From IMG/VR virus record IMGVR_UViG_3300008110_010000, positions 1 to 64,000 of that record: a DNA stretch of 64,000 bases; one strand, given 5' to 3'. The position numbers were made by a program, and so were the translations under genes. A model generated the notes under the pieces. That model made no database searches. It was not told the origin of the DNA and was given only the letters and a program-made list of their open reading frames with translations. This document shows positions 1 to 64,000 of the stretch, in pieces (within the stretch, counting starts at the first letter, position 1; each line of letters starts with the position of its first letter).

Positions 1-2
1 AG

Positions 3-821
3 GATATCGAGGTGGCTAAGAAAGTGACAGAGAAACTTAAGTCTGGGGTTTTAAATGGGAAACAATTTCCATTCAGGTATTGGTCTGCGTATCAGGCGAT
101 AAAAGATACCGAGACAATAAATCATTCGGGAATTTTGACTGATGCTTTAGAAGAGTGTATGGACATAGCAGTTGATAATATGCCAAAACTAAAAGGGAAA
201 ACCATTTCTCTTTCGGATAACTCCGGATCATCCTGGGGAACCTGCAATTCAGAATATGGAAAAGTGCATGTTGCTGAGATAGCAAATCTTTCATCCCTGA
301 TCACAGGAAAGAATTCAGACGAGGGTGAAATTGGATTATTCGGTGACGGTCTTTTAGTTGAACCTGTTTCAAAAAGGGATGGTCTTCTTTCTCAACTTAA
401 AAAAATGAATGCTGTTGAAAAGGAGCACGGAAAACTGGGTGGTGGGACCGAAAATGGTATTTGGCTATTTTTTGATAGAGCTATCAAAAACAAAATCCAC
501 TATGATAATATTTTCATCTATTCAGACATGCAAGCAGGTCATGGTGGTTTATATGGGGTAAATCCTGATGACTATAAGGATTTTATTCATGGGAAGGGCG
601 GATATGGAAGATATATCGACGTTCTAGCTCTAGCTCAGAAGTACCGAAAGGAAGTTAATCCGAAAGTAAATCTTTTCTCAGTCCAAGTGGCTGGATATGA
701 TAACTCAGTTCTACCTGAAAATCTTTATAGAGGAGCAATCTTAGCTGGATGGACAGGTAAAGAACCGATCTTTGCTAAGGCTTTAATTGACACGTGGGAT
801 TCGATAGAAAACAATCAATAA
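3..821 (+). CDS. TROVE/Ro60-like protein, C-terminal vWA part (5'-truncated by window edge)
   Basis: Frame is open to the window edge; MIDAS-like LSDNSGS motif, IFIYSDMQ and VNLFSVQVAGY resemble the vWA domain of TROVE proteins. Confidence 0.8.
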   Translation, partial: DIEVAKKVTEKLKSGVLNGKQFPFRYWSAYQAIKDTETINHSGILTDALEECMDIAVDNMPKLKGKTISLSDNSGSSWGTCNSEYGKVHVAEIANLSSLITGKNSDEGEIGLFGDGLLVEPVSKRDGLLSQLKKMNAVEKEHGKLGGGTENGIWLFFDRAIKNKIHYDNIFIYSDMQAGHGGLYGVNPDDYKDFIHGKGGYGRYIDVLALAQKYRKEVNPKVNLFSVQVAGYDNSVLPENLYRGAILAGWTGKEPIFAKALIDTWDSIENNQ

Positions 822-824
822 TTT

Positions 825-851
825 AAAGGGATCTTCTGATCCCTTTTCTTT
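825..851 (+). terminator. Intrinsic terminator
   Basis: aaagggatc-ttct-gatcccttt hairpin followed by a T-rich tract directly after the TROVE stop. Confidence 0.8.
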
Positions 852-904
852 GATATATAATAAAACTCCTGAATATCCTTCAGGTAAGAAAAATATATAC
901 CAAT

Positions 905-1153
905 ATGGAAATTAAAAGGTTCAAAGCATTTTTGAATGAAATGAAAAAGGGTTACGGTCAAGATTATTCCCTGGAAGATGTTACAAAGGGAGAAATCGTT
1001 GCTTACAGAGGCACAAGATATTTTGTGATAGATTCTAACGAATACATGCTAGAACTTTCCAAAGATAAAGATGCCGTTCCAGGAGACAGAAAAAACCTGC
1101 TCGCAAACAAAAGTATGTTTAGAGAATATGGAGCCATTCCAGATCAAAATTGA
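905..1153 (+). CDS. Hypothetical protein with capsid-targeting-like N-terminus
   Basis: 82 aa ORF starting MEIKRFKAFLNE; GATATATA at 852-859 upstream. Confidence 0.7.
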   Translation: MEIKRFKAFLNEMKKGYGQDYSLEDVTKGEIVAYRGTRYFVIDSNEYMLELSKDKDAVPGDRKNLLANKSMFREYGAIPDQN

Positions 1154-1174
1154 TATATAAATAAAAATAAGACG

Positions 1175-1504
1175 ATGAGACATTTAAAATATTTTAGACC
1201 CCTAAACGAAGAAATGGGCCAAGACGAAGTCATTTATGCGGATTCTTGGACCCCAACCCAACATCCAGAAGGTGATTATGATGTTAAGTGGACATCAGAG
1301 GTAGGGGAAGAAAAACAAGCAGTATTTTCCGACGTTGGGGGTCCAATTATGGACGACGGGGAATCCGGATATTCAGTTTTTGAAACAATTCCGGGAACAT
1401 CCTCAGATGGAAACGAATATTTAGGTGAGGTGGTTTATAAAGAACTTGGCGGAGATGGATCACATGAATTCCAGATAGTTTCTATCATGATCAAAAACAA
1501 GTAA
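1175..1504 (+). CDS. Acidic hypothetical protein with capsid-targeting-like N-terminus
   Basis: 109 aa ORF starting MRHLKYFRPLNEE; GATATATA at 1152-1159. Confidence 0.7.
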   Translation: MRHLKYFRPLNEEMGQDEVIYADSWTPTQHPEGDYDVKWTSEVGEEKQAVFSDVGGPIMDDGESGYSVFETIPGTSSDGNEYLGEVVYKELGGDGSHEFQIVSIMIKNK

Positions 1505-1551
1505 TTTCTTTCGCATTTTTTAGAACCGGGGTTTTATTGTAAATTTACAAA

Positions 1552-2070
1552 ATGAAACTACCGGTTTTATTTTTGTTCCTAATAAGTGTCACTAGTTCAC
1601 TTAGATCACAGACAGTTCTGGTTCATGATCCTGTATCAAACATGAAGATCCTCCAAGCCTGTGAAATTCTTAGAGAGAATGAGGGAGAGATATACGAGTC
1701 TATAGTTCAGCATTCCAATCTACAAAAATATAAAGATCCGGATAATTCCTTTAATAGTACCTGTAGTTATGATGTTTCTAGTGGATCCCTTTGGATATTA
1801 ATCGGTGAGGGATCTCTTTATGATCGGAGCGTATATAGATTGGCAGGAACAATTTATCACGAATCCCTCCACTTGCTACTCAAATTACAAAGACAGAGAG
1901 AAGGTAGGATCGTAAATTTTTCAGATTTATCCGCACAGGAAAGGAAACAAGAAGAGATTTTTATCTATAAAAAAACAAGAGAACTATTGAAAAAAATTGG
2001 AACTCCTTTATGGGAAATCCAGGAGTATGATCGATGGTTAGAAGGAGCAAAAAACAAAAACTATTTTTAA
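1552..2070 (+). CDS. Secreted putative zinc metallopeptidase-like protein
   Basis: Hydrophobic signal-like N-terminus; HESLH (HExxH) with a downstream EE. Confidence 0.5.
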   Translation: MKLPVLFLFLISVTSSLRSQTVLVHDPVSNMKILQACEILRENEGEIYESIVQHSNLQKYKDPDNSFNSTCSYDVSSGSLWILIGEGSLYDRSVYRLAGTIYHESLHLLLKLQRQREGRIVNFSDLSAQERKQEEIFIYKKTRELLKKIGTPLWEIQEYDRWLEGAKNKNYF

Positions 2071-2100
2071 GATAGATAGCTCCAATATAAGATATTATGA

Positions 2101-2427
2101 ATGGCTCTTGTTATTTACACAAAACTTCGCGAATTACAAATCCAAGAAAAAGAAATTTATGAGTTTGGCAACTGGCTCAGAAGCTTTGCCAATGAAACAA
2201 CCTGGGGAGAGGACGATGAATATGATAGCTCCTACGACGAAGATGCAGAATTACCTGTAAACGACCAAGGTGATGTTATGGAATATCCGTGGGACGATTT
2301 TAGTTACATTGTGGTTCCTGATTCTAATGATGAAGCAGAAGAAGCTTTAGAAATTGCTCAGATGCTAGGGGTTACTCTTAGATTCGACGTGCATGATTTG
2401 GGACGTGTATTTTTTGTCGTAAGATAA
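2101..2427 (+). CDS. Hypothetical acidic protein
   Basis: 108 aa ORF co-oriented with its neighbours. Confidence 0.6.
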   Translation: MALVIYTKLRELQIQEKEIYEFGNWLRSFANETTWGEDDEYDSSYDEDAELPVNDQGDVMEYPWDDFSYIVVPDSNDEAEEALEIAQMLGVTLRFDVHDLGRVFFVVR

Positions 2428-2475
2428 AAAAACGGGAGTAGTTCTTTTAGATATATAAAAAAAAGAAGATCCAAG

Positions 2476-3027
2476 ATGGCCCTCCAAATTAACAAAGAAA
2501 TAGAAACCATAAATAAAGGTGCACTGTCTACTTCCTATGCTAGGATAGAAGTATATCACATAGATAAGCATATTGGCGTTATGAGGGTTAGCATCGCTCT
2601 TTATGTCGATAAGGACGATGCAGATAAAAACAAATTTGTATATCATGAGGATTTTTTAGATCCCCTGAACAGGTCTTCCCAATCTGGTCCAATTCCAACA
2701 TTAATAAATGTTGATGGAAATTCTATAAATTATCCCACAATATTCGATCTTCCACTTTCAGTAGATGAAACAGTGACTGAAGACGAATACCAAACACAGG
2801 ATCTCGTTAGAACTGTCAAATATTATGATTTTGACGAGGATGGCAATGTGATAGAAAAAACTAGAGAAGAAACATACCAGGACAGGGTTAAGACTGGAAC
2901 AAAATCTGTAACAAAGTCCAAAATAGATCTCTCTGTGATAGGCTCTAATCCATATGAGTGGGCATACAGTAAATTGAAGCCGAAATTGGAGGAGGTTTTC
3001 GGCGAAGGAAATGTAATTGATCTCTAA
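2476..3027 (+). CDS. Hypothetical protein, possibly tail-associated
   Basis: 183 aa ORF with GATATATA at 2450-2457; C-terminus NPYEWAYSKLK resembles small phage tail accessory proteins (inference). Confidence 0.55.
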   Translation: MALQINKEIETINKGALSTSYARIEVYHIDKHIGVMRVSIALYVDKDDADKNKFVYHEDFLDPLNRSSQSGPIPTLINVDGNSINYPTIFDLPLSVDETVTEDEYQTQDLVRTVKYYDFDEDGNVIEKTREETYQDRVKTGTKSVTKSKIDLSVIGSNPYEWAYSKLKPKLEEVFGEGNVIDL

Positions 3028-3030
3028 GAT

Positions 3031-3498
3031 ATGAGTGTAGTTTCGATCGGTACAACGAACATTAATATGGGTAATCAAGGATTTGAGGGGGGCACAGCCC
3101 AACTTTCAAATATCTTCGTAGGTACCAGCAATAACAGTTTAGACAATCTTTGGGACAATAAGAGATATCCAAGAGGATCTGGACAATCTAATTTTGGGTA
3201 TTTTTACAATAAGAAATTTAGATGCATCAGAGTCTATTCTAATGATACGGGTAAAGGTACAGTTTCCATAACATATCCGATCACTTTAAGTGGTCAAGGT
3301 GCTGGACTTGATTACGGATTTAGTTATTCCGATTATGCTTATATAACTGTGACAGCAACCCAAACATATCCTTATGTTTTTCAATACTGGCAAACACGAA
3401 CCCCTACATCGGGAACGGTTTTAAGCTATAGTTCATCAGTGAATTTGGCCAGCACAGACTGGACAGGTAACTATACTGTTACTGCGGTGTTCGCCTAA
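3031..3498 (+). CDS. Putative virion structural protein with a beta-rich C-terminal repeat domain
   Basis: G/S/T/Y-rich; C-terminal ITVTAT..Y.F.YW...TVTAVFA resembles InlB-B-type bacterial repeat. Confidence 0.45.
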   Translation: MSVVSIGTTNINMGNQGFEGGTAQLSNIFVGTSNNSLDNLWDNKRYPRGSGQSNFGYFYNKKFRCIRVYSNDTGKGTVSITYPITLSGQGAGLDYGFSYSDYAYITVTATQTYPYVFQYWQTRTPTSGTVLSYSSSVNLASTDWTGNYTVTAVFA

Positions 3499-3533
3499 CA
3501 TTATTATAATTTCTTTTTCTGCAAAATTAATAA

Positions 3534-4109
3534 TTAAATCAGGGATTGGCCTTCTGTATAATATTTTGAACCTATTGGGAATTCAACTTCACTGTTCAAT
3601 TTAAAAGTGTTTTTAACGAAATTTATACCATTGCTGAAATATAAATTTTCATAGGAAATCGATGGAATTTTTTTTAGATCAATCCAATTTTTGAATTCCT
3701 CTTTATTATTTTTCAGTGATGTTCCATAGTAAGATATTATTTCTTCCTCAGTAATGATCTTTTTTACCATATCTCCATTGTATCTGTGATGCCATAAATT
3801 TGTTTTTTCTGCAAACAGGTATGATCTAGATTGTTCGTACCAATTTTCTCTATATAAACACATCACCACGTCGCTTATATCCAGAAGTGTTGAAAAATCT
3901 ACATTATTTCTCCATAATTCCTTAATGAAATAGCTTTTATTCGGATCGATCCATGACGTATCCTTATAATTTACATCCTTCGTGAAATCATTATTGTCGG
4001 GATTATACGGCTCGTGGGCAATTATAAATTTATTTTTTAATGATAATCTAAACCACTCTGTTAGTGTTTGTCCCCCGGATCTACCCTCGGCAATTACAGT
4101 TAAAACCAT
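3534..4109 (-). CDS. Sulfotransferase-like P-loop protein
   Basis: N-terminal AEGRSGGQTL (PAPS-binding-like), HEPYN, SYENL. Confidence 0.55.
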   Translation of the reverse strand: MVLTVIAEGRSGGQTLTEWFRLSLKNKFIIAHEPYNPDNNDFTKDVNYKDTSWIDPNKSYFIKELWRNNVDFSTLLDISDVVMCLYRENWYEQSRSYLFAEKTNLWHHRYNGDMVKKIITEEEIISYYGTSLKNNKEEFKNWIDLKKIPSISYENLYFSNGINFVKNTFKLNSEVEFPIGSKYYTEGQSLI

Positions 4110-4120
4110 ATCAGAATATT

Positions 4121-4573
4121 TTAATTAGAAACACTAAAGTTATTTGATGTGAAAATTCTTTGCGCATGTGTATTCCAATCCTCACATTCACATTTTATTG
4201 ACGAATAGGACCCTAACATCTGAGAGCATGTCTCGTTGACAAACCAGATCGGAGCTAATTTTGGTCTTTTGATCCTGTTAGTAACATACAGGTTATACAG
4301 AAATGCGATTTCATTATCAAGTTTATTAAACCAAACATAGCCCAGCGGAGATTTGTTTGAAAATAAAATAAAAAGTGTATGACCCTCTTTTAGTCTATTA
4401 AAAACGTCTTCTAATTTGAACATCTTATCCCACGAGTATTCCTGTTTAAAATAGTTGATTAGAATCTCCATATGATTTATATGAATGTCTTCAATTTGAT
4501 TTTCGATTCTTACCACACCCAATTTTTTTTGATCTATAAAATCTTCCCTGTTTATATTAAAGTTAATCATCAT
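4121..4573 (-). CDS. GNAT-family acetyltransferase
   Basis: PLGYVWF..AFLYNLYV..R and WNTHAQRIF..NNF match the GNAT motif pattern. Confidence 0.55.
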   Translation of the reverse strand: MMINFNINREDFIDQKKLGVVRIENQIEDIHINHMEILINYFKQEYSWDKMFKLEDVFNRLKEGHTLFILFSNKSPLGYVWFNKLDNEIAFLYNLYVTNRIKRPKLAPIWFVNETCSQMLGSYSSIKCECEDWNTHAQRIFTSNNFSVSN

Positions 4574-5640
4574 ATTAGTTTTCTTTCTTTGTTTATAAAT
4601 TCTTGCATATTATGCCAAACATCGTCTTTTAAACCAATTTTATTTAATTCATTAATAAAATCTTGATGATCCGGATGATCCTTGTCCCAAATTTTATGTA
4701 GTTGAAATTCAGTATCACTAAATGTTCCCCAATTTGTAATTTTTCCAAAAAATACATTTAATTTATTTCCAAAGATGGAGTGCATCAAATCATAGAATTT
4801 CTTCATTTCTTTATAGTTTGATGTTTGCACTACAAACGAGGTTTTTACAGATTTTAATGTTGGTATAGTAGATATGAATTTTAAATTATCAATTAATTCT
4901 TCCCAATTACCTCCCACCCTTACCTTGTTTTCGTAAGTATCTTTAGTAGCCGCATCTATGCTGATTTCACACGTTTTTACATATTTGTGAACTTTTTTCA
5001 TAGAGTTCCACATTTTTTCATTCCATTTTGTTGCATTTGTATGTAAATGGATTCGTTCTAAATTTGACCATTTTGACTTATCAAAGTTTCTTAAAAAATC
5101 TCTAAATCCAACAGAAACAAATGGATCACCACTACCAGTTATATACAGCGTTTTTGTTGTTTTACCGTATTCATTTTCAATATCCTCAATCGTTTTTTTA
5201 ATCCTTTGTATTCCATCGGCACTTTCCACAATTAAATCAACCCTACAAGATGGACATTTAAGATTGCACGTTCTATCAAATGAAAATTGAATTATTGTTG
5301 GGGGTTCAGTGATCCCGTTATTAAATAAATCAATTCTTTCTTTTAATTTACTCGGCATCTCATTCTTATGATAAAGAGTATCAGTATTACCAATTTTTCC
5401 AAATGTTACTAATTGATGTAAAAACGGACACTGACCTTTATCACAATATTTATAAGAGCCATCTAAAACGGATTTTCTGATTTCTATAGCCTCTTCGGAT
5501 TCCCAGGAATTTTTTAATGTGGTGTTTTCTGGTAGATACTTTTTCAACCACGATGCACAACAAAGAAACCTATTTTTATGTTGTATTTCAAGTGACACAA
5601 ATGGAACAGCACACACATAATTTTTTAAATCGATACTCAT
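4570..5640 (-). CDS. Radical SAM protein with N-terminal SPASM/twitch-like Cys cluster
   Basis: CNLKCPSC (CxxxCxxC), GSGDPF, N-terminal CAVPF...LCCASW. Confidence 0.85.
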   Translation of the reverse strand: MSIDLKNYVCAVPFVSLEIQHKNRFLCCASWLKKYLPENTTLKNSWESEEAIEIRKSVLDGSYKYCDKGQCPFLHQLVTFGKIGNTDTLYHKNEMPSKLKERIDLFNNGITEPPTIIQFSFDRTCNLKCPSCRVDLIVESADGIQRIKKTIEDIENEYGKTTKTLYITGSGDPFVSVGFRDFLRNFDKSKWSNLERIHLHTNATKWNEKMWNSMKKVHKYVKTCEISIDAATKDTYENKVRVGGNWEELIDNLKFISTIPTLKSVKTSFVVQTSNYKEMKKFYDLMHSIFGNKLNVFFGKITNWGTFSDTEFQLHKIWDKDHPDHQDFINELNKIGLKDDVWHNMQEFINKERKLI

Positions 5641-6314
5641 TAAATTATATTTTTAATTTGTCTCTTGTTATTTAATATATCTATTAAAAATTCTGAAAAT
5701 TCATAGTGGGAGTCCTCGCACCAATGACCATCGTCTACCTCTCCATTGGTTTCTTGTTTTATGTTTCTATATTTTTTAGATAAAATAATCCCACATTTTG
5801 ACAGGTCTGAACACCATGACCAATGAATTATTTTATTTTTAAGAGAAAAATTAATCAATTTCATCCAGTTACATATTTCTAGTACGTAAGGGAAATTCGA
5901 TCTATTAATTAGTAATTCTTGTATTGTTTTTTCCGAGATAAACTCAAATGTCTCAATTTTTTTATGTGCAAAAAATCCGTTTTCGTTACCTGGTTCAGGA
6001 TTGAAATGTCCCCACTGATCTGACTTATTTACTAATCTAAACCTACTTTGATTAGTCCAACCAAAAATTAAAATATCCCCTTCCTTAATTTTATCAACAA
6101 CTTTACAAAACTCCTCTAAAATATGCGAGTTATCAACACCTCCCAGTCCTAAATTTATTAAATTTAAACCAAGTTTCTCAGCAATAATCTCACCATAAAC
6201 TTTCGGGACATATCCCTTATATTCAATGTATTTTTGTCTCCAGTGTATTGTTGATCTTTCCGGGGGGTAAAAATAATCGGTAAACGAATCCCCAAAGGTC
6301 CACAGATTATTCAT
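5640..6314 (-). CDS. SGNH/GDSL hydrolase-like protein
   Basis: LWTFGDSF, NLGLGGVDN, C-terminal DGH. Confidence 0.65.
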   Translation of the reverse strand: MNNLWTFGDSFTDYFYPPERSTIHWRQKYIEYKGYVPKVYGEIIAEKLGLNLINLGLGGVDNSHILEEFCKVVDKIKEGDILIFGWTNQSRFRLVNKSDQWGHFNPEPGNENGFFAHKKIETFEFISEKTIQELLINRSNFPYVLEICNWMKLINFSLKNKIIHWSWCSDLSKCGIILSKKYRNIKQETNGEVDDGHWCEDSHYEFSEFLIDILNNKRQIKNII

Positions 6315-6856
6315 CAGATCATTGTTTTATTTTTTTCTTGTCTTGTTGTTAATTTAATTGTTACATCGGATATCTCGATAGTATGATCTAGCTCTATAAT
6401 AAAGTTTAAAATTTTAAACAAATCCTCGAATTTGAGTTTATTAAAATTCGCACCAAACATTTTATTATTCTCCATTGTACTTGGGTTAAAATTAATAACT
6501 CTAACTTTTTTATACGGATTGGCAATATTTAATGTCTGTGATAAATTTATTAGGTGTTTTTTATTTGAGACATATAGAGGACTAAAACATCCGTCCTCGT
6601 GTACTGCGGACGTTCCAAAATTTATTATTGTTTTTTCTAAATCCTTCCATTTTTCGAATAGTTCAAAAAAAACCAAGGATTGCTTCACATCTTTACTATA
6701 TGCATGATTTAAAAATACATCGCATGAAGCTACCTGCGATAATATAGTGTCAATTTCTTCTCTTAGATCTATTTTAATTATATCGTGGGTCTTTCCCCAC
6801 ATAAGCGAAGCGTAATTGCCAAAACCGTCTGAAGTACCTGATATTGCTATTTTCAT
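6314..6856 (-). CDS. Short-chain dehydrogenase/reductase-like protein
   Basis: MKIAISGTSDGFG Rossmann start, FLNHA, YVSNKK. Confidence 0.6.
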   Translation of the reverse strand: MKIAISGTSDGFGNYASLMWGKTHDIIKIDLREEIDTILSQVASCDVFLNHAYSKDVKQSLVFFELFEKWKDLEKTIINFGTSAVHEDGCFSPLYVSNKKHLINLSQTLNIANPYKKVRVINFNPSTMENNKMFGANFNKLKFEDLFKILNFIIELDHTIEISDVTIKLTTRQEKNKTMI

Positions 6857-7356
6857 ATTAATTTCGAATTTCCTATTTGTAAATCATTCTTATTTAAAAA
6901 TAATATAAGGGACCATCTCTCACCTCCTAATATTTTTTTCACTTCATGGTCCCTATCACTTTTCATTGTATAAATTGTCCCAGTAACTTTAGGAAGTATT
7001 TCTAAAGGATTATATGCAATGAATTCTCCACCATCATAACTTTCATTTAAACAAACACCTATATTTAAAATTTGATCAGGATGCGTTGTCGAATCATTAT
7101 GTTTAGCAAATTCATTACCAGCCAAATAACGATGCAAATATATTTCTTGCATTTCATTTATTTTATTTTTTGAATATTCATCTAAAAGAAATTCTTTCAG
7201 TCGATCAAATATCCACTGGGTGTTACTATTTCTAAGTACAACATGATAATAGTAATTAAAATCATTTCTTTTAAATAATGATGATGAGTGTTTAGGTTTA
7301 AAAGTATTTGATAGATTAATTATCTTATTACATTCTTCTATTGAAAATGAAATCAT
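6853..7356 (-). CDS. 2OG-Fe(II) oxygenase
   Basis: HND...YDGGEF...HEVKKILGGERWSL. Confidence 0.85.
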   Translation of the reverse strand: MISFSIEECNKIINLSNTFKPKHSSSLFKRNDFNYYYHVVLRNSNTQWIFDRLKEFLLDEYSKNKINEMQEIYLHRYLAGNEFAKHNDSTTHPDQILNIGVCLNESYDGGEFIAYNPLEILPKVTGTIYTMKSDRDHEVKKILGGERWSLILFLNKNDLQIGNSKLI

Positions 7357-7844
7357 ATTAATTTTTTTTTATTCATTATGTCGGTTCTTAATCGTTCAGA
7401 ACTATTCTCGTCAAATAGATCTTCATAATATTGAATTGGTATTTTTAATTTATCAGACAATTCCTGTAAATCTTGACCCATTTTTATTAAAAGTTCTCTT
7501 GATTTATCAATCGTTTCTACTGGTGGTGCGACATATTCATATGGGGTTCCGGAATGATACCCATTTCGAATATTGTGATAAAGGTAAGAGTATGATTCGA
7601 GATGATTTTTAAAATTTTTTCGATTTAATAATATCACATCATCAAATTTTTTTGATAATTCAAAATTATTCTCGTGCTGATGTATTATTGTTTTAACAAC
7701 AACGTTATTCATATCATCGTCATATAAAAAACGATCACTACCGTCAAACGGCTCAAAGATTGCTCTAAATTCTCTTTCTTTCGAAATTTTATGTAATAAA
7801 GATGTAGATCCCGTTCTGGGTAATGATATTATTAAAATTCTCAT
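7353..7844 (-). CDS. Sulfotransferase-like protein
   Basis: ISLPRTGSTSL, FEPF, YYEDLF. Confidence 0.65.
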   Translation of the reverse strand: MRILIISLPRTGSTSLLHKISKEREFRAIFEPFDGSDRFLYDDDMNNVVVKTIIHQHENNFELSKKFDDVILLNRKNFKNHLESYSYLYHNIRNGYHSGTPYEYVAPPVETIDKSRELLIKMGQDLQELSDKLKIPIQYYEDLFDENSSERLRTDIMNKKKLI

Positions 7845-8383
7845 ATTAATCTTTTATTGTCATATAATTTAAGATATTTAAAATCTGTATTAGTCATCCA
7901 AACATTTAAAGCGCATCTAACCCCAGTCGTGACAGGCATAACCCCATGGTATATTTTACTTCCATCAAAAGATATGGACTGTCCTATTTTTAACAAATGT
8001 TTTTGTGAATCGTTTATGTTTTTTGATTTTGATAATATAAATCTCCCATCTTCAAAATTTTCGCTTAAAACTATTACTGTAGTTAGCTGTGAGGTTGAAT
8101 CCAAGTGTAAATCTAATCTTCTACTATCGTAATATTTGGTAATACTTATATTAAAATCTTCAATTTTAAAATCTTTAAAATTAAACCACAATTTAAATTT
8201 TTCTTCTTCAAAATTTTTTATGAACCTGTCAAATATCAATTTATTAAATCCTAAATCGGAAATTCTTTTACAATCCCAAACCTCGGATGGATTATAATTA
8301 AATTTTTTACCCACCCTATCTGCATATTCAATAATTGAATTACATTCCTCACCTCCAAAGAAATTGTTTATCGAATAGTTCAT
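7841..8383 (-). CDS. 2OG-Fe(II) oxygenase
   Basis: HLD...FEDGRF...HGVMPVTTGVR. Confidence 0.85.
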   Translation of the reverse strand: MNYSINNFFGGEECNSIIEYADRVGKKFNYNPSEVWDCKRISDLGFNKLIFDRFIKNFEEEKFKLWFNFKDFKIEDFNISITKYYDSRRLDLHLDSTSQLTTVIVLSENFEDGRFILSKSKNINDSQKHLLKIGQSISFDGSKIYHGVMPVTTGVRCALNVWMTNTDFKYLKLYDNKRLI

Positions 8384-9015
8384 AATATTTTTTTATCCTT
8401 TATATCCTCCACAAATTCTACAACGGGTTCTTCTATTTCTAATAATCCATGAATTATTTTATACATTTCGTAACATCCTTTAGGTCCTGGATGAAAATCT
8501 ATTTTTTCTCCAACTCCTTCTTCCCAATTGGAAGTTACCTTAATAAGTGTTACAAAGTCAGAGGTAGGAATGGCGAATTGTTCACTCCATGTAATAAACA
8601 CTGGATTATATATTTTTAACCATTTTTGGAGATTTTTTAAAAATTTAATGTCATTTTCCCTAACACCGTTTATCCAATTATTACCTTCAGTGAGTCTTAA
8701 ATCATCTAATTTTTCGGCAAATTTACTATCCTTATAATATTGTGGCGATCTGTACTGGTTATTTAAATATAGTTCTTTTTTATCCCCATAATACCTTCCG
8801 GGTAACCTTCCAGGGTCAGTAAATACAATAACAATTCTATCTCCCTCCATATATTCATCTAAATTACCTAATTGAAAAATTATTGAGGAGTTATCAGCCC
8901 CAAGTTTACCATGTTTATAAACTTCGTAGTGTTTTGATAAATAATATCTCCAATGGTATTTTGGTATGTGCCAATCAACAAAAGAATCCCCAAAGCAAAA
9001 TAATCTCGGTTTCAT
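8380..9015 (-). CDS. SGNH hydrolase-like protein
   Basis: FCFGDSF, GKLGADN, DFHPGPKG. Confidence 0.65.
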   Translation of the reverse strand: MKPRLFCFGDSFVDWHIPKYHWRYYLSKHYEVYKHGKLGADNSSIIFQLGNLDEYMEGDRIVIVFTDPGRLPGRYYGDKKELYLNNQYRSPQYYKDSKFAEKLDDLRLTEGNNWINGVRENDIKFLKNLQKWLKIYNPVFITWSEQFAIPTSDFVTLIKVTSNWEEGVGEKIDFHPGPKGCYEMYKIIHGLLEIEEPVVEFVEDIKDKKIL

Positions 9016-9518
9016 TAAATTAAAGACGTTCTTTTTTTATTAAACATTATAACTAAAACCCTCCTTTGTCCAGATTCTAACTGTGTAACTTGGTGAACCT
9101 GGTTGTTTCCCTCGAAATTAACATACTGTCCAATTTCTGTAAAATTTACATCCTCTCCATCAATTATTAATCTTCCTCCCACAAATTCATTCGATAACAA
9201 AATTAACGTGGTCTGTAAAACAAAATACTTATCTCTGTGAGGTTTTGTTAAGTTTCCTTTATCATATATTAATTCATAGAAAAAATCTATTTCATATTCA
9301 GGTTTGCCAAATTTTTCAACAATAAATGAATTAAACTTGCTATCGTGCATCCCATAATATTTCATTGATGTCAGGATTAGTGCATCCTCGCCTTTGATAA
9401 CTATATAGGGATGCTTATATTTTAAATTTTCATATTCTAAAGGATTCATTCCCCCATTTTCCGAAAGTGCTTGATTGATGTAATCGATCTCTTCGCTATT
9501 TAAACAACCAATATCCAT
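9015..9518 (-). CDS. 2OG-Fe(II) oxygenase
   Basis: HRD...FVGGRL...HQVTQLESGQRR. Confidence 0.8.
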   Translation of the reverse strand: MDIGCLNSEEIDYINQALSENGGMNPLEYENLKYKHPYIVIKGEDALILTSMKYYGMHDSKFNSFIVEKFGKPEYEIDFFYELIYDKGNLTKPHRDKYFVLQTTLILLSNEFVGGRLIIDGEDVNFTEIGQYVNFEGNNQVHQVTQLESGQRRVLVIMFNKKRTSLI

Positions 9519-9520
9519 AG

Positions 9521-10339
9521 TTATATCAAGATGTTAATTTTTCCTTTAGTCTTTTCCGATATGATTTTATTTTCTCCAATAAAACGGTATATTTCATCGG
9601 AAATTAGTTCATATCCAAGCTTATTTGGATGTACACCAACAAGGTTAATTGGGTTTTTAAAATTCTCCCAAATACTTTTTTTATCAAAACTGGTTAAAAA
9701 GTCCCTAAATGTTTCTTTGCGGAATCCCCAATAGTGCCTAGTGTCGATCAAATCGGTTTTATCAATTTCCCCTATAATATTTTTTGGCAACATCATATCG
9801 AATCCATCGCAAAACAAATATCTAATACCCAAATTTTTAAACATATATTGCAAATACAATAAATAACCCTGGTTGACTATGTTATAATAATTTTCGTTGT
9901 ATAAATTAACCGTGTACCATTCCTTATAGTCGATTTTTAATTTATTATAAATTTTATTTTCCCCATTTGAGCTCAGTATATGATCGTATATGTATTTTTT
10001 GTCTAGATGTCTTTTACTCCATGAATGCCATTCATTATCTGGCGGAAAAAATGGCAATTCTTCCCTTAAGGGGGAAGACCACATTATAATCACTAGATCA
10101 TTCTCTTTAATCCTACCAGTATCTATACATTTACAAACGCAATTAAATATGAATCGATTATCTGATCCACCTACTCCGTAATTTTGGAGGTCTATTTTTA
10201 ATTTTTCTGCTAATTGTTTTGGCCAAGAATATTTGCTCCGAATTTTTGTTTTTTCCTCTAAACTACTTACCGCATTCTCTTCTGCTAAATCTCCACCAAC
10301 ACCCTCCGTCCAGCTATCCCCGAATGTATATAATTTCAT
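9521..10339 (-). CDS. SGNH hydrolase-like protein
   Basis: LYTFGDSWTEG, NYGVGGSDN, GVHPNKLGY. Confidence 0.7.
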   Translation of the reverse strand: MKLYTFGDSWTEGVGGDLAEENAVSSLEEKTKIRSKYSWPKQLAEKLKIDLQNYGVGGSDNRFIFNCVCKCIDTGRIKENDLVIIMWSSPLREELPFFPPDNEWHSWSKRHLDKKYIYDHILSSNGENKIYNKLKIDYKEWYTVNLYNENYYNIVNQGYLLYLQYMFKNLGIRYLFCDGFDMMLPKNIIGEIDKTDLIDTRHYWGFRKETFRDFLTSFDKKSIWENFKNPINLVGVHPNKLGYELISDEIYRFIGENKIISEKTKGKINILI

Positions 10340-10938
10340 AACAGGTTTTTTTTAAACATCTTATTGATTTCTCTTTCTCTTACCCAAATAACTAAAATAT
10401 ATTTTACACCATCCACAATTGGTAAACCAGCATGTAATGATTTTTTATTTAGTGTTCTATCCGGGTTTAAATTATTCCACACCAGCAAATCCCCCTGATT
10501 TCCTTTTATTTTAATTTTTTTCAAAGGAAATTCAGTTTCTCCCCCGATATAATCATCATTTAAATAAAATATTCCGGTTATTAATCGATCACCGCTTTCC
10601 CCATTAGGTATATTCTTTGGGTCTCCGTAGCAGTCATAATGTGGCTTGTATTCTCCCCCAATTCCATATCTTATAAAGGATACCGGGGTTTCTTGCTGAT
10701 TAATGGTTGTTTTTGTTTTTTCTGAGAATATTTTACGAACTTTTTTTAGTAATTCGGATTCATTTCCATATACAGCAATTTCAGCTTTTCTATATTTTAT
10801 ATCTGATTCCACATCCCCATTAATTGTTCTCGCAGTTTTAAATTCGTTAAATTCTTTTATTAATTTTTCACAATCCATTTTATCTAATACTTCTGCATGT
10901 AATTGATATAAAAGGTTATTATTTTCAAAGTATCTCAT
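10336..10938 (-). CDS. 2OG-Fe(II) oxygenase, prolyl-4-hydroxylase-like
   Basis: YKPHYD, YLND..GGETEF, HAGLPIVDGVK; start moved to the ATG that overlaps the upstream stop. Confidence 0.85.
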   Translation of the reverse strand: MRYFENNNLLYQLHAEVLDKMDCEKLIKEFNEFKTARTINGDVESDIKYRKAEIAVYGNESELLKKVRKIFSEKTKTTINQQETPVSFIRYGIGGEYKPHYDCYGDPKNIPNGESGDRLITGIFYLNDDYIGGETEFPLKKIKIKGNQGDLLVWNNLNPDRTLNKKSLHAGLPIVDGVKYILVIWVREREINKMFKKNLL

Positions 10939-11426
10939 ATAATAGTTTTTAATTTTCCCCAGTTCTTTATGTCCCCGTATCTTATATAAAATAACGCACA
11001 ATATCTAACCCCTCTTTTTACTTTTTTCACTTCGTGATATTCGCTTGATTTATAATGATATATTTCACCCATCGGTTTCAAGTATGGTTTATCGTTTAAA
11101 TAAAACTCCCCACCTTCATAATCATCATTTAATAATATATTAATATTATAAATAAAATCTCTACTGAGTGAATTAGTGGCGGACCCCGAATCTATATGTT
11201 TTTGAATTAGGTCACCCTCAATGTATTTTAATATACCTACATTAATTGTACTAATGTCCAAATTTAAATACTCACTACAATATTGAATAATTAAATTTTT
11301 AATTTCACCGTCTTCGACTTCAAATAAAGTGGAATAGTATGAACCACCAGTCTTCACCCTTTTCCATAAATTTTTTGATTCTGATAACTCAATCAAATAC
11401 CTACAATGACTATTTGAGATTTTCAT
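10935..11426 (-). CDS. 2OG-Fe(II) oxygenase
   Basis: KHID, LNDDYEGGEF, HEVKKVKRGVR. Confidence 0.85.
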   Translation of the reverse strand: MKISNSHCRYLIELSESKNLWKRVKTGGSYYSTLFEVEDGEIKNLIIQYCSEYLNLDISTINVGILKYIEGDLIQKHIDSGSATNSLSRDFIYNINILLNDDYEGGEFYLNDKPYLKPMGEIYHYKSSEYHEVKKVKRGVRYCALFYIRYGDIKNWGKLKTII

Positions 11427-11429
11427 TAT

Positions 11430-11939
11430 TTAAATTAAATTTTTATAGATTTTAATCTGATCTATTTCATTTGTCAATGATCCATAAATTCCAATTCTTT
11501 CTGGGGTTGAAAATTCGTCACATAAAAAATCCTCTGTTTTAAAAATTAATAGATCTCCGTCTTCCAATACTATTTCTTTTATTTCATTTTTTAATCTTAA
11601 TGATATCTTACTTTTAAAGGATTTTATAAAAAGAATGAATGAATATTTTGATTTTGGATTTATCCCTCTTTTTAACTGCTTATCGAATTTTATTTCTTGG
11701 TCCAATTCCTGTTCCTGTATATAAGCGAAGGTGTTTTTGACATATACTTGAAAATCCTCTAGAGTTTCTTTTTCTAGGTTTTGTAATATGATTTCAATTA
11801 TTTTTAAAGTTGTGTCCGATTCTAACCACAGGATTCTCTTATTAAATTCGGATTTTACGTGATGTGAATTCAGTATAATATCATATTTTAATAGTTCCAA
11901 ATTAATTTTTGGCTTAACGATTTTATAAAACATGATCAA
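11430..11939 (-). CDS. Hypothetical protein, possibly degenerate 2OG-oxygenase fold
   Basis: LEDGDLLIF...ERI segment resembles neighbouring oxygenases but metal ligands are not evident. Confidence 0.4.
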   Translation of the reverse strand: MIMFYKIVKPKINLELLKYDIILNSHHVKSEFNKRILWLESDTTLKIIEIILQNLEKETLEDFQVYVKNTFAYIQEQELDQEIKFDKQLKRGINPKSKYSFILFIKSFKSKISLRLKNEIKEIVLEDGDLLIFKTEDFLCDEFSTPERIGIYGSLTNEIDQIKIYKNLI

Positions 11940-12565
11940 GAATTTATATGATTTTTGAAGACGATCCTTCTATTTGTTTCCCTAATAGAATTAAAATCAT
12001 AATTAATATTCGTTGTGTATACTATTCTATCAGATTCTGAACCTAATGTAAGGGTTGGCATATGTTGTAAATCACCAGGAAAAAATAGAATATCGCTTTC
12101 TTTTGGAGTGAATGAATGTAATTTTTCGTCTTCTGTTTTAAAAATAAGATCCCCTTCTCCATCTTTAAGATCCGAAGGAATTTGTATATAAAAAACATAG
12201 GTCCATTGCGTTTTCAAATTTGTTCTATTCGATGATTCTATCCAGTCATGGGTGTGCATCCATTCCATTTTAAAACCCGGAACTTGTATGTATATCCAAC
12301 TGGATTTTATAAATCTGTCTATTTTGCAAGACAATTTTTTCCTTAAAAAATCCAATGCCTGATTATCTACAGATCTAAATTCATCGCATCCAATATGGAC
12401 GTCCAATGAATTTTGTACCCTGTATGTCTCGTTTTGGTATAAGGATTCGTTTTGATATATTCTAGTTAAAAATTCTTTTTTCGAAAACTGATTATCGTAC
12501 CTTGTCTTGTAGATTGTGTATTTTTCTGACAGCTTATATTGTTCTGAAAAGTTTATTTTTTTCAT
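11936..12565 (-). CDS. Putative 2OG-Fe(II) oxygenase
   Basis: MHTHD, WTYVFYIQIP, GDLIF, LQHMP...RI; start set at MKKINF. Confidence 0.75.
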   Translation of the reverse strand: MKKINFSEQYKLSEKYTIYKTRYDNQFSKKEFLTRIYQNESLYQNETYRVQNSLDVHIGCDEFRSVDNQALDFLRKKLSCKIDRFIKSSWIYIQVPGFKMEWMHTHDWIESSNRTNLKTQWTYVFYIQIPSDLKDGEGDLIFKTEDEKLHSFTPKESDILFFPGDLQHMPTLTLGSESDRIVYTTNINYDFNSIRETNRRIVFKNHINS

Positions 12566-12968
12566 ATTTCCCATATTTAGTAAACAGTTCATTTCCACGA
12601 TATATTTTTTTCGTGGCAATCGATAAATTTCTATCAATATTCGGTTCACTATCCCAAGAACAGCTGTTTACCCAGTGCATGGGTGTTTTAAATATCCAAT
12701 GACAATTTTTTTCTAGATTGACATTAAACGTCCATTCGTCACCAATCTTAGAAAATTCGTACATATCATAAACATGGATCTTAACGTTATAATCAAGGGA
12801 ATTTAATTCTGATTCAGTTAATTGGTAAATCCCTGAATCCCCCTTCCAGTTAACGAATATTTCTTCCCCCTCATCGATATCTCTAAGAGCAAAAATACCT
12901 ACTCCGTGTATATTGCTCGGCGACATTTTAACGTTCACATGATTTTTGATGTATTCATATGCAGTCAT
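12534..12968 (-). CDS. SET-domain protein (lysine methyltransferase-like)
   Basis: SNIHGVGIFALRDIDEGEEI...WVNSC...PN...GNELFTKYG. Confidence 0.8.
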   Translation of the reverse strand: MTAYEYIKNHVNVKMSPSNIHGVGIFALRDIDEGEEIFVNWKGDSGIYQLTESELNSLDYNVKIHVYDMYEFSKIGDEWTFNVNLEKNCHWIFKTPMHWVNSCSWDSEPNIDRNLSIATKKIYRGNELFTKYGKYEKNKLFRTI

Positions 12969-13441
12969 TATATGAAATTTTTTGGTGTGGTTCTGAATTG
13001 AGATCCATAGTTTCCTAATATCTCTTCACCTTCTTTTATCTTTCTAATTGCAACAGGTGCCACATTATTATTGCTATCCACGTTACAGTTTTTCAATCCA
13101 CTGTTCATAAACATTTTTGGCCAAATGTATATCCAGTGATAACCTCGCTCTAAGGGGAAAAATATTTTTCCATATTCCTTAGGTATGATTTGTTCGACCC
13201 CATTTTTATCAACAAACCACATTTTATTGTCAAAGGTTTCGTATAAATTTTTTTGGAGCTTATCAGGGAGTGTGAATAATTCTTCCTGTGTAATTGAATA
13301 TATCCCACTCTCCCCATGCCAAAGATCAAAAACAGATTCACCTGCTTCAATATCTCTAATGGCAAAAAATCCAACGCCCTCTACAGAACTCGGCTTAAGT
13401 ATTGCTGTGACCTTTTGCTGAAGATATTCTAAAGGAGTCAT
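12968..13441 (-). CDS. SET-domain protein
   Basis: SSVEGVGFFAIRDIEAGE...FMNS...IKEGEEILGNYG. Confidence 0.8.
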   Translation of the reverse strand: MTPLEYLQQKVTAILKPSSVEGVGFFAIRDIEAGESVFDLWHGESGIYSITQEELFTLPDKLQKNLYETFDNKMWFVDKNGVEQIIPKEYGKIFFPLERGYHWIYIWPKMFMNSGLKNCNVDSNNNVAPVAIRKIKEGEEILGNYGSQFRTTPKNFI

Positions 13442-13456
13442 AAATATCCACAGAAT

Positions 13457-13600
13457 TTAAGAATGTTTTAACTTAATCAGTTCTACAAGTTTTGACAATA
13501 TAGTGAAGGTTTTCTGTTTTTTATCCTCGCTGATCGATGAAGCTTGTCTTAATTTAAGATCAACAGTATTAATTGACTTATATTTTGTTGGTTTTATCAT
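13457..13600 (-). CDS. Small hypothetical protein (47 aa, not in the ORF track)
   Basis: MIKPTKYKSINTVDLKLRQASSISEDKKQKTFTILSKLVELIKLKHS fills the gap directly after the Hint gene. Confidence 0.55.
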   Translation of the reverse strand: MIKPTKYKSINTVDLKLRQASSISEDKKQKTFTILSKLVELIKLKHS

Positions 13601-13605
13601 GATCT

Positions 13606-15480
13606 TTATATTTTTGGTATTCCTCTGTTATGTGCTAAAATTCCATTAGCAAAAAAGTTATGATTATTTTTAATATCCTGTAAATTATAAACTAGAGTGG
13701 TTTCTTCTATCATGTTTATGTTCACAATTTTTGAGCTCCCCTTTAATAACTTTAAACAGTCTCCAATCTCTATCTTACCGATTTTAGATTCTATAGTATA
13801 CAGTTTATTAGATAGATTATTATCGAATGAAGACCATCCTTTATCTTCAACATATACTGGGTGATCTATGGTACATTTTAAAAATTCACCATTCTCTAAT
13901 TCATACTCAACAATTCGGTCCACTTTTTTACTATAAACAGCATTTACTGTATTGGCCTCAATATTATTTGATAGCATGTTAAGTGTCAGTACAGAATCAC
14001 CAGCAATAATATCCTCTATATTTTTTGTAACACCTTCCGAGATGGTTATTTTCGTGCCTGCAACGAAACATGGTGCATTGTGTGTTACGAATGAATTGAC
14101 AGGAGTTGATCCTGCTATTATGTAGGTGTCAGTATCCTCAACATCAATTTCAACTAAGCTGAAATTGTTTTCATTAATTATTAATATTTCAGAATTTGTG
14201 ACCTGCGCTAATGATCCATCATAATCTACTAAGTAATCTGTCGTTGTTTTTATGTTTACAGATTGTTTCCATACGATCGAGTCCATTCCCTCGTCATAAA
14301 CTAAGAAAGATTTATGAACCGACGTATAAATTGAATCCTCGTTATTATTTACTGTTATATTAGATAATGTTTTATTCAACAATTCTTTACTATTTTTATA
14401 TATAACAGTAGATGTCGTTAGATTAGATTCCGGTGGTAAGGTGTTTCCTGATATTTGCCAAGTTGGATATGTGAAGTCGTCTTCCGTTAAATCTGTTCCC
14501 CCTATATAATAAGATTTTATTTCTTCCCCGACAGAAATGTTCCCTATTTCTACCTCAGTATCATCAGATTTAATTATTAAATGCGTGTTTAAAATGCCAT
14601 CAATTATACCATCATATTTAATAAAATTTGTTGCAAACTCGTAATAATGTTTATTGTCTATCTTATTAATGTATTGGGCTTCATTATAAATTGATTCGAC
14701 AGGTAATTCAAATGCCGCACTTTCCTGAAATTGTCCTACGTGAATTAGGGACAGATCACCTCCGTAAATAATCGAGAAAGTTCTCACTGTGGAAACTTTA
14801 TTATCTGAAACGGTTTGTGAACTTATGTGATATTTTTGTATTACGTTATTTTCTGTTGCCTTTTCGCTGATGAATACTCCCCATCGGCTTTGGTCTGTAT
14901 CTTCAGTGGATTCGCTGCCTATTTTATAAAAATCTATAAGGGAATGTTCCGCATCGCTTATGTTTTTTATTAAGCAATCTGGCAAATTTCCCGAATTAAA
15001 ATCCCTAGAAATCGTATCGTATTGTCCGAGTGAGGATGAATGATAAAACTCCGCAACGCTATCCTGCTCATTATAATCACAGAATAGCCTAAGTGTGTTT
15101 AATGTTCCCTTAGCATACTCGCTATCAAAAATGGCTGATTCGTCATACGCCATTCTCAGAACGAATAAGTCTGAAGCATCCTCAACAGGAGTCGGGTATA
15201 TTCTGTTTGATTGCTCTTTTATCTCCTTAAATTCTGTGATAAATGGAGCGTTCGATGTCAATGATTCGGAAAGTTTATCGACTATATACTGATGTATGTT
15301 CGGCTTATGTACTACCGTTACTCTTGTGATGTTATTGCTCTCTAAAACCGAGATAAGGTCGTTAAAATCCAGATAGACTAAATTATTAGTCGAAATAGTT
15401 GTGTCTGTATTTACTTCCAATAGTCTTAAATTGCCAACGCTATCCTCAATAAAATCCGCGGAAAAAAAGGTTCCTTTCAT
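13606..15480 (-). CDS. Protein with an ATP-grasp-like N-terminus and two tandem Hint domains
   Basis: SADF...LLEVNT at N-terminus; first Hint-like unit ends SFVTHN; second begins CFVAGTKI and ends NFFANGILAHN. Confidence 0.7.
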   Translation of the reverse strand: MKGTFFSADFIEDSVGNLRLLEVNTDTTISTNNLVYLDFNDLISVLESNNITRVTVVHKPNIHQYIVDKLSESLTSNAPFITEFKEIKEQSNRIYPTPVEDASDLFVLRMAYDESAIFDSEYAKGTLNTLRLFCDYNEQDSVAEFYHSSSLGQYDTISRDFNSGNLPDCLIKNISDAEHSLIDFYKIGSESTEDTDQSRWGVFISEKATENNVIQKYHISSQTVSDNKVSTVRTFSIIYGGDLSLIHVGQFQESAAFELPVESIYNEAQYINKIDNKHYYEFATNFIKYDGIIDGILNTHLIIKSDDTEVEIGNISVGEEIKSYYIGGTDLTEDDFTYPTWQISGNTLPPESNLTTSTVIYKNSKELLNKTLSNITVNNNEDSIYTSVHKSFLVYDEGMDSIVWKQSVNIKTTTDYLVDYDGSLAQVTNSEILIINENNFSLVEIDVEDTDTYIIAGSTPVNSFVTHNAPCFVAGTKITISEGVTKNIEDIIAGDSVLTLNMLSNNIEANTVNAVYSKKVDRIVEYELENGEFLKCTIDHPVYVEDKGWSSFDNNLSNKLYTIESKIGKIEIGDCLKLLKGSSKIVNINMIEETTLVYNLQDIKNNHNFFANGILAHNRGIPKI

Positions 15481-15520
15481 ACTTAATATTTTCTTTTATA
15501 TCCCAATATAACAAAATGCA

Positions 15521-15730
15521 TCACTTTTTTAGACCATATTTTATATATCTATACCATACCCTCTCGTGTAAAAAATATAAGGCCATCTTGGTTATCACCT
15601 CAAAGCCGCCAATGGCGATTCCTATTTTTATATTACCTGTTATGGCCCAGCTTAAAATAATCGTATCTAATGTTCCGACTATTCTCCATGTTATAGTTTT
15701 AGCTATGTGTCTCTTTACCTGAGGCATCAA
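15521..15730 (-). CDS. DUF2061-like small membrane protein
   Basis: RHIAKTITWRIVGT...EVITKMALYFLHERVW, a family usually found next to cys genes. Confidence 0.8.
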   Translation of the reverse strand: MMPQVKRHIAKTITWRIVGTLDTIILSWAITGNIKIGIAIGGFEVITKMALYFLHERVWYRYIKYGLKK

Positions 15731-16070
15731 TTGTTCCCTCCCTTATTTTGGTACCGCTTATTAGCGCAATATTTTCTGGGGGCTCGTGGTAAATAACCTC
15801 ATAACCTACCCCTCTCCCATAATTGATTGATTCAATGTCGGGAATTATCGAAAGAAGTATTCTGTCAGAATTTTTAACAAAAAACGATTCTTTGGAAAGA
15901 TCTTCCAAAATTTGTTGTGCTTTTTTTGGATTATTGGCATCTTGATCTACGTCCCTGATAGCGACCCAAATGTTTTTTCCCTTCTCTAACTGTTGATTAA
16001 TAAGCCATTCGTGTCCTTTGTGCCAGTTCTGCCATCTACCTATATAGAGAGCATATTTTTTACCTTCCAT
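15699..16070 (-). CDS. Cytidylyltransferase-like (HIGH-motif) nucleotidyltransferase
   Basis: IGRWQNWHKGH and ISGTKIR motifs. Confidence 0.75.
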   Translation of the reverse strand: MEGKKYALYIGRWQNWHKGHEWLINQQLEKGKNIWVAIRDVDQDANNPKKAQQILEDLSKESFFVKNSDRILLSIIPDIESINYGRGVGYEVIYHEPPENIALISGTKIREGTIDASGKETHS

Positions 16071-16076
16071 TAATAT

Positions 16077-16505
16077 TTATACGCGCAGAAGGAGACAAAG
16101 TTCCACGAAAGATCTTTCTATGCTGGATCCGTTTCGAAAAATTAAAAAGTTTTCCTCAGGACCTTCAAAATTTTTAACGTGTAACTTTTCCTTCCCTCCG
16201 TAATCGTTCCTGGAAAATAAAACCTCTACAACATCGTTATTTTGCTTTAGATCTTCCCTTATAGCACGATAAGGACAAACCATACTTATCACCACGTTAT
16301 GTCCTTTAACCGACATAAAACGAGCTATAGTGAAGGACCTTTCTATGTTCTTGATCCTGCCAGAATAAGAATAGTCAGTATTGGGGAATATTTCCCTCAG
16401 ATCATCGCCATCTATCCATACAGTTCCCATTCCTAATCTTCTAACTAAGAGCTCTGCCATTGTAGTTTTACCCGATCCTGGCTGTCCTATTAATAGGTAT
16501 ATCAT
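16077..16505 (-). CDS. cysC: Adenylyl-sulfate (APS) kinase
   Basis: GQPGSGKTT, IDGDDLR, DYSYSGRIKN, SMVCPY..R. Confidence 0.8.
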   Translation of the reverse strand: MIYLLIGQPGSGKTTMAELLVRRLGMGTVWIDGDDLREIFPNTDYSYSGRIKNIERSFTIARFMSVKGHNVVISMVCPYRAIREDLKQNNDVVEVLFSRNDYGGKEKLHVKNFEGPEENFLIFRNGSSIERSFVELCLLLRV

Positions 16506-16518
16506 AGTAAAGTAATAT

Positions 16519-16671
16519 CTAGTGGTTATAAATAAATGGGTCTCTTTTTCTTAGTTCCTCCAGTTTTTTCTTAAATCTTTTTTTCCTTTTATAGTTGTCT
16601 ATACTTTTCTTTATCCAACTGAAAAGAATCAATCCCCTTAAGAACACAAAGAATTTTCTAAAGTGCTTCAT
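16519..16671 (-). CDS. Small basic hypothetical protein (50 aa, not in the ORF track)
   Basis: MKHFRKFF...KLEELRKRDPFIYNH fills the gap and overlaps the upstream stop. Confidence 0.55.
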   Translation of the reverse strand: MKHFRKFFVFLRGLILFSWIKKSIDNYKRKKRFKKKLEELRKRDPFIYNH

Positions 16672-17015
16672 TTATAATTATTTTTAAATTCCTCTAATCC
16701 CATGGCTTTATCGTCGATTAGGTAGTCATAATGCAATTTTCCCATTATCAGTCCATGGTGATTTATTCCCCATTCTTTTAAACTATCCAGGGTAAGAACA
16801 TAAAGACTGTTATAAACCTTAACCAGATCTCCATTGAACTGTCCCATTCCCCTAGCAGTGTAAATGTAAATGGTGTGACCCTCATCATAAAGTTTATTCG
16901 ATTTATCAATCATGTGCTTTATGGGTACACAATGTTTATATTTATCTGGGCCAAGGTGTTCCAGATTTTTATCCCGGGTACATAATGTATCGTCTAAATC
17001 AAATGCGTAAATCAT
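16668..17015 (-). CDS. HAD-family phosphatase (capsule biosynthesis phosphatase-like)
   Basis: FDLDDTLC, YTARGM, GKLHYDYLIDDK. Confidence 0.8.
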   Translation of the reverse strand: MIYAFDLDDTLCTRDKNLEHLGPDKYKHCVPIKHMIDKSNKLYDEGHTIYIYTARGMGQFNGDLVKVYNSLYVLTLDSLKEWGINHHGLIMGKLHYDYLIDDKAMGLEEFKNNYK

Positions 17016-17127
17016 AGCGTTAGTTCTTTTAATATGTATTCTGATAATATAATATGGAATATCTCACCATAATGAAGATCTTCAACTTTTCCTTGGTGTC
17101 TCCAAAGACCCAAAGATTATTGGACAT
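17012..17127 (-). pseudogene. Internally deleted SGNH-family gene remnant
   Basis: MSNNLWVFGD in one frame joined out of frame to GKVEDLHYGEIFHIILSEYILKELTL*; both ends overlap the flanking genes. Confidence 0.7.
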
Positions 17128-18076
17128 AACTGAGCAGTCTTATTAATCTTTGCTTTATGTTATTTTTAATCGTTTCATCCATAGAATAATCCATTTTAAT
17201 AATATTATTTAATTTTTGATAGTTATAGTGACCGCAAACCATTATTAATTTTCTTTTATTCGAAAAATCAAAATTCAGATCTACCCACTTTTCCCATTTT
17301 TTAGAATCGTAGCATACCTCGTAAAACATGTCTATCTGATCCTTTTCCATAAAATCTATTATCGTTTCCGTTTCAATTTGTGCTATTTCTGGCCCAATAT
17401 TCAAACTATTCAATCCTCTTTTAAATCTTACAACAATATCCGGCCAATCAAGATAATCGCCATTATGTTCCTTTGATTTCTTTCCATATGATTTGCATAT
17501 TCCGATCATAGATTCTAAATCTTCTATATTGAATTTTCCTATATTTTTTTTATTAGCTATATCTAAACCCACCCCCGATTGAATACACACATATTCTATT
17601 TTTTCAAATTCATCCCCGGTTAGACCAATTTGTAATTCTCTCAAAAAAAAATCCAGATCTTCAGTGGTAATTTTTTTGATTGCCTCTTCTGTCCCAACTT
17701 CAAATAAGATGTTTGAATTTAATTTGTGAATGAATTTAATGTTTTCGATTGTTTCTTTTGTCCCAGATTCGATATCTTGGTATTTTTTCCATGGATCTAT
17801 GTGTACGATATCAAGATACTTGGAGTCATTAAAATAAGATTCATATTCGTCAGTGTCTCCTTGCCCTATTCCCCCATGATCCCTTTCTATTATTATTTCG
17901 GATCTTTCTTTGACATAATTCTTGAATGCTTCGGTTGTCCAATTATTAACATATCCTCCATTAAATTCTATCTGTCTTCTGCTTGGCAATAATCCTATCT
18001 TTTTAGAGCCCAATTCTATGACTGCATCCACTATGTTTTTAGACATTGGACATATGAAATAATTTATTTCAGACAT
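17117..18076 (-). CDS. GatZ/KbaZ-like (tagatose aldolase non-catalytic subunit / sugar-phosphate epimerase) protein
   Basis: RDHGG, HIDPW, FEVGTEE, KEHNGDY, LNIGPE. Confidence 0.65.
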   Translation of the reverse strand: MSEINYFICPMSKNIVDAVIELGSKKIGLLPSRRQIEFNGGYVNNWTTEAFKNYVKERSEIIIERDHGGIGQGDTDEYESYFNDSKYLDIVHIDPWKKYQDIESGTKETIENIKFIHKLNSNILFEVGTEEAIKKITTEDLDFFLRELQIGLTGDEFEKIEYVCIQSGVGLDIANKKNIGKFNIEDLESMIGICKSYGKKSKEHNGDYLDWPDIVVRFKRGLNSLNIGPEIAQIETETIIDFMEKDQIDMFYEVCYDSKKWEKWVDLNFDFSNKRKLIMVCGHYNYQKLNNIIKMDYSMDETIKNNIKQRLIRLLSYVQ

Positions 18077-18695
18077 ATTCTATTCCCGTGTATATTTTAA
18101 ACTGTTCGATAGCTTGATATCTTGACATTAATTTTCCGCTTTCGAATTCTGTTCTTGCTTCGATAATCCGACCGTTTGTGCAAACGTCCACTGGAGTTGC
18201 ATTAAAAATCCACCCATCCAAACTTTCAATTTTGCTCCAGTTTTTCCTTTCTATTATTTCATACTCTATTCCCCGAATTCTACACACATATTGGACTGCT
18301 AGACTAAAACCTCCATTTCCCAGTATGGCTATTTTTTTAACTTCCCTTGGTAAATATTTATCTATGCCAATCCAGTCTGTGTTGTAACCGAGTAATTTGT
18401 TATCAACTATTTTAACAGTATTACACGAACCAATATCTGCGACGGAAGAATCACACCAATCTAAATAATCTAATATTTGCACTTTATACGGCATGCTAAT
18501 TGCAAATCCACCAAATTTTAAGTTCTTAGCGGATTCTACCGATAATTCTATATCGTCGCTATAAAATGATTTATAAATTGCATCAACTGAATACTTCTGA
18601 AAAGCACTATTGAAAAAATGACATCCATTATTTCCTGGGTTCTTTGAAAAAGATCCGAATATCTTAGTATCCTTGTTTATCAACACCTGCGACAT
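18069..18695 (-). CDS. Shikimate dehydrogenase-like oxidoreductase
   Basis: ISMPYK, GSCNTV, GYNTDW, ILGNGG; start set at MSQVLIN. Confidence 0.8.
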   Translation of the reverse strand: MSQVLINKDTKIFGSFSKNPGNNGCHFFNSAFQKYSVDAIYKSFYSDDIELSVESAKNLKFGGFAISMPYKVQILDYLDWCDSSVADIGSCNTVKIVDNKLLGYNTDWIGIDKYLPREVKKIAILGNGGFSLAVQYVCRIRGIEYEIIERKNWSKIESLDGWIFNATPVDVCTNGRIIEARTEFESGKLMSRYQAIEQFKIYTGIEYV

Positions 18696-18696
18696 T

Positions 18697-19482
18697 TTAT
18701 AGTGATAATAATATATTTTCAGCAATTATATACTGTCCAGTTTCGTTTGGGTGATGATCGTTAACTAATTCTTCCCAAAATTTTGTATCATAATTTTTAT
18801 ATCTGTCAGAATATCTTAAGCATTCATTTGATGTAAACCTCTGAGCGTCGATATTAAATTCATCATCATCTAGCGGAAAGTAAATAATTCTGCTTGGATG
18901 AGTAATTGTTTTAATGACATTTTCTTTCCTTTTTTGCGTGGAATTTACATCTTTAGGATGTATAGGGTTTAAAAACCAATATTTAACTGTCGCACCTATT
19001 TTATTTTCCAAATAATCAAAAACAGGAAGTACGTTTTTAAATCCAAGAATTAATAATTCAATTCTAAAATCTAAAACGAAATCTACGTATTTTTTCATTT
19101 TTTCTTCATCATAAAATTTTTCACTCCTGAAATAATCAATCTGATGCCAATCAAAATCTATCAATACGTCATTTATTTCAAATATGTCTTTACTAGACCA
19201 CGATTCTCTTACGTGGTTTTCGTTAACAAAAGGTACAGGGAACCTATCTGGGTATGTAAACTCGAAAACCACTAAATCCCCCTTCTTTATTTTTTCCATC
19301 TGCCTGAACAGCTTTACCGTAGATTCAAAATTGGATTGACCACTAAACCCGTTATTTACAAAATTGAATCCAATTTTTTCGGCTAATATTTCTGGCCAAA
19401 ATTTCAAGCCGTATTCTTTTTCGTGATGTGGAGAATGAGTCCAACTACATCCGTAAGCCCATAGTGTGTTTTTTGTAATCAT
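18697..19482 (-). CDS. SGNH hydrolase-like protein
   Basis: LWAYGCSWT, NNGFSGQSN, DHHPNETGQ. Confidence 0.65.
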   Translation of the reverse strand: MITKNTLWAYGCSWTHSPHHEKEYGLKFWPEILAEKIGFNFVNNGFSGQSNFESTVKLFRQMEKIKKGDLVVFEFTYPDRFPVPFVNENHVRESWSSKDIFEINDVLIDFDWHQIDYFRSEKFYDEEKMKKYVDFVLDFRIELLILGFKNVLPVFDYLENKIGATVKYWFLNPIHPKDVNSTQKRKENVIKTITHPSRIIYFPLDDDEFNIDAQRFTSNECLRYSDRYKNYDTKFWEELVNDHHPNETGQYIIAENILLSL

Positions 19483-21376
19483 CTAGAATTTCTATAGATT
19501 TGAACCATAACATTTTACCAAATTTTCCATCGTGTAATGGAGACATATTTAGAAATATCAGGCCTGTTATAAATTTAATCTTATCGAGATCGAATCCGTT
19601 TTTCCTGATCCATCCCTCATATTCAGATCTAAACTTAATTAGATTCTTTGAGATATGATATTCATATTTAATAGAATAAGATCCTTCAAAGTATGTGATA
19701 TTACTGTCATCTTTCATTAAATTGTATGGGATTATTAATCCGCCATAAAACTTAGAAAGATCGTAATAAATGTCTCCAGATTCTACATTTTCTCCAAAGC
19801 AGTCTCTCCAGTCTATGTAATAGTATTCGCCATCTTCCGATAATATCATATTATCAAAGTGGAGATCACCATGAAAATTAGAATAGAAAGGATTCTCGTA
19901 AAGACAGTCAAATATTTTTTCATCAGATAATATAAGATCCAAAGATGGTCTTTTAATTTCGTTTATTTCATGATCAGAAACAAAATAACTTTCTCCATAT
20001 TTAGCAAGAAATGATTCTAGTCTTTTATGGGTTTTGTCGACATAAAACTTTTTAAGATCTTCTATGTTTGCAGGGATTGTCTCCTTGGTGAGGAATTCCA
20101 GCTTTGTCAAAAACCTACTAAAATCCCCCAGTTCCCCGCGATCGTATAAAGTTTTACCTTCTATCCAATCGTAATAAAGAAAATTCCCAGCAACATTGAA
20201 ATTTGGGGGAACCAAGCCTCTTAAAATTTCTCCTCTAATTTTCCTTCTTTCTAGCAGATCTCTATCTTGTGTAAACTTTAAAAATTTACCCCCGTCCTTA
20301 TAGGTTATTTCTCCTATGTCTTTTTTCAAAGATAGCGGTTTATCATTAAAGTACTGTCTAGCTTTATCTAGATCGTCTAGATTTCCGGTATCTAGCCATT
20401 TTAACTTTTTTGCCTTTAGACTTGTATAGACTTGAGGTGATTCAAATGCAGAAACTAATTCACCGCTTTTAATATTTTCTTTAAGCTCTTTCCAGAAAGT
20501 GGAGTAATCTGATATTCCTCCGAAACCAACAAATGCTAGATCGTATCCGTCAGTACTTTTGTTAACGAAAGATGTTATATTTTCTTTATCGTCCATCTTC
20601 ACCGTGGAGTATTTTTCTGGATATGATGTTGAATGAACCCCTAACCAGTTACCGTTTATTCCAGGGATCGGAGAATCTATGATACAATCTCCCATTATAA
20701 AATAAAAAGGTCTTTGAAGATGCTCGGAGCACAACAGAGCGCTTGTACCTGGCCCAGTTTGCGAAGGATCATAATTCTCGACATTTACGAATGTAAATTT
20801 GTGATCTGGATAAACTAGATTACAATACTCTTTGACGGAATCTCCCTTGTATCCAATAGCTATGATAAAGTCATATTCCTTAGGGAATTTTTCTATTATG
20901 TAGGATATGATAGCCCGATTGTTTACCGGCAATAAAGTTTTATTTATGTTGTCTGTTAATTTTTTTAGACGGCTACCTAAGCCTGCACATAATATTAAAA
21001 CCGCGGGAGTTTTATGCTCGCTTTCGATCTTTCCATCAGGTCTATTTGTATCATCCTCCACTCGTATTACATCGTCGACCTCCGGGGTAGAAACTTCTTG
21101 CATTATCAGGTCGGTCAAAGCAATTACCCTGTGTTTTTTAGGAGGAATTACGTTATAGTATTGACCTGGGCCGTACACCTCCTTAACAATTTCACCTTGA
21201 TCATTCTCCAGCCAAATTTCTGCTTGTCCCGATATGATATAGTTAGTTTCTTTTTTAAAGTTGTGATACTGTAAAGATGTTTTATATCCCTCGTTTATAT
21301 AGATTCTTTTATAACAATAAGAATCATTAAGTTCTATCCATTCTTCTTTACCCCACGGTTTATAAATTGTTTTCAT
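19445..21376 (-). CDS. Cupin + nucleotidyltransferase + choline/aminoglycoside-kinase-like fusion
   Basis: KPWG..SLQYH..K.ET (cupin); LCAGLGSRL (NTP transferase); FHGDLHFDN..IDWR (kinase). Confidence 0.8.
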   Translation of the reverse strand: MKTIYKPWGKEEWIELNDSYCYKRIYINEGYKTSLQYHNFKKETNYIISGQAEIWLENDQGEIVKEVYGPGQYYNVIPPKKHRVIALTDLIMQEVSTPEVDDVIRVEDDTNRPDGKIESEHKTPAVLILCAGLGSRLKKLTDNINKTLLPVNNRAIISYIIEKFPKEYDFIIAIGYKGDSVKEYCNLVYPDHKFTFVNVENYDPSQTGPGTSALLCSEHLQRPFYFIMGDCIIDSPIPGINGNWLGVHSTSYPEKYSTVKMDDKENITSFVNKSTDGYDLAFVGFGGISDYSTFWKELKENIKSGELVSAFESPQVYTSLKAKKLKWLDTGNLDDLDKARQYFNDKPLSLKKDIGEITYKDGGKFLKFTQDRDLLERRKIRGEILRGLVPPNFNVAGNFLYYDWIEGKTLYDRGELGDFSRFLTKLEFLTKETIPANIEDLKKFYVDKTHKRLESFLAKYGESYFVSDHEINEIKRPSLDLILSDEKIFDCLYENPFYSNFHGDLHFDNMILSEDGEYYYIDWRDCFGENVESGDIYYDLSKFYGGLIIPYNLMKDDSNITYFEGSYSIKYEYHISKNLIKFRSEYEGWIRKNGFDLDKIKFITGLIFLNMSPLHDGKFGKMLWFKSIEILDDYKKHTMGLRM

Positions 21377-22091
21377 GATATTGATCTTGATTATTTCCCC
21401 AATCCATCGTTTTTTGGAATATCGTATTTATAGATATCTCTTCTTTATTTAACTGTCTAGAGTTAGCCCTTACAGTAACGACAGATGTTCTTGGAATTTT
21501 TTTAATTTTTATTTCACTTAGTAAAATGTGTTTGGCTAAGTGATGATGCATGGAGCCGTTACATTCGTTTCCGTCTAATCTTTCCGGTATATTATCAATT
21601 AATTTTTCGATTAGATCATATTTACCAAAGAAAAAAATATCCTGTATGAATAATTCTTCCCCGTTATTTCTAATCTCTTCTAACCCGTATACAGATCCCT
21701 CTCTTAAATCCTCATCCGAATTTATATTCTCAAAATCGAAATTAAAATCAAAATAATTATCAGGTCTTGTTAGCATGATATAATCATATTTTATACCGCT
21801 TTTTTTGATCATTTTAAGCCCGGATTTCCAGTGGAATATCATCTTTTCTGGATTGGTTAATTCAGAAAACACATCATCTAATATTAAAACATTTGCGTCT
21901 TTAATATGATCTAATATTCTTTTTTCTGTGACTTCCTCGTCGATTATGATGTCTAGTTTTTTATTTTTTTGCTTGGATCTAGACCATGTTGAAAAATAAA
22001 CCTCGCAATCAAACTTGCTTAAAAAATTCCAAGAAGTAACAGCAATATCAAATTCCCTATACATCCCATAAACCAAAATTGCAATTTTCAT
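21360..22091 (-). CDS. Putative glycosyltransferase-like protein
   Basis: MKIAILVYGMYREF, YFSTW, YDYIMLTRPD, QDIFFFG; paralogue of the 22744-24525 domains. Confidence 0.5.
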   Translation of the reverse strand: MKIAILVYGMYREFDIAVTSWNFLSKFDCEVYFSTWSRSKQKNKKLDIIIDEEVTEKRILDHIKDANVLILDDVFSELTNPEKMIFHWKSGLKMIKKSGIKYDYIMLTRPDNYFDFNFDFENINSDEDLREGSVYGLEEIRNNGEELFIQDIFFFGKYDLIEKLIDNIPERLDGNECNGSMHHHLAKHILLSEIKIKKIPRTSVVTVRANSRQLNKEEISINTIFQKTMDWGNNQDQYHENNL

Positions 22092-22747
22092 ATGATTTTT
22101 ACCTTTGATTTTATTTCATTTTCTATGTATTGGCAAAAATCCCTATGACCCTTGAATGACCAGTGATGGTTTACTATTTCTCCCTTTGTTGCATTGACTA
22201 TTAATTCAAATTTTTCCCAGAGACTTTCTACATCCCAGATATAGCAGAGATTTACTCCTCTATCTTTTAGTAGTCTTTCTCTCAAAAAATTCAGTCTAAA
22301 ATCGTGTCTGATAGAATAAGCTTTCTGTGTTGCAAATTCTATTGAAAACATTTTTATGGTCTCTATCTGCTCGTTGGTAAATAATCCAACGGTTGCATCT
22401 TCAAACCATTTTTGTACGTCTTTTTCCCCTCCCCTATAAACTATAGATTTGACTTCCGGTGAATCATTTTCTTTCGGAAAGTCAAATCTGTGTGACCAGG
22501 TTTTACCTATTATTACTATATCGTCCTTAGAAATATCCTCCCAGTTTTTTATTATAGTATCAATAATAGTATCGTTAGACACCCCAGGTAAACCTTTATT
22601 TTGTAGAGCATAGTTTATTTTTCTGGATAATAATTTATTCCAAGAAAGGTCATCATCTTTTAACCTATATCTTTGATAATATAGATCATGATCTAATGTG
22701 CCGTCTCCGTATGTAAAAGAACATCCAAATGTCCAGATTTTATTCAT
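22088..22747 (-). CDS. SGNH hydrolase-like protein
   Basis: IWTFGCSFTYG, NKGLPGVSN, NHHWSFKGH. Confidence 0.65.
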   Translation of the reverse strand: MNKIWTFGCSFTYGDGTLDHDLYYQRYRLKDDDLSWNKLLSRKINYALQNKGLPGVSNDTIIDTIIKNWEDISKDDIVIIGKTWSHRFDFPKENDSPEVKSIVYRGGEKDVQKWFEDATVGLFTNEQIETIKMFSIEFATQKAYSIRHDFRLNFLRERLLKDRGVNLCYIWDVESLWEKFELIVNATKGEIVNHHWSFKGHRDFCQYIENEIKSKVKII

Positions 22748-24525
22748 ATTAATATTTTATCTATGACCTCTGTTTCACCTCCGGGGAACACCGCTATATC
22801 TTCGAACAGAACCTCATTGTCCCCAAGTCCCCCTAATTTTAATTGTTTTTTGAGAGTTATAAAATTCCTAAATTTGCATATCTGAAAATTAAGAGGGGTA
22901 GTTTGATTCTTTACTCCAATCTCTTTTAAATAGTGATAAAAAACTAACTCAGGTATCAGGTGGTTTCTGCTTTCTTCAAACGTTCTAATGTCTATACTTG
23001 GTAGGTGCCTATAAAAATCGCAAATTTTATCGAACGTTAAAGAATCTGAAAACCAAAACACATCACCAATTGCAAAATGAGGGTAAACATCAATTTTTCT
23101 ATTATGTATAGAAAATATAGTATTTGGTTTAACAGTTGATAAAATTTCGATTAAATCAAAAACCTGTCCCCATGGAACATATTGATCGTACCGTAATCTG
23201 ATACAAACATCATATTCGAAATTATTTTCTATCTCGTATTGTCTTTTCAATTCGCACGATCTCATCACTGCATAAAACTGGTTTGCACACCAAGTAATGG
23301 GCGGACCTTCATTTTCTGGATATCTCTCCTCTGCAATGTCAATAACATCCTGGTTTACTCTTTGATTTTTTTCAAAATCCTCAATTAGATATTTTTTCGG
23401 TTTGTATATTTTAATTATTTCATTTAATTTATCATCGTCGTACGGAGTTACTCTATTATTGGCGGTTACATCCAATATTGGTCTGGATTCGCTTTCAAAA
23501 TTCCAAGCATGGCAGAAAAAGTCGACAGTGCTATTAGGATCACTTTCAACTTTATTTTTTAGCTTTATTATGTTGTGGTAGCATTTTTCATAAGTTCTGA
23601 ATTGACCACTTAAGCAGATAGCAATTTTCATAGTTCTTAATTTTTTTAACACATTGGGTGAAAACCCGGTCTTTTCAAAAATTTCTTTTTTGAATTTCAA
23701 AAGTAGATTGTATCCGATGTGTTTGACGTTTGATAATTTTTGAAACTCGTGATTATATAATATTCTATTGATTTCAACACACTCCCTAAAATTATCCACT
23801 GGATGATAACCCAGGGAGAATTCTCTAAAGATTGTCCACTTATACTCCATTTCATTTAGAAACTCTATAGATTCTATATTATTTTCCTTGAGATAATCAT
23901 CAAAAAACACGTGATAAAGATCTTTGCTTTTATCTGTTGTGATAATATAGTTATGAAACAATGAAGCCTTATCCATAACTGAGGAATTTGACATAAATAC
24001 CACATCATGCAGCATTCTGCTTGAAGGATTCTCAAATTCTGTTATTGTGTCGACTAAAAAAATACCATTTTTGATAAAAGAAATGTTGTCGTGAATTATA
24101 TTTTTTAATTTAATCGACGGATCATATATGCAATCCATTCTCATTTTTATTACAACGTCGTATTGAAAATTGTTTTCCTCTTCGTATTTCTTTTTTAAAT
24201 TAACACTTTCATACCAGCTGTACCACATCGGGGAATTTGATGTCCCCTTTTTTAGAGACAAATCGTAATAGTCCTCGTAAATATCAACCTTAGTTTTTTT
24301 TGGTTTGTATATGTTATTAATTTTTATGTAATCATTTAGTTCTACCTTCTTGATATGGGTATATTCATGTTCGGGTCTTTCGTCCCCAAAAAATCTTTTA
24401 CCGTCATTAATATCCCACGTGTGTATAAAATAGTCGGCCTCACATCCCTCAATAAAATTGAGTATGTTGATGGAAGAATCAACTGCCCTTCTTATTTGAC
24501 CACTAAAGCAAATCGCAATTTTCAT
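22744..24525 (-). CDS. Two-domain tandem putative glycosyltransferase-like protein
   Basis: MKIAICFSGQIR and MKIAICLSGQFR each start a copy; each copy has YDVxIxxRxD and DVxF. Confidence 0.55.
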   Translation of the reverse strand: MKIAICFSGQIRRAVDSSINILNFIEGCEADYFIHTWDINDGKRFFGDERPEHEYTHIKKVELNDYIKINNIYKPKKTKVDIYEDYYDLSLKKGTSNSPMWYSWYESVNLKKKYEEENNFQYDVVIKMRMDCIYDPSIKLKNIIHDNISFIKNGIFLVDTITEFENPSSRMLHDVVFMSNSSVMDKASLFHNYIITTDKSKDLYHVFFDDYLKENNIESIEFLNEMEYKWTIFREFSLGYHPVDNFRECVEINRILYNHEFQKLSNVKHIGYNLLLKFKKEIFEKTGFSPNVLKKLRTMKIAICLSGQFRTYEKCYHNIIKLKNKVESDPNSTVDFFCHAWNFESESRPILDVTANNRVTPYDDDKLNEIIKIYKPKKYLIEDFEKNQRVNQDVIDIAEERYPENEGPPITWCANQFYAVMRSCELKRQYEIENNFEYDVCIRLRYDQYVPWGQVFDLIEILSTVKPNTIFSIHNRKIDVYPHFAIGDVFWFSDSLTFDKICDFYRHLPSIDIRTFEESRNHLIPELVFYHYLKEIGVKNQTTPLNFQICKFRNFITLKKQLKLGGLGDNEVLFEDIAVFPGGETEVIDKILI

Positions 24526-25672
24526 ACTCTAATAAATAATCTCCAATGTCTAGATTTCTTATAGAATCCATCATTTTTAAAAAATTGGAAGATTTTTTTT
24601 CTAAATTCCCATCTTTTTTATTTTCTATCTCGTACATAAATCTATTTCTGTCGCCATCTCCCAATTTGTAGATTTGCTCCATTGCAAGATCCTTCAGCTT
24701 TGGGTGTAAACAAGATATGTGTAAGTAATTGGGGCTATAGACAAAATTATATTCAATTTGTTCACCGGAAAAAAACTCTCTAAAATTCCACACATTACAA
24801 ACATTCAAAACACTTATTGTCTGGGTTATAGTAATTTGTAATTTTTCTTTTTTCAGTTTTAAAAAATTATCATACACAACTTCCCATTTTGAAGGATATC
24901 TTATATAATCATTCCTATTTCCAACGTCGTCTATAGAAAGCTGTAGTTTTACCTCCCGAAATTCTCTTAACAGCTCTAAAAACCTGTCTGGTAAATTTGT
25001 ACAGTTTATGTTATATACCAGCTTTATATTTTTTGATTTGTCTAGAGAAATCAACTTCTCCAAAAAGTAAAAATGCTCCTTTATCAACGTTGGTTCTCCC
25101 CCGTTGATGTAAATTTCCTCCAATTCGCTAGAATGCTTTAATAATTCATCATACCATTCTTTGTTTTTAAACCAATCGCTTTTATAATCTTCATAGTTGT
25201 AATGATCGTCTCCGAACGTGGACGGAAATCTTTTAACATCTTCTATCCACTTGCTACTTGACATCGGGTTGCATGTTAAACACTTTATGTTACAAACATT
25301 ACCGAGTCTTAATTCGATAAACTTAAGATGTATATTTGGGAGTTTTTCGCTTATACTTATTTTATTGAGATATTTAGCATTTTCTTCATCTCTTTTACTC
25401 TTGAATCCGTTTTCTTCTATCCTGTAACAACCTATACATTCGATAGGTTTCTCATTATTCATCATCTTTCTTCTAATTTCTGTGAAAGAATCAGAATTCA
25501 TAATGTCTTCTATGCTATCCTTACCTAGGGTTAATACTCTATTTTTAGTTTTGGAGAAACAAACCCCATTTTCAAAATTAGCAATACAACAAGGTGACAC
25601 CAGCCCGTTAGGATGAGTTGCTAAATGCGTAAACGGTAACGAACATATAGTTTTTAAATTTGTGTCCACCAT
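24503..25672 (-). CDS. Radical SAM protein with twitch/SPASM-like N-terminus
   Basis: CSLPF..CC; CNIKCLTC; GGEPTL. Confidence 0.85.
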   Translation of the reverse strand: MVDTNLKTICSLPFTHLATHPNGLVSPCCIANFENGVCFSKTKNRVLTLGKDSIEDIMNSDSFTEIRRKMMNNEKPIECIGCYRIEENGFKSKRDEENAKYLNKISISEKLPNIHLKFIELRLGNVCNIKCLTCNPMSSSKWIEDVKRFPSTFGDDHYNYEDYKSDWFKNKEWYDELLKHSSELEEIYINGGEPTLIKEHFYFLEKLISLDKSKNIKLVYNINCTNLPDRFLELLREFREVKLQLSIDDVGNRNDYIRYPSKWEVVYDNFLKLKKEKLQITITQTISVLNVCNVWNFREFFSGEQIEYNFVYSPNYLHISCLHPKLKDLAMEQIYKLGDGDRNRFMYEIENKKDGNLEKKSSNFLKMMDSIRNLDIGDYLLEYENCDLL

Positions 25673-26991
25673 TCTAATAATTTTTTGTTTTGTCCTAGAA
25701 TATTCTCAAATGTTAATGATCCATTTAAACCGTCCTTTCTGAACTCTGCTATTCTTATCATGTTTTCTTTCCCTCTCTTTCTGCCCTCTTTATAATCTGG
25801 ATACGATTCTTCGAAAGTTTTTTTGGTTTTTAAATCTTCTAAAGCCTCCACATAAATTTGGGTTTTCGATGTAACCCTTGGCTTAATGTAATCTAGGGTA
25901 TCGTCTATAATTTCTTCGAGGATGGACCTAGGTATTGACAATGGAGACATAAGAACAGAGGAATCGAAAGAAAAAGTTGTTTTTATATAGGTTACTACAT
26001 TTAATTCCACTGCACGATCGAATAATTCTTTTATAGACAGTAGGCCTGGAAGAGTTATTGTAAGATCAAAAACCATTCCATGATCGCCGTATAAATCGTT
26101 TAGAAAAAGACCTCCCTTAAAATTATCTAGCCACTTTTCCCACACTATTCCAGTTCTGATAAATTCAACAATTTTTCCAGTTCCATCTATACTTGCACAC
26201 AGATTTACCCTTTTAAAATGAGGCAGAAAATCATATAGATTCATTCCTTTATATGATACCCTGCTTAAATTTGTGTTGTATCTTATTATAACATTCTTGG
26301 ATTGATTATTATCAACCAAATACTTCATGATATCCCAATGAATGTCCCACATCAATGGTTCACCACCTACCCAATATATTTCTTCTATTCTATTCTCTTT
26401 CACTGCTTCCCAAAGTTCGTTTTCAGTAACTTCTTTCTGGAATTTTTTAAATTTTTCTTGATTTTCTTTTTTATAAAATGGCTCGGTTTCTAAATTAATG
26501 TTGCCCATTATTTTTCTTTCCGCCTCCCACTGTGAACTTAACAAGTCGCCACACATTCTACATTTAAAATTACACAGATTACTTATCCGATAGTCATATG
26601 ATATTGGTTTCATGTGAGTGTAACCATCATCTTCCGTTTTTTCGAATATCTCGTCTATTTTGTGGGGAAAAAGTGTATTGGTGAAATAACCTTTGTATGT
26701 GTAAAGATTTAGAATTTGATCGTTACAAACCTGACATTGTGGAATTGACTCTCCGGACATTATTCTTTTTCTAATGTTTTTCATATAATCACTATTCCAA
26801 TGATCCTCCAGCGAAACTGGTTTAAAATGTGAGTTATCGTCAGGATTTTCAGAATCTATGTACTGTTTAATATAGTTTGCCTTTTCCCTACTTGCACAAC
26901 ATAATCTTCTTTCCCCCTGTGGGGAAAGATATGTGTGTGTCCACGGTGCTGTACAAAAAAATTCATTTCCATCCGAAGGTTTTATTCTCAT
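25654..26991 (-). CDS. Radical SAM protein with twitch/SPASM-like N-terminus
   Basis: CTAPW..LCC; CNFKCRMC; GGEPL. Confidence 0.85.
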   Translation of the reverse strand: MRIKPSDGNEFFCTAPWTHTYLSPQGERRLCCASREKANYIKQYIDSENPDDNSHFKPVSLEDHWNSDYMKNIRKRIMSGESIPQCQVCNDQILNLYTYKGYFTNTLFPHKIDEIFEKTEDDGYTHMKPISYDYRISNLCNFKCRMCGDLLSSQWEAERKIMGNINLETEPFYKKENQEKFKKFQKEVTENELWEAVKENRIEEIYWVGGEPLMWDIHWDIMKYLVDNNQSKNVIIRYNTNLSRVSYKGMNLYDFLPHFKRVNLCASIDGTGKIVEFIRTGIVWEKWLDNFKGGLFLNDLYGDHGMVFDLTITLPGLLSIKELFDRAVELNVVTYIKTTFSFDSSVLMSPLSIPRSILEEIIDDTLDYIKPRVTSKTQIYVEALEDLKTKKTFEESYPDYKEGRKRGKENMIRIAEFRKDGLNGSLTFENILGQNKKLLEWWTQI

Positions 26992-27908
26992 ATTAATCTG
27001 CTAGATTTTATTATATTCTGCGTATAGAGATCACCCCTTCCGTTTGAAATCCATTCATACAACAATTCTGCCCATAATTTGTGCGATTTGGGTGTTGGAT
27101 GTACACCATATAATCTTTCCTCCAACGGTATCTGTTTTATATAATTTAAAAATGAATTTGATGGCTTGTCTTTCATCAGAAAATTGGATTCTGGTACATG
27201 GTCCCATTTTAATTTACTCATACGGTATAGATCCTCCCCCCAAATACCTTCAACATATTTGAAAGAATCTATCCATTTCATAATATTTAAGTCTATAAAT
27301 TTTCTTTCCATTTTATAGATATGATGTTCCTCAGGTAAAGCATTGAACAAATAACATGGAATTCCGTACTTATCGCAAAACGTACGTATTTCAAAATTGT
27401 AGTTTATGAAATCGTACGCTCCTTCATAGTCATTTTGAACAACCGATAAATACCACTTAAAGAATTCCCTCATTCCATATTCCTCTTTATTGAAATCTCC
27501 GTTACTGTTTAGAGTTTTTCGGTATATTTTATTATGAGTATTGAAAAAAAATTCCTTTCTAACTATAGAGGTCCATCCAATGACTACAATGATGTCATCT
27601 GGAGTTTTATTAGGGACAATGTAGTTTTCAAGTAGCCAGTTTAAAAGTGTTTCAAAAATCCATTTGTTACCTACTGCAGGCTTGGCTAAATTTATAACCT
27701 CTTTTGCCCCTATTAATTCTTTTAAATATGTTGGCCAAATTCTTTCAATCCTATATTGATCGTTTTTTGCGTCAGTATCTTCTTCTATTATCCCGTTAAA
27801 TTTATTTATTTGGTGAGGCTTTGATGGAGCTTCCAAAAACTGTGGGTCCACAATTTCACTACCATATGTAAAGCTATCTCCGCACACAACTAATTTCATT
27901 TCACTCAT
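26988..27908 (-). CDS. SGNH hydrolase-like protein
   Basis: VCGDSFTYG, NLAKPAVGN, GVHPTPKSH. Confidence 0.7.
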   Translation of the reverse strand: MSEMKLVVCGDSFTYGSEIVDPQFLEAPSKPHQINKFNGIIEEDTDAKNDQYRIERIWPTYLKELIGAKEVINLAKPAVGNKWIFETLLNWLLENYIVPNKTPDDIIVVIGWTSIVRKEFFFNTHNKIYRKTLNSNGDFNKEEYGMREFFKWYLSVVQNDYEGAYDFINYNFEIRTFCDKYGIPCYLFNALPEEHHIYKMERKFIDLNIMKWIDSFKYVEGIWGEDLYRMSKLKWDHVPESNFLMKDKPSNSFLNYIKQIPLEERLYGVHPTPKSHKLWAELLYEWISNGRGDLYTQNIIKSSRLI

Positions 27909-29460
27909 CTTTAATATATTTTAGCATTTCATCCTGGATATCGGGTTCGATGTAATCCTGAGATCCTGGATTGCTATTTTGAGGATCTAATACCCATCCC
28001 TCTTTTTTTGCGGTTTCTATCACATCGTCGACATATTTATTAGATTTAGCATCGTCACCATCAACCATTCCTATTTCAAGGGGCTCTATTTTTGTTTCAG
28101 GTATCGAATCGAACCATTCTGATAACATCGGGAATGATTCTTTAAAATTCCTATTTCTTCTTATGTCATATTGAATATAAAAAGATTTAAAATCTCTTTC
28201 TCTAGATTCAATAGATGATGTAAATCTATGCCCAGTTTCAACTTCTCTTATGTAAGCAATCATTCTGATTATTCCATCTCTCTCAATATCTAGTAAATCA
28301 GAAATATTCTTACTTAGCCATCCCTCTATATGATTTGCTCGTTCAATTCTTATGTCTTGCGGTAGTGTAACTATAGACTGAAAGCTTGGAAACCTTAATA
28401 TATTAAAAGAACAAATCGGGAAATGCTTGCCAAATTTTTTCTTCATTTTAATTACCTCATCCATAAATTCAGTAAGACTAAACAGACACAAAGAATTTAT
28501 AGTCATCATTACGTTTAGGGATGCCAATTTACCTTCTTCACAAACCCTGTACATATTTTTAAGCCATTTTTCCCAGATTAATCCATATCTGATATACTCA
28601 GCTTGCTTCCCTGTTGCTTCGCATGATGTGTAGAGATGAAACGTTTTAAAGCTGTGTGTCGACTTAATAAGTTCTTCCAAGAGTTCGTCTTTCTGTCCTA
28701 GATTGGAGTTAACTGCAAATTCCACACTACAATCCTTATTGGTTTCCCACCATTTCATCAGTTTCCAGAAATCTTGAGACATTGTTGGTTCACCTCCTGT
28801 TACTCTCAATTCTCTTAAAGAATATTGAAGCTCTCCCTCCCACCATTTCCAAAATGCTTCGATGTATGGATTTCCGATATTTTTTTTACCGTATGGGAGA
28901 GAGTGCGAACCATCATGCTGGAAAGCAGCTGCACCATCACTTACTAAATTCTGATATGGGCCGAACTTTTTTATATCATTTTGCCAGGTTGTAGAAAATG
29001 AAGAATTGCAGTAAGAGCATGCAAAGTTACAATTGGGATCGAATGCAATTTCTAATGTTTTTAGATCCACGTCTTGCTGCCATCCGAGTTTGTTCTTGGC
29101 ATCTTTTAGTTCTTCATCGGTGTAAATAACAGATTTATAAACCCGATCAGAAACTTTGTCGCTTCCCATGTCCTCTATTTTCCAGCAATACTCGCATTCT
29201 TTAGGTCTTTCTCCCTCCAGCATTTGTTTTCTGACCAATTTTTTATAGCTAGTGTTGTGTATTGCTTTATAACTTTGCGCAACTTCTGCGAGGGGTATTT
29301 TATGAGCTGGGGGGTGATGGCAACTAGCTGTAGTTCCGTTTCCTAACCAGATTGTTGCGTTATACCATTTAGCACCACAGAAGGAAGGGGAAACAGAGTT
29401 TATCGCTCTGTCCCTATATTCTTGGTAGCTCTCCTCTCCTTTTTTTGCAAATATTCCCAT
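27901..29460 (-). CDS. Radical SAM protein with twitch-like N-terminus
   Basis: FCGAKW..SCHH; CNFACSYC; TGGEP. Confidence 0.85.
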   Translation of the reverse strand: MGIFAKKGEESYQEYRDRAINSVSPSFCGAKWYNATIWLGNGTTASCHHPPAHKIPLAEVAQSYKAIHNTSYKKLVRKQMLEGERPKECEYCWKIEDMGSDKVSDRVYKSVIYTDEELKDAKNKLGWQQDVDLKTLEIAFDPNCNFACSYCNSSFSTTWQNDIKKFGPYQNLVSDGAAAFQHDGSHSLPYGKKNIGNPYIEAFWKWWEGELQYSLRELRVTGGEPTMSQDFWKLMKWWETNKDCSVEFAVNSNLGQKDELLEELIKSTHSFKTFHLYTSCEATGKQAEYIRYGLIWEKWLKNMYRVCEEGKLASLNVMMTINSLCLFSLTEFMDEVIKMKKKFGKHFPICSFNILRFPSFQSIVTLPQDIRIERANHIEGWLSKNISDLLDIERDGIIRMIAYIREVETGHRFTSSIESRERDFKSFYIQYDIRRNRNFKESFPMLSEWFDSIPETKIEPLEIGMVDGDDAKSNKYVDDVIETAKKEGWVLDPQNSNPGSQDYIEPDIQDEMLKYIKDE

Positions 29461-29461
29461 G

Positions 29462-30115
29462 TTAAATTATTTTGGCGCTAGGCGCTATTTTATTGAATTC
29501 GTTGATCGAATGGCTAGAGTATTCTGGATCTTCAAATATAATTCCATGATTTCCGTTCCCACTTTTATCGAATGTTTTAAATTTTGAATTTCTTTCAAAA
29601 TCAAAAAACGAGTACAGCTTTTTTGATTTCTCGTCAAAGGAATCGACGATTTCATCGAAAACTGCAATTTTATAAATATCCCCTTTGAACCAGCATTCAT
29701 AAGATCCACTGTATGGATTTATAGATCCTATAAAAATATTCTTGTCTGAATAAGATTCAATTGGACCGGTTTCTTTTTCACCTTTTAAAATTCCATCGAT
29801 GTATATTTTAACAGAATCTGAAACTGTCACCATGACTTCCATTCTTTTATGTATATCATCAACAGGTATCCAGATATCGTTATATTGATAGGGTTTAGTG
29901 TACCAAGAGAATTTAACACCATTTGGTTTCTGTAAAAATATTCCCATATGGTATCCTATCCTTCCTACAATCAACGACTCATCCTCTGCAAACTCAGAGA
30001 GTTGAAAATCCCCATAAAGAGAAAAATTCCCCTCCAGATTTTCAAAATTCTTTGTGTTCGTATTATTTTTAGAATTGTTTGGGATGTAATATGCTTTCTT
30101 TTCGAATCTCATCAA
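29462..30115 (-). CDS. LamG/concanavalin A-like domain protein
   Basis: IYIDG, IFIGS, FKGDIYKIAVFD, DKSGNGNHG. Confidence 0.7.
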   Translation of the reverse strand: MMRFEKKAYYIPNNSKNNTNTKNFENLEGNFSLYGDFQLSEFAEDESLIVGRIGYHMGIFLQKPNGVKFSWYTKPYQYNDIWIPVDDIHKRMEVMVTVSDSVKIYIDGILKGEKETGPIESYSDKNIFIGSINPYSGSYECWFKGDIYKIAVFDEIVDSFDEKSKKLYSFFDFERNSKFKTFDKSGNGNHGIIFEDPEYSSHSINEFNKIAPSAKII

Positions 30116-31494
30116 ATTATTTTTTTATAAAATTCCTCAAATTCTGGAAAAACCTTCAAAAAATTGGTGCCTCTTCTTTTATCGTGATTGTCTACAAAAA
30201 TTCGGAAATCCCTCCTGTTCTGTAATAAGGTCTCTTCAGGTTCTTCCGTTACCATCCAATCATGAATTCTATTTAACTTATTGATTTCGATGTCGGTATA
30301 TCCAAATCCATCAAGACCAACTCTTATTTGTTCGTAGAAGTCCATTAGCTGAGCTTGCTCTTTTACTACTGCAGACCATTCCTTATCTAATATTTTCACT
30401 GTCTGGTGTGGAGGCCACCTTAAATAGGACGAGTCTAACATAATAGAGGAGCCATAGTATCTGTGAGGGTTGTGATATTCTTCCTTAAGCTTTACCACAT
30501 TTTCTATTAACTTTTCATAATTAGGAACGGAAAGTGCGTTATATGTGGACATTATTATTACGGTCAGAGGCTCAATTTCTTTCAATAGAAAATTAACTCT
30601 ATCCCACCATTGGTTGAAGACCAAACCATGTCTAATGTATTCAGCTTGTTCTCCCCAGGTATCTGCACTGGTAAATAGTATCACCTCGTTTACCCTGTTC
30701 TCGTCTATCATTCTTTTTAATTTTTCTACCATTAGATTAAAAAGCTTATCTGGTGCTCCTAAATTCGTATTGAGAGAAAAATTTAAATTTCTGTTTGGGT
30801 TTTTTTCATCCAAGATATAATCAAAAACCTTAAAAGTGTCTTTAGACAGAAGAGGTTCCCCTCCCGTTATTCTAAAAGTATGAAGATCTCTGTATAAATC
30901 AGGCCACCATTTCCAGAAAGCCTCAACGTATGGGTTCTCCTGATTATGCGGTCTTGGGATCATGTTCAGATCCTTCAAATATTCTAAATTGTTAAATCTA
31001 AAGCTGGTAGGATATGGTCCATGCTGCTCTATTTCTTGAACCCATTGGGAAGAGAACGACGGTCCACAATACGAGCATTTAAAATTACAGTGATTACTAA
31101 AAGCTACCTCAACATACTTAGGATTGTAATTTTCTTTCCACCCTAAATCTTTTATTTCATTAAAATATGGGGCAGACCAGGGTTCAGAAGATTTATAAAT
31201 TCTATCGGAAAATGCATTTGATGTATCTTCTATATTCCAGCAATAATCGCATTCATCTGGTCTTTTACCATGAAGCATTTTTCTTCTCTGCTGCTTTTTA
31301 TAAACTGTATTATGTAGAGCAGATGGGTTTTTTTCTAACTCTGATAGTGGGATATGATGCGTGCCTGGATGGTGACACGAATGTGTTTGTCCCATTTGTA
31401 AATGAAGTGTTACTTGAGTCCATTTTGCTAAACAAAAGCCACATCCAACATCGTTTAATTTATTTCTAGTTTTGTCGAAAAATTCGTTTAGCAT
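30112..31494 (-). CDS. Radical SAM protein with twitch-like N-terminus
   Basis: FCLAKW..SCHH; CNFKCSYC; TGGEPL; close paralogue of 27901-29460. Confidence 0.85.
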   Translation of the reverse strand: MLNEFFDKTRNKLNDVGCGFCLAKWTQVTLHLQMGQTHSCHHPGTHHIPLSELEKNPSALHNTVYKKQQRRKMLHGKRPDECDYCWNIEDTSNAFSDRIYKSSEPWSAPYFNEIKDLGWKENYNPKYVEVAFSNHCNFKCSYCGPSFSSQWVQEIEQHGPYPTSFRFNNLEYLKDLNMIPRPHNQENPYVEAFWKWWPDLYRDLHTFRITGGEPLLSKDTFKVFDYILDEKNPNRNLNFSLNTNLGAPDKLFNLMVEKLKRMIDENRVNEVILFTSADTWGEQAEYIRHGLVFNQWWDRVNFLLKEIEPLTVIIMSTYNALSVPNYEKLIENVVKLKEEYHNPHRYYGSSIMLDSSYLRWPPHQTVKILDKEWSAVVKEQAQLMDFYEQIRVGLDGFGYTDIEINKLNRIHDWMVTEEPEETLLQNRRDFRIFVDNHDKRRGTNFLKVFPEFEEFYKKII

Positions 31495-32801
31495 TATAGT
31501 AATCTTTTTTTAATTATCGGATTGAGACTCTCCAAACAAATTAGATCGTTTGGTAAATTTCTGTGTTTTGAATTATTTGCAATCATTAAATCGTGTCTTT
31601 CTTTATGATTTACCCATGGATTATCTCCAAATAATCTTATATGTTCATTTATACTCGATATAAATATCTTCGATTCAAAGTCGTCGTTATCTAAAATAAA
31701 CTCTGGAAGATGATACGAATTAACAAACGGAACAATGTAATCATAATTTCTCCTGAGAATTGATTCAAAGCTATTTTTTATATTCGCTCCGTCAAGTAAT
31801 ATACATCCATTCTTGACGTAGAATATTATATTCTTTTTACTATCCTTTAAAATATTTAAAATTATTTGGGATTCTAAATCTTCCGATGATGTGTCCAAGA
31901 AAACATATTCATATTCAAAATGATCAGTAATCATGCTTCTGAGCGTCTCCTTGCTGTTTTTTTCGATCACAAAATATCTAAGATTTTTAAATTTATTTTT
32001 ATAAAAGTTTAGGGTAGTTTCCAAAACCCCTCCATAATTTTCTTCAGTTCCATCTACCGAAACAAAAGCACAGACCTCAGTAGAGATGCACGGTATGTCT
32101 TCATATGGTGGATAATGATTGTCTCTAAAATTTACTAGCTGTTTATAAAGAGAATTTGATATGGTTGAAGGAAATTCGCAGTTTGATAACGCAAGGCCAA
32201 AAACAGCTCCCTCTCCTCTTAAATCATCATCAGCCTCCTTCGCTACCTTTTTTCTAAGCATCGAATAAAATTCATAGGTTTCAAACAATTTGTCTATCTT
32301 TTCTTCGTCAATACCCTCGAAATTAAAATACATTAAATCTTCCCATGGAGTAACTGTATTTCTAAATTCAACATTATTTTTTATCAGCTCATCTTTAAAT
32401 TTTCCAAGTTTTGGATTCGTTTCTAATAAGGCTTTGAAATGTATGCTTGTAAATCTGTTGTATGAAAATCCTGGATTAAAATTCTTAGAAATAATATCAT
32501 TTATGAATTCTTCAGAATTTATCAATATCAGATCAGAATCCATATAAAGTATTTTATTATACCCCCTTTTTCTTACCTGGTTAATGAATATAAATTTGCT
32601 ATGAAAATCAAAGGTTGTGGAAAAATCGTGCTTTATTATTTCAACCCCTTCCATGTCTTTGAATTCTGACACATTATCGGTGTAAACAAATATTTTAAAA
32701 GATCCACTATCAGTGAAATTCTTTATTAAAAATTTGCAGCAGGTATAATAATACTCAGTATTAGAAGCAATTGTCGCTATTGCTATTTTATTTTCCATCA
32801 T
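31494..32801 (-). CDS. Putative glycosyltransferase-like protein
   Basis: YTDN, LYMDSD (DxD) in the N-half; GT2-like C-half. Confidence 0.5.
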   Translation of the reverse strand: MMENKIAIATIASNTEYYYTCCKFLIKNFTDSGSFKIFVYTDNVSEFKDMEGVEIIKHDFSTTFDFHSKFIFINQVRKRGYNKILYMDSDLILINSEEFINDIISKNFNPGFSYNRFTSIHFKALLETNPKLGKFKDELIKNNVEFRNTVTPWEDLMYFNFEGIDEEKIDKLFETYEFYSMLRKKVAKEADDDLRGEGAVFGLALSNCEFPSTISNSLYKQLVNFRDNHYPPYEDIPCISTEVCAFVSVDGTEENYGGVLETTLNFYKNKFKNLRYFVIEKNSKETLRSMITDHFEYEYVFLDTSSEDLESQIILNILKDSKKNIIFYVKNGCILLDGANIKNSFESILRRNYDYIVPFVNSYHLPEFILDNDDFESKIFISSINEHIRLFGDNPWVNHKERHDLMIANNSKHRNLPNDLICLESLNPIIKKRLL

Positions 32802-34244
32802 TTATGCTTTGCAATTAATCAGAAGGGTATTGTTGAATACCTCTTTAGTAGAGACTAACTCGTACTTCATACTGTTGAATCCCTCACTTTTATAGTTTAT
32901 ACATTTCCTTTGCATTTCAGTTACGAACCTTTTTTCATTTCTTGCTGTTGTTTCCCCCTTTGCCCACTTATTATTTACTAGCCCTTCGTCAATGTGTGGT
33001 AAACACTCGAAAGATCCTTCTCTCCTATAAGGAATTGGCATGTCGCTAACCTCGATGGAATCTTCAACGATTTCTAAATTATAAGCCTTAGCTTTAATTC
33101 CACTCATTACGTCTTCGATTTCTCCATTTTCTATCAAATCAAATTTAAAATGCAGAACTGGCTTATGTTTTAAATCGTGAAATTTAGTAACATCTCCTGG
33201 AATTTTTACTGCCTTATCAAAAATCATTAATTCTGCAATTTCACCTCTAAAAAATAATGGATTTTCCTCGTCGCCGTTATATCCCACGATAGATTTTTCT
33301 TTATCCCTATACTGAAATAAATCATTATTTATTATTGTAGATTTATTTTCTTTGATTCCTTTTTCGTTAGATCTTGCTAGTTCGTCATTTAGAAAAAAAT
33401 TAAAGTGACCACTTGAAGAATCATAAGATGTTGTTACCCAGGACCAAACACCATCATCCCTCTTGATCCAATTATAGATCTGGGATGATGAAAAATCTGA
33501 AATCATGCTAGTAACAGCTCTGGAGTTGTTAAAAGATATGCAGTACGGACTATATGATTGCTTTCGGAAAACCGGAAATTCTATGAATTTTTTGTCATCC
33601 GTTCCTATTAGCCAATCTTTATATTTTTCAGGTTGTTGTTCTGCTTTAAATAAAGCACATACCGTATGATCTGATCCCAGTATTTTGTTTATGGATTTTA
33701 TCCATGGGATTTCAACATATGAGTTGTCTCCATTAAATCTTGAAAATTTTCTTTTTTTATATTTTTTATAAATCCTTTTTTCAACATATCCTTCGAAATA
33801 ACATCGATAAAAAAGGTCGTCATCTTCCATACCCCAATCCCAATAATCATTAGAATATCCGTTAGTTTTTATAACTTGATCCTTAGTAAATAGAATTACC
33901 CCACCGAAGTATTGTTCATAATTTAGTTTGAAATCGTACTTCGAAAGTTTTGTTGCTATATGAATTGGATATTTTTCCGGATATGAATAGTCACAATCAT
34001 CGGAGAATGGCACCATATCAACGTCATGCCATGCAATATAATCACATCCATCATCGAAGGCAAACTTGGCTGCTATGTTTTTCATTAGTCCCCTATTAAA
34101 CAGCTTATTATCCACCTGATGGGCCACATAAAATTTATGATCTATTCCACGATTTTTTAGATACTCCCCCAGGTCTTCAGTTAGCTTCTGTAAGTGATCG
34201 AATCTATTTCTGTAAGGTATGCAAATTCCCAGTTTATGACTCAT
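32802..34244 (-). CDS. GT7 galactosyltransferase-like protein with inserted LamG domain
   Basis: IPYRNR, FNRG, WHDVD, YFGG, NGYSNDYWDWGMEDDDL; LamG-like FRGEIAELMIFD inserted before the C-terminal segment. Confidence 0.8.
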   Translation of the reverse strand: MSHKLGICIPYRNRFDHLQKLTEDLGEYLKNRGIDHKFYVAHQVDNKLFNRGLMKNIAAKFAFDDGCDYIAWHDVDMVPFSDDCDYSYPEKYPIHIATKLSKYDFKLNYEQYFGGVILFTKDQVIKTNGYSNDYWDWGMEDDDLFYRCYFEGYVEKRIYKKYKKRKFSRFNGDNSYVEIPWIKSINKILGSDHTVCALFKAEQQPEKYKDWLIGTDDKKFIEFPVFRKQSYSPYCISFNNSRAVTSMISDFSSSQIYNWIKRDDGVWSWVTTSYDSSSGHFNFFLNDELARSNEKGIKENKSTIINNDLFQYRDKEKSIVGYNGDEENPLFFRGEIAELMIFDKAVKIPGDVTKFHDLKHKPVLHFKFDLIENGEIEDVMSGIKAKAYNLEIVEDSIEVSDMPIPYRREGSFECLPHIDEGLVNNKWAKGETTARNEKRFVTEMQRKCINYKSEGFNSMKYELVSTKEVFNNTLLINCKA

Positions 34245-35647
34245 ATTCCTACGTTAATTTCTGTTATATTTCCCTCTCTTTTTCTTCCGTGATCTGTGTA
34301 CTTTAGATCCGATAATCCGTCTCCAAATAAAAGATTGCTGTTATTTCTTACCTCGTTATAGAATCTTAATTGATTCCATCTAGTTGCTTTATCCTTCCAT
34401 CTATTTTCGAAGAAACCATTTTGCTCATGTTTCATGGATTTAAAGATAGAATCCCTTCTGATCGGAAGGTCTATTTTTTTAAACCAAGGACCTTCCATAT
34501 CAACAATTTCACATTTGAAAATACTAGCATCGTTTCCGTTTCCTGAAAGATCTACTAACTTATAATTTTCTATGTGCTCTGCATCATAGTGACAAAGAAT
34601 GGATCCGGATTTTTTATATTCCGAAAAGTCGTTTGTTGCTGAAACAGATTTAACTTCATTTTCACTTAAAATTCCTTCTAAGACTACCAAAGAATCTATG
34701 TACCCCTTGAAAAAATTAGGATCTCCATTTCTTTTAGGATTTCCTGCACCGATAAAGAAATACTTTTCGTCTGAATAATCCTTTAATTCTCCCTCCCAAT
34801 TTGTTTTTCCTATATGTTCTCCGTCTTGATAGAAATTTATTTCTCTCAACGATTGATTTAATGTGATACAAATATTTGTTTGATAATTAGTAGTTATTTC
34901 TGTGTTTATGTATGATGCTTTTTCTTCGGAGTTGAATGTAACAAAATTGTATCTCTTGAATGAATTATAGGAAATTGCAGTGTCATACCCCGGAATGCTA
35001 AAAACCGTATAAACATCAAGATCCTTCGTTGAATCATAAACCAATTCATCGGGGAAAAAAGATGCAAATAATGTTAGATCCTTGTCTATGCAAAAATTAT
35101 TTTTTGCTCTCACAAAAGAATCCTGTCCGTTAAATTTTAGTGATTTATGGAAATTTCTTGTTTTTTTGATGTAATAAGGCTCTGTGCCTATGCTCTTGTT
35201 TTTGCATCTTAGGAAAAGGTCATCATCTTCAAATCCCCATCCCCAATACTTATTTGAATATCCGTTTATCTTTTTGAAATCTTTAATCGGAAACATAGTG
35301 ACCCCGCCGAAGTATTCGTCGAATGGCTTTGATCTTTCCCCCGAGTCCTCGTCCTCTATTAGAGTTGCAAGATGAACTGGATGATCACAGTAAGAATAAT
35401 CAACATCCAATGGCAGCAAATCAACATCATGAAAAACCACATAATCACATCTTAAGTTTCTGGCACACTTAAATCCTATATTTAATAGCATCCCTCGATT
35501 AAATTGCTTACCGTCGTCTTGATTTACGATGATAATTTCATGTGGTATTTTTTCCTCGTTTAGATATTTTACTATCTCCTTGAGAAAAAAATAAAGATGT
35601 TCCCCTCTGTGGCGGAAAGGAACTATGACTCCTAGTTTTTTATCCAT
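34241..35647 (-). CDS. GT7 galactosyltransferase-like protein with inserted LamG domain
   Basis: VPFRHR, FNRG, FHDVD, YFGG, WGWGFEDDDL; FKGYIDSL...DLSGNGNDA. Confidence 0.8.
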   Translation of the reverse strand: MDKKLGVIVPFRHRGEHLYFFLKEIVKYLNEEKIPHEIIIVNQDDGKQFNRGMLLNIGFKCARNLRCDYVVFHDVDLLPLDVDYSYCDHPVHLATLIEDEDSGERSKPFDEYFGGVTMFPIKDFKKINGYSNKYWGWGFEDDDLFLRCKNKSIGTEPYYIKKTRNFHKSLKFNGQDSFVRAKNNFCIDKDLTLFASFFPDELVYDSTKDLDVYTVFSIPGYDTAISYNSFKRYNFVTFNSEEKASYINTEITTNYQTNICITLNQSLREINFYQDGEHIGKTNWEGELKDYSDEKYFFIGAGNPKRNGDPNFFKGYIDSLVVLEGILSENEVKSVSATNDFSEYKKSGSILCHYDAEHIENYKLVDLSGNGNDASIFKCEIVDMEGPWFKKIDLPIRRDSIFKSMKHEQNGFFENRWKDKATRWNQLRFYNEVRNNSNLLFGDGLSDLKYTDHGRKREGNITEINVGI

Positions 35648-35849
35648 CTATTGTAGGGTCCTTTGGTTTTATCGATTTATGAAATTCCGTCAGATAGTAC
35701 TGAATCCTGTTGCTCCAATCATCCTTATCAATATCTTCTATCCAAGCTGAAATGTCATCGAGGGAATCTGAGATTCTTTCGAGTGCTTTTACTTTTCTAA
35801 GTTCCAATTCTAAAAATTGATCCTCGTTTGATTTTTTAGCTGTTGCCAT
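35640..35849 (-). CDS. Hypothetical protein
   Basis: 69 aa ORF in line with the cluster. Confidence 0.55.
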   Translation of the reverse strand: MATAKKSNEDQFLELELRKVKALERISDSLDDISAWIEDIDKDDWSNRIQYYLTEFHKSIKPKDPTIDG

Positions 35850-35850
35850 A

Positions 35851-36699
35851 TTAGATTGATATTATTTTTTTAATTAAAGAGCTCCATTCTTTATAATCTT
35901 CAAAATAGACGCATCCATATTCAAACATAAAATCAGAATTACTGAGGTCTATCCTAGATTTATTTCTCTTTATAGCATCATACATCACTTTATATTCGTC
36001 AGAATATGAATAATCCTGATTAATATCTGCGACATTTTTGATCCTTTCTAAGCATGTTGAATCCCATTTAAAATGGTGGACCTGGACGGAATATTTTTCT
36101 ACTGGTGCAATTAGTGGATGGCTCCATCCTTGCCACCTCCAGGTAGTCTGCCCATTTATTTTTGCATAATGCTGCCCAGAAGTTATTTCAATTCCTCCTT
36201 TAACCAAGCAGATTTTGTTAGGGCATGCGTTACTCATGGGGTATCTGAAAAATCCGGCTATGGGAAACTGGTCAAAGATTGGTACATCTTCAAGTATCTT
36301 ACAGAACTCCCCGTTGTTTCCTATCCTGTCTAGAAATCCTCCCCTAATTAATTCCCACCCCTGACTTTCACAATCACTAACCATATAATTAGGTGACTCA
36401 GGATAAACGTGAAATTCGTCTATATCAGCAATCATGTACCAGTTGCTTCTTGATTTTTTTATTTGTTCATTATATAGATCAGTAACCCTGTTCCAATCAA
36501 AGATCCTATCATAAACAGTTTTAACTATTTTTACTTTTTCCTTACCTCTGATGGAACTTCTTACCTCTCTCTTTAAATCTGGATGCAGATCAGATTCATA
36601 GACCACAAAATTTATTTCATCTACCATGTTATAATAATGATTGATGAAGTGTGGTATTAGAGGAACCCCATGACCTATTATAGATATTAATTTTATCAA
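35851..36699 (-). CDS. Putative glycosyltransferase (GT2/GT92-like)
   Basis: FINHY, ADIDEF, GQH, HHFKW. Confidence 0.6.
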   Translation of the reverse strand: MIKLISIIGHGVPLIPHFINHYYNMVDEINFVVYESDLHPDLKREVRSSIRGKEKVKIVKTVYDRIFDWNRVTDLYNEQIKKSRSNWYMIADIDEFHVYPESPNYMVSDCESQGWELIRGGFLDRIGNNGEFCKILEDVPIFDQFPIAGFFRYPMSNACPNKICLVKGGIEITSGQHYAKINGQTTWRWQGWSHPLIAPVEKYSVQVHHFKWDSTCLERIKNVADINQDYSYSDEYKVMYDAIKRNKSRIDLSNSDFMFEYGCVYFEDYKEWSSLIKKIISI

Positions 36700-37424
36700 A
36701 TCTCTTTTCTTTTAAATAGGGTTATTCCTGATGACGAAGGTTTATCTTTTAATGATCCGTAATTAAATAGACTGAATTTTTCCCATTCAGAGTCGTCAAA
36801 ATCTTTTACAAATTGGGATGGACCAGAGAAATCGTGGAAATCTTTTTTCTGATCTTCAGATACTATGAAGCTGGAAGAAAATTTAGGATCTGTGTCATGT
36901 ATTGCTATGATGCCCTGATCGTTCAAAATGTTTTTGTATAACTTAAAATCCTTGTCTACTCCTTCATATGAATGATCTCCATCTATAAAAAGAAAGTCTA
37001 TTTTAATATCTTGTAAAACGAAAAAATCATAATATGCTCTTTCTGAAGTTTCTTTAACAAATCTTGGATGGAATGTTTTTCTGTAAAAACTTTCTTCATC
37101 ACACATATTAGATTGTCCCCCTACACCATTACACGGATCTACCACATAAGTTGCTCCGATATTCCCCCAATTATAATCGGGATTTCCCGAGAAAGTTCCT
37201 ATTGAATGCAGATCTATTCGGGCTTGTGTTAGAATTCGCGGAATATATCCGCCTCCACTTCCTATGCAAACACAATTTTTAAATCTGAAAAATTGCACTA
37301 GAGAATAGATCAGAAGTCCATCCCCCATATCCAGATCAGTCGCTCCGTGGGAGTATCTGAACGGGACAGGATTGTCCAAATCGTTGGTTATTCTTTGTTT
37401 TATGTAATCAGTATTCAGAATCAT
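36696..37424 (-). CDS. Class I SAM-dependent methyltransferase
   Basis: VCIGSGGG, IDFLFIDGDHSYEG, IAIHD. Confidence 0.8.
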   Translation of the reverse strand: MILNTDYIKQRITNDLDNPVPFRYSHGATDLDMGDGLLIYSLVQFFRFKNCVCIGSGGGYIPRILTQARIDLHSIGTFSGNPDYNWGNIGATYVVDPCNGVGGQSNMCDEESFYRKTFHPRFVKETSERAYYDFFVLQDIKIDFLFIDGDHSYEGVDKDFKLYKNILNDQGIIAIHDTDPKFSSSFIVSEDQKKDFHDFSGPSQFVKDFDDSEWEKFSLFNYGSLKDKPSSSGITLFKRKEI

Positions 37425-37532
37425 CCTTACATTTTACCCTATTTTCTATGAAAATTTCATGCAAAGATTGTCTATGAAATAGACAAGGTTGCATTTTATT
37501 TAACCGGGGATTATTTTTACATTTACGACATC

Positions 37533-38321
37533 ATGGAAAAGAAGCAAAAAATATTGACTATAGGGGACATTCACGGGAGGGATTACTGGAAATTCATTAC
37601 CCATGGTAGTAGTTACGAATTTGAGCAGTGGGTAACCATGGTGAATGCTGGGGCTAATCCCATGGACGATTTGTTTAAAGAGGATTATCCTTATTTTTCC
37701 GCAGACAAGATAGTTTTTGTTGGTGATTACGTTGACAGTTTCACAATTAGTAATGTTGAGATCAAGAAAAATCTTGAGGATATCATTTTCTTTAAAAAGA
37801 CACTACCAAATAAGGTAGTGCTTCTCTGGGGAAATCACGATGTTCAGTATTTTATTCCCAATCAAATCTGTAGCGGATATCGTCCAGAGGCAAGATGGGA
37901 TCTACAGATTCTTTTTGAGAGCAATAAAGATCTTTTCCAGATGGCATATCACGAGGGTGATTATCTTTGGACTCATGCTGGTTTATTAAAGCCAGTATTA
38001 AGTGATCTTTTAAAACATCATCCGGATCTAAAGGAACTTGGTAATGAGGCAGCTATTTTAAACGAGGCATTTAAAATGGAACTCCCCCAAATTTTTCAGG
38101 TGGACGGTGCCAGTGGGGGATGGAGCATGTACGGGGGACCGCTCTGGGTTAGGCCAAATCAGCTTCAAGAATATGGAGTAGACCTGCATCAGATAGTAGG
38201 ACACACCCCGGTTTCAGAATTGAAGAATTTAAAAAATAAAAGAGACTATAACATCTGGCTCACAGATTATTTAGAATATAGCTTGGGCGAAGGACTTGAT
38301 CCCTTAACTTTAGAAATATGA
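37533..38321 (+). CDS. Calcineurin-like metallophosphoesterase
   Basis: GDIHG, GDYVD, GNHD, THAG, GHT. Confidence 0.9.
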   Translation: MEKKQKILTIGDIHGRDYWKFITHGSSYEFEQWVTMVNAGANPMDDLFKEDYPYFSADKIVFVGDYVDSFTISNVEIKKNLEDIIFFKKTLPNKVVLLWGNHDVQYFIPNQICSGYRPEARWDLQILFESNKDLFQMAYHEGDYLWTHAGLLKPVLSDLLKHHPDLKELGNEAAILNEAFKMELPQIFQVDGASGGWSMYGGPLWVRPNQLQEYGVDLHQIVGHTPVSELKNLKNKRDYNIWLTDYLEYSLGEGLDPLTLEI

Positions 38322-38602
38322 TATCGAAAAAAACGAAAGAAAGGGCAAAACAAATTATGAATGGAACATATGTACCTCCAGAGCCAGAAAAGATAGCGGT
38401 TACTTTTGAGGTCACTGAAAAACAATATAAAAAATACAAAAGGTGGAGAAATGCTAAGAAGAAAAAAGAAGGGGAGCTTTACGTCGGAGCAATCGGAGGA
38501 GCATACACTTTTTGTTTTACTGCAACAGGAATAGGTGAAATAGTAACTGTGAAAGCAGCAGACGGAGATGAGTTAGATTTAACAGATTATAATACTTGGT
38601 AA
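38318..38602 (+). CDS. Hypothetical protein
   Basis: 94 aa ORF overlapping the upstream stop (ATGA). Confidence 0.6.
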   Translation: MISKKTKERAKQIMNGTYVPPEPEKIAVTFEVTEKQYKKYKRWRNAKKKKEGELYVGAIGGAYTFCFTATGIGEIVTVKAADGDELDLTDYNTW

Positions 38603-38603
38603 T

Positions 38604-39209
38604 ATGAAAGTGATATTTTTAGACAATGACGGAGTAATTTGCCTTTCCAATAATTGGGGATCACGACACAAGAAGCAAAAAAAATGGGGTGGTAGGAAAC
38701 TATCTATGACTACTCGTGAAATGCCCCTTGAATATAGATTTGATAATTTTGATAAAAAAGCAATTAAAATCTTAAATGAAATTCTAGAACAAACTGGAGC
38801 TGAAATTGTAGTGAGCTCCGATTGGAGATTGTATGCGGATTTAGAGGAGTTGGGGAAATACTACACATCCCAGGGTATTATCAAAAATCCTATAGGAGTA
38901 ACTGAAATATTTCACCATAAAAATTGGGTAGAAGAAGGTAGAATACCCCCAGATTTTGATTGGTACAGAATCGAAGATAGGGAGCAAGAAAGGCACTTCG
39001 AAATTCTGGAATGGCTAAAGAAGAATCCGGAGGTTACTCAATGGGTAGCTGTGGATGATTTACACATGGGGATTCACGTCGAAGCAAGTTCTTATGGAGC
39101 ATTCGATAGAGATTGGGGATTGAAAAATTTTGTATGGACTCCCAGAGCCTGGGAAGGAATTAAACAGTCAGGAATCAAAAAAAAGATTTTAAAATTTTTA
39201 AACAACTAA
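38604..39209 (+). CDS. HAD phosphatase of the Swiss-Army-Knife RNA repair-like type
   Basis: FLDNDGVI, IVVSSDWR, WVAVDDL. Confidence 0.75.
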   Translation: MKVIFLDNDGVICLSNNWGSRHKKQKKWGGRKLSMTTREMPLEYRFDNFDKKAIKILNEILEQTGAEIVVSSDWRLYADLEELGKYYTSQGIIKNPIGVTEIFHHKNWVEEGRIPPDFDWYRIEDREQERHFEILEWLKKNPEVTQWVAVDDLHMGIHVEASSYGAFDRDWGLKNFVWTPRAWEGIKQSGIKKKILKFLNN

Positions 39210-39212
39210 AAA

Positions 39213-39422
39213 ATGGAATACGTAATCGCAATTGGAATAAGCTTCGGACTTGCTGCTATCATAGCATTTTTCTGGGTAAGAGGAATTGATAATATGCAGA
39301 AGAATTATCCAGACTATAAAGGGGAAGACTTCCTAAATTGGAACGAGAAGGAAATAGACGATGAATTTAGCAGACAATCCAAACAAAATAACAAAAAACA
39401 AAATCATGAAGGAGATCTTTAG
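39213..39422 (+). CDS. Small membrane protein
   Basis: N-terminal hydrophobic helix. Confidence 0.55.
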   Translation: MEYVIAIGISFGLAAIIAFFWVRGIDNMQKNYPDYKGEDFLNWNEKEIDDEFSRQSKQNNKKQNHEGDL

Positions 39423-39753
39423 AAAAGCATTTAGTGTTAAATCATTAGAACCTTTTGTTGTGGGTATTAGTGTAATTCTATTATTAGAATTTGCAATTTT
39501 TCCCGCTCTTACAATTGCCAACACTTTTTTGAATCTATTAGGAGGAGGATTAGGTGTGGGACTTGTGATATTTCTTTACGAATATGTAAAGAAAAAAATT
39601 CATAATGTTATACCTGATGAACTGCCAGAAGGGGAAACTGAATTGGATTATGTCAACCCAGAGGAACTAAAGCCTAAGAGAAAAAGAAATCCTAAGCAGT
39701 TTCCCGAGGTAAAAAGCGAAGGACCTTTTATAAAAACTAGAAAAAATAAATAA
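39406..39753 (+). CDS. Two-TM membrane protein
   Basis: Two hydrophobic segments; start set at MKEIF. Confidence 0.55.
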   Translation: MKEIFRKAFSVKSLEPFVVGISVILLLEFAIFPALTIANTFLNLLGGGLGVGLVIFLYEYVKKKIHNVIPDELPEGETELDYVNPEELKPKRKRNPKQFPEVKSEGPFIKTRKNK

Positions 39754-39754
39754 T

Positions 39755-40666
39755 ATGGGACTTTATGATAACGATTATCAGGCTCTAAGACAAAAAGAGC
39801 GTGAAGAAGAAAAATTAAAACAACAATTAAAAATTAAAAAAATGATTAAAACAATCGGAGTTGCAGTTGCAGGATTTTTTCTGCTAGTATTTTTATTCAT
39901 GTCTTGCGAAAGAATTGATGCTGGACATGTTGGGGTGAAAGTTAATCTTTACGGAGACAATAAAGGGGTAGATGATGTTGTGGAAGTTACTGGGATGGTT
40001 TTTTATAATCCATTAACCCACAACATTTACGAATTTCCTACATACGTCCAGCACAAAGAATACGTTGGGGATAATTCATTTATAGTTAACTCTAAAGATG
40101 GTTCAGAATTTCACGTGAGCCCGATTATTAACTATTCAGTTAAAAGAGAGATGGTACCAAAGATTTTTTCTAAGTATAGAAGAAATCTAGAAAGTATCGA
40201 AGAAGGATTTTTGAAGACCGCAGTATTTGATGCCTTTAGATTAGCAACAAACGTATACACTGCAGATGAGTTAATAGGCAACAGACAGAAATTTGAAGTA
40301 GAGGTCAGAAGAATTCTCGAAGATCAACTAAATAAAGAGGGATTCTACATTCAGCAATTTACGTCAAACCTAGTTTATCCTGAAACATTCAAGAAAGCTA
40401 TCGAGGCAAAGAACAATGCTGTTCAATCAGCTTTAATGGCAGAAAATAAAGTTAAACAAGCTGAAGCAGAGGCTAAAATCAAAGTAGCTACTGCGGACGG
40501 TAACGCTCAAGCGATGTTAACATCAGCTAAAGCTGAAGCTGAAGCCAATAGACTGAAGCAGCAAACAATCACCCCGATGTTATTACAATTGGAATGGATT
40601 AATAAGTGGGACGGAAAGCTACCAGTATATGGACAAGCACCTATGCTTTATAAACCAGTACAATAA
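39755..40666 (+). CDS. SPFH/Band 7 (prohibitin-like) protein
   Basis: TM segment, IDAGHVGVKV, KAIEAK, Ala/Glu coiled coil, WINKWDGKLP. Confidence 0.85.
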   Translation: MGLYDNDYQALRQKEREEEKLKQQLKIKKMIKTIGVAVAGFFLLVFLFMSCERIDAGHVGVKVNLYGDNKGVDDVVEVTGMVFYNPLTHNIYEFPTYVQHKEYVGDNSFIVNSKDGSEFHVSPIINYSVKREMVPKIFSKYRRNLESIEEGFLKTAVFDAFRLATNVYTADELIGNRQKFEVEVRRILEDQLNKEGFYIQQFTSNLVYPETFKKAIEAKNNAVQSALMAENKVKQAEAEAKIKVATADGNAQAMLTSAKAEAEANRLKQQTITPMLLQLEWINKWDGKLPVYGQAPMLYKPVQ

Positions 40667-40680
40667 ACTAAAATAAAAAA

Positions 40681-41751
40681 ATGAGTATCGCCTTAACTTA
40701 TGATGACATCCAATTAGTTCCTGCTTACTCTGAAGTTGTTTCCAGGAGTACAATCAATCTTAACACTTTGGTGACACGAAGATACGGATTAATTAGACCC
40801 CTGGTGGCTTCCCCGATGGATACGGTGTGTGAACTTGACATGGCCTATAGAATTTTTCTATTCGGAGGAGTTGGATGTATCCATCGTTTCATGCCTATTG
40901 AAAATCAATCCCGGATGATTGAGATGCTAAGATATAAAATATATGGAGACGGATTTGGTGGTCCTTTCGAGGATTGGGGAATCATGTATGACGATTGGCA
41001 TTCTGAGATCAAGCAGATACCTATTATGGCAGCTGTTGGAGCTAATGGCGATTATTTGGATAGAGCAAAAAGTCTAATAAAGAATGGAGCAAATATCATC
41101 CTCATAGACGTAGCTCATGGACATCATAAAAATGTCAAAGATGCAATCGAATCTATAAAATCTATTAGTCCCGAAATTGATGTGATAGCAGGAAATATTG
41201 CAACACCAGAAGCTGCTCAAGATTTAGAATCGTGGGGAGCGGACGGATTAAGAGTTGGTATTGGAGGTGGATCCCTTTGTACAACTAGAGTTAAAACTGG
41301 ATTTGGTATTCCTAACGTAACTTGTATAGAAGAGATATCAAAAATTGCCACAGTTCCTGTTATGGCAGATGGAGGTATTCGAACTAGTGGAGATATTGCT
41401 AAGGCTTTAGCACTTGGGGCAAGCAGTGTGATGCTAGGATCATTGCTTGCAGGGACAGAAGAATCCCCTGGACAGATAGTTGAAAAATCAACGGGTCTAT
41501 ATAAAAGATACAGGGGTGCAGCATCATTAGAAACCAAAACGGTTCACGGACAAGCACAGAGAAATGTAGAGGGGGAATCTACAATTATTCCATATAAAGG
41601 AGGAGCTAAATTTGTTTTAGAGGGATTACTTGACGGGGTTAAATCTGCTCTTTCATATGCAGGTGCGGTTTGTTTGAAAACATATCACCCAAAATATGTT
41701 CAAATTACCAACGCTGGTATGAACGAAGCAAAGCCGCATCTGATAAATTAA
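40681..41751 (+). CDS. IMP dehydrogenase/GMP reductase family (no CBS domains)
   Basis: LTYDDIQLVP, ASPMDTV, DVAHGH, GIGGGSLCTTR, ADGGI, YRGAAS. Confidence 0.9.
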   Translation: MSIALTYDDIQLVPAYSEVVSRSTINLNTLVTRRYGLIRPLVASPMDTVCELDMAYRIFLFGGVGCIHRFMPIENQSRMIEMLRYKIYGDGFGGPFEDWGIMYDDWHSEIKQIPIMAAVGANGDYLDRAKSLIKNGANIILIDVAHGHHKNVKDAIESIKSISPEIDVIAGNIATPEAAQDLESWGADGLRVGIGGGSLCTTRVKTGFGIPNVTCIEEISKIATVPVMADGGIRTSGDIAKALALGASSVMLGSLLAGTEESPGQIVEKSTGLYKRYRGAASLETKTVHGQAQRNVEGESTIIPYKGGAKFVLEGLLDGVKSALSYAGAVCLKTYHPKYVQITNAGMNEAKPHLIN

Positions 41752-41801
41752 TTCGGTTCGCACGAAACAAACTTCTTAAAAGATATATAAATTTCATCAT
41801 T

Positions 41802-42183
41802 GGGGGTGTATTTGGCACTTGACAGACATTGGTAGTTCTTTGAGATGATGCAGGCCGAGTTAGTATTGGAAACTCGTTAATCACCTATGCAAACAATAAA
41901 CGACGTAGAATTATCTACAATGACCTTCGAAGACGCTATGTCTTTCGTTGGTGCTGATTACGCAATAGCTGCCTAATCCCTCCCGCACACATCGTGGGGC
42001 TTAAAATAGAATGTGAACCCAGGTGGAATATGACTGAACCCGAAATCGAGTCATCTGAATTTGGTAGTTTAATCAGCCAACTATAAACTACATATTTTGT
42101 TTGTAAAGAAAAACAAGCTAAGCCTGTGAATGAGTTTCTTTTAACAGATGGACTGGACACCGGTTCGATTCCGGTCACCTCCA
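41802..42183 (+). ncRNA. ssrA: tmRNA
   Basis: GGGGGTG/CACCTCC acceptor stem with G3-U70, T-arm GGTTCGATTCC, internal frame 41902-41976 ending YAIAA*. Confidence 0.92.
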
Positions 42184-42199
42184 CAAAAATTAATTTAAT

Positions 42200-42832
42200 A
42201 TGCAAGACAGAAAAGAATTCCCGTCGTTATTGAAATCGATGGGATTGACCAACAAGGGAGTTGAGGTTGGATCTTTTAAGGGTGACTTTGCTAAAGAAAT
42301 TCTTGAGCAGTGGCCAGGAATATTATATTTAGTGGATCCTTGGCGAGAAATGAAGGAAGAGGAGTATGACGATATTTCAAACATGAAACACCAGGGAAAA
42401 GTTTATGAAAAAACTTTTGAAAACCTAACAGGATTTGAAGAGCGAGCATTAATGATGAGAATGACATCAGATCAGGCTGCTGAATTATTTCCCGACAGGT
42501 CTTTGGATTTTGTTTATATTGACGCAAACCACACTTATGAGCATGTGAAAAATGATATCATGCTTTGGTATCCCAAAGTTAAAATAGGAGGAATTCTTGC
42601 AGGACATGATTTTTTAAAACTAGAATGCTTCAACAAAGAATCTTACGCTAATGGACAAAAGAACCACCCGATTTGGATGTGGTTAGATGGGGATTACAAT
42701 AATAGATTCTATGCTGGAATGTTTGGAGTGAATCCAGCAGTGGAAGAATTTTTGGAATATAATGGTTACGATCTTCATGTCACTAATGAGTTCACAGGAA
42801 CTTGGTGGATAGTCAAAAAAAGCAATCTATGA
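42200..42832 (+). CDS. Class I SAM-dependent methyltransferase
   Basis: VEVGSFKG, LVDPW, DFVYIDANH, LAGHD. Confidence 0.85.
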   Translation: MQDRKEFPSLLKSMGLTNKGVEVGSFKGDFAKEILEQWPGILYLVDPWREMKEEEYDDISNMKHQGKVYEKTFENLTGFEERALMMRMTSDQAAELFPDRSLDFVYIDANHTYEHVKNDIMLWYPKVKIGGILAGHDFLKLECFNKESYANGQKNHPIWMWLDGDYNNRFYAGMFGVNPAVEEFLEYNGYDLHVTNEFTGTWWIVKKSNL

Positions 42833-43770
42833 AAACCGCCTTTCTAAATCTCAGAAATCACAGGAAGGCTTATCTTATTTGTTCAGTTGGTCAAAGGTAT
42901 ATTGATATGGTTGAAGAACTGGTCCGCCAGTTAGACAAATATTCATCATTTCCTGTTTTTTTATACTATTCGGATGGCCAGGTTAATTTTGATTTTCCCA
43001 ATCTAATAAAACAGAAGTTTGAAATTGATTCCTCGATAAAGTATGAAATCGAAGGAATAAATCCAGAGAGTGTTAAAACACTAATGCTTACCACAGTTAA
43101 ACCCAGGGCTTGCAAGCTTTTATTGGAAAACTATGAGGTAGATGAATTTGTCTTTCTTGATTCCGATGTTTTGGTTACACCTGCTATAGATTCTGTTTTT
43201 CTAAACTATGGCGATTCTATTTCTAACTTTCCTATTTTTCTAAGATATTCATGGGACTGGGTAACCACCAACGGAAAGCAGCATGTTGCAGATATTATCT
43301 TAGAGAGAATTGGAATTTCTAGGGCTCCAACAGTAACCTCACTTTGTACCTGTCTTTTTATTGCAAACAGAAATTGTAAATCTTTCTTATCTGATTGGGA
43401 AAAATATTGTTCAGATCCTGAAATAATTAAGTTTGCTTTAAGTCCGGAGGGATACGGAGGATTTACCGATGAATCTGTTGCTAACGCAGTCGCTTGGCTT
43501 TATAGATGTAATATTTCCATTCCAACTAATCTTTGTTGGGCTTGGAAATATGAACCAGTGAAATATGTCTTTGATTTTTATGACGGGATAATTTCAGATC
43601 TAGAAAGACACACTTCACAGCCGACCCATTATAAATTGAGTGGAGAAAATGAAGTACCTTTTGGTCTTTCTGTTATTCCCGAAAGAAAAAATAATTTTTT
43701 AGGATTTCATTTCATCAAAGATCTAGAGACAATTAAAAAAGTTGCAGAAGAAATAGAAAAAAGGTTCTAA
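42829..43770 (+). CDS. Putative glycosyltransferase (DxD)
   Basis: FVFLDSD, TDES, FHFIK; start set at MKTAF. Confidence 0.6.
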   Translation: MKTAFLNLRNHRKAYLICSVGQRYIDMVEELVRQLDKYSSFPVFLYYSDGQVNFDFPNLIKQKFEIDSSIKYEIEGINPESVKTLMLTTVKPRACKLLLENYEVDEFVFLDSDVLVTPAIDSVFLNYGDSISNFPIFLRYSWDWVTTNGKQHVADIILERIGISRAPTVTSLCTCLFIANRNCKSFLSDWEKYCSDPEIIKFALSPEGYGGFTDESVANAVAWLYRCNISIPTNLCWAWKYEPVKYVFDFYDGIISDLERHTSQPTHYKLSGENEVPFGLSVIPERKNNFLGFHFIKDLETIKKVAEEIEKRF

Positions 43771-43847
43771 TTTCTGAAAATTTTTCTTTTTATCTTCTAT
43801 AATCTAAAACAAAAGGAATATATAAAAATTCCTAGATCTTTAAACAT

Positions 43848-43922
43848 TGCGGGGTAGAGCAGTGGTAGCTCGCTGGGCTCATAACCCAGAAGTCGTGGGT
43901 TCGAATCCCACCCCCGCTACCA
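43848..43922 (+). tRNA. tRNA-fMet (CAT)
   Basis: Cloverleaf, GGG/CCC anticodon stem, 1:72 mismatch, encoded CCA. Confidence 0.9.
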
Positions 43923-43932
43923 AAAAGAAGTT

Positions 43933-44040
43933 GGTAGCAAACTTGTGTATGATACGTTCCGGCTTCGATTGATAATCGAAGGTATCAAAAAGGAAGACGT
44001 CTCCGAGGTCTAATTCCCGCAAGTCCCTGCTACCTTTTTT
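43933..44040 (+). ncRNA. Candidate three-way-junction structured RNA, unassigned
   Basis: ggtagca/tgctacc, acttgtg/cgcaagt, gatac/gtatc, cttcgatt/aatcgaag, ggaa/ttcc, then a T tract. Confidence 0.5.
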
Positions 44041-44076
44041 ATTGTAACCATTTCGTTATTCAATCGTATAATATGC

Positions 44077-44850
44077 ATGAGCAAAAATTTGGTAATTTAT
44101 TTAAATGTCTTTGATGACATATCAAAGACAGCACAAAGTGTAGAATCGATTAGAAGAGCATGTCATCGATGGGGTGCTAATTTTTACGAGGTGACAAACG
44201 TTCAGTATCCAAATGCACCTTATCCCTTTCTCTGGGAAACCCTTGCAGCTTTTGAAGAGTTCAATCACTATGATAAAATTTTAAATTTGGATCATGATAT
44301 CATCATAAATTCTAATGCTCCAAACATATTTGAGGAATTAACAGATGAATATGATTTTTGTGCTGTTAGAGACGGGAATCCGGGAGGAAGATTTCCTCAT
44401 AATGATGGATTTCTAAGAGATTCTATTATAAAAACAATTAGTCACGATCAAAATTGCTTTGATCTTTTTCATAGTGTTTTAAAGAATTTTAATTATGAAA
44501 AATACTGGCAAAATTATTTTAATTTAGGTGTCTATCTATTTAACCCCAAAAAATACAATCGATTGATTAAAGAAATCAAGCAATTGGCTTTTGATGACAA
44601 AAGAGTTTATCAAATGCTTATGGGACAGGGATTTCCTTGGCACGCATTACAGAATTTTTTTAATGCTTACATATCTTCCTCCGATCTTAAAATTAAATTA
44701 ATTGACAATACTTGGAATTGGATTATGCCAGATATATCCGAGGAATATCACGATGATTTTTATCTGGGAAAAATGAAACCAAACATCTATCATTTCTGTG
44801 GAACCCCAACATCAAAGGAGGACCTTCCTTTTTATGACAGATGGAAATAA
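44077..44850 (+). CDS. GT8-like glycosyltransferase
   Basis: LNLDHDII, APNIF, YFNLGVYLFN, LQN..N, YHFCG. Confidence 0.7.
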   Translation: MSKNLVIYLNVFDDISKTAQSVESIRRACHRWGANFYEVTNVQYPNAPYPFLWETLAAFEEFNHYDKILNLDHDIIINSNAPNIFEELTDEYDFCAVRDGNPGGRFPHNDGFLRDSIIKTISHDQNCFDLFHSVLKNFNYEKYWQNYFNLGVYLFNPKKYNRLIKEIKQLAFDDKRVYQMLMGQGFPWHALQNFFNAYISSSDLKIKLIDNTWNWIMPDISEEYHDDFYLGKMKPNIYHFCGTPTSKEDLPFYDRWK

Positions 44851-44865
44851 TTAAAATGAATCGAT

Positions 44866-45513
44866 ATGGCAAATGGAGTATACAAAATTACAGAAGAATT
44901 TGAAAAATCACTCGAAAGCTATACAGGAGCTCCACATGTTGTAACTTTAGACAATCAGAGTAACGGACTTTTTCTTTCCCTATATTATGAAAATTACGTT
45001 AAAAAGAGCATAGAAAAAGGAAGTATAAAAATTCCAAGTCGAACTTATCCTTCAGTTCCTTGCGAGATTATTCATGCTGGCCTTAAAGTAGAGTTTGAGC
45101 ATGTGAAAGGTAAGACGATTAAAGGTGCATACCAACTAAAAGGGAGCAAGGTTTGGGATTCTGCATTGTGTTTTACCTATAATATGTATAAGAAAAATAC
45201 CCATATGTGCGTTTCTTTTACTGGACCATTTAAGCATTTTAAGTTGTCTAAAGGTGGAGCAATATTAACAGATGATCATGAAGCATATCTTTGGTTTAAA
45301 AGAGCTAGATATAGTGGCAGAAGAGAATGTTCTTATCATGACGATCACTTTGATATGCTGGGATGGAATTTTTATATGATGCCAGAATTAGCAGCAAGGG
45401 GTTTACTCATGATGGGACAATTTTATGATCCTACAACGGGAAAACCTAAAAACAATCCAGATCTGGAACTACCATATCCAGATTTATCAAAATTTGATAT
45501 TTATAAAAAATGA
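44866..45513 (+). CDS. DegT/DnrJ/EryC1/StrS-like aminotransferase (short)
   Basis: TYPSVP, WDSA, SFTGPFKH..GGAIL, GWNFYM; only 215 aa. Confidence 0.8.
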   Translation: MANGVYKITEEFEKSLESYTGAPHVVTLDNQSNGLFLSLYYENYVKKSIEKGSIKIPSRTYPSVPCEIIHAGLKVEFEHVKGKTIKGAYQLKGSKVWDSALCFTYNMYKKNTHMCVSFTGPFKHFKLSKGGAILTDDHEAYLWFKRARYSGRRECSYHDDHFDMLGWNFYMMPELAARGLLMMGQFYDPTTGKPKNNPDLELPYPDLSKFDIYKK

Positions 45514-47693
45514 GTAAAAAATTATCTATAATAATTCCCTCACTAAACAGGGAAAAATTACTTATAAGTTCTATCAATAGCATAGTAGAAATTTTTAATT
45601 CATTCAACTTTCAAGATTATGATGTACATGCTATAGTAAATGGGTCAAACAAAAATACAACAGAAAAAATTAGAGAGAATATTTTTTTACATCATCATGA
45701 AAAAAAATTGAATCCTGGAATAGCGAGAAATATAGGAATTGAAAAAAGCGACTCTGAGTGGATTTGGTTTATTGACGACGACGATGAAATAGTAGGTGAA
45801 AACATATCAAAAGTAATAGATTTTTTATACGACAAAAATGGTAATCATGGATTCGATTTAATAGCTCATTCTTTAAAAAATAAATACATTCCGGAAGATA
45901 ATAAGAGATCTCTATTGGAAAATGTTTGTTTTTTTAAAGAAAAACAGGAGGCATTCAATTACATTTTCAAAAGAGATTTAATAAAAAAGCATAATATATT
46001 ATTTTCCGACGGATTACACGAGGATATCAGATACGTAACAGAACTGATAATAAATTCCTCCATCATTAAAATATTTGATTTTTTCCTGTATAAAAAAATT
46101 AACCGGGATGATTCGATAACTAAAAATCTCAATCCATCTAGAATAGATGGATATTTACTAGCAATCAGCGAGATTCAATCACTAGATAGCGATGAAATTT
46201 CTTCGATGTCTAATGGAATAGTGACACAGTGTCTAGGAACTATCCTATATCTAATAAACAAATCCCAAAATAAGTTGGAGCTACTAGAATATCTGGACAG
46301 CAAATTCACATTTTATCTAAGATCAAAAATAACCGAAACGTATAGTGAAAAAGATACTAATTTCAAATACGCTGTTTCTCTTTACATTAATAAGAAAGAC
46401 AATCTAGTATTTCTTGAAAGATTAAACGAATGCTTTTCTAGCTATCTCTCTTGTAGAGATCTAAAAAACTCAATATTTCTTGGTCCGAAAGAAATAATAG
46501 GATGCTGTAAAAGATTCTTTTATAATGGTAAGATGAAGGGTGACATCGTTTTAATGTCGGAATCAATAGATGTTAATTTAGATTCTATACTTAAAAGAAA
46601 GGCTGAGGTTGAAGATGGGATAAATTCACAGACATATGAACCTTGTGAGGGGTGCCCTTATATAGAAAGATATAGTAGATTAGAAAATAAAAAAATAAAC
46701 TACATAAGCTTAGAAAATTTCACTTATTGCAACATGCGTTGTACTTATTGTTCTCCTAAATATTATGGGGGTAAAGAAGCAGTATACAACACTCATGATA
46801 TAATTAGTCAATTAATAGATGGTGAATATCTTGACGATAAAGTACACGTTGTTTGGGGAGGGGGAGAGCCAACATTACAAAGGGAATTTGGGGAAATAAC
46901 AGAGAAACTAATAAACATAGAAAATGTCTATAAGATAAGAGTTCTTACAAACAGTCTAAGATTTTCAAACGATCTTTATAACCTAGCATCGAATGATAAA
47001 ATAAGGATAGTTACTAGTATAGATGCAGGAACTCAAGATGTATTTAAAAATATCAGGGGAAAAGGAGAAATTTTAACAGTTTTAGAGAACCTAAAAAAAT
47101 ATACAGAGCAAACCAAGGATCCAGAGAATCTAACTTTAAAATACATTCTAACTGAACAAAACTATCATTCCAATCAGTTAGAACAATTTGTAAAAACTAT
47201 AAAAGAATTTGGATTTGAAAACAATTTTGTCCAAATAAGTTGTAATTTTTTATATGATCATCTGGGTGATGAGATAATATTTTCAATATACGAATTAGCA
47301 GCTAGACTATTAAATAATGGATTTAAGTTTGTTTATTTTGATGATTTAATCCGTGACAGATTAGCTATAAGTGAGGATATTGCGGATAAAGTAATCAATT
47401 ATTTGTCGGAAAAATACCTCTATCACGATGATATAATTTCTTATAAGAGTAATAAACGGGTAGTTCTTTGGGGAGATGGATACCAATCTAGATGGATAAA
47501 AAACAGCACAACCTTTGGAAAATCTAATAAAATAAGGGGAATCGTTTCCGATATAAATGGATTTAACAATTTGAATTTAAATGTGGGTTTTACAGTATCC
47601 CCTGCCGCAATCCAACAATTACCAGACATATTTAAGGAAATTAAGAAGGAAAAAGATGTCTATAATAAATTGAAATTCCACATATTTCTATAA
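45510..47693 (+). CDS. GT2 glycosyltransferase - radical SAM fusion
   Basis: SIIIPS..R, ARNIG, FIDDDD, HED; then CNMRCTYC and GGGEPTL. Confidence 0.8.
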   Translation: MSKKLSIIIPSLNREKLLISSINSIVEIFNSFNFQDYDVHAIVNGSNKNTTEKIRENIFLHHHEKKLNPGIARNIGIEKSDSEWIWFIDDDDEIVGENISKVIDFLYDKNGNHGFDLIAHSLKNKYIPEDNKRSLLENVCFFKEKQEAFNYIFKRDLIKKHNILFSDGLHEDIRYVTELIINSSIIKIFDFFLYKKINRDDSITKNLNPSRIDGYLLAISEIQSLDSDEISSMSNGIVTQCLGTILYLINKSQNKLELLEYLDSKFTFYLRSKITETYSEKDTNFKYAVSLYINKKDNLVFLERLNECFSSYLSCRDLKNSIFLGPKEIIGCCKRFFYNGKMKGDIVLMSESIDVNLDSILKRKAEVEDGINSQTYEPCEGCPYIERYSRLENKKINYISLENFTYCNMRCTYCSPKYYGGKEAVYNTHDIISQLIDGEYLDDKVHVVWGGGEPTLQREFGEITEKLINIENVYKIRVLTNSLRFSNDLYNLASNDKIRIVTSIDAGTQDVFKNIRGKGEILTVLENLKKYTEQTKDPENLTLKYILTEQNYHSNQLEQFVKTIKEFGFENNFVQISCNFLYDHLGDEIIFSIYELAARLLNNGFKFVYFDDLIRDRLAISEDIADKVINYLSEKYLYHDDIISYKSNKRVVLWGDGYQSRWIKNSTTFGKSNKIRGIVSDINGFNNLNLNVGFTVSPAAIQQLPDIFKEIKKEKDVYNKLKFHIFL

Positions 47694-47719
47694 TAGAATA
47701 TTTTTAAAGAGAATTATAA

Positions 47720-48820
47720 ATGAAAAATAAAAAATTAAAAGTTTCTGTCATAGGAGGGGGTATAAATTCTGCAGTGGGATACGCACACTATTCTGCTATT
47801 AAGCTTTCAAACAAGTTCGAGATAACCTGCGGAAATTTTAGCAGAAATTCAAAGACTAATAGGGAAAGCGCTGAAATATATGGAGTGAATAAAGTTTATA
47901 GCGACTATAGGACTATGCTGTTGGAAGAAAAAAATAATATAGATGCAGTTGTAATATTAACCCCTACGGATCAGCATTATGATCAGTTAGACCTTGCAAT
48001 AAGCTTAGGAATCCCTATTGTTTGTGAGAAATGCTTGATCGCTAATAATTTGGAATTAGAAAAACTGAAGGAGAAACAATCTAATAATTTCATAGCAGTT
48101 GTTTTCAATTATCTCTGTTATCCTATGTTGAAGGAATTAAAAAGCATAATTGATTCGGGTGGAATTGGAAAAATTTTACAGATTCAAATCGAGATGCCGC
48201 AAGAAGGATTTCTTAGGCACATGAACGGATTACCACTTAAACCACAAAAATGGAGATTAGTGGATGGAAGAGTTCCCACCCTTTCTCTTGATCTAGCAAC
48301 GCACACATATTCTATAGTAAGATTTTTAACATCACAAAATCCTTTAGAGGTTATTGCAGTCGAAAGTAGTTTTGGAAATTTTCCTGGAATAGTTGATGAT
48401 ATAAATTGCATAATTAAATACACGAATGATATAATTTGTAATATGTGGTATAGTAAAACCGCATTAGGGAATAGAAATGGATTAAGGGTTAGAATATTTG
48501 GGTCTGATGGAAGTGCAGAATGGTACCAATTAGAACCAGAAGTAATTCACATGTCAGATAAAAGTGGAAAGATATCTTTGCTAGATAGGGGATCTGAAGG
48601 ATTATTAACAGCTAATGAATTCAAATATAATAGATTCAAAGTTGGGCATCCTGTAGGATTTATTGAATCCCTCGCTAATTTTTATGAGGACGTCTATGAT
48701 GATTTTAAAAAAAGTCATGATGATCGCGTTACATATGGTCTAGAGCAATCAGAGGAGTGTATTAAACTGCTAGAGGCAATATCTAAGTCATCCGAAGAAA
48801 AATCTTGGCAATCCTTATGA
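47720..48820 (+). CDS. Gfo/Idh/MocA oxidoreductase
   Basis: VSVIGGG, LTPTDQH, VCEK, DLATH. Confidence 0.85.
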   Translation: MKNKKLKVSVIGGGINSAVGYAHYSAIKLSNKFEITCGNFSRNSKTNRESAEIYGVNKVYSDYRTMLLEEKNNIDAVVILTPTDQHYDQLDLAISLGIPIVCEKCLIANNLELEKLKEKQSNNFIAVVFNYLCYPMLKELKSIIDSGGIGKILQIQIEMPQEGFLRHMNGLPLKPQKWRLVDGRVPTLSLDLATHTYSIVRFLTSQNPLEVIAVESSFGNFPGIVDDINCIIKYTNDIICNMWYSKTALGNRNGLRVRIFGSDGSAEWYQLEPEVIHMSDKSGKISLLDRGSEGLLTANEFKYNRFKVGHPVGFIESLANFYEDVYDDFKKSHDDRVTYGLEQSEECIKLLEAISKSSEEKSWQSL

Positions 48821-49980
48821 AAAAAATTTTACTGCTCGATACTAACGTTTCATCGTTTCCTATTTATAATTTTTTGGTTAACGAGGGATATGAAGTTTAT
48901 GTTGCTGGATCAAAAGAAAATGATTGTCTGGCAAAATGCTCTACTAATTATATTTTTTTAGACTATTCCAGAATAGAAGAATTAAACAAAATAATTGAAG
49001 ATTATAAATTTGATTATATTGTTCCAGGGTGTAACGACATGTCTTATGCTTGTGTTACTAAAATAAATAAATCTAGAAAATTTCCTGGATTAGATCCGAC
49101 TGAAATTTGCGAAACTATTAATAATAAATCGATGTTTAGAGATTTTGCAATTTCGAATGGATTAAATGTTCCCAAGGTTTATTCTTTAAAAGATGCTTAT
49201 TGTGTTAATGTTCCACTAATAATAAAACCAGTTGATGCTTATAGCGGGAGAGGGATTTCTATAGTAAACGAACCAAACAAGATGTTACTAGATTTGGCTG
49301 TTGAAAATGCTATAAAATTTTCAAAAGACAAAAAATATGTAATAGAAGAATACAAAACAGGTCAGCTATACAGTCATTCTGCATTTATAGAAAACAAAAA
49401 GATAGTAAAAGATTTTATAGTTGTAGAAAATTGTACTGCCAATCCTTTTACTGTGGATTCTAGTTATGTTGTACATGATGACTTTCCTGTTAATTTGCTA
49501 GAATCAATAAGGAAAGATATAGAGATAATAGCAAAAATTTTAAAATTAGAGGATGGTCTTATTCATACGCAATTTATAAGGTCTGGAGATTCTTTTTATA
49601 TAATAGAGGTTACCAGAAGATGTCCGGGGGATTTGTATAGCTTGCTGATTGAAAAATCTACAAATTTTAAATATTCACAAAATTATGTTAGACCTTTTAT
49701 TGGGAAAAAAATAATACAATCCACATCAGAAGAAATTAAAAAATACATTTTTAGACACACTATATCTAGCGATGCAGACCTTTTTTCGATTGGAATTGAA
49801 TTTAAAAACGAATTGGATATAGATTTATACATTTCTCTTTCTGTTACTGGGGATGAAATGAAAAAATCACCATTCAGTAGATTTGGTCTGGTCTTCATTA
49901 AATGTAACGATCAGAAGGATCTTGAGAATAAATACGGCCTAGCTTTGAGGAGAGAACTATATTATTATAAGAGTATATAG
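48817..49980 (+). CDS. ATP-grasp domain protein
   Basis: NNKSMFR, IIKPVDAYSGRGI, IEEY, IIEVTRRCPG. Confidence 0.85.
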   Translation: MKKILLLDTNVSSFPIYNFLVNEGYEVYVAGSKENDCLAKCSTNYIFLDYSRIEELNKIIEDYKFDYIVPGCNDMSYACVTKINKSRKFPGLDPTEICETINNKSMFRDFAISNGLNVPKVYSLKDAYCVNVPLIIKPVDAYSGRGISIVNEPNKMLLDLAVENAIKFSKDKKYVIEEYKTGQLYSHSAFIENKKIVKDFIVVENCTANPFTVDSSYVVHDDFPVNLLESIRKDIEIIAKILKLEDGLIHTQFIRSGDSFYIIEVTRRCPGDLYSLLIEKSTNFKYSQNYVRPFIGKKIIQSTSEEIKKYIFRHTISSDADLFSIGIEFKNELDIDLYISLSVTGDEMKKSPFSRFGLVFIKCNDQKDLENKYGLALRRELYYYKSI

Positions 49981-49996
49981 AGATATTTTTATAGAA

Positions 49997-50320
49997 ATGA
50001 TTACAGTAACTGAAAAAGCAGCACAAAGAATTAAATACCTAATAGAAGAAGCAGAAGATTCTAAGTTTTATCTAAGAGTATCTGTTAAAGGGGGAGGATG
50101 TAGCGGACTTTCATATGATTTATCATTTGATGACGAGATGAACGAAAAAGACACTCTTTATGAAGATAAAGCAGTTAAAATATTAGTGGATAATAAATCC
50201 ATTCTTTATCTGTTTGGAACTGAACTAGACTTCTCTGACGGACTTAACGGTAAGGGATTTCAGTTCGTAAATCCTAATGCCTCCCGCACATGTGGATGTG
50301 GAGAAAGCTTTGCTGTGTAG
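49997..50320 (+). CDS. iscA: Fe-S cluster assembly A-type carrier (IscA/HesB)
   Basis: GGCSGLSY, GFQFVNPNA..TCGCGESF. Confidence 0.92.
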   Translation: MITVTEKAAQRIKYLIEEAEDSKFYLRVSVKGGGCSGLSYDLSFDDEMNEKDTLYEDKAVKILVDNKSILYLFGTELDFSDGLNGKGFQFVNPNASRTCGCGESFAV

Positions 50321-50336
50321 CTTGATATATAGCTAC

Positions 50337-51029
50337 ATGATAAAGGGGTTTTCTGAATACATTAACGAAGCTTATAGCAATCCTAAAAATTATACGGATT
50401 TAAAATACGGAAATCCACAAAAGTGGCAAAAAGAAGCCATGGACAGAGGATCTAACCTTTTAAAATCTGTCAAAGAATCAAATCTTTGGGAAAAATGGAC
50501 TTCTAGTTTACCTCCCAATCAAGATTCAGAGGAGGTAAAATCCGATTTACAAAATTTAATTCTCATGGGAAATTCTTTAACCGAGGAGGAAAAAGAGTTT
50601 GTAAAGGATTCAGAAAATGATATGCTAGGAATCTTTGAGAAATTTTTAAAGTTAAATGGGGTTGATTCTATTAAGAAAGAAGATTTGGAATCGGTAACAG
50701 ATGAATTGGATCCGATCACTTTTATTTTAAAATATCAGTTTAACTATCCTAGACCACTTCAACTGGCTCTTGTCCACGACATACCCCTTTATCCAGAGCA
50801 GCCAACTAACGCTTGCAGTCCCGCTTATCCTTCCGGACACTCAATAGATGCTTTTGTGATTGCTGGATTGATTGCTAAAAAATACCCTCAACTTGCCGAT
50901 GATGTTTCTAAGCTTTCTGAAAGAGTTTCTATGACTAGAAACCTGGGAGGAATACATTTCACGTTTGATTCATCCTTTGGTAAAGAAATAGCAGAAGATA
51001 TACTTTCTTTGGATCTTTTATCCCTTTAG
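50337..51029 (+). CDS. PAP2/haloperoxidase-superfamily phosphatase with capsid-targeting-like N-terminus
   Basis: K..FNYPRP, YPSGH, R..GGIHF; likely start MIKGFSEYINE just after GATATATA. Confidence 0.75.
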   Translation: MIKGFSEYINEAYSNPKNYTDLKYGNPQKWQKEAMDRGSNLLKSVKESNLWEKWTSSLPPNQDSEEVKSDLQNLILMGNSLTEEEKEFVKDSENDMLGIFEKFLKLNGVDSIKKEDLESVTDELDPITFILKYQFNYPRPLQLALVHDIPLYPEQPTNACSPAYPSGHSIDAFVIAGLIAKKYPQLADDVSKLSERVSMTRNLGGIHFTFDSSFGKEIAEDILSLDLLSL

Positions 51030-51146
51030 AAAAATAGTTTAACCGATTAAACTTTCCCGTTTGTTTTATTGAATATATAAATTGGGCTTGATAAAAGGAT
51101 ATCTCATTGATACACTAATCATGCTGGAGAAATTGTATGAATTATT

Positions 51147-54100
51147 ATGGCAAATTATAGAATTTTAGGACAAGAAACTGTTAACAATTCGGTAAGTCCG
51201 GGACCTACCCTTGTAACACTTTATACGGTTCCTCAAAATGCTTCCATTCTAATCAATGCAATAACCGGATATAATGAGGGATTTAATAGTGGATATCTTA
51301 CCGTTGCAGTAAAAAGGAACGGGGACGAGGACTATTCTCCAGATCAAATTGTTATAAATACTCCCTTAGCACCCGGTGCTTCAATACAAATTTCTCCTCA
51401 ATTTTCTCCTGTTGGTTTAACTGCCGGCGACGTAATACTTTTAGTTGGTAATTATTCTCCTGCCCCTACAACAGTAGCGGTAACCTTATTCGGTGAAGAC
51501 GGGGCTTCTAGCGGTGGATCCGGCAATGCAGGAACATCCGGAACTTCAGGAAACAGTGGGGGCTCAAGTACTTCAGGAAGTAATGGTACTAGCGGGACTT
51601 CGGGAACTAATGGATCTACAGGAACTGGTGGTACTAGTGGTACCTCTGGAATGAACGGATCTATCGGAACTAATGGTACGAGTGGAACCTCAGGTGAAAC
51701 CTTCGGAACTAGTGGAACGTCAGGGGCAGCTGGTGCTCCTGGAGCAGCGGGATCTTCTGGAACATCTGGGGTTTCCGGAGCATCTGGTTCTTCTGGAACC
51801 TCTGGGGTTTCCGGAGCATCCGGTTCTTCCGGAACATCGGGAAATTCAGGTTCTTCTGGAACATCTGGGATTTCCGGGGCATCTGGTTCTTCCGGAACAT
51901 CAGGAAATTCGGGATCCTCTGGTACATCAGGAAATTCGGGAACCTCTGGTACTTCGGGAGAATCTGGTTCTGCTGGTACATCCGGATCATCTGGAACATC
52001 AGGAAACTCCGGGTCATCCGGTACATCAGGAAACTCCGGGTCCTCCGGTACATCAGGAAATTCGGGAACCTCTGGTACTTCTGGGGAATCTGGCTCTTCT
52101 GGAACATCAGGATTCTCTGGGTCCTCCGGAACATCAGGAAACTCCGGGTCATCCGGTACATCAGGATCCTCTGGAGAACCCGGTTCTGCCGGAACATCGG
52201 GATCCTCAGGTACATCTGGTACATCAGGAAACTCCGGGTCATCCGGTACATCAGGGTCATCCGGTACATCAGGGTCCTCTGGTACATCTGGTGCTGATGG
52301 TACATCCGGTTCTTCCGGAACCTCGGGAAACCCTGGATCATCAGGGACCTCTGGAACATCAGGAAACTCTGGATCATCGGGGACCTCCGGATCCGCTGGA
52401 ACTTCTGGTTTAAGCGGAATATCTGCAGGACAGATTTATTATTTTAACCAATCTCAGTCTTCTGACATTTCTCCATATAAAGTCCTTAGTGTTTACCCAT
52501 CAGGAGCTGCTGAACAAACAGTTCCTATGGTATTAACGGGCGGGCAATTGAATGTTCTGGTAAGTCAATTCCTGACCCCCGAATTGGGATTTGCTGTAAT
52601 TCCACCAGGCACTCAGAGATTTCATCTGCATTTTTTAAAACAACAGTTTAATGATGACATAGATGGCTATGTTACCATAGAACTTGCAAATTCGTCAGGT
52701 GTAGGATATGGCACTATTATTCAATCAAACAAAGCTTTAATTGGATGGGTGAGTGTTTCTCAATCTTATGAGCTGTTGGTTGATATTGTTTTACCTTCAG
52801 TATACATAAACACCACAGACAGAATGATTGTCAAGGTTTACGTTGACAATAATGAAGCAACCGTCAGAAATTTAACTTGGTACACAGAGGGGGCTCAAAA
52901 CTATTCATATGTAATCACATCGGTTGGAGCAATTGTAGCAAGCTCTGGAACGTCAGGGAGTTCTGGAACTAGTGGATCAAGCGGAACTTCGGGATCCGGG
53001 GGTTCATCAGGAACTAGCGGATCTAGTGGATCGGAGGGAACTTCAGGTAGCTCTGGTACTTCCGGCAGTTCTGGAACCTCTGGAGAAGATGGAACTTCAG
53101 GTAGCTCTGGTACTTCCGGCAGTTCTGGAACCTCTGGAGAAGATGGAACTTCGGGATCTGGGGGTTCATCAGGAACTAGCGGATCTAGTGGATCGGAGGG
53201 AACTTCAGGTAGCTCTGGTACTTCGGGAACCTCTGGAGAAGATGGAACTTCAGGTAGCTCTGGTACTTCGGGAACCTCTGGAGAAGATGGAACTAGTGGA
53301 TCTTCAGGTACATCAGGAACCTCGGGGGTGTGCGAGTGTCCACACAGCTACACTATCACGGCTCCAACGGATATCACGTGTTACTCTTTAACAAATGACG
53401 GAGATCCCGACAACGTAAATAGTACAAACTATCTCGATTGTAACGGGAATCCTGCGGTCATTTACAATAAAATTTTTCTCACACCAGCTACTTATTTCTG
53501 TGCTCAGACCGGATCTGTTACAACTGATTCGGGGCTCACTGTAATATCAGTACCTGATGATCCTGGATCTTGCGACGGATGTTGCGATGGATATGCTTAT
53601 TCTTATACCGACGAAACAGATACTATCATAAGTGGAATCATATATGACGGAGAATCTCTAACTTTCTGTGCGATCCCAGGATCTGTAGTTTGGTCCCATA
53701 CAATAGTAGACAATGGGCATTGTGTAGGAAGTTCAGGTACTTCCGGCAGTTCTGGTTCGAATGGTACGTCAGGTAGCTCTGGTACTTCCGGCAGTTCTGG
53801 ATCTTCTGGGACATCAGGAACTGATGGTTCCTCCGGTAGTACAGGTACTTCTGGTTCTTCCGGCAGTTCTGGATCTTCTGGGACATCAGGAACTGATGGT
53901 TCCTCCGGTAGTACAGGTACTTCTGGATCCTCAGGGTCATCTGGAACTTCCGGAACTGATGGATCTTCAGGTACATCAGGTAACTCTGGTTCTTCTGGAA
54001 CCTCAGGATCAGCAGGTACATCAGGAAATGAGGGTCCCCCTGGATCTTCGGGAACGTCAGGAATTGATGGAACCAACGGATCGACAGGTTCTTCTGGAAC

Positions 54101-55778
54101 CTCAGGAAACTCTGGTTCTTCAGGTACTTCAGGTACTTCAGGTAGTTCTGGTTCAACTGGTACTTCAGGTAGTTCTGGTTCTTCTGGAACCTCTGGTTCT
54201 TCTGGTTCAACTGGTACTTCAGGTACTTCAGGTACTTCCGGTAGTTCTGGTTCAACTGGTACTTCAGGTAGTTCTGGTTCTTCTGGAACCTCAGGAAACT
54301 CTGGATCTTCTGGAACCTCTGGAGCATCAGGATCTTCTGGAACCTCAGGAAACTCTGGTTCTTCTGGAACCTCTGGAGCATCAGGTAGTTCTGGTTCTTC
54401 TGGAACCTCTGGAGCATCAGGATCTTCTGGAACCTCAGGAAACTCTGGATCTTCTGGAACCTCAGGAAACTCTGGATCTTCTGGAACCTCTGGAGCATCA
54501 GGATCTTCTGGAACCTCAGGAAACTCTGGATCTTCTGGAACCTCTGGAGCATCAGGATCTTCTGGAACCTCTGGAGCATCGGGAGCTAATGGATCTTCTG
54601 GAACCTCTGGAGCATCAGGATCTTCTGGAACCTCTGGAGCATCAGGAGCTAATGGATCTTCTGGAACCTCTGGAGCATCAGGAGCTAATGGATCTTCTGG
54701 AACCTCAGGAAACTCTGGTTCTTCTGGAACCTCTGGAGCATCAGGAGCTAATGGATCTTCTGGAACCTCAGGATCTTCTGGAACCCGAGGTTCCTCAGGA
54801 ACTTCAGGAGCTTCCGGTGGAAACGGAACATCCGGAACTTCAGGAGCTTCCGGGGGAAGCGGAACATCCGGAACTTCGGGAGCTTCTAGTTCAGCAATAT
54901 CTAGTAATAACATCGACAACTATGTTGTTACCATGACTGGAAACAATTCCACGCCTTTCCAAGGGGAGCCTAACTTAACATTCGATAATACGAGACTTTT
55001 TGTAACTGGGAAAGTAAGGGTTTATCAAAATCCATTAAGCATAAGTTCAGGAAGTCTTTCTTGGCCTTTAAGATCTGGAGCAAATGCAACAGTTACTTTA
55101 AATCAAAATGTAACTACGTTTACACTTAGCGAATTTGAAGCTGGAGATACTGGGGTATTAATAGTAAAACAAGATGCTACTGGAGGTAGAACAATGGTAC
55201 TTCCCTCTAGTTCACAAGTAGTTGGAGGAGGATCTTATACCCCAACATCCGCTGCAAACTCACAAGACGTTCTTGGAGTTTACTACGACGGAACAACATA
55301 TTTCTGGACCATTGGGCTCGCTAGTGTTACAGGTAACTTACTTACAATAAACAATAATGCAGATCACAGAATATTGACTGCAACTGGTAGTGCTACTTCG
55401 ATAGACGGAGAAACAGGATTGACTTATAACAGCAGTACATTAGCAGTAACTGGAGCAATCACAGCAACAGGAGATATCACTGCTTATTCATCTTCGGATG
55501 AAAGATTAAAGGATAATATTTCGGTTATTCAGGATGCTTTGGAAAAGGTCTCTAGCATAAGAGGAGTGGAATTTGATTGGAACGACAAGGCTCATGAAGT
55601 TAATAGAGGTCACGATCTTGGAGTAATTGCTCAAGAGCTGATTAAAGTTCTTCCTGATGCAGTTAAAGAAAGAGAAGATGGATATTATGGGGTAAGATAT
55701 GACAGAATTATACCTCTTCTCATAGAGGCTATAAAAGACTTAAGAAAAGAAATAGAAGAACTTAAAAGAGAAAAATAA
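51147..55778 (+). CDS. Tail fibre-like protein with G/S/T repeats and C-terminal peptidase S74 chaperone
   Basis: Three GTSGSS repeat blocks; SSDERLKDNI...GVIAQE...YDRIIPLLIEAIK at the C-terminus. Confidence 0.85.
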   Translation: MANYRILGQETVNNSVSPGPTLVTLYTVPQNASILINAITGYNEGFNSGYLTVAVKRNGDEDYSPDQIVINTPLAPGASIQISPQFSPVGLTAGDVILLVGNYSPAPTTVAVTLFGEDGASSGGSGNAGTSGTSGNSGGSSTSGSNGTSGTSGTNGSTGTGGTSGTSGMNGSIGTNGTSGTSGETFGTSGTSGAAGAPGAAGSSGTSGVSGASGSSGTSGVSGASGSSGTSGNSGSSGTSGISGASGSSGTSGNSGSSGTSGNSGTSGTSGESGSAGTSGSSGTSGNSGSSGTSGNSGSSGTSGNSGTSGTSGESGSSGTSGFSGSSGTSGNSGSSGTSGSSGEPGSAGTSGSSGTSGTSGNSGSSGTSGSSGTSGSSGTSGADGTSGSSGTSGNPGSSGTSGTSGNSGSSGTSGSAGTSGLSGISAGQIYYFNQSQSSDISPYKVLSVYPSGAAEQTVPMVLTGGQLNVLVSQFLTPELGFAVIPPGTQRFHLHFLKQQFNDDIDGYVTIELANSSGVGYGTIIQSNKALIGWVSVSQSYELLVDIVLPSVYINTTDRMIVKVYVDNNEATVRNLTWYTEGAQNYSYVITSVGAIVASSGTSGSSGTSGSSGTSGSGGSSGTSGSSGSEGTSGSSGTSGSSGTSGEDGTSGSSGTSGSSGTSGEDGTSGSGGSSGTSGSSGSEGTSGSSGTSGTSGEDGTSGSSGTSGTSGEDGTSGSSGTSGTSGVCECPHSYTITAPTDITCYSLTNDGDPDNVNSTNYLDCNGNPAVIYNKIFLTPATYFCAQTGSVTTDSGLTVISVPDDPGSCDGCCDGYAYSYTDETDTIISGIIYDGESLTFCAIPGSVVWSHTIVDNGHCVGSSGTSGSSGSNGTSGSSGTSGSSGSSGTSGTDGSSGSTGTSGSSGSSGSSGTSGTDGSSGSTGTSGSSGSSGTSGTDGSSGTSGNSGSSGTSGSAGTSGNEGPPGSSGTSGIDGTNGSTGSSGTSGNSGSSGTSGTSGSSGSTGTSGSSGSSGTSGSSGSTGTSGTSGTSGSSGSTGTSGSSGSSGTSGNSGSSGTSGASGSSGTSGNSGSSGTSGASGSSGSSGTSGASGSSGTSGNSGSSGTSGNSGSSGTSGASGSSGTSGNSGSSGTSGASGSSGTSGASGANGSSGTSGASGSSGTSGASGANGSSGTSGASGANGSSGTSGNSGSSGTSGASGANGSSGTSGSSGTRGSSGTSGASGGNGTSGTSGASGGSGTSGTSGASSSAISSNNIDNYVVTMTGNNSTPFQGEPNLTFDNTRLFVTGKVRVYQNPLSISSGSLSWPLRSGANATVTLNQNVTTFTLSEFEAGDTGVLIVKQDATGGRTMVLPSSSQVVGGGSYTPTSAANSQDVLGVYYDGTTYFWTIGLASVTGNLLTINNNADHRILTATGSATSIDGETGLTYNSSTLAVTGAITATGDITAYSSSDERLKDNISVIQDALEKVSSIRGVEFDWNDKAHEVNRGHDLGVIAQELIKVLPDAVKEREDGYYGVRYDRIIPLLIEAIKDLRKEIEELKREK
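51507..52420 (+). repeat. GTSG/SSG low-complexity coding repeat, block 1
   Basis: 9/18/27-nt period units such as tcttctggaacatc. Confidence 0.9.
52941..53328 (+). repeat. GTSG repeat block 2, with EDGTSG units
   Basis: Near-exact duplications such as gggggttcatcaggaactagcggatctagtggatcggagggaac and tctggagaagatggaact. Confidence 0.9.
53727..54890 (+). repeat. GTSG repeat block 3
   Basis: Many near-identical ggatcttctggaacctc units. Confidence 0.9.
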
Positions 55779-56131
55779 TGACACATTTAGAGCCAGTAAT
55801 AGTTCAAAATGAAATACCTCCATACTTTGATATTTACTTTGAAAACACCCTTCCAGAAGGTGAGGATGAATTTTCTTTTTCTTTTGGACCCCAACCGGGA
55901 TACGATACTTGGGAGATAGAATTCGCTGAAGGATCAACTGATTGGGAGGTTAAACCTGATGGCTGGGTACAGATTGAAATAGGATGGGGTCAAGAAACAT
56001 ATTTAACCCCTTTCCATCATTTGAACCAAATAATACATTTAGAATTTAATAGAATCCATGTGATGAAACCCGGAACTCTAAAAACATTAAAATTAAGAGG
56101 TAGAAGAATAGCATTGAAAGATAAATCATGA
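55778..56131 (+). CDS. Hypothetical protein downstream of the tail fibre
   Basis: 117 aa, TAATG overlap with the tail fibre stop. Confidence 0.6.
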   Translation: MTHLEPVIVQNEIPPYFDIYFENTLPEGEDEFSFSFGPQPGYDTWEIEFAEGSTDWEVKPDGWVQIEIGWGQETYLTPFHHLNQIIHLEFNRIHVMKPGTLKTLKLRGRRIALKDKS

Positions 56132-56832
56132 GCCAGAGATATTACATGACCAGCTTAGGAAGAAGGCCTACTGGACCATCTACTGCTATCATCGGTAGTG
56201 ATGCCGATGTTCTGATGTTCAGATATGTTTGGCCAGGAACTTTGAATGGAGGTGATGCTGATACATTCACTGGCATTGAACCAGGAACTGGTACATCCTA
56301 TGATGGTATAAAAAATGCTAGCGGGGCACCAACCCGTTATGTTGGATATGCTCCAGGGGGAGGAATGACATCTACTGTGGGCTCGACGACAGGCATAAAT
56401 ACCTCAACAACACTCATTTATTGGGCTGGTGATAATACCTCAACTGCTGGACAGGAAGTTGTTTTAGTTAGACCCAAATCAATAGCTGCATTAGACACCT
56501 CTATAACAAGATGGAAAATCGGAATATATCTCAATTGGTATGATACAGTAGGGGTTGGGTGTATGGACTTTATAATCAGGTGCTACAGTGGTTCAACTTT
56601 CTCGGATACCGGTACAGACATCAGTGCATCAGGGGGAACGCTTTTAAGAACTTACCTGTTTAATGCTAATACAAACAACCAAAATAATCCCTCTGGGACT
56701 GGATACCCATCGAATGGTATCAATGGATATGCTCAAATCGGTATTTTTGAATTTTTTTCCAGTGGAGATGGGTTTTTTAGATATAATCTAACCTCTATCG
56801 GGAGCTGCAGTACTGAGAATGATATGGCTTAA
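56128..56832 (+). CDS. Putative virion structural protein
   Basis: G/T/S-rich, 234 aa, translationally coupled to the tail fibre operon. Confidence 0.55.
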   Translation: MSQRYYMTSLGRRPTGPSTAIIGSDADVLMFRYVWPGTLNGGDADTFTGIEPGTGTSYDGIKNASGAPTRYVGYAPGGGMTSTVGSTTGINTSTTLIYWAGDNTSTAGQEVVLVRPKSIAALDTSITRWKIGIYLNWYDTVGVGCMDFIIRCYSGSTFSDTGTDISASGGTLLRTYLFNANTNNQNNPSGTGYPSNGINGYAQIGIFEFFSSGDGFFRYNLTSIGSCSTENDMA

Positions 56833-56851
56833 TTTTTTTGTAACTTTTTTG

Positions 56852-56887
56852 TATATTTGTATAAAATAGATATTCAAACGATATATA
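56852..56887 (+). promoter_or_regulatory. Promoter region of tRNA array 1
   Basis: TATATTTG (Bacteroidota TAnnTTTG -7 box) at 56852-56859 and GATATATA at 56880-56887. Confidence 0.55.
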
Positions 56888-56898
56888 GATCAATTAAC

Positions 56899-56991
56899 AT
56901 GAAAAAAGGTTTCAACATATTGCCCCTTCATAGTTCGTTATCATCTTCAACAAGAAGACCGATAACCCCTGTGGAGAATCTGGGCAATTAA
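56899..56991 (+). CDS. Attenuator leader peptide 1 (30 aa)
   Basis: MKKGFNILPLHSSLSSSTRRPITPVENLGN*; its 3' end contains the antiterminator strand. Confidence 0.75.
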   Translation: MKKGFNILPLHSSLSSSTRRPITPVENLGN

Positions 56992-57016
56992 GAAACTTAA
57001 ATTCATTTTAGTTCTA

Positions 57017-57058
57017 AAAAACCCAGATCTCCTTCAAAAGAGGTCTGGGTTTTTATTT
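57017..57058 (+). terminator. Attenuator terminator 1
   Basis: cccagatctc/gaggtctggg 10-bp stem plus tttttattt; 5' arm can alternatively pair with ggagaatctggg (56973-56984). Confidence 0.85.
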
Positions 57059-57060
57059 AG

Positions 57061-57073
57061 GGTTCTTTGACAT
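57061..57073 (+). promoter_or_regulatory. boxA-like element GGTTCTTTGACAT
   Basis: Identical 13-mer also at 63977-63989; resembles rrn boxA. Confidence 0.5.
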
Positions 57074-57086
57074 TGTGGAAAATAAC

Positions 57087-57173
57087 GGAGGCTTGGCAGA
57101 GCGGTCGAATGCGGCAGTCTTGAAAACTGCTTTACGGGTAACTGTAACCGGGGTTCGAATCCCTGAGCCTCCG
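57087..57173 (+). tRNA. tRNA-Ser (TGA)
   Basis: gcagt-cttgaaa-actgc anticodon arm, long variable arm, G73. Confidence 0.92.
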
Positions 57174-57178
57174 CAATT

Positions 57179-57251
57179 GCCTCCTTAGCTCAGCTGGTAG
57201 AGCGACGCACTTGTAATGCGTAGGTCATTGGTTCGATCCCGATAGGAGGCT
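57179..57251 (+). tRNA. tRNA-Thr (TGT)
   Basis: acgca-cttgtaa-tgcgt. Confidence 0.92.
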
Positions 57252-57322
57252 CGATACTAACGTAAAACTTGTACACTAACATAATCCTTGTTAGCGTACA
57301 AAAAGTTCGTTAGCAGTCAAAT

Positions 57323-57409
57323 AGAGAGGTGTCCGAGAGGCTGATGGAGCACGCTTGGAAAGCGTGTTTACGAGCGATCGTAACAAGGGTTCGAATCCCT
57401 TTCTCTCTG
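57323..57409 (+). tRNA. tRNA-Ser (GGA)
   Basis: cacgc-ttggaaa-gcgtg, long variable arm. Confidence 0.9.
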
Positions 57410-57414
57410 CACAT

Positions 57415-57520
57415 GCCGGTGTGGCGGAATGATGACTTGGCCAGTCATAGACGTCCCTGATCTAGAGTGGGGGTGTAACCGAAAAGGACACCGTGAAGGT
57501 AAACAACCCTTCCACCGGCA
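57415..57520 (+). ncRNA. Atypical tRNA-Leu-like RNA (probable TAG register)
   Basis: gccggtg/caccggc acceptor stem and Leu-type D arm, but a hairpin inserted in the D loop, a non-TTCGA T loop and a mismatched anticodon stem. Confidence 0.55.
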
Positions 57521-57526
57521 CCTTTT

Positions 57527-57612
57527 GCCTGGGTGTTGGAATAGGTAGACAAGACAGACTTAAAATCTGTTGGACTGCAAAGTCCGTGCGGGTTCGATTC
57601 CCGCCCCAGGTA
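57527..57612 (+). tRNA. tRNA-Leu (TAA)
   Basis: acaga-cttaaaa-tctgt, long variable arm, A73. Confidence 0.92.
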
Positions 57613-57709
57613 CAAACCAAAAACAGCGTCGAGCCACATTTTGCGTCGTTCTTGGTCTAGATCTTCTCAACGGGAGAGGTGGCCGCGACCCCGAGGAGAT
57701 CACCAAATT

Positions 57710-57783
<74 letters not shown>

Positions 57784-57792
57784 CATTAAAAT

Positions 57793-57866
57793 GTTGGATG
57801 TAGCTCAGTTGGCAGAGCACTAGCTTGTGGCGCTAGATGTCGCCGGTTCGATCCCGGTCGTTCAAC
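57793..57866 (+). tRNA. tRNA-His (GTG)
   Basis: ctagc-ttgtggc-gctag; G-1:C73 pair. Confidence 0.9.
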
Positions 57867-57872
57867 CATTAT

Positions 57873-57949
57873 CGAGTAGTTCGGGAGTCAGGTTACCCGG
57901 CTTGGTTTGGGACCAAGACAACTCGCAAGTTCGAATCTTGCCTACTCGA
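57873..57949 (+). tRNA. tRNA-Pro (TGG)
   Basis: cttgg-tttggga-ccaag; cgagtag/ctactcg acceptor stem. Confidence 0.88.
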
Positions 57950-57955
57950 CAAAAA

Positions 57956-58046
57956 GGAGAGGTGCCTGAGTGGCCGAAAGGGCCGGTTTGCTAAACCGTT
58001 GTACGGACTTAAATCTGTACCGAGGGTTCGAATCCCTCCCTCTCCG
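57956..58046 (+). tRNA. tRNA-Ser (GCT)
   Basis: ttgctaa anticodon loop, long variable arm, G73. Confidence 0.9.
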
Positions 58047-58106
58047 CGTAGATTCTAAGCTAATTTTCTTTCCAGTAGGATATATAAATGGACATAAAAA
58101 TAGGAA

Positions 58107-58802
58107 ATGGAAATTATCACTAGATTTTTAGACTTCGTTAACGAGTCCATGATTTTAGAGTATCGCCCCAAGTCAGAACAAACCGGGGCTTACTCTATTT
58201 TTAAAATCACATTCTCCAATGGAGAAACACATTATGGACAACTAAGGGGTATTATCGACCCCGATGTTTATCTTAATACACTAAGATCCGGAGCTAAAAA
58301 CGCAGCATCAAAAACGAGGTTGCAAGAAAGAATTCTTTTCGAAGAGCCAAATCCAGACACAGAACTAGTCTTTTTTTCAAAAGACGAGGGTGAGGTTGTT
58401 GAAAAAATGAAAGATCTAGTTAAGAATGATCCTGACAGCATAAATACCCTGAATATGATAGGGTTAAAAAGAAGACTCGGTGTCAAGAATAAAACCATTT
58501 CAGTTCCGATTGATAAAACATATCTTTCTTCCGATGATCAAATTTTCATAGAAATGGATTATGCTATGAACGATCCGGAATTAAAATTAAGAGTTGATCT
58601 AGGAAAGACAGCATATAATCCAATAAACAGGAAAAAGTATGTTAAATCGAAAAACAAGAATTATATTAAACTAATTTCATTGGAAAAACCCACAGAATTT
58701 TCTGGCGAAACTGACTATCCCTATAAAGAATTAATACCCACAGAGGAAATGACAGCGGATTATATCAAGCAGTACTTTGGATTGGGTAAATACTCGAGAT
58801 AA
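58107..58802 (+). CDS. Hypothetical protein with capsid-targeting-like N-terminus and GIY-YIG-like segment
   Basis: MEIITRFLDFVNE; AYSIFKITFSNGETHYGQ resembles GIY-YIG; GATATATA at 58079-58086. Confidence 0.45.
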   Translation: MEIITRFLDFVNESMILEYRPKSEQTGAYSIFKITFSNGETHYGQLRGIIDPDVYLNTLRSGAKNAASKTRLQERILFEEPNPDTELVFFSKDEGEVVEKMKDLVKNDPDSINTLNMIGLKRRLGVKNKTISVPIDKTYLSSDDQIFIEMDYAMNDPELKLRVDLGKTAYNPINRKKYVKSKNKNYIKLISLEKPTEFSGETDYPYKELIPTEEMTADYIKQYFGLGKYSR

Positions 58803-58842
58803 GTCCCTTAAATCACGCAACTTCTTAAAATTTAATAATATT

Positions 58843-58916
58843 GGACCTGTAGCTCAGTTGGTTAGAGCACCTGACTCATAATCAGTAGGTCCCTGGTTCG
58901 AGCCCAGGCTGGTCCA
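58843..58916 (+). tRNA. tRNA with CAT anticodon, probably tRNA-Ile2 (lysidine type)
   Basis: ctcataa loop; GGACCT acceptor stem with C4:G69 and C5:G68. Confidence 0.8.
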
Positions 58917-58933
58917 CGATATTTTTGTTATGT

Positions 58934-59863
58934 ATGAAAACTATTTGGGTTTTAGAGGACATAAAAAAAGATGGAGAATTTTTCCTTCATGAGGTTGAGC
59001 TCGTTTGTCTGATTGCATCAGTTTCGAATTGGAAGGTGTTATATCCGGAATGTGAAACTGTAATTTATGTGTGTCCCTCAGTTTACAATTATCTAGAAAA
59101 AATTGGAATTTTAAATTTATGGGACAGTGTAGAAACTAATCCTTTATCAAAAAGTGATAATATTAATAGAAGAGCTTTCTGGACTGCTTCCAAGCTGAAG
59201 TGTATGAAAAACATAGAAGCTCCTTTCATAATGATGGATTGTGATTTATATTTCAAAAGAAAAACATTTGAAATCAAGGACTTATCCAAATACGATATAA
59301 TAGTTAATCAGATCGAAGAAGGAGTAAAGGTTTATCCCAGCATCAAAGACAAAATACTAAATCAGATAGTAAATGAATATCCGATTAAATTCGGATGGAA
59401 AAACACACATTCAACCAACGTTTCATTCCTTTATATAAATAATGAAGATTTTAGAATGGAATATGCTAACATCTCATTGGAATGGATGGAAATCCTTTCG
59501 CAAAGATTTTGGGACGATCCTGATTTGAACGGAAAATATATGGTTTTTTGTGAACAGAAGATTTTAAAAGAGCTTGGGGATTTAAGAGTTCAAAAGATAG
59601 CAGCTCTTTCTCCACAATTCTTTTTCGGAGAAGAAAATACAATTCTGAATATCCCTGATGAATATGGAACTTTTTCAATGAATGACAGTCTAGATTATTC
59701 TCATCTCCATGCGAATAAAAGATTTGTTCTCAAGGACAGGAGTCTTTTTTTAGATATAAGAAGCGATATTATAGAATCCATGGTAAATCTAAATAGTTTT
59801 ACTATGAAACTTTTGCATCAGATATTACTTAAAAATAAAGAAATAATTGGCCCAGTGGCGTAA
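58934..59863 (+). CDS. Putative glycosyltransferase-like protein (DUF6734-like)
   Basis: FWTASKL, PFIMMDCDLY, FCEQ, HLH. Confidence 0.55.
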   Translation: MKTIWVLEDIKKDGEFFLHEVELVCLIASVSNWKVLYPECETVIYVCPSVYNYLEKIGILNLWDSVETNPLSKSDNINRRAFWTASKLKCMKNIEAPFIMMDCDLYFKRKTFEIKDLSKYDIIVNQIEEGVKVYPSIKDKILNQIVNEYPIKFGWKNTHSTNVSFLYINNEDFRMEYANISLEWMEILSQRFWDDPDLNGKYMVFCEQKILKELGDLRVQKIAALSPQFFFGEENTILNIPDEYGTFSMNDSLDYSHLHANKRFVLKDRSLFLDIRSDIIESMVNLNSFTMKLLHQILLKNKEIIGPVA

Positions 59864-59930
59864 TTGGTAGCCGCACTAGACTTAGGATCTAGTGTCGAAA
59901 GACGTGGGGGTTCGAGTCCCTCCTGGGTCA
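59849..59930 (+). tRNA. tRNA-Leu (TAG)
   Basis: ctaga-cttagga-tctag, variable arm gtc-gaaa-gac. Confidence 0.92.
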
Positions 59931-59938
59931 CACAGAAA

Positions 59939-60556
59939 ATGATAGTTCACTTTATTTGGGTTGGGGATCGAAAAATTCCTCAGCATTTTTTGTCTAATCT
60001 GGAAAAGTTTAAATCCTTAAATCCCTCTGAAGAAATTCTGGAGTGGGACGATGAGCATTTAATCCCATTAATTAAATCTTACGGCAGGGAAGAACTTTAT
60101 TTTTCTTCTGGTATTTTCCACAAGTTACAAATTGCTAGATACACTGTTTTAGATTACTATGGAGGAATTTACATAGACTATGATCTGAATTGGAAAGTCT
60201 CAGTCAAAGAAGGACTAGGATTAAGAACAGAAAGGGATCTGTGTTTAATTAAAAGAAGATCCCTATATTTCTACAAGAAAGAAGAATCAATCTTAAAGAT
60301 TGATCTATTAGACGATTATGTAATTTTTGCTAAGCCTGGAATTACAAACGGGTTTATAGATTATAGCCTGAACAGGTTCCTAGATAAATCTAGAATCAAA
60401 GAATGCCAAACTGAACCTTTCAGCGTGTATTCTTTGACTGAATGGGTTCACGATTCACAATTCGATTTTGATTGTTTCGATCATACTGAGATATATGACA
60501 GCGGGGAATGTAAGCTAGCATATCATGATAACAAAAAAACCTGGGAGGGAAAATAA
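59939..60556 (+). CDS. GT32-like glycosyltransferase (DxD sugar-binding)
   Basis: IVHFIWVG, ARY..L..YGGIYIDYD; start moved out of the tRNA. Confidence 0.75.
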   Translation: MIVHFIWVGDRKIPQHFLSNLEKFKSLNPSEEILEWDDEHLIPLIKSYGREELYFSSGIFHKLQIARYTVLDYYGGIYIDYDLNWKVSVKEGLGLRTERDLCLIKRRSLYFYKKEESILKIDLLDDYVIFAKPGITNGFIDYSLNRFLDKSRIKECQTEPFSVYSLTEWVHDSQFDFDCFDHTEIYDSGECKLAYHDNKKTWEGK

Positions 60557-60558
60557 GA

Positions 60559-60870
60559 ATGCCGACTAAAAAAATAAAAGAGATAGTTAAAGAGTATAAG
60601 GATGCAACCGCCTTTGAGATTTTTGAGGGAGTTAGAGATAATTTTCTCTTTGGATTTATTGGAGCAACTTTGGTAGTTTTCATTTCGACCCGGTTAGATA
60701 TAGGAGTTTTATTGGGTTATATTACATATTACTATTTTATGGGAAGAATTGTAAATCGTCCTAAATACGTGACCTCCTTAGGAAAATTAATAGTTTTCCC
60801 CATTCCCTCTGCACTTGGGGCTTTTGCAGGATACAAGTTAGCTTATTATCTACATCTGATAATTCAATAA
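60559..60870 (+). CDS. Small membrane protein
   Basis: Several hydrophobic segments. Confidence 0.6.
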   Translation: MPTKKIKEIVKEYKDATAFEIFEGVRDNFLFGFIGATLVVFISTRLDIGVLLGYITYYYFMGRIVNRPKYVTSLGKLIVFPIPSALGAFAGYKLAYYLHLIIQ

Positions 60871-60872
60871 CT

Positions 60873-60945
60873 ACACCCGTAGTTCAATGGATTAGAACAC
60901 TTGACTACGGATCAAGAAATGTGGGTTCGACCCCTACCGGGTGTA
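60873..60945 (+). tRNA. tRNA-Arg (ACG)
   Basis: cttga-ctacgga-tcaag; acacccg/cgggtgt acceptor stem. Confidence 0.9.
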
Positions 60946-60997
60946 CATTTTTTATTTTTAAAAAATCCTCGTAAATTTGATCCTAAATTAAAAAGCA

Positions 60998-61258
60998 ATG
61001 AAAAAGATTCTTCTATTCTTATTAGTTCTAGGATTTAGCTATTCCGTATTTGCTCAGGAACCTAAAACTGTTGAAGTTACAATTCAAAAATTTAGGGAAA
61101 TTAAAAAAGATTTGGAAAAGAGGAAAATTGCCTACTATATAGATGCTGGCATTATCCACACAGAAAACTTCGGTAAAGAACCTAAAGAGATCTTGATTTA
61201 TGTTTCCAAGGATGAAAACGGACTGAAACAGGTTTTAACTACTGGAAGTAGACCTTAA
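60998..61258 (+). CDS. Small secreted hypothetical protein
   Basis: MKKILLFLLVLGFSYSVFA-Q signal peptide; TAAATTTG box upstream. Confidence 0.65.
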   Translation: MKKILLFLLVLGFSYSVFAQEPKTVEVTIQKFREIKKDLEKRKIAYYIDAGIIHTENFGKEPKEILIYVSKDENGLKQVLTTGSRP

Positions 61259-62460
61259 TTATCAACCTTACCAGATCCATGGGTGATTCCCCCCGTTCCT
61301 ATTCCTCCTGTGGACTGTACAGCGGAACCTACCTCAACATTTGCAATCGCACTATTGTATGTTTTTGGCATTTCTCTTAAGATTCTATTTACTATTGCGT
61401 TAGAAAGCACGTTCCAGTATTTGGGTAAAAATTCATCAAATTCTGGGTAGTCCTTAAGTGTTTTTGGCTGGTAGATCTTTAGCATCTCCATGATTTGGGT
61501 TTTTATAGAGGTGGGATCGAAACTTTTGATGTCATTTGGCTGTGCACTTACAATTTTTTCAGCATATGGTTGGAGATCCACCTTATAAATTTTACTTAAA
61601 TCCATCGGATAAAAATCCGATAAACCAGCAAGACAATATTGAAAAACAACAGCTAAATAGTACGCCGGCGGTTCTTTTGCGAAAACCTTCTTCATCTCGC
61701 TAAATCCGAAAAACGAGCTAAATTTAGAATTCCATTTAGCATTATTTCTTAAGAAATGAGCTGCTTTAATTCCATCAGCGATACTATCTCCTGAAACTAC
61801 TATTTGATCATTAGAGCTAGTTTGAATTTCGTCTGGTTTTTGATCTTGTGATAAAGCTTCTTTGAGTTGATTCTCGAATCTTTTCACAAGATCGGCATAT
61901 CCAGTTGAGATCCTAACTCCATTTGCTTGATCATATTTTCCATTAACACTTAGACCCATTCCTTTTCTAGTGACCTCTCCAATTTTGATCATCATGATTC
62001 CCTCAAATGGAAACTTATAATCAAACGAATTTTTAGTAACTGCAACATTCAAATAATGCAAAGCTCTTAATAAAGCTAATAATCCATTTCCCGAACCCTC
62101 GACTTCCAAAACTGTGGAATTATTGAACGGAATCTTGACGGAACCGGTTTCTGTCATTGTGTATTTTTTGCCATCAGCAGTTATTGTTAAATAATCCATT
62201 CCTGCTTTGACTTTTTTCCCGCTCGTTACACTCTCGAATTTTTTTGCAGCCCCTATCTTTATCATCTCTTCTACTCCGCTTATTTTAAGCGAGGTTGTGG
62301 TATCCTGTTGAATACCTATAGGATTTGCAGCTCCCGCAAAAAGATTGTCAGTGTCTGTGGATCCTATAACGGCTATAAAACCTTTATCTGTTCCTTCCTG
62401 CTCTAAGATTGCATAGCTGTTTCTTTTTAAGAATTGATCGAACGTTTCTAGTATTTTCAT
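61255..62460 (-). CDS. Hypothetical protein with capsid-targeting-like N-terminus
   Basis: MKILETFDQFLKRNSYAILE; 401 aa. Confidence 0.65.
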   Translation of the reverse strand: MKILETFDQFLKRNSYAILEQEGTDKGFIAVIGSTDTDNLFAGAANPIGIQQDTTTSLKISGVEEMIKIGAAKKFESVTSGKKVKAGMDYLTITADGKKYTMTETGSVKIPFNNSTVLEVEGSGNGLLALLRALHYLNVAVTKNSFDYKFPFEGIMMIKIGEVTRKGMGLSVNGKYDQANGVRISTGYADLVKRFENQLKEALSQDQKPDEIQTSSNDQIVVSGDSIADGIKAAHFLRNNAKWNSKFSSFFGFSEMKKVFAKEPPAYYLAVVFQYCLAGLSDFYPMDLSKIYKVDLQPYAEKIVSAQPNDIKSFDPTSIKTQIMEMLKIYQPKTLKDYPEFDEFLPKYWNVLSNAIVNRILREMPKTYNSAIANVEVGSAVQSTGGIGTGGITHGSGKVDN

Positions 62461-62461
62461 A

Positions 62462-62475
62462 AAGATATATATCTT
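62462..62475. promoter_or_regulatory. Palindromic bidirectional GATATATA promoter candidate
   Basis: aagatatatatctt perfect palindrome between divergent genes. Confidence 0.6.
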
Positions 62476-62491
62476 GTAAATATTCGTTTAT

Positions 62492-63286
62492 ATGAGAAAA
62501 ATACAGTCATTTTCACAATTTGTCAGCGAAGCTCAATTTGCTATAAGTGATCCCTCAACAGCAGGAGAGAAATTAGCAGGTGTCCTAGTAGCTAATAAAG
62601 ACGCAAAAGAAGAACCAAAGGGAAGTAATAAAGGACCGGAAGTAGACAAATATCTACAATCAGTAGGATTAGGCCCAGGTTTACCCTGGTGTGCAGCCTT
62701 TGTTTATTATATTTTTGACCAGCTTTCCAAGCAACTTGGAACTTCAAACCCACTTCCTAAGACTGGAGGGGTAATGAATCACTGGAATAAATCAGACCAG
62801 GATGCAAAGATTACCATAGATCAAGCTAGGATCAATCCAAATTTAGTTAGGCCAGGACAAGTATTTATAATGACCAGACCAGGTAAAGGATTGGGACATA
62901 CTGGTATAATAGTATCAGTAGATCCACAAAAGAAAACCATGACAACTATGGAGGGTAACACCAACGATCAGCTTTCTGGTGAAGGTAACAGAGTCGGAAC
63001 TAATGTGAGAAAATTGGATCAAGGAACCCTAGTAGGATTCTTGGATTATTTTAAAACAAGTAGAACACCAGAATTTGAAGCAGATCTTTCTAAAGCAATA
63101 ACAGGTCAAGCCACAGCATTACCTCCTCTTTCAGCTGACGATGTTCCAGGAGACGATGTAGTAGGTCCGGTTAAAACCGATGCTGGAGGACAATTAATGG
63201 CTCAAGCTCTTGGTAATGTTGCAGCGGCAACTGCAAATATGGAAGCTCCTAGAACACCAGAAGAAGTTCCGGTGGAACTTAGATAA
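62492..63286 (+). CDS. CHAP-domain peptidoglycan amidase-like protein
   Basis: PWCAAFV, GHTGI, EGNT catalytic motifs; starts MRKIQSFSQFVSE. Confidence 0.8.
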   Translation: MRKIQSFSQFVSEAQFAISDPSTAGEKLAGVLVANKDAKEEPKGSNKGPEVDKYLQSVGLGPGLPWCAAFVYYIFDQLSKQLGTSNPLPKTGGVMNHWNKSDQDAKITIDQARINPNLVRPGQVFIMTRPGKGLGHTGIIVSVDPQKKTMTTMEGNTNDQLSGEGNRVGTNVRKLDQGTLVGFLDYFKTSRTPEFEADLSKAITGQATALPPLSADDVPGDDVVGPVKTDAGGQLMAQALGNVAAATANMEAPRTPEEVPVELR

Positions 63287-63321
63287 ATAGATTATTAAAT
63301 ACAAAAATATAATAAGTAGAT

Positions 63322-63618
63322 ATGAAACATCTTAAAGGATATAACGAAATAAGCGAAAGTTTTTTCGATTTTAATTTTGGAAGGCCTACCGCTACAAAGG
63401 CAGCTAAAGACAGTCTAAGAGGAACTGGGGTTTCTGGATATTCAAGGGGAGATCAAAATTACGGAGAAGCTCCAGATCCTAAGAAAGAGGTAGTAATTTT
63501 TCAAGGAAGGGAATTCACGCAGGATCAAATAGAATATGCTGGTTATAACGATCTTGGAGAAATTCCAAGAATTGAAGGAGATAAATTAATTATTGCAAAT
63601 CCTGTTTGGGAAATGTAA
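63322..63618 (+). CDS. Hypothetical protein with capsid-targeting-like N-terminus
   Basis: MKHLKGYNEISES. Confidence 0.65.
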   Translation: MKHLKGYNEISESFFDFNFGRPTATKAAKDSLRGTGVSGYSRGDQNYGEAPDPKKEVVIFQGREFTQDQIEYAGYNDLGEIPRIEGDKLIIANPVWEM

Positions 63619-63676
63619 TTTTTTTCTTAAATTTACACGAAACAAAAAATAACGTTTGATATATAACAAACATCTC

Positions 63677-63760
63677 ATGAAGACTCAGTTCACATATAAT
63701 TGCAACCAAATGCCTGAACAAGGTAATAAGGGGGATTATATGGATACGGATCTGGGTTAA
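63677..63760 (+). CDS. Attenuator leader peptide 2 (27 aa)
   Basis: MKTQFTYNCNQMPEQGNKGDYMDTDLG*; GATATATA at 63658-63665; antiterminator strand overlaps the last codons. Confidence 0.7.
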   Translation: MKTQFTYNCNQMPEQGNKGDYMDTDLG

Positions 63761-63780
63761 CATGTCTAAAATATAAATTG

Positions 63781-63816
63781 AAAAACCCAGATCCAAAAGG
63801 TCTGGGTTTTTCTTTT
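63781..63816 (+). terminator. Attenuator terminator 2
   Basis: cccagatcc-aaaa-ggtctggg plus tttttctttt; 5' arm perfectly complementary to ggatctgggtt (63748-63758). Confidence 0.85.
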
Positions 63817-63819
63817 GAT

Positions 63820-63891
63820 GGCGATTTGGCCGAGTGGTTCAGGCAGGGGTCTGCAAAACCTCTTACTCCAGTTCGACTCTGGAAATCGCCT
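63820..63891 (+). tRNA. tRNA-Cys (GCA)
   Basis: ctgcaaa loop; ggcgatt/aatcgcc acceptor stem; U73. Confidence 0.92.
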
Positions 63892-63899
63892 CAGAAATT

Positions 63900-63971
63900 G
63901 GGGATATAGCTCAGCGGTAGAGCAAGCGACTGTTAATCGCTAGGTCATAGGTTCGAATCCTTTTATCCCCG
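63900..63971 (+). tRNA. tRNA-Asn (GTT)
   Basis: agcga-ctgttaa-tcgct; G73. Confidence 0.92.
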
Positions 63972-64000
63972 CAGATGGTTCTTTGACATATTGGAAAACT

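What the first reader, a model, noticed from the sequence alone, without database searches (positions are those of the whole stretch)
43933..44040. Unassigned three-way-junction RNA co-transcribed with tRNA-fMet
Seen: a closing helix of 7+7 bp, a second arm (5 bp + 7-nt bulge + 8 bp), a third arm (ggaa-gac/gtc-ttcc) and a 3' U tract. It is notably more GC-rich than the flanking intergenic DNA and begins about 10 nt after the CCA. I cannot match it to a known family; a 6S-like, Y-like or riboswitch RNA is possible.
Basis: partly seen in the sequence, partly recalled or inferred. Interest (0 to 1): 0.6.

Follow-up and report, generated by a model that had tools for sequence, protein, structure and literature searches.

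The report
New small phage RNA beside tRNA-fMet
A 102-base, three-armed RNA gene sits directly after the initiator tRNA in a few uncultivated freshwater jumbo phages, is kept by selection, matches no known RNA family, and occupies the genomic slot where related phages carry the giant GOLLD RNA.

Summary
Window 43933-44034 folds into a 7+7 bp closing stem, a bulged arm and a second hairpin, followed by T6 (z = -3.65). The window is the start of a 219-kb jumbo-phage record, probably with a Bacteroidota host.

I found five further sequence variants in related freshwater phage contigs (89-98% identical; neighbouring genes about 70-86%). All stem substitutions keep pairing except at the loop-closing pair 38-42. 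Four pairs show compensatory double changes. Stem H1, arm B and all bulge and junction bases are invariant.

The element always lies 9-12 nt after an initiator-type tRNA-Met, or a remnant of one, and always ends in T6-7. The genes on either side differ between contigs.

No Rfam family matches it: not Y RNA/YrlA, 6S, any riboswitch, any ribozyme, pRNA or GOLLD. It is not a tRNA. The held genome has no TROVE/Ro gene. Twenty-six related phage records lack the element. Nine of them carry GOLLD, and in the four whose loci I read it lies downstream of tRNA-fMet.

Best reading: a discrete small stable RNA gene (promoter, tRNA-fMet, RNA, terminator) acting in trans through its invariant unpaired surfaces. 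Expression is untested and the function is inferred. It is a new family of tRNA-island-linked phage RNA.

The parts
43774..43803 (+). Promoter-like site (CTGAAA, 18-nt spacer, TATAAT) about 45 nt upstream of the tRNA
   Evidence: Consensus scan; the scan as a whole was not enriched over shuffles. The same TTCTGA...TATAAT block and the following GGAAT...ATTCC palindrome are conserved upstream of the tRNA in L239 and L335. Function is inferred.
43848..43922 (+). Initiator-type tRNA-Met (anticodon CAU) with encoded CCA
   Evidence: ARAGORN; Rfam tRNA model at 70.4 bits. The GGG/CCC anticodon stem, A11:U24 and U1xU72 mismatch are read from the sequence.
43923..43932 (+). A-rich single-stranded spacer ending in GUU; the likely processing site between tRNA and element
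   Evidence: Alignment A3: the spacer is 9-12 nt and A-rich in all homologues, and GTT before H1 is invariant. Cleavage is inferred.
43933..43939 (+). H1 5' strand (GGUAGCA)
   Evidence: Fold; invariant in 6 distinct homologues.
43941..43947 (+). H2 5' strand (ACUUGUG)
   Evidence: Fold. Pair 13-88 changes G-C to A-U. Pair 14-87 is seen as U.G, C-G and U-A.
43950..43987 (+). Arm A: 6-bp outer helix, invariant 7-nt bulge GUUCCGG (43956-43962), 8-bp inner hairpin with a variable loop (43971-43973)
   Evidence: Fold. Compensatory changes at pairs 20-53, 21-52 and 38-42, and A-U to G.U at pair 36-44.
43988..43991 (+). Junction strand AAAA (invariant)
43992..44017 (+). Arm B: GGAA/UUCC plus GAC/GUC with a 3-nt bulge (U/A)AA and a 9-nt apical loop; invariant except the first bulge base
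44018..44024 (+). H2 3' strand (CGCAAGU)
44025..44027 (+). Invariant CCC bulge between H2 and H1
44028..44034 (+). H1 3' strand (UGCUACC)
44035..44040 (+). T6 tract, the putative intrinsic-termination signal that uses H1 as its stem
   Evidence: T6-7 follows H1 directly in all six variants. Sequence conservation stops shortly after it. The simple terminator scan does not call it because the 'loop' is a whole three-way junction.
44067..44072 (+). TATAAT box 4 nt before the start codon of the next gene (GT8, 44077-44850); a possible own promoter of the downstream gene
   Evidence: Conserved as TATAAT 4-5 nt before ATG in L239, L232 and L324. TATATA follows the element in L190, directly before its first ATG, and in L335, tens of bases before the IscA-like start. 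Inference only.

Best explanation
The element is a discrete gene for a small (about 105-110 nt) structured RNA of a subgroup of freshwater jumbo phages. Proposed mechanism, with shown and inferred steps marked:

1. Inferred: transcription starts at the conserved promoter-like site upstream of tRNA-fMet, or upstream of the tmRNA where tmRNA, tRNA and element are contiguous.
2. Inferred: host tRNA 3'-processing enzymes cut in the A-rich 9-12 nt spacer and free the element's 5' end.
3. Inferred from sequence: transcription ends at the T6-7 tract, with the closing helix H1 acting as the terminator stem. The mature RNA therefore has paired ends that protect it.
4. The secondary structure is shown by covariation. 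That the RNA adopts a rigid three-way-junction fold is inferred.
5. Inferred: it acts in trans through its invariant unpaired surfaces (bulge GUUCCGG, junction UA/AAAA, arm-B loop, CCC bulge), most likely by binding a protein or another RNA of the translation or RNA-quality-control machinery. It travels with tmRNA and initiator tRNA.

It belongs to the set of tRNA-island-linked phage RNAs and fills the position that GOLLD fills in related phages.
For: - The fold is much more stable than shuffles.
- Six distinct variants come from independent metagenomes: L190, L232 and L239, L324 and L335-L348. They are 89-98% identical to the window element. The IscA-like gene is only 70% identical, other neighbours 69-86%, and the tmRNA about 85%.
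- 98.6% of pair cells are standard pairs and 4 pairs carry compensatory double changes. The covariation score is 0.105 against 0.055 for shuffles (0 of 500 reach it). Slid controls pair at 45% or less.
- Conservation begins at GTT before H1. Apart from about 16 bases shared with the closest variant L232, it ends at the T tract.
- T6-7 is always present.
- The unit of tRNA plus element stays together while its flanks differ. Upstream it has a 322-aa gene, a tmRNA, another tRNA-Met or a truncated tRNA. Downstream it has GT8 or IscA.
- A promoter-like block upstream of the tRNA is conserved in the window, L239 and L335.
- No ORF of 50 aa or more overlaps the element.
- Relatives carry another stable RNA, GOLLD, downstream of tRNA-fMet. 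That arrangement is documented for GOLLD (bioRxiv 10.1101/2024.12.08.627333).
Against: - There is no expression data. All 20 holding runs are DNA, so neither a transcript nor its ends are shown.
- H1 and arm B never vary, so their pairing has no covariation support.
- The family is narrow and shallow, with six variants all at least 89% identical.
- No partner protein is identified, and no neighbouring protein gene is consistently linked.
- A three-way junction closed by a 7-bp helix is an unusual intrinsic terminator.
- In L324 the upstream tRNA is truncated, so coupling to a functional tRNA-fMet is not obligatory.
Confidence: 0.55

Rival explanations
1. The element is a purely cis-acting 3' module of the tRNA-fMet (or tmRNA-tRNA) transcription unit. 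On this reading it is an elaborate intrinsic terminator or insulator and 3'-end protector. It stops the strong stable-RNA promoter from reading into downstream genes, shields the precursor from exonucleases, and has no trans function.
For: H1 is followed directly by T6-7 in every variant. The element always lies at the end of the stable-RNA unit and before a gene with a TATAAT or TATATA box of its own. The flanking genes differ, as expected for a generic punctuation element.
Against: A terminator needs only a GC-rich hairpin. Here about 40 unpaired or loop-adjacent bases and the whole of arm B are invariant, while the IscA-like gene is only 70% identical and other neighbours 69-86%. Related phages with the same tmRNA and tRNA-fMet do without it. 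The terminator scan does not recognise it.
Confidence: 0.2
2. The element is a riboswitch-like or attenuator leader. A ligand-binding or factor-binding three-way junction stabilises P1 (H1), which doubles as the terminator stem. This controls read-through from the tRNA promoter into the downstream genes.
For: It has the architecture of a compact aptamer: P1 plus two arms of similar height, invariant junction and bulge bases, variable peripheral loops and covarying stems. The T tract lies immediately after P1. In L190 the next ORF starts within about 10-30 nt of the T tract.
Against: No riboswitch family matches, even at E up to 10. The downstream gene is not constant: GT8 sugar-modification genes in the window, L232, L239 and L324, and an IscA-like gene in L190 and L335. 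A TATAAT box lies between the element and the downstream start codon. No conserved alternative (antiterminator) pairing exists, because the complementarity between the tRNA 3' end and the H1 5' strand seen in the window is imperfect in L190, L232 and L239. The junction is very small (2, 4 and 0 nt).
Confidence: 0.12
3. The element is a self-cleaving ribozyme that trims the tRNA 3' trailer, analogous to the theta (HDV-like) ribozymes or hammerheads found next to phage tRNAs.
For: It sits immediately 3' of a phage tRNA, as theta ribozymes do (PMC10879173, listed). It is a three-way junction with invariant junction bases.
Against: No hammerhead, HDV-like, twister, twister-sister, pistol or hatchet model matches at E up to 10. 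The junction strands (UA, AAAA, none) do not fit the hammerhead core. The covarying helices are fully nested, which does not fit the HDV double pseudoknot.
Confidence: 0.05
4. The high conservation reflects recent horizontal spread of a small DNA cassette (tRNA 3' end plus element) by recombination at tRNA genes, rather than selection on an RNA function.
For: The L232 element is 98% identical to the window's while its tRNA and flanks are very different. L324 keeps only the 3' 42 nt or so of the tRNA fused to an ORF, which is typical of recombination within tRNA genes. Gene blocks have been inserted on both sides of the unit in the window relative to L190.
Against: Mobility does not explain why the substitutions that did occur in stems are compensatory. 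No integrase, homing endonuclease or repeat flanks the unit. The element is single-copy in the genome. This reading is compatible with, and not exclusive of, an RNA function.
Confidence: 0.06

Closest known systems
Phage T4 stable RNAs rnaC and rnaD (species 1 and 2 RNAs)
   Same: They are small stable RNAs of unknown function encoded directly after a tRNA in a phage tRNA cluster, on the same strand and a few bases apart. In T4, tRNA-Arg, rnaD and rnaC are separated by 1 nt and 6 nt (annotation).
   Different: There is no sequence or structure similarity: model R2 gives 8.7 bits or less on the T4 region. rnaC contains a tRNA-like T arm, and rnaD folds no better than shuffles. The element here is a three-way junction with its own U-tract end.
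GOLLD RNA (Rfam RF02032)
   Same: It is a phage-encoded structured RNA in tRNA islands, documented downstream of Met-tRNA. In the four related phages whose loci were read, which share the tmRNA tag, it lies 0.7-1.1 kb downstream of the same tRNA-fMet. Five further relatives carry it but its position was not read. The element occupies the equivalent slot.
   Different: GOLLD is about 800 nt and forms 14-mer nanocages. The element is 102 nt, does not match RF02032, and has no local sequence similarity to the tRNA-to-GOLLD regions of relatives.
Bacterial Y RNAs / YrlA (Rfam RF00019, RF02553) with Ro (TROVE) protein
   Same: Both have a long stem made by the 5' and 3' ends, interrupted by small bulges (1 nt on the 5' strand and 3 nt on the 3' strand), a 3' U tract, a size of about 100 nt, and a distal structured module.
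   Different: No covariance-model match. There is no tRNA-like T/D module. No TROVE gene is found in the 219-kb record.
phi29-family packaging RNA (pRNA, Rfam RF00044)
   Same: The topological order is the same: a 5'/3' helix with bulges, a three-way junction, a first arm carrying a 5'-side bulge loop below a hairpin, and a second hairpin arm. The bulge (CGG) and the arm-B loop (CCG) are complementary over 3 nt, reminiscent of the pRNA interlocking loops. This comparison is from my own knowledge of pRNA and is not a database result.
   Different: No Rfam match. Three complementary bases are expected by chance and do not vary. The genome is a myovirus-like jumbo phage (baseplate wedge protein), not a phi29-like podovirus.
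Purine-type three-way-junction riboswitch aptamers
   Same: Both have P1 plus two side-by-side arms of similar height, with a possible contact between them, and invariant junction bases.
   Different: No family match. The junction is tiny. The downstream genes are variable and a TATAAT box lies between the element and the next gene.

Membership tests
Y RNA / YrlA (Ro-associated) | Match to the family covariance models (RF00019, RF02553) | tested here: not met
   No hit on the element at E up to 10 in the window or at E up to 5 in L190 and L324. The only YrlA hit (25 bits, cut-off 69) lies on the tmRNA/tRNA, not on the element.
Y RNA / YrlA (Ro-associated) | A Ro/TROVE protein encoded with it | tested here: not met
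   PF05731 finds nothing in the 219-kb record, while the controls respond. The record is estimated 79% complete, and a host Ro cannot be excluded.
Y RNA / YrlA (Ro-associated) | Terminal stem with the bulged Ro-binding helix, and a 3' U tail | tested here: inconclusive
   A 7+7 bp stem with 1-nt and 3-nt bulges and U6 is present. The Ro-binding sequence consensus was not testable beyond the failed model match.
6S RNA (including 6S-Flavo) | Covariance-model match, and a long rod with a central bubble | tested here: not met
   No Rfam hit. The fold is a 102-nt three-way junction.
Known riboswitch classes | Match to an aptamer model and a consistent regulated gene family downstream | tested here: not met
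   No Rfam hit. The downstream gene is GT8 or IscA-like depending on the phage.
Self-cleaving ribozymes next to phage tRNAs (theta/HDV-like, hammerhead) | Conserved catalytic core and fold (HDV double pseudoknot, or hammerhead CUGANGA/GAA core) | tested here: not met
   No model match. The helices are nested and covarying, and the junction strands are UA, AAAA and none. Cleavage itself is not testable here.
GOLLD RNA | Match to RF02032 (the conserved 3' domain) | tested here: not met
   No hit in the window or in the whole record. Relatives score 257-317 bits.
GOLLD RNA | Location in phage tRNA islands, often after tRNA-Met | tested here: met
   The element lies 10 nt after tRNA-fMet. GOLLD lies downstream of the orthologous tRNA in four relatives, and the published context agrees.
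phi29 pRNA | Match to RF00044; interlocking complementary loops; phi29-like packaging motor | tested here: not met
   No Rfam hit. Only a 3-nt invariant complementarity exists. The genome is of the jumbo myovirus type.
tRNA / tRNA-like | Cloverleaf with a T loop and D arm | tested here: not met
   ARAGORN finds nothing credible on the element, even with introns allowed and relaxed thresholds. The Rfam tRNA model hits only 43848-43919.
T4 rnaC/rnaD-type tRNA-cluster RNAs | Encoded directly after a phage tRNA, on the same strand | tested here: met
T4 rnaC/rnaD-type tRNA-cluster RNAs | Sequence or structure homology | tested here: not met
Intrinsic terminator | GC-containing stem immediately followed by a U tract | tested here: inconclusive
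   H1 (7 bp, 4 G-C) is followed by T6-7 in all variants. The stem encloses a whole three-way junction, so the consensus scan does not call it. Termination was not assayed.

The most novel reading that the evidence does not exclude
The element is a small self-assembling phage RNA. Its invariant arm-A bulge (CGG) and arm-B loop (CCG) would pair between molecules, as the interlocking loops of phi29 pRNA do. That would build a ring or cage-like homo-oligomer that substitutes functionally for the GOLLD nanocage carried at the same genomic position by related phages.
Probability: 0.06. Interest if true: 0.85.

Novelty: new variant of a known kind. Interest (0 to 1): 0.5.

Why it matters
Phage tRNA islands are known to carry enigmatic structured RNAs, including T4 rnaC/rnaD, GOLLD and ROOL, and the function of these is still unknown. 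This locus adds a small, tractable member to that set. It is a 102-nt RNA with a well-defined secondary structure and sharply invariant surfaces, and it sits where close relatives carry GOLLD. If the two are functional alternatives, a 100-nt RNA would be a far easier handle than an 800-nt RNA that assembles into 14-mer nanocages for asking what these tRNA-linked phage RNAs do. It also shows that initiator tRNA, tmRNA and an extra RNA travel as one stable-RNA unit in a widespread clade of freshwater jumbo phages.

Tried and rejected
- **Rfam.** Searches at gathering and at permissive thresholds on the window and on homologues found nothing on the element.
- **tRNA test.** Relaxed ARAGORN runs (introns, low thresholds, mitochondrial mode) showed it is not a tRNA.
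- **TROVE.** A search of the whole record found none.
- **Paralogues.** None in the 219-kb record by blastn or by covariance model.
- **Isolated phages.** The INPHARED blastn matched only the tRNA.
- **Flank proteins in IMG/VR.** This returned only identical contigs plus one distant GT8.
- **Other phage tRNA-Met genes.** About 119 phage loci with a U72 tRNA-Met 3' end had no element.
- **Tiling patterns in IMG/VR.** Three patterns found only the window phage and two chance hits: L134 lies inside a DNA-polymerase gene and L147 in GC-rich coding sequence.
- **Metagenome pattern scan.** The random matches included some microbial contigs from human-gut metagenomes. These were only passed through the model, gave nothing and were not pursued. 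No contig was taken to be human.
- **Prokaryote species genomes.** The arm-B 19-mer gave 20 chance hits in GC-rich genomes, all at 19.4 bits or less.
- **Related phage records.** Twenty-six records sharing the tmRNA tag have no element.
- **Remnant of GOLLD.** Rejected, because there is no local similarity above shuffles.
- **Regulatory alternative hairpin.** Pairing of the tRNA 3' end (GCUACCA) with the H1 5' strand is not conserved in L190, L232 or L239.
- **Pseudoknot search.** A search among unpaired segments found only 3-nt complementarities.
- **RNase P P4 resemblance.** CCGGCUU and AAGUCC resemble the two strands of the P4 helix. I considered this and set it aside. The order is permuted, the pairing would break helices that covary, and 102 nt is too small for an RNase P RNA.
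- **T4 rnaC/rnaD.** Not homologous.
- **Sequencing runs.** Only DNA runs hold the locus, so expression could not be assessed.

Full report
**What the window is.** The window is the first 64 kb of an IMG/VR virus record of 219,355 bp (linear, CheckV 79% complete, 35% GC). It encodes a tmRNA (41802-42186) and 14 tRNAs in the window, plus 7 more tRNAs just beyond it. It also has many sugar-modification and radical-SAM genes. A baseplate wedge protein has its nearest cultured relatives among phages of Prevotella (Lak), Tenacibaculum, Chryseobacterium and Flavobacterium. It is therefore a jumbo phage, and a Bacteroidota host is likely by inference. Near-identical DNA occurs in freshwater and lake metagenomes from 14 studies, all of them DNA libraries.

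**The observation.**
- H1 pairs 43933-39 with 44028-34.
- H2 pairs 43941-47 with 44018-24.
- Arm A spans 43950-87 and is 6 bp, the bulge GUUCCGG, 8 bp and a triloop.
- The junction strand is AAAA.
- Arm B spans 43992-44017.
- A CCC bulge is followed by T6 at 44035-40.

The fold energy is -36.8 kcal/mol against -24.1 +/- 3.5 for dinucleotide shuffles (z = -3.65). GC content is 46.5% against 35% for the genome. The upstream tRNA (43848-43922) is of initiator type and its CCA ends 10 nt before H1.

**What it is not.**
- No Rfam 15 family matches the element, at gathering thresholds or at E up to 10. The same holds in two homologues. This covers Y RNA, YrlA, 6S, 6S-Flavo, SRP, all riboswitches, all small ribozymes, pRNA and GOLLD.
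- ARAGORN with introns and relaxed thresholds finds no tRNA in it.
- The record has no TROVE/Ro gene.
- The element is single-copy.
- No ORF of 50 aa or more overlaps it.

**Homologues.** IMG/VR holds only the window phage. Laying contigs of four DNA runs on the locus showed a 467-nt contig that aligns only to 43928-44040, at 93% identity. Its differences lie in the arm-A loop plus one U-A to U.G change. This first showed that diverged copies exist.

A pattern scan of metagenome contigs, filtered with a covariance model, gave three homologues:
- L190 (Ga0315905_10449530)
- L232 (SXGQ01431859.1)
- L239 (JACCDW011640642.1)

Looking up contigs that encode relatives of the two flanking proteins gave L324 and the L335-L348 group from Logan assemblies. 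In all there are six distinct sequences, 89-98% identical to the window element. For comparison, the tmRNA is about 85% identical, the IscA-like gene 70% and other flanking genes 69-86%.

**Structure support.** On the 6-sequence alignment A5, 98.6% of pair cells are standard pairs. Four pairs show changes on both sides:
- 13-88, G-C to A-U
- 20-53, A-U to U-A
- 21-52, U-A to C-G
- 38-42, U-A to C-G

Two further pairs change through wobble intermediates. The covariation score of 0.105 exceeds all 500 column shuffles, whose mean is 0.055. Sliding the partners by 1-3 columns drops pairing to 28-45%.

This supports H2 and both helices of arm A. H1 and arm B never vary, so they are neither supported nor contradicted. 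The bulge GUUCCGG, UA, AAAA, the arm-B loop and CCC are all invariant.

**Context.** In every homologue the element starts 9-12 nt after an initiator-type tRNA-Met and is followed by T6-7. The surroundings differ.
- L190: tmRNA, 6 nt, tRNA-fMet, 9 nt, the element, then an IscA-like gene.
- Window and L239: a methyltransferase gene and a 322-aa gene have been inserted between the tmRNA and the tRNA. A block of sugar-modification genes, about 6 kb in the window and shorter in L239, has been inserted between the element and the IscA-like gene.
- L232: the element is preceded by a very different tRNA-Met.
- L324: only the 3' 42 nt or so of the tRNA survive, fused to an ORF, yet the element is intact.

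A promoter-like block (TTCTGA, then TATAAT, then a short palindrome) is conserved upstream of the tRNA in the window, L239 and L335. A TATAAT box lies 4-5 nt before the next start codon in the four GT8 loci. A TATATA box follows the element in L190 and L335. Sequence conservation starts at GTT before H1 and stops at the T tract, apart from about 16 further bases shared with L232.

The simplest reading is one transcription unit: promoter, tRNA-fMet, small RNA, terminator. The RNA's own closing helix would serve as the terminator stem. This reading is inferred and not shown.

**Relatives and GOLLD.** A degenerate pattern for the tmRNA tag peptide retrieved 26 further IMG/VR contigs of the same phage clade. 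None contains the element, including four records estimated at 94-100% complete. Nine of the 26 carry GOLLD RNA (RF02032, 257-317 bits). In the four whose loci I read, GOLLD lies 0.7-1.1 kb downstream of the orthologous tRNA-fMet. GOLLD downstream of Met-tRNA in phage tRNA islands is a published arrangement (bioRxiv 10.1101/2024.12.08.627333). The window phage has no GOLLD or any other Rfam RNA besides tRNAs and tmRNA. The element shows no sequence similarity to the tRNA-to-GOLLD regions of the relatives. It is therefore not a GOLLD remnant but a different RNA in the same slot.

**Mechanism.** I commit to a discrete small stable RNA that acts in trans (0.55). The secondary structure, the purifying selection and the linkage to tRNA-fMet are supported by data. 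The promoter, the processing in the A-rich spacer, termination at the T tract and the trans action through the invariant surfaces are inferred.

Two tertiary contacts are geometrically plausible. The arm-A bulge lies 6 bp above the junction. The arm-B loop lies 7 bp above it, and the CCC bulge 7 bp below it. CGG of the bulge could pair with CCG of the arm-B loop, or GG of the bulge with CC of the CCC bulge. None of these bases varies, so neither contact can be tested here.

The rivals are:
- a purely cis-acting terminator or insulator (0.2)
- a riboswitch-like attenuator (0.12)
- a self-cleaving ribozyme (0.05)
- conservation due to cassette mobility alone (0.06)

**Comparison with known systems.** By position, the element works most like the T4 tRNA-cluster RNAs rnaC and rnaD and like GOLLD. 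By architecture, it resembles a Y RNA stem or the phi29 pRNA. It fails the membership tests for all of these. It is best filed as a new family within the known kind of tRNA-island-linked phage RNAs of unknown function.

**Limits.**
- No RNA data exist for this locus.
- The homologue set is small and shallow.
- The records behind L190, L232 and L239 could not be searched whole.

Noticed in passing
window 41802-42186 (+): A phage-encoded tmRNA with tag DVELSTMTFEDAMSFVGADYAIAA. At least 26 other IMG/VR contigs (17-271 kb) share an almost identical tag, which defines a large clade of freshwater jumbo phages with big tRNA arrays.
   Followed up: partly
L290 314-728 (-), L270 2810-3221 (-), L278 6933-7342 (+), L285 4369-4778 (-); also G005, G006, G014, G016, G020: GOLLD RNA (RF02032, 257-317 bits) is present in 9 of 26 related phage records. 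In the four loci read, it lies downstream of tmRNA and tRNA-fMet.
   Followed up: partly
L270, L272, L281, L285, L290, within about 90 nt after tRNA-fMet: A conserved palindromic motif (TTTACAAA ... GGAAATGTGAAAATGTTTTCG ... TTTGTAAA) precedes the GOLLD region in relatives. It may be a phage promoter/operator or a processing hairpin.
   Followed up: no
L278 about 5945-6010 (+) and L285: A different structured segment of about 65 nt, with an 8-bp closing helix GAGUAAGU/ACUUACUC followed by an A tract, lies after tRNA-fMet in two relatives. It is not similar to the element.
   Followed up: no
L324 480-526: Only the 3' 42 nt or so of the tRNA-fMet remain (anticodon-stem 3' strand, T arm and acceptor 3' strand), fused in frame to a 104-aa ORF. 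This is evidence of recombination inside the tRNA gene.
   Followed up: partly
window 44067-44079; L239, L232, L324 equivalents: A TATAAT box lies only 4-5 nt before the start codon of the GT8 gene and is conserved in four phages. It may indicate a leaderless mRNA, next to a phage-encoded initiator tRNA.
   Followed up: no
window 43916-43939: The tRNA 3' end GCUACCA is perfectly complementary to the H1 5' strand UGGUAGC, and the H1 3' strand CCCUGCUACC resembles the tRNA 3' end CCCGCUACC. The complementarity is imperfect in L190, L232 and L239, so it is probably not functional.
   Followed up: yes
window 57087-63972 and G000 64002-66096: A tRNA array of about 20 genes, interrupted by short ORFs.
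   Followed up: no
window 37533-40666: Adjacent genes for a calcineurin-like phosphoesterase, a HAD domain of 'Swiss Army Knife' RNA-repair proteins (PF18143) and an SPFH/Band 7 protein lie just upstream of a GMP reductase/IMPDH gene and the tmRNA.
   Followed up: no
window 51147-55778 (+): A 1543-aa protein with collagen triple-helix repeats (7 matched stretches) and a C-terminal endosialidase-chaperone (Peptidase_S74) domain, probably a tail fibre.
   Followed up: no
window 19445-35647 (-): A run of radical-SAM/SPASM enzymes and GT7-type galactosyltransferase-like genes. One carries a Laminin_G_3 domain.
   Followed up: no
window 13606-15480 (-): A 624-aa protein with a C-terminal Hint/intein-like domain.
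   Followed up: no

What the first reader, a model, noticed from the sequence alone, without database searches (positions are those of the whole stretch)
51147..55778. Tail fibre built on roughly 800 residues of G-T-S-G-S-S repeats, a plausible substrate of the glycosylation genes
Seen: three repeat blocks with Gly at every third position (GTS GSS GNS GAS) and no Pro/Hyp collagen content, separating globular domains, ending in an S74 chaperone. The window holds more than 10 GT-like genes. Inference: a Ser/Thr collagen-like triple helix or mucin-like stalk that is O-glycosylated or sulfated; repeat-number change could tune fibre length.
Basis: partly seen in the sequence, partly recalled or inferred. 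Interest (0 to 1): 0.6.

Follow-up and report, generated by a model that had tools for sequence, protein, structure and literature searches.

The report
Serine/threonine collagen-like phage fibre
This gene of an uncultured jumbo phage encodes a long, probably trimeric fibre whose collagen-like stalk is built almost only of glycine, serine and threonine; it is a real but fairly ordinary kind of phage fibre, and nothing found here ties it to the sugar-transfer genes around it.

Summary
ORF 51147-55778 (+) encodes 1543 aa with 272 Gly-X-Y triplets (816 aa) in three blocks. Gly is at 100% of first positions; X is T/S/A/N; Y is 82% Ser; Pro is 0.6% and charged residues 2.6%. The protein ends in a Peptidase_S74 chaperone with an invariant Ser1450/Lys1455 pair.

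The host genome is a 219-kb jumbo myovirus. Its capsid protein is nearest to Lak and Flavobacteriia-type jumbo phages, and it carries three more Ser/Thr Gly-X-Y genes.

The jelly-roll domain D1 recurs in uncultured phage fibres, always between Gly-X-Y blocks. Those blocks are either Pro/Gln-type or Pro-free Ser/Thr-type, so the Ser/Thr repeats most likely stand in for a collagen triple helix. Relatives reach about 990 triplets.

Repeat number differs between near-identical contigs. Some of those differences break the frame at the longest exact repeat, which looks like an assembly error.

The glycosylation link is not supported. Pfam finds 6 glycosyltransferase (GT) domains, not more than 10. 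The GT7-lectin genes occur in complete phages that have no collagen gene, and complete phages with Ser/Thr fibres lack every window GT tested.

Verdict: a new member of a known kind. The stabiliser-free composition is the interesting part. Glycosylation remains untested speculation.

The parts
51147..51512 (+). N-terminal domain (aa 1-122), the presumed virion-attachment end
   Evidence: No Pfam hit. No relatives apart from the same phage population. Only insignificant PDB sequence hits.
51513..52424 (+). Gly-X-Y block 1 (aa 123-426; about 100 triplets; breaks STS at 141-143 and F at 186)
   Evidence: Collagen Pfam matches.
52425..52946 (+). Domain D1 (aa 427-600), a jelly-roll beta-sandwich knob
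   Evidence: AF2 model with pLDDT 77. Foldseek matches the CocE/NonD C-terminal jelly roll, CBM22 and viral jelly rolls, and BFVD collagen/S74 proteins of uncultured phages. Thirty invariant columns across 13 relatives.
52947..53333 (+). Gly-X-Y block 2 (aa 601-729; 43 triplets; periodic GED/GSE triplets)
   Evidence: 45- and 54-nt tandem units.
53334..53726 (+). Domain D2 (aa 730-860), Cys-rich; GVCEC and GHCVG lie at the two helix junctions
   Evidence: All 10 Cys of the protein lie here or in the last triplet of block 2. No PDB or Atlas relative.
53727..54887 (+). Gly-X-Y block 3 (aa 861-1247; 129 triplets), the only part whose length differs between contigs
   Evidence: It holds the longest exact repeat, 80 nt at 54279 and 54450.
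54888..55493 (+). Distal tip (aa 1248-1449), the presumed receptor-binding end of the mature fibre
   Evidence: aa ~1315-1386 are 40% identical to the C-terminus of the phage's own ORF 103528-105300. aa 1342-1449 are shared with other S74 fibres. The monomer model was poor.
55494..55778 (+). Peptidase_S74 intramolecular chaperone (aa 1450-1543) with the Ser1450/Lys1455 motif SDERLK, plus the stop codon
   Evidence: Pfam 7e-16. Ser and Lys are invariant in 18 relatives. The motif aligns to 8jov and 6f45. Its position was computed.
55778..56832 (+). Two small ORFs (117 and 234 aa) whose start and stop codons overlap the fibre gene and each other; possible fibre accessory proteins
   Evidence: No Pfam hit. 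Only phrog_24956, of unknown function.

Best explanation
The gene encodes a segmented, homotrimeric, collagen-like host-recognition fibre of an uncultured jumbo myovirus whose host is probably a Bacteroidota bacterium. Shown here: the domain order is N-terminal domain, 100 triplets, jelly-roll D1, 43 triplets, Cys-rich D2, 129 triplets, tip, then an S74 chaperone. Inferred: the C-terminal S74 domains of three chains trimerise and set the register. The tip and the Gly-X-Y blocks then fold from the C- to the N-terminus as a triple helix, with Gly at the axis and small hydroxylated Ser/Thr side chains facing the solvent. The chaperone then cuts itself off at Ser1450. At 0.286 nm per residue the three helical segments would be about 87, 37 and 111 nm long, giving a beaded fibre of roughly 250 nm. 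The N-terminal domain would anchor it to the virion and the tip (aa 1248-1449) would meet the host. The repeat arrays grow and shrink by unequal recombination between units, which changes the fibre's reach. The fibre need not be modified by the neighbouring sugar genes; they look like an independent accessory island.
For: Perfect Gly periodicity over 272 triplets. Pfam Collagen and S74. Ser1450 and Lys1455 are invariant and align to solved tail fibres. PHROGs tail-fibre families match. D1 homologues always lie between Gly-X-Y blocks, which are G-P-Q, G-A-Q or G-F-Q type in some relatives and Pro-free G-[ST]-S type in others, so the Ser/Thr repeats fill the structural slot of a collagen helix. 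GTS is encoded by 30 different 9-mers and GSS by 26, so selection acts on the protein pattern rather than on a recent DNA expansion. Three further Ser/Thr Gly-X-Y genes lie in the same genome, one of them with S74. In-frame repeat-number differences exist between near-identical phages: 354, 353, 353 and 317 triplets in the 271-kb group, and +24 aa in L012. The GTs and the Ser/Thr fibres dissociate in both directions across complete genomes.
Against: The repeats lack every stabiliser described for collagen-like proteins: Pro at X, Thr or Gln at Y, and Lys-Asp/Glu salt bridges (PMC11923368, PMC8968730). (Gly-Pro-Thr)10 is a random coil unless it is glycosylated (PMC11923368), so an unmodified helix may be only marginally stable. 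The gene lies about 65-80 kb from the capsid gene and the other S74 fibre, inside an accessory-gene island, and its N-terminal domain has no known relatives, so its place on the virion is unknown. Presence in virions is not shown.
Confidence: 0.6

Rival explanations
1. One reading: the Ser/Thr stalk is densely O-glycosylated (or sulfated) by phage enzymes encoded around it, and the glycans stabilise the helix or shield the fibre, as in BclA or vent-worm cuticle collagen.
For: The gene is flanked on the same strand by GT8, DegT, a GT2-radical-SAM fusion, an oxidoreductase and a sugar-transfer ATP-grasp upstream, and by a GT32-like DXD protein downstream. The repeats lack all known stabilisers. 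Thr glycosylation can induce a triple helix (PMC11923368). Virion glycosylation by phage GTs is known in mycobacteriophages (cited in PMC12619734).
Against: Complete genomes G001 (270 kb, about 990 Ser/Thr triplets) and G003 (66 kb) have no homologue of the window's GT7-lectin, GT8, GT2-radical-SAM or GT32-like proteins. Complete genomes G006 and G008 carry the GT7-lectin gene but no collagen-like gene. GT2 domains occur with Ser/Thr-type and Ala/Gln-type fibres alike. Thr sits at X, not at the Y position where glycosylated Thr is known to stabilise. No sulfotransferase was found. In related aquatic myophages such GT islands are read as host O-chain modification (PMC7029224).
Confidence: 0.15
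2. The repeats form no triple helix. They are flexible, disordered Gly/Ser/Thr linkers (a mucin-like tether) between folded knobs.
For: Gly/Ser-rich sequences are classic flexible linkers. Ser at Y and Thr at X are low-propensity residues for the collagen helix (recalled from host-guest peptide work, not tested here). No structure prediction of the blocks was obtained.
Against: A disordered linker does not need Gly at exactly every third residue for 272 of 272 triplets, nor would it keep that phase across relatives up to 639 consecutive triplets. Relatives place canonical Pro/Gln collagen repeats in the same slots. A C-terminal trimerising chaperone holds three chains in register.
Confidence: 0.1
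3. The molecule is as described but sits on the capsid or neck as a whisker or hair that catches cells or particles, rather than serving as a baseplate tail fibre.
For: The gene lies outside the structural module: the capsid gene is at 131 kb and another S74 collagen fibre at 118-121 kb. The N-terminal anchor domain is unique. The phage has at least four Gly-X-Y fibre genes, more than one tail-fibre set needs.
Against: The best-scoring PHROGs families are all annotated as tail or tail fibre. S74 chaperones are typical of tail fibres and tail spikes. Hypervariable islands that mix tail-fibre and GT genes are described for aquatic myophages (PMC7029224).
Confidence: 0.2
4. The Gly-X-Y tracts fold into intramolecular polyglycine-II/polyproline-II bundles, as in snow-flea antifreeze protein or the phage S16 gp38 adhesin, rather than an intermolecular triple helix.
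For: Those folds also use Gly-rich tripeptide repeats with small residues (recalled knowledge, not tested here).
Against: Such bundles need regular turns every few triplets and extra Gly. Here the runs are uninterrupted for up to 129 triplets, up to 639 in relatives, with Gly almost absent from X and Y (7 of 544 positions).
Confidence: 0.03

Closest known systems
Collagen-like phage tail-fibre proteins ('bacteriophage collagen', Smith et al. 1998; Prochlorococcus phage P-SSM2 orf028, PMC1079782; PHROGs 6320, 8745 and 5073)
   Same: Long Gly-X-Y arrays inside a fibre protein, interrupted by globular domains, sitting in a hypervariable region. P-SSM2 orf028 is 49% Gly-X-Y with Pro, Ser or Thr at X and Y. 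The PHROG matches score around 1e-100.
   Different: Here Pro is essentially absent (0.6%), Ser alone fills 82% of Y, and charged residues make up 2.6%. The D1, D2 and N-terminal domains have no match in cultured-phage records.
Fibres and spikes with a C-terminal S74 intramolecular chaperone (coliphage K1F endosialidase, T5 L-shaped tail fibre; PDB 8jov, 6f45)
   Same: A C-terminal PF13884 domain with the Ser-x5-Lys motif (SDERLK, Ser1450 and Lys1455) and a helical C-terminal tail.
   Different: In the solved examples the chaperone follows beta-helical or beta-sandwich shafts. Here it follows a small tip domain at the end of a collagen-like stalk. Self-cleavage was not tested.
BclA exosporium filament of Bacillus anthracis and the related glycosylated Thr-rich collagen-like proteins
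   Same: A Hyp-free microbial collagen-like filament rich in hydroxy amino acids, with glycosylation genes nearby.
   Different: BclA repeats are G-P-T, with Pro at X and the glycosylated Thr at Y, and it has a C1q/TNF-like C-terminal trimer domain. Here the repeats are G-T-S and G-S-S with Thr at X, the trimer domain is an S74 chaperone, and glycosylation is neither shown nor backed by co-occurrence.
Typical bacterial and viral collagen-like proteins stabilised by Pro, Thr/Gln or Lys-Asp/Glu salt bridges (Scl2, EPclA; PMC11923368, PMC3368898)
   Same: The Gly-X-Y register, a flanking trimerisation domain, and folding from the C- to the N-terminus.
   Different: KGD/KGE triplets make up as much as 13% of viral triplets, yet none can occur here because the repeats contain no Lys. 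Pro at X is 19-31% in bacteria and 0.4% here. Thr at Y is 32-48% in bacteria and 3% here.
Mimivirus collagen-like fibril proteins and mycobacteriophage virion glycosylation
   Same: Both are precedents for virus-encoded enzymes that modify the virus's own surface proteins.
   Different: Mimivirus modifies hydroxylysine, and there is no Lys here. Mycobacteriophages glycosylate the C-termini of capsid and tail-tube proteins. No orthologous enzyme link was found here.

Membership tests
Collagen-like protein (Pfam PF01391, triple-helix repeat) | Uninterrupted Gly-X-Y register over at least 6 triplets | tested here: met
   272 triplets with 100% Gly at position 1; the longest run is 129 triplets. 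Pfam 1e-101.
Collagen-like protein (Pfam PF01391, triple-helix repeat) | An adjacent trimerisation or nucleation domain | tested here: met
   C-terminal Peptidase_S74 chaperone at aa 1450-1543.
Collagen-like protein (Pfam PF01391, triple-helix repeat) | Known stabilising composition (Pro at X, Hyp/Thr/Gln/Arg at Y, or Lys-Asp/Glu pairs) | tested here: not met
   Pro 5/816, Lys 0, Arg 1, Asp+Glu 20, Thr at Y 3%, Gln 0. Reference values come from PMC8968730 and PMC11923368.
Collagen-like protein (Pfam PF01391, triple-helix repeat) | Actual triple-helical conformation | not testable with these tools
This needs CD, EM or a crystal structure.
S74 intramolecular-chaperone fibre or spike | A C-terminal PF13884 domain scoring above its cut-off | tested here: met
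   58.7 bits against a cut-off of 22; 65.2 bits in the genome scan.
S74 intramolecular-chaperone fibre or spike | Catalytic Ser with Lys five residues downstream | tested here: met
   SDERLK at aa 1450-1455. Both residues are invariant in 18 relatives and align to 8jov and 6f45.
S74 intramolecular-chaperone fibre or spike | Autoproteolytic release of the chaperone after trimer assembly | not testable with these tools
   Requires expression of the protein and SDS-PAGE or MS.
Glycosylated Thr-type collagen-like filament (BclA type) | Thr at the Y position of G-P-T-like triplets | tested here: not met
   Y is 82% Ser and 3% Thr. Thr sits at X (41%). Pro at X is 0.4%.
Glycosylated Thr-type collagen-like filament (BclA type) | Dedicated glycosyltransferases that travel with the filament gene | tested here: not met
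   The GT7-lectin, GT8, GT2-radical-SAM and GT32-like genes are absent from complete Ser/Thr-fibre phages G001 and G003. GT7-lectin is present in the collagen-free complete phages G006 and G008.
Glycosylated Thr-type collagen-like filament (BclA type) | Glycans demonstrated on the repeat region | not testable with these tools
   Needs MS or glycostaining of virions.
Mucin-like disordered Ser/Thr stalk | Ser/Thr/Pro-rich sequence with no strict residue periodicity | tested here: not met
   There is a strict 3-residue Gly periodicity and almost no Pro.
Tail fibre (location on the baseplate) | An N-terminal domain homologous to a known baseplate or tail attachment domain, or a gene position inside the tail module | tested here: inconclusive
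   The N-terminal domain has no relatives. The gene lies outside the capsid and tail module. The PHROG tail-fibre matches are driven largely by the repeats and the S74 domain.

The most novel reading that the evidence does not exclude
The Pro-free, charge-free G-[TS]-S helix cannot stand alone. It is held together by dense O-linked modification of its roughly 430 Ser/Thr residues, carried out by phage enzymes from the surrounding island (GT8, GT2-radical-SAM, GT32-like, GT7-lectin, ATP-grasp). This would make a virus-built 'glyco-collagen' or proteoglycan-like fibre, and each phage lineage would use its own non-orthologous transferases, which would explain the lack of co-occurrence.
Probability: 0.12. 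Interest if true: 0.8.

Novelty: new member of a known kind. Interest (0 to 1): 0.38.

Why it matters
Collagen-like fibres capped by an S74 chaperone are a familiar phage design, so the gene's role is not surprising. What stands out is the composition: hundreds of triplets here, and up to about 990 in relatives, with none of the features currently held to stabilise or guide collagen folding (Pro/Hyp, Thr or Gln at Y, Lys-Asp/Glu clamps). If these sequences do form triple helices unaided, they define a hydroxyl-only stabilisation regime. That would interest collagen biophysicists and designers of recombinant collagens. If they need glycans, they would be the first glycosylated phage fibres of this kind. 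Either result is cheap to obtain, because the S74 domain offers a natural folding nucleus for recombinant fragments. The repeat arrays also give a simple, observable route by which uncultured jumbo phages can change fibre length.

Tried and rejected
No verdict.

3. The monomer AF2 model of the tip plus S74 region was poor (pLDDT 47), so it was not used for fold search.

4. N-terminal domain: PDB sequence search, the word search and a viral-contig scan found nothing outside the same phage population.

5. D2: nothing in PDB, and the Atlas score of 0.79 is below the useful range.

6. A cyanophage or T4-like identity was suggested by S74 hits to Synechococcus phages and by the Gp23 Pfam match. It was rejected because the capsid protein's nearest relatives are Lak, Tenacibaculum, Chryseobacterium, Flavobacterium, PAU and XacN1 jumbo phages.

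7. A tRNA link: the Ser, Thr and Gly tRNAs lie just downstream, but codon use in the repeats matches the rest of the genome, and the four Gly-X-Y genes hold only 11-14% of the Gly, Ser and Thr codons. No special link.

8. Junction cysteines as a general stabiliser were rejected because relatives have none.

9. The promoter and terminator scan gave counts no different from shuffled sequence.

10. Adjacency of GT7-lectin homologues to Ser/Thr fibres: 4 of 34 foreign loci have one within 10 kb, about what chance gives in genomes with several such genes.
Full report
**Observation.** The window is the first 64 kb of a 219,355-bp IMG/VR virus record, linear and estimated 79% complete. ORF 51147..55778 (+) encodes 1543 aa. 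The several long ORFs in other frames and on the other strand inside it are by-products of the GGN-NCN-TCN periodicity. A direct scan finds Gly-X-Y runs at aa 123-140, 144-185 and 187-426, at 601-729, and at 861-1247. Together they make 272 triplets, or 816 residues. Gly fills every first position. X is Thr 41%, Ser 35%, Ala 9% and Asn 8%. Y is Ser 82%. GTS (103) and GSS (76) dominate. Pro is 5/816, there is no Lys, and there are 21 charged residues in all. Pfam reports Collagen (1e-101) and Peptidase_S74 at aa 1450-1507 (7e-16). PHROGs reports tail-fibre families at around 1e-100.

**The phage.** It has a Gp23-type major capsid gene at 131 kb. That protein's nearest relatives are an uncultured 462-kb phage (46%), the Lak megaphages (41%), and jumbo phages of Tenacibaculum, Chryseobacterium, Flavobacterium, Sphingomonas and Xanthomonas. 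This points to a jumbo myovirus with a probable Bacteroidota host, which is an inference. The genome carries a tmRNA and 21 tRNAs. It has three more genes with the same G-T-S/G-S-S style: 103528-105300, 118382-120898 (which also ends in S74), and 218473 to the contig end.

**Anatomy.** The N-terminal domain (aa 1-122) has no relatives outside this phage population.
- Block 1 has about 100 triplets, block 2 has 43 and block 3 has 129.
- D1 (aa 427-600) folds as a jelly-roll beta-sandwich in an AF2 model with pLDDT 77. It resembles the C-terminal jelly roll of CocE/NonD hydrolases, CBM22 and viral jelly rolls. Its closest structural matches are 'collagen triple helix repeat' and 'intramolecular chaperone' proteins of uncultured Caudovirales. 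It has no match in cultured-phage records.
- D2 (aa 730-860) holds all ten cysteines. GVCEC closes block 2 and GHCVG opens block 3, which may form inter-chain disulfide staples (an inference). Relatives lack this feature.
- The tip (aa 1248-1449) shares a 72-aa module, 40% identical, with the C-terminus of the phage's own 590-aa Gly-X-Y protein.
- The S74 domain begins at Ser1450 within the motif SDERLK. Ser1450 and Lys1455 are invariant in 18 relatives and align with the same motif in solved tail fibres 8jov and 6f45.
- Two small ORFs are translationally coupled downstream.

**Relatives and what they say about the repeats.** D1 homologues always lie between Gly-X-Y blocks. In some relatives the blocks are G-P-Q, G-A-Q or G-F-Q type. 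In others they are Pro-free G-[ST]-S type: P0005, P0009, P0011, L095, L106-L109 and the L097 group. The same domain frame thus carries either canonical or Ser/Thr-type collagen repeats. This is the strongest available argument that the Ser/Thr tracts do the same structural job, namely a triple helix. Four contigs of about 271 kb carry a homologue of more than 3400 aa, with blocks of 354 and 639 triplets and no Pro. Within the window gene, GTS is written with 30 different 9-mers and GSS with 26, and all six Ser codons are used. The pattern is therefore maintained at the protein level.

**Repeat-length variation.** Three other contigs (L012, L014, L015) carry the whole gene with 0-1 substitutions, and they differ only by indels inside block 3; a fourth, L013, carries only the gene's 3' part and has no indels there. 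L012 is in frame, with +72 nt giving 1567 aa. L014 and L015 lose the reading frame at a single point each. Those points lie beside the longest exact repeat in the gene, 80 nt at 54279 and 54450. This pattern is typical of short-read mis-assembly, so the exact triplet count of block 3, the window's included, is uncertain. Cleaner evidence comes from the 271-kb group. Those contigs are 99.4-99.7% identical, all in frame, and have 354, 353, 353 and 317 triplets in block 1. Repeat number does change on short evolutionary scales. Read-level proof was not obtainable.

**The glycosylation idea.** Scans of about 60 window ORFs find the following.
- Six GT domains: two GT7 domains fused to ConA-like lectin domains (32805-35647), a weak GT2 (35854-36699), a GT8 (44077-44847), a GT2-radical-SAM fusion (45510-47690) and a GT32-like DXD protein (59864-60553).
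- Sugar-nucleotide and sugar-modifying enzymes, six radical-SAM proteins, several P4H-like 2OG oxygenases, methyltransferases, a PAP2 phosphatase and an IscA-type carrier.
- That is six GT domains, not more than ten, although the fibre gene does lie inside this island.

The comparative tests do not support a link.
- GT7-lectin has no homologue in G001 (complete, about 990 Ser/Thr triplets) or G003 (complete, Ser/Thr fibre). Neither do GT8, GT2-radical-SAM or GT32-like.
- Conversely, GT7-lectin homologues occur in 34 foreign phage contigs. These include complete genomes G006 (288 kb, terminal repeats) and G008 (170 kb), which have no collagen-like gene at all.
- Only 4 of the 34 foreign loci have a Ser/Thr Gly-X-Y gene within 10 kb, which is about the chance level.
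- GT2 domains occur in all five genomes tested, whatever the repeat type.
- For sulfation there is only a partial APS-kinase-like P-loop hit and no sulfotransferase.
- In related aquatic myophages such islands, which mix tail-fibre genes and GTs, are described and read as host-surface modification (PMC7029224).

**Why the idea is still not absurd.** Published surveys state that viral and bacterial collagen-like proteins rely on Pro at X, Thr or Gln at Y, and Lys-Asp/Glu salt bridges. They also report that (Gly-Pro-Thr)10 is a random coil unless its Thr is galactosylated (PMC11923368, PMC8968730). This protein has none of those features. Either long Ser/Thr helices are stable enough on their own, helped by length, cool water, flanking trimeric knobs and hydration through hydroxyl groups, or something modifies them. 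The data here cannot decide. I put unaided folding clearly ahead, because lineages that share the repeat style share none of the window's four GT genes tested here (GT7-lectin, GT8, GT2-radical-SAM, GT32-like).

**Mechanism (shown versus inferred).** Shown: the domain order, the periodicity, the S74 motif, relatives with interchangeable repeat types, and length variation between contigs. Inferred: S74-driven trimerisation and folding from the C- to the N-terminus; self-cleavage at Ser1450; helical segments of about 87, 37 and 111 nm (0.286 nm per residue); D1 as a carbohydrate-binding knob; the tip as the receptor binder; and unequal recombination as the means of changing length. Where the fibre sits on the virion, tail or head and neck, is open.

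**Not run.** The three-chain prediction was not run because the daily limit was reached. The large representative-protein search was not used, since family scans and the word search had already placed the protein.

**Verdict.** This is a real, well-described feature: a collagen-like, S74-capped fibre of an uncultured jumbo phage, and a member of a metagenome-wide but uncharacterised family. It is a new member of a known kind, and its stabiliser-free Ser/Thr composition is the point worth a bench test. The proposed role as substrate of the neighbouring glycosylation genes is not supported by the evidence available.

Noticed in passing
window 41802-42184 and 43848-63972 (continuing to 66097 in the genome): The phage carries a tmRNA and 21 tRNAs. 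Ser(tga), Thr(tgt), Ser(gga) and Ser(gct) lie directly after the fibre operon, and two Gly tRNAs lie at about 66 kb. Codon use in the repeats does not differ from the rest of the genome, so no special link was found.
   Followed up: partly
window 4573-5640, 24506-25672, 25657-26991, 27904-29460, 30115-31494, 45510-47690; 49997-50317: There are six radical-SAM genes. In two of them the SPASM domain lies N-terminal to the radical-SAM core, the reverse of the usual order, and one is fused to a GT2 domain. An IscA-type Fe-S carrier gene lies next to the fibre gene. Their substrates are unknown.
   Followed up: no
window 6856-7356, 10339-11426, 11939-12649: A tandem family of small P4H-like 2OG-Fe(II) oxygenases (PF13640, phrog_81). 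The fibre has almost no Pro or Lys, so it is an unlikely target.
   Followed up: partly
window 32805-35647 (-): Two adjacent GT7 (beta-1,4-galactosyltransferase-like) domains are fused to ConA-like lectin domains. Homologues at 31-60% identity occur in 34 other large phage contigs, including complete genomes that have no collagen-like gene.
   Followed up: yes
window 12537-13441 (-) and 13609-15480 (-): Two SET-domain ORFs, and a 624-aa protein with a Hint/intein-like C-terminal domain.
   Followed up: no
window 53334-53726: All ten cysteines of the fibre lie in or at the edges of D2. GVCEC ends block 2 and GHCVG begins block 3. This recalls the inter-chain cystine knots at collagen helix junctions. 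Relatives lack the feature.
   Followed up: partly
L097, L099, L103, L116 (IMG/VR contigs of about 271 kb): The homologous fibre gene exceeds 3400 aa, with blocks of 354 and 639 Pro-free G-[ST]-S triplets. As a triple helix that would be roughly 850 nm. Block 1 varies between 317 and 354 triplets among contigs that are 99.4-99.7% identical.
   Followed up: partly
L014 gene nt ~3129-3137; L015 gene nt ~3444-3446 (window ~54275-54590): Two otherwise identical contigs lose the fibre reading frame at single points beside the 80-nt exact repeat. This is probably assembly error, and it warns that the triplet count of block 3 in any short-read assembly is uncertain.
   Followed up: yes
genome 103528-105300, 118382-120898, 218473-219355: Three further G-T-S/G-S-S collagen-like genes lie in the same phage. 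One has its own S74 chaperone and lies near the structural genes, and one is cut off by the contig end.
   Followed up: partly
window 55778-56832: Two ORFs (117 and 234 aa) with overlapping start and stop codons follow the fibre gene. The second is Gly/Ser/Thr/Asn-rich and matches only a PHROG of unknown function. It could be an accessory or adhesin subunit.
   Followed up: no
window 50277-51026, 59864-60553, 62492-63283, 40681-41748: Other neighbours: a PAP2-type phosphatase just upstream of the fibre, a GT32-like DXD glycosyltransferase, a CHAP-domain protein (possibly a lysin), and an IMPDH/GMP-reductase family enzyme.
   Followed up: no

Follow-up and report, generated by a model that had tools for sequence, protein, structure and literature searches.

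An uncultured freshwater phage carries, in front of its tRNA genes, a short leader reading frame, an anti-terminator and an intrinsic terminator arranged as in the trp operon; the leader frame is built from the codons which those tRNAs read, and the phage probably makes the tRNAs only when translation runs short of them. The arrangement is best read as a ribosome-mediated (leader-peptide) transcription attenuator which gates a phage tRNA gene array. It occurs twice in the window, which is the whole 64,000-nucleotide stretch analysed here (positions 1 to 64,000 of IMG/VR record IMGVR_UViG_3300008110_010000). The window belongs to a large phage, the longest matching public contig being 219 kb; it contains a tmRNA gene and 14 tRNA genes.

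Two leader cassettes and the tRNA genes behind them

The components of the two cassettes are as follows; the cassette nearest the window edge is termed leader 2.

63658-63665 (+): promoter-like motif GATATATA of leader 2
63677-63760 (+): leader uORF 2, 27 sense codons plus TAA (63758-63760), encoding MKTQFTYNCNQMPEQGNKGDYMDTDLG; the ATG lies one base earlier than a quick count suggests; codons 2-22 form the sensing window
63682-63691 (+): segment 1 (GACUCAGUUC, codons 2-5), which pairs with segment 2 in the fold of the free leader
63748-63758 (+): segment 2 (ggatctgggtt), the anti-terminator strand, overlapping the last four codons and the stop
63780-63793 (+): segment 3, the terminator 5' arm, shared with the anti-terminator (63784-63794, aacccagatcc); the loop is at 63794-63798
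63799-63816 (+): segment 4, the terminator 3' arm (63799-63812), plus the U tract (TTTT)
63820-63972 (+): tRNA-Cys(gca) at 63820-63892 and tRNA-Asn(gtt) at 63900-63972, the first genes of the array
56880-56887 (+): GATATATA motif of leader 1
56899-56991 (+): leader uORF 1, 30 codons plus TAA, encoding MKKGFNILPLHSSLSSSTRRPITPVENLGN
56973-56984 (+): segment 2 of leader 1 (GGAGA-A-UCUGGG), which pairs with CCCAGAUCUCC at 57022-57032
57017-57054 (+): terminator of leader 1, 15 pairs with an 8-nt loop, with the same aaaaacccagatc / ggtctgggttttt core
57087-58047 (+): tRNA cluster 1, Ser-tga, Thr-tgt, Ser-gga, Leu-taa, Arg-tct, His-gtg, Pro-tgg and Ser-gct

Every element described for leader 2 in the initial annotation is present in the sequence, in the right order and spacing. 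Segment 2 is a perfect 11-nt complement of 63784-63794. The terminator, found by a terminator scan, has a 14-pair stem and ends 8 nt before tRNA-Cys, which leaves no room for another promoter. The tRNA genes were identified with ARAGORN and Rfam. A search for further cassettes had been named in advance as a check; the decamer AACCCAGATC occurs exactly only at these two cassettes within the window.

The GATATATA motif is probably the promoter element of this phage. It occurs 11 times in the window, nine times on the + strand; all nine + strand copies lie between ORFs, just upstream of a gene start. One of them precedes leader 1 and one sits 12 nt before the tmRNA gene (window 41782-42186; Rfam 79.5 bits; tag peptide DVELSTMTFEDAMSFVGADYAIAA), so ribosome rescue and tRNA supply may share a promoter type. 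The host, the polymerase which reads the motif and the transcription start were not identified. No Shine-Dalgarno sequence precedes the uORF of leader 2, although the neighbouring phage genes which were read lack one too.

The initial annotation proposed a second attenuator of the same design with a swapped sensor segment, and predicted from the codons of leader 2 that tRNAs beyond the window edge would include several of Gln, Tyr, Asp, Glu, Gly, Lys, Met and Phe. Downstream tRNAs unrelated to the leader codons would have counted against it. Five near-identical IMG/VR contigs extend past the window; in these, Cys and Asn are followed by Glu-ttc, Lys-ttt, Tyr-gta and Gln-ttg. Then comes a 1.2-kb gap holding one opposite-strand and one same-strand ORF, followed by Asp-gtc, Gly-tcc and Gly-gcc; whether these last three genes are on the same transcript was not established. 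Six of the eight predicted amino acids are therefore found, while Met and Phe tRNAs are not found within 5 kb. The shared promoter motif, the shared terminator core and the ribosome-maskable anti-terminator are also confirmed, and the proposed interpretation is supported.

The match between leader codons and tRNAs was measured under strict wobble rules against every same-length window of the phage's own ORFs of at least 200 codons. In leader 2, 18 of 26 codons are cognate to the nine downstream tRNAs and all nine are covered; 1 of 17,093 null windows does as well (p about 6e-5). Asp-Gly-Gly lie behind an opposite-strand gene; when only the six adjacent tRNAs are counted, the match is weaker (12 of 26 codons; 236 of 17,093 null windows). 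Leader 1 covers all eight cluster-1 tRNAs, with 12 of its 14 core codons strictly cognate (8 of 16,940 null windows; p about 5e-4). The two leaders divide the codon space: leader 1 has 12 codons for its own cluster and 8 for the other, while leader 2 has 18 for its own and 2 for the other (Fisher p = 0.002).

A second count allowed U34 to read a whole family box and included the CAU and Leu-tag tRNAs, which are adjacent to the cluster in relatives. Under these rules codons 7-24 of leader 1 are 18 consecutive cognate codons, a run seen in 0 of 16,940 null windows. The codons of leader 1 outside its sensing window (KKG.N at 56899-56913 and EN.GN at 56971-56988) belong almost entirely to the other cluster's set. 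The tRNA with anticodon CAU at 58843-58917 is called Met; it sits directly in cluster 1 in two relatives (contigs L029 and L380), and leader 1 has two ATA codons. It could be a lysidine-type tRNA-Ile2, although its identity elements were not examined.

Folding and conservation of the leaders

Both leaders fold far better than shuffled sequences, with z-scores of -5.6 for leader 2 and -9.0 for leader 1. In the minimum-free-energy fold the start of the uORF (segment 1) pairs with its end (segment 2), and the terminator (3:4) stands beside it. In leader 2 the uORF hairpin containing 1:2 has -25.6 kcal/mol, the 2:3 helix -17.6 and the 3:4 terminator -20.8; in leader 1 the corresponding values are -33.5, -19.3 and -22.4 kcal/mol.

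At equilibrium the full-length leader always folds into the terminator, also when a stalled ribosome is included, so the choice must be kinetic and made while the RNA is being transcribed, as in the classical cases. A snapshot was therefore taken with the transcript cut before segment 4. Segment 3 is captured by segment 2 when the ribosome A-site is at codons 1-22; segment 2 is covered and segment 3 is left free when the A-site is at codons 23-28. All nine tRNAs have a codon inside the 2-22 window. The state without a ribosome is less certain: full-leader folds show 1:2 in groups A, B and C (B and C are described below), while in the cut transcript 2:3 already beats 1:2 at equilibrium, and these two results do not agree on which pairing would form.

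A metagenome scan with a conserved spacer found six further leader-1 variants and two leader-2 variants. The 2:3 helix is 96% paired in register, against 4-46% when slid. One position changes from G-C to A-U with the matching change in segment 4 (CTGGG / CCCAG / CTGGG becomes CTAGG / CCTAG / TTAGG); the leader 1 helix is conserved with a compensatory change in 7 variants. This is one evolutionary event, so the support is modest. Relatives keep the ATG, the frame and the stop; the only indel inside an ORF is 3 nt, while 4-nt and 2-nt indels lie just outside. In the sensing window of leader 1, the five amino-acid changes (I>L, S>T, L>S, S>L, T>S) all stay inside the cluster's codon set.

In three relatives a missing tRNA goes with a missing codon. 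L029 has neither tRNA-Lys nor a Lys codon; L380 has neither tRNA-Cys nor a Cys codon; a third contig, L331, lacks tRNA-Leu-taa and has TTA TTA changed to TCA TCA. There are also exceptions: L380 keeps two Lys codons without a tRNA-Lys, and L029 keeps AGC without tRNA-Ser-gct and has GGC although only Gly-tcc is seen there. The spacers inside tRNA cluster 1 are long (57253-57322, 57411-57526 and 57614-57709) and vary from 8 to 608 nt in relatives. The first forms a strong hairpin (-21.5 kcal/mol, z = -6.7); the other two are weakly structured (z about -1.9).

The same design is found in two unrelated phage groups, which were recovered first through the terminator alone and then through a family pattern. 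Group B has uORFs ending GVCV*. Group C (contig L090) is T4-like; its clamp loader is 61% identical to that of Methylophilales phage Melnitz, its closest cultured relative. Both groups have sigma-70-like promoters. In several contigs the -10 box lies 6-9 nt before the ATG, which suggests leaderless mRNAs. The end of the uORF (GGGGTTTGTGT) is complementary to the terminator arm (ACACAAACCCC), and an early uORF segment can pair with that same end. The cassette precedes arrays of up to 26 tRNAs.

The leaders of groups B and C hold 17-20 different amino acids in 31-42 codons, and five of them (contigs L128/L171, L149, L141, L129/L158 and L090) hold all 20. They stand before arrays of 17-26 tRNAs in L128/L171 and L149, and before shorter or cut-off arrays in the others. 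None of 14,035 random 31-residue windows from the same contigs reaches 20 amino acids, and 34 reach 19. In these groups the fraction of leader codons cognate to the array is not above background; the signal is completeness, not selectivity.

Generic terminator patterns (AAACCCAGA..TCTGGGTTT and ATCTGG..AACCCAGAT) on viral contigs returned mostly unrelated phages, and were useful only after filtering for tRNAs. Relatives found through the neighbouring endolysin-like gene have no tRNAs nearby. The group-B pattern gave three chance matches and no cassette in 185,579 bacterial and archaeal genomes. Among cultured phages, neither tblastn with a leader peptide nor blastn with leader DNA gave any real match. 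Only one tRNA and no array is annotated in the two-thirds of the Melnitz genome that was read, while the tRNA array of E. coli phage garuso has plain promoters and no cassette.

Proposed mechanism and alternatives

In the proposed mechanism, transcription starts just after the GATATATA motif and the short uORF is translated at once. If the ribosome runs through to the stop codon, it would cover segment 2; the terminator would then form and transcription would end 8 nt before tRNA-Cys. If the ribosome is held up anywhere in codons 2-22 because a tRNA is scarce or uncharged, segment 2 would stay free and pair with the terminator's 5' arm, and RNA polymerase would read on into the tRNA genes. Without any ribosome, segment 1 would pair with segment 2 and the terminator would form. 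Since the uORF is built from the codons read by the tRNAs behind it, the circuit would be a negative feedback on the supply of exactly those tRNAs; the sister cassette would do the same for Ser, Thr, Leu, Arg, His and Pro.

This explanation is likely. The parts, the mutually exclusive pairings, the codon-tRNA match and the conservation across relatives are read directly from sequence, whereas translation of the uORF, the start site, the coupling of ribosome and polymerase, and conditional termination are inferred from it; the response of termination to ribosome stalling was not measured, and there is no experimental or read-level evidence of conditional termination. Metatranscriptomes were examined only as contigs, which mostly matched other organisms' tRNAs. 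The only RNA-library support is a 189-nt contig of a close relative (window 56933-57123; 4 substitutions, 2 single-base gaps), which runs from mid-uORF 1 through the terminator into tRNA-Ser; this fits read-through RNA, but DNA carry-over is not excluded. In contrast to the classical scope of leader-peptide attenuation, which is amino-acid biosynthesis or synthetase genes, the controlled genes here are tRNAs.

An alternative, which is unlikely, is that the cassette is a general meter of translation speed or ribosome arrival. It would report overall ribosome progress, for example during host shut-off or stress, and codon composition would matter only loosely. The leaders of groups B and C hold nearly all 20 amino acids, including some (Phe, His, Val) with no tRNA in the array, and their cognate fraction is not above background; the equilibrium folds also imply a kinetic race between ribosome and polymerase. 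However, the two leaders of the window's phage are specialised for their own clusters, the prediction made from codon content succeeded, and loss of a tRNA goes with loss of its codon in three relatives.

An RNA switch which works without translation, for example by direct binding of uncharged tRNA (T-box-like) or of a phage protein, is very unlikely. The leader RNA is strongly structured, and T-box leaders are a known way to sense tRNA. No T-box hit appeared, even at E up to 5, in 56800-64000, and no Rfam family other than tRNA and tmRNA was matched at the gathering thresholds; the ATG, the frame and the stop position over segment 2 are conserved; an all-20-amino-acid composition has no meaning for an untranslated RNA; and the -10-like boxes close to the ATG in groups B and C suggest leaderless translation.

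An ordinary leaky terminator or insulator following a small independent gene, with constitutive read-through and a coincidental codon match, is equally improbable: terminators with this core are common (the generic pattern hit more than 120 contigs, most without tRNAs nearby) and some arrays lack a cassette, but promoter, uORF and terminator sit directly before tRNAs with no other gene between them in three unrelated sequence families, the uORF end is complementary to the terminator arm in all of them although several were found through the terminator alone, the null probabilities are low, and 2:3 shows a compensatory change.

A broader reading is only slightly more likely than not. In this view, large phages of several lineages carry a dedicated sensor of the cell's decoding capacity: a leader ORF which samples the codons of its own tRNA cargo, or all 20 amino acids, and switches the array on only when some tRNA becomes limiting. 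Causes could include host tRNA-cleaving defences, host shut-off or codon mismatch. Where the array is split, each part would have its own matched sampler. This would be the first case of tRNA genes under leader-peptide attenuation, and a natural multi-input gate which responds when any tRNA is low.

Related systems and other features of the window

Leader-peptide attenuators of amino-acid biosynthesis operons (trp, his, thr, leu, ilv, pheA) share with these cassettes a promoter-proximal short ORF enriched in regulatory codons, four segments with 1:2 and 3:4 against 2:3, an intrinsic terminator directly before the controlled genes, a stop codon placed so that a terminating ribosome masks segment 2, and similar helix energies. 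Here, the controlled genes are tRNAs rather than enzymes, so the sensed species is also the product. The regulatory codons are not a run of one amino acid but a sampler of 6-9 different tRNAs, or of all 20 amino acids in groups B and C, and the element is phage-borne. There is no sequence-family membership: Rfam Thr_leader (RF00506) matches 63732-63816 at 31.3 bits against a gathering threshold of 55, and at the gathering thresholds the whole-window Rfam scan matched only tRNA and tmRNA.

The pheM leader of the E. coli pheST operon also applies leader-peptide attenuation to a component of the translation apparatus; it controls a tRNA synthetase, senses one amino acid (Phe) and is chromosomal. 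T-box leaders of Gram-positive bacteria use a terminator and an anti-terminator to read the state of specific tRNAs and control translation-related genes. A T-box binds uncharged tRNA directly and needs no translation, while here the ribosome would be the reader.

How phages regulate their tRNA arrays, and what the arrays are for, is debated; the main candidates are codon compensation, replacement of degraded host tRNAs and escape from anticodon nucleases. Phage tRNAs have been considered as counter-defence against tRNA-cleaving host systems (PMC10264068, PMC11464382), and the cargo here is the same: tRNAs which keep translation going when host tRNAs are unsuitable or destroyed. PMC10264068 mentions no promoter, terminator, leader or attenuator. 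Full-text literature searches found no description of leader-peptide control of tRNA genes, although the collection searched is incomplete and prior description elsewhere is not excluded. The element described here would make expression of such arrays demand-driven.

A demand-driven switch whose sensor is written in the codons of the cargo would show that the arrays respond to tRNA shortage, and would make that idea directly testable. The design extends a textbook mechanism to non-coding products and to many inputs in one leader. It also gives a compact, modular part, in which swapping the codons changes the input, that could be used in synthetic biology. In addition, it offers a computable signature for annotating phage genomes: a uORF with unusually complete amino-acid coverage, whose end is complementary to a terminator placed before tRNAs.

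A 22-nt motif, GGTTCTTTGACAT..TGGAAAA, occurs twice in the window (57061-57082 and 63977-63998) against 0.02 expected. One copy lies between terminator 1 and the first tRNA, the other between tRNA-Asn and tRNA-Glu. It is nearly invariant after leader 1 in all relatives aligned, but is absent from the Asn-Glu spacer in L029, L380 and a further contig, L004. It is unstructured, contains TTGACA and has no usable -10 box behind it; no function could be assigned.

Gene content elsewhere in the window (13606-15480, 19445-36699, 40681-41751 and 51147-55778) is typical of a very large phage. It includes a Hint/intein-domain protein, a block of glycosyltransferases and radical-SAM enzymes, an IMPDH/GMP-reductase homologue, and a 1543-residue collagen-repeat protein with an endosialidase-chaperone end which is probably a tail fibre.
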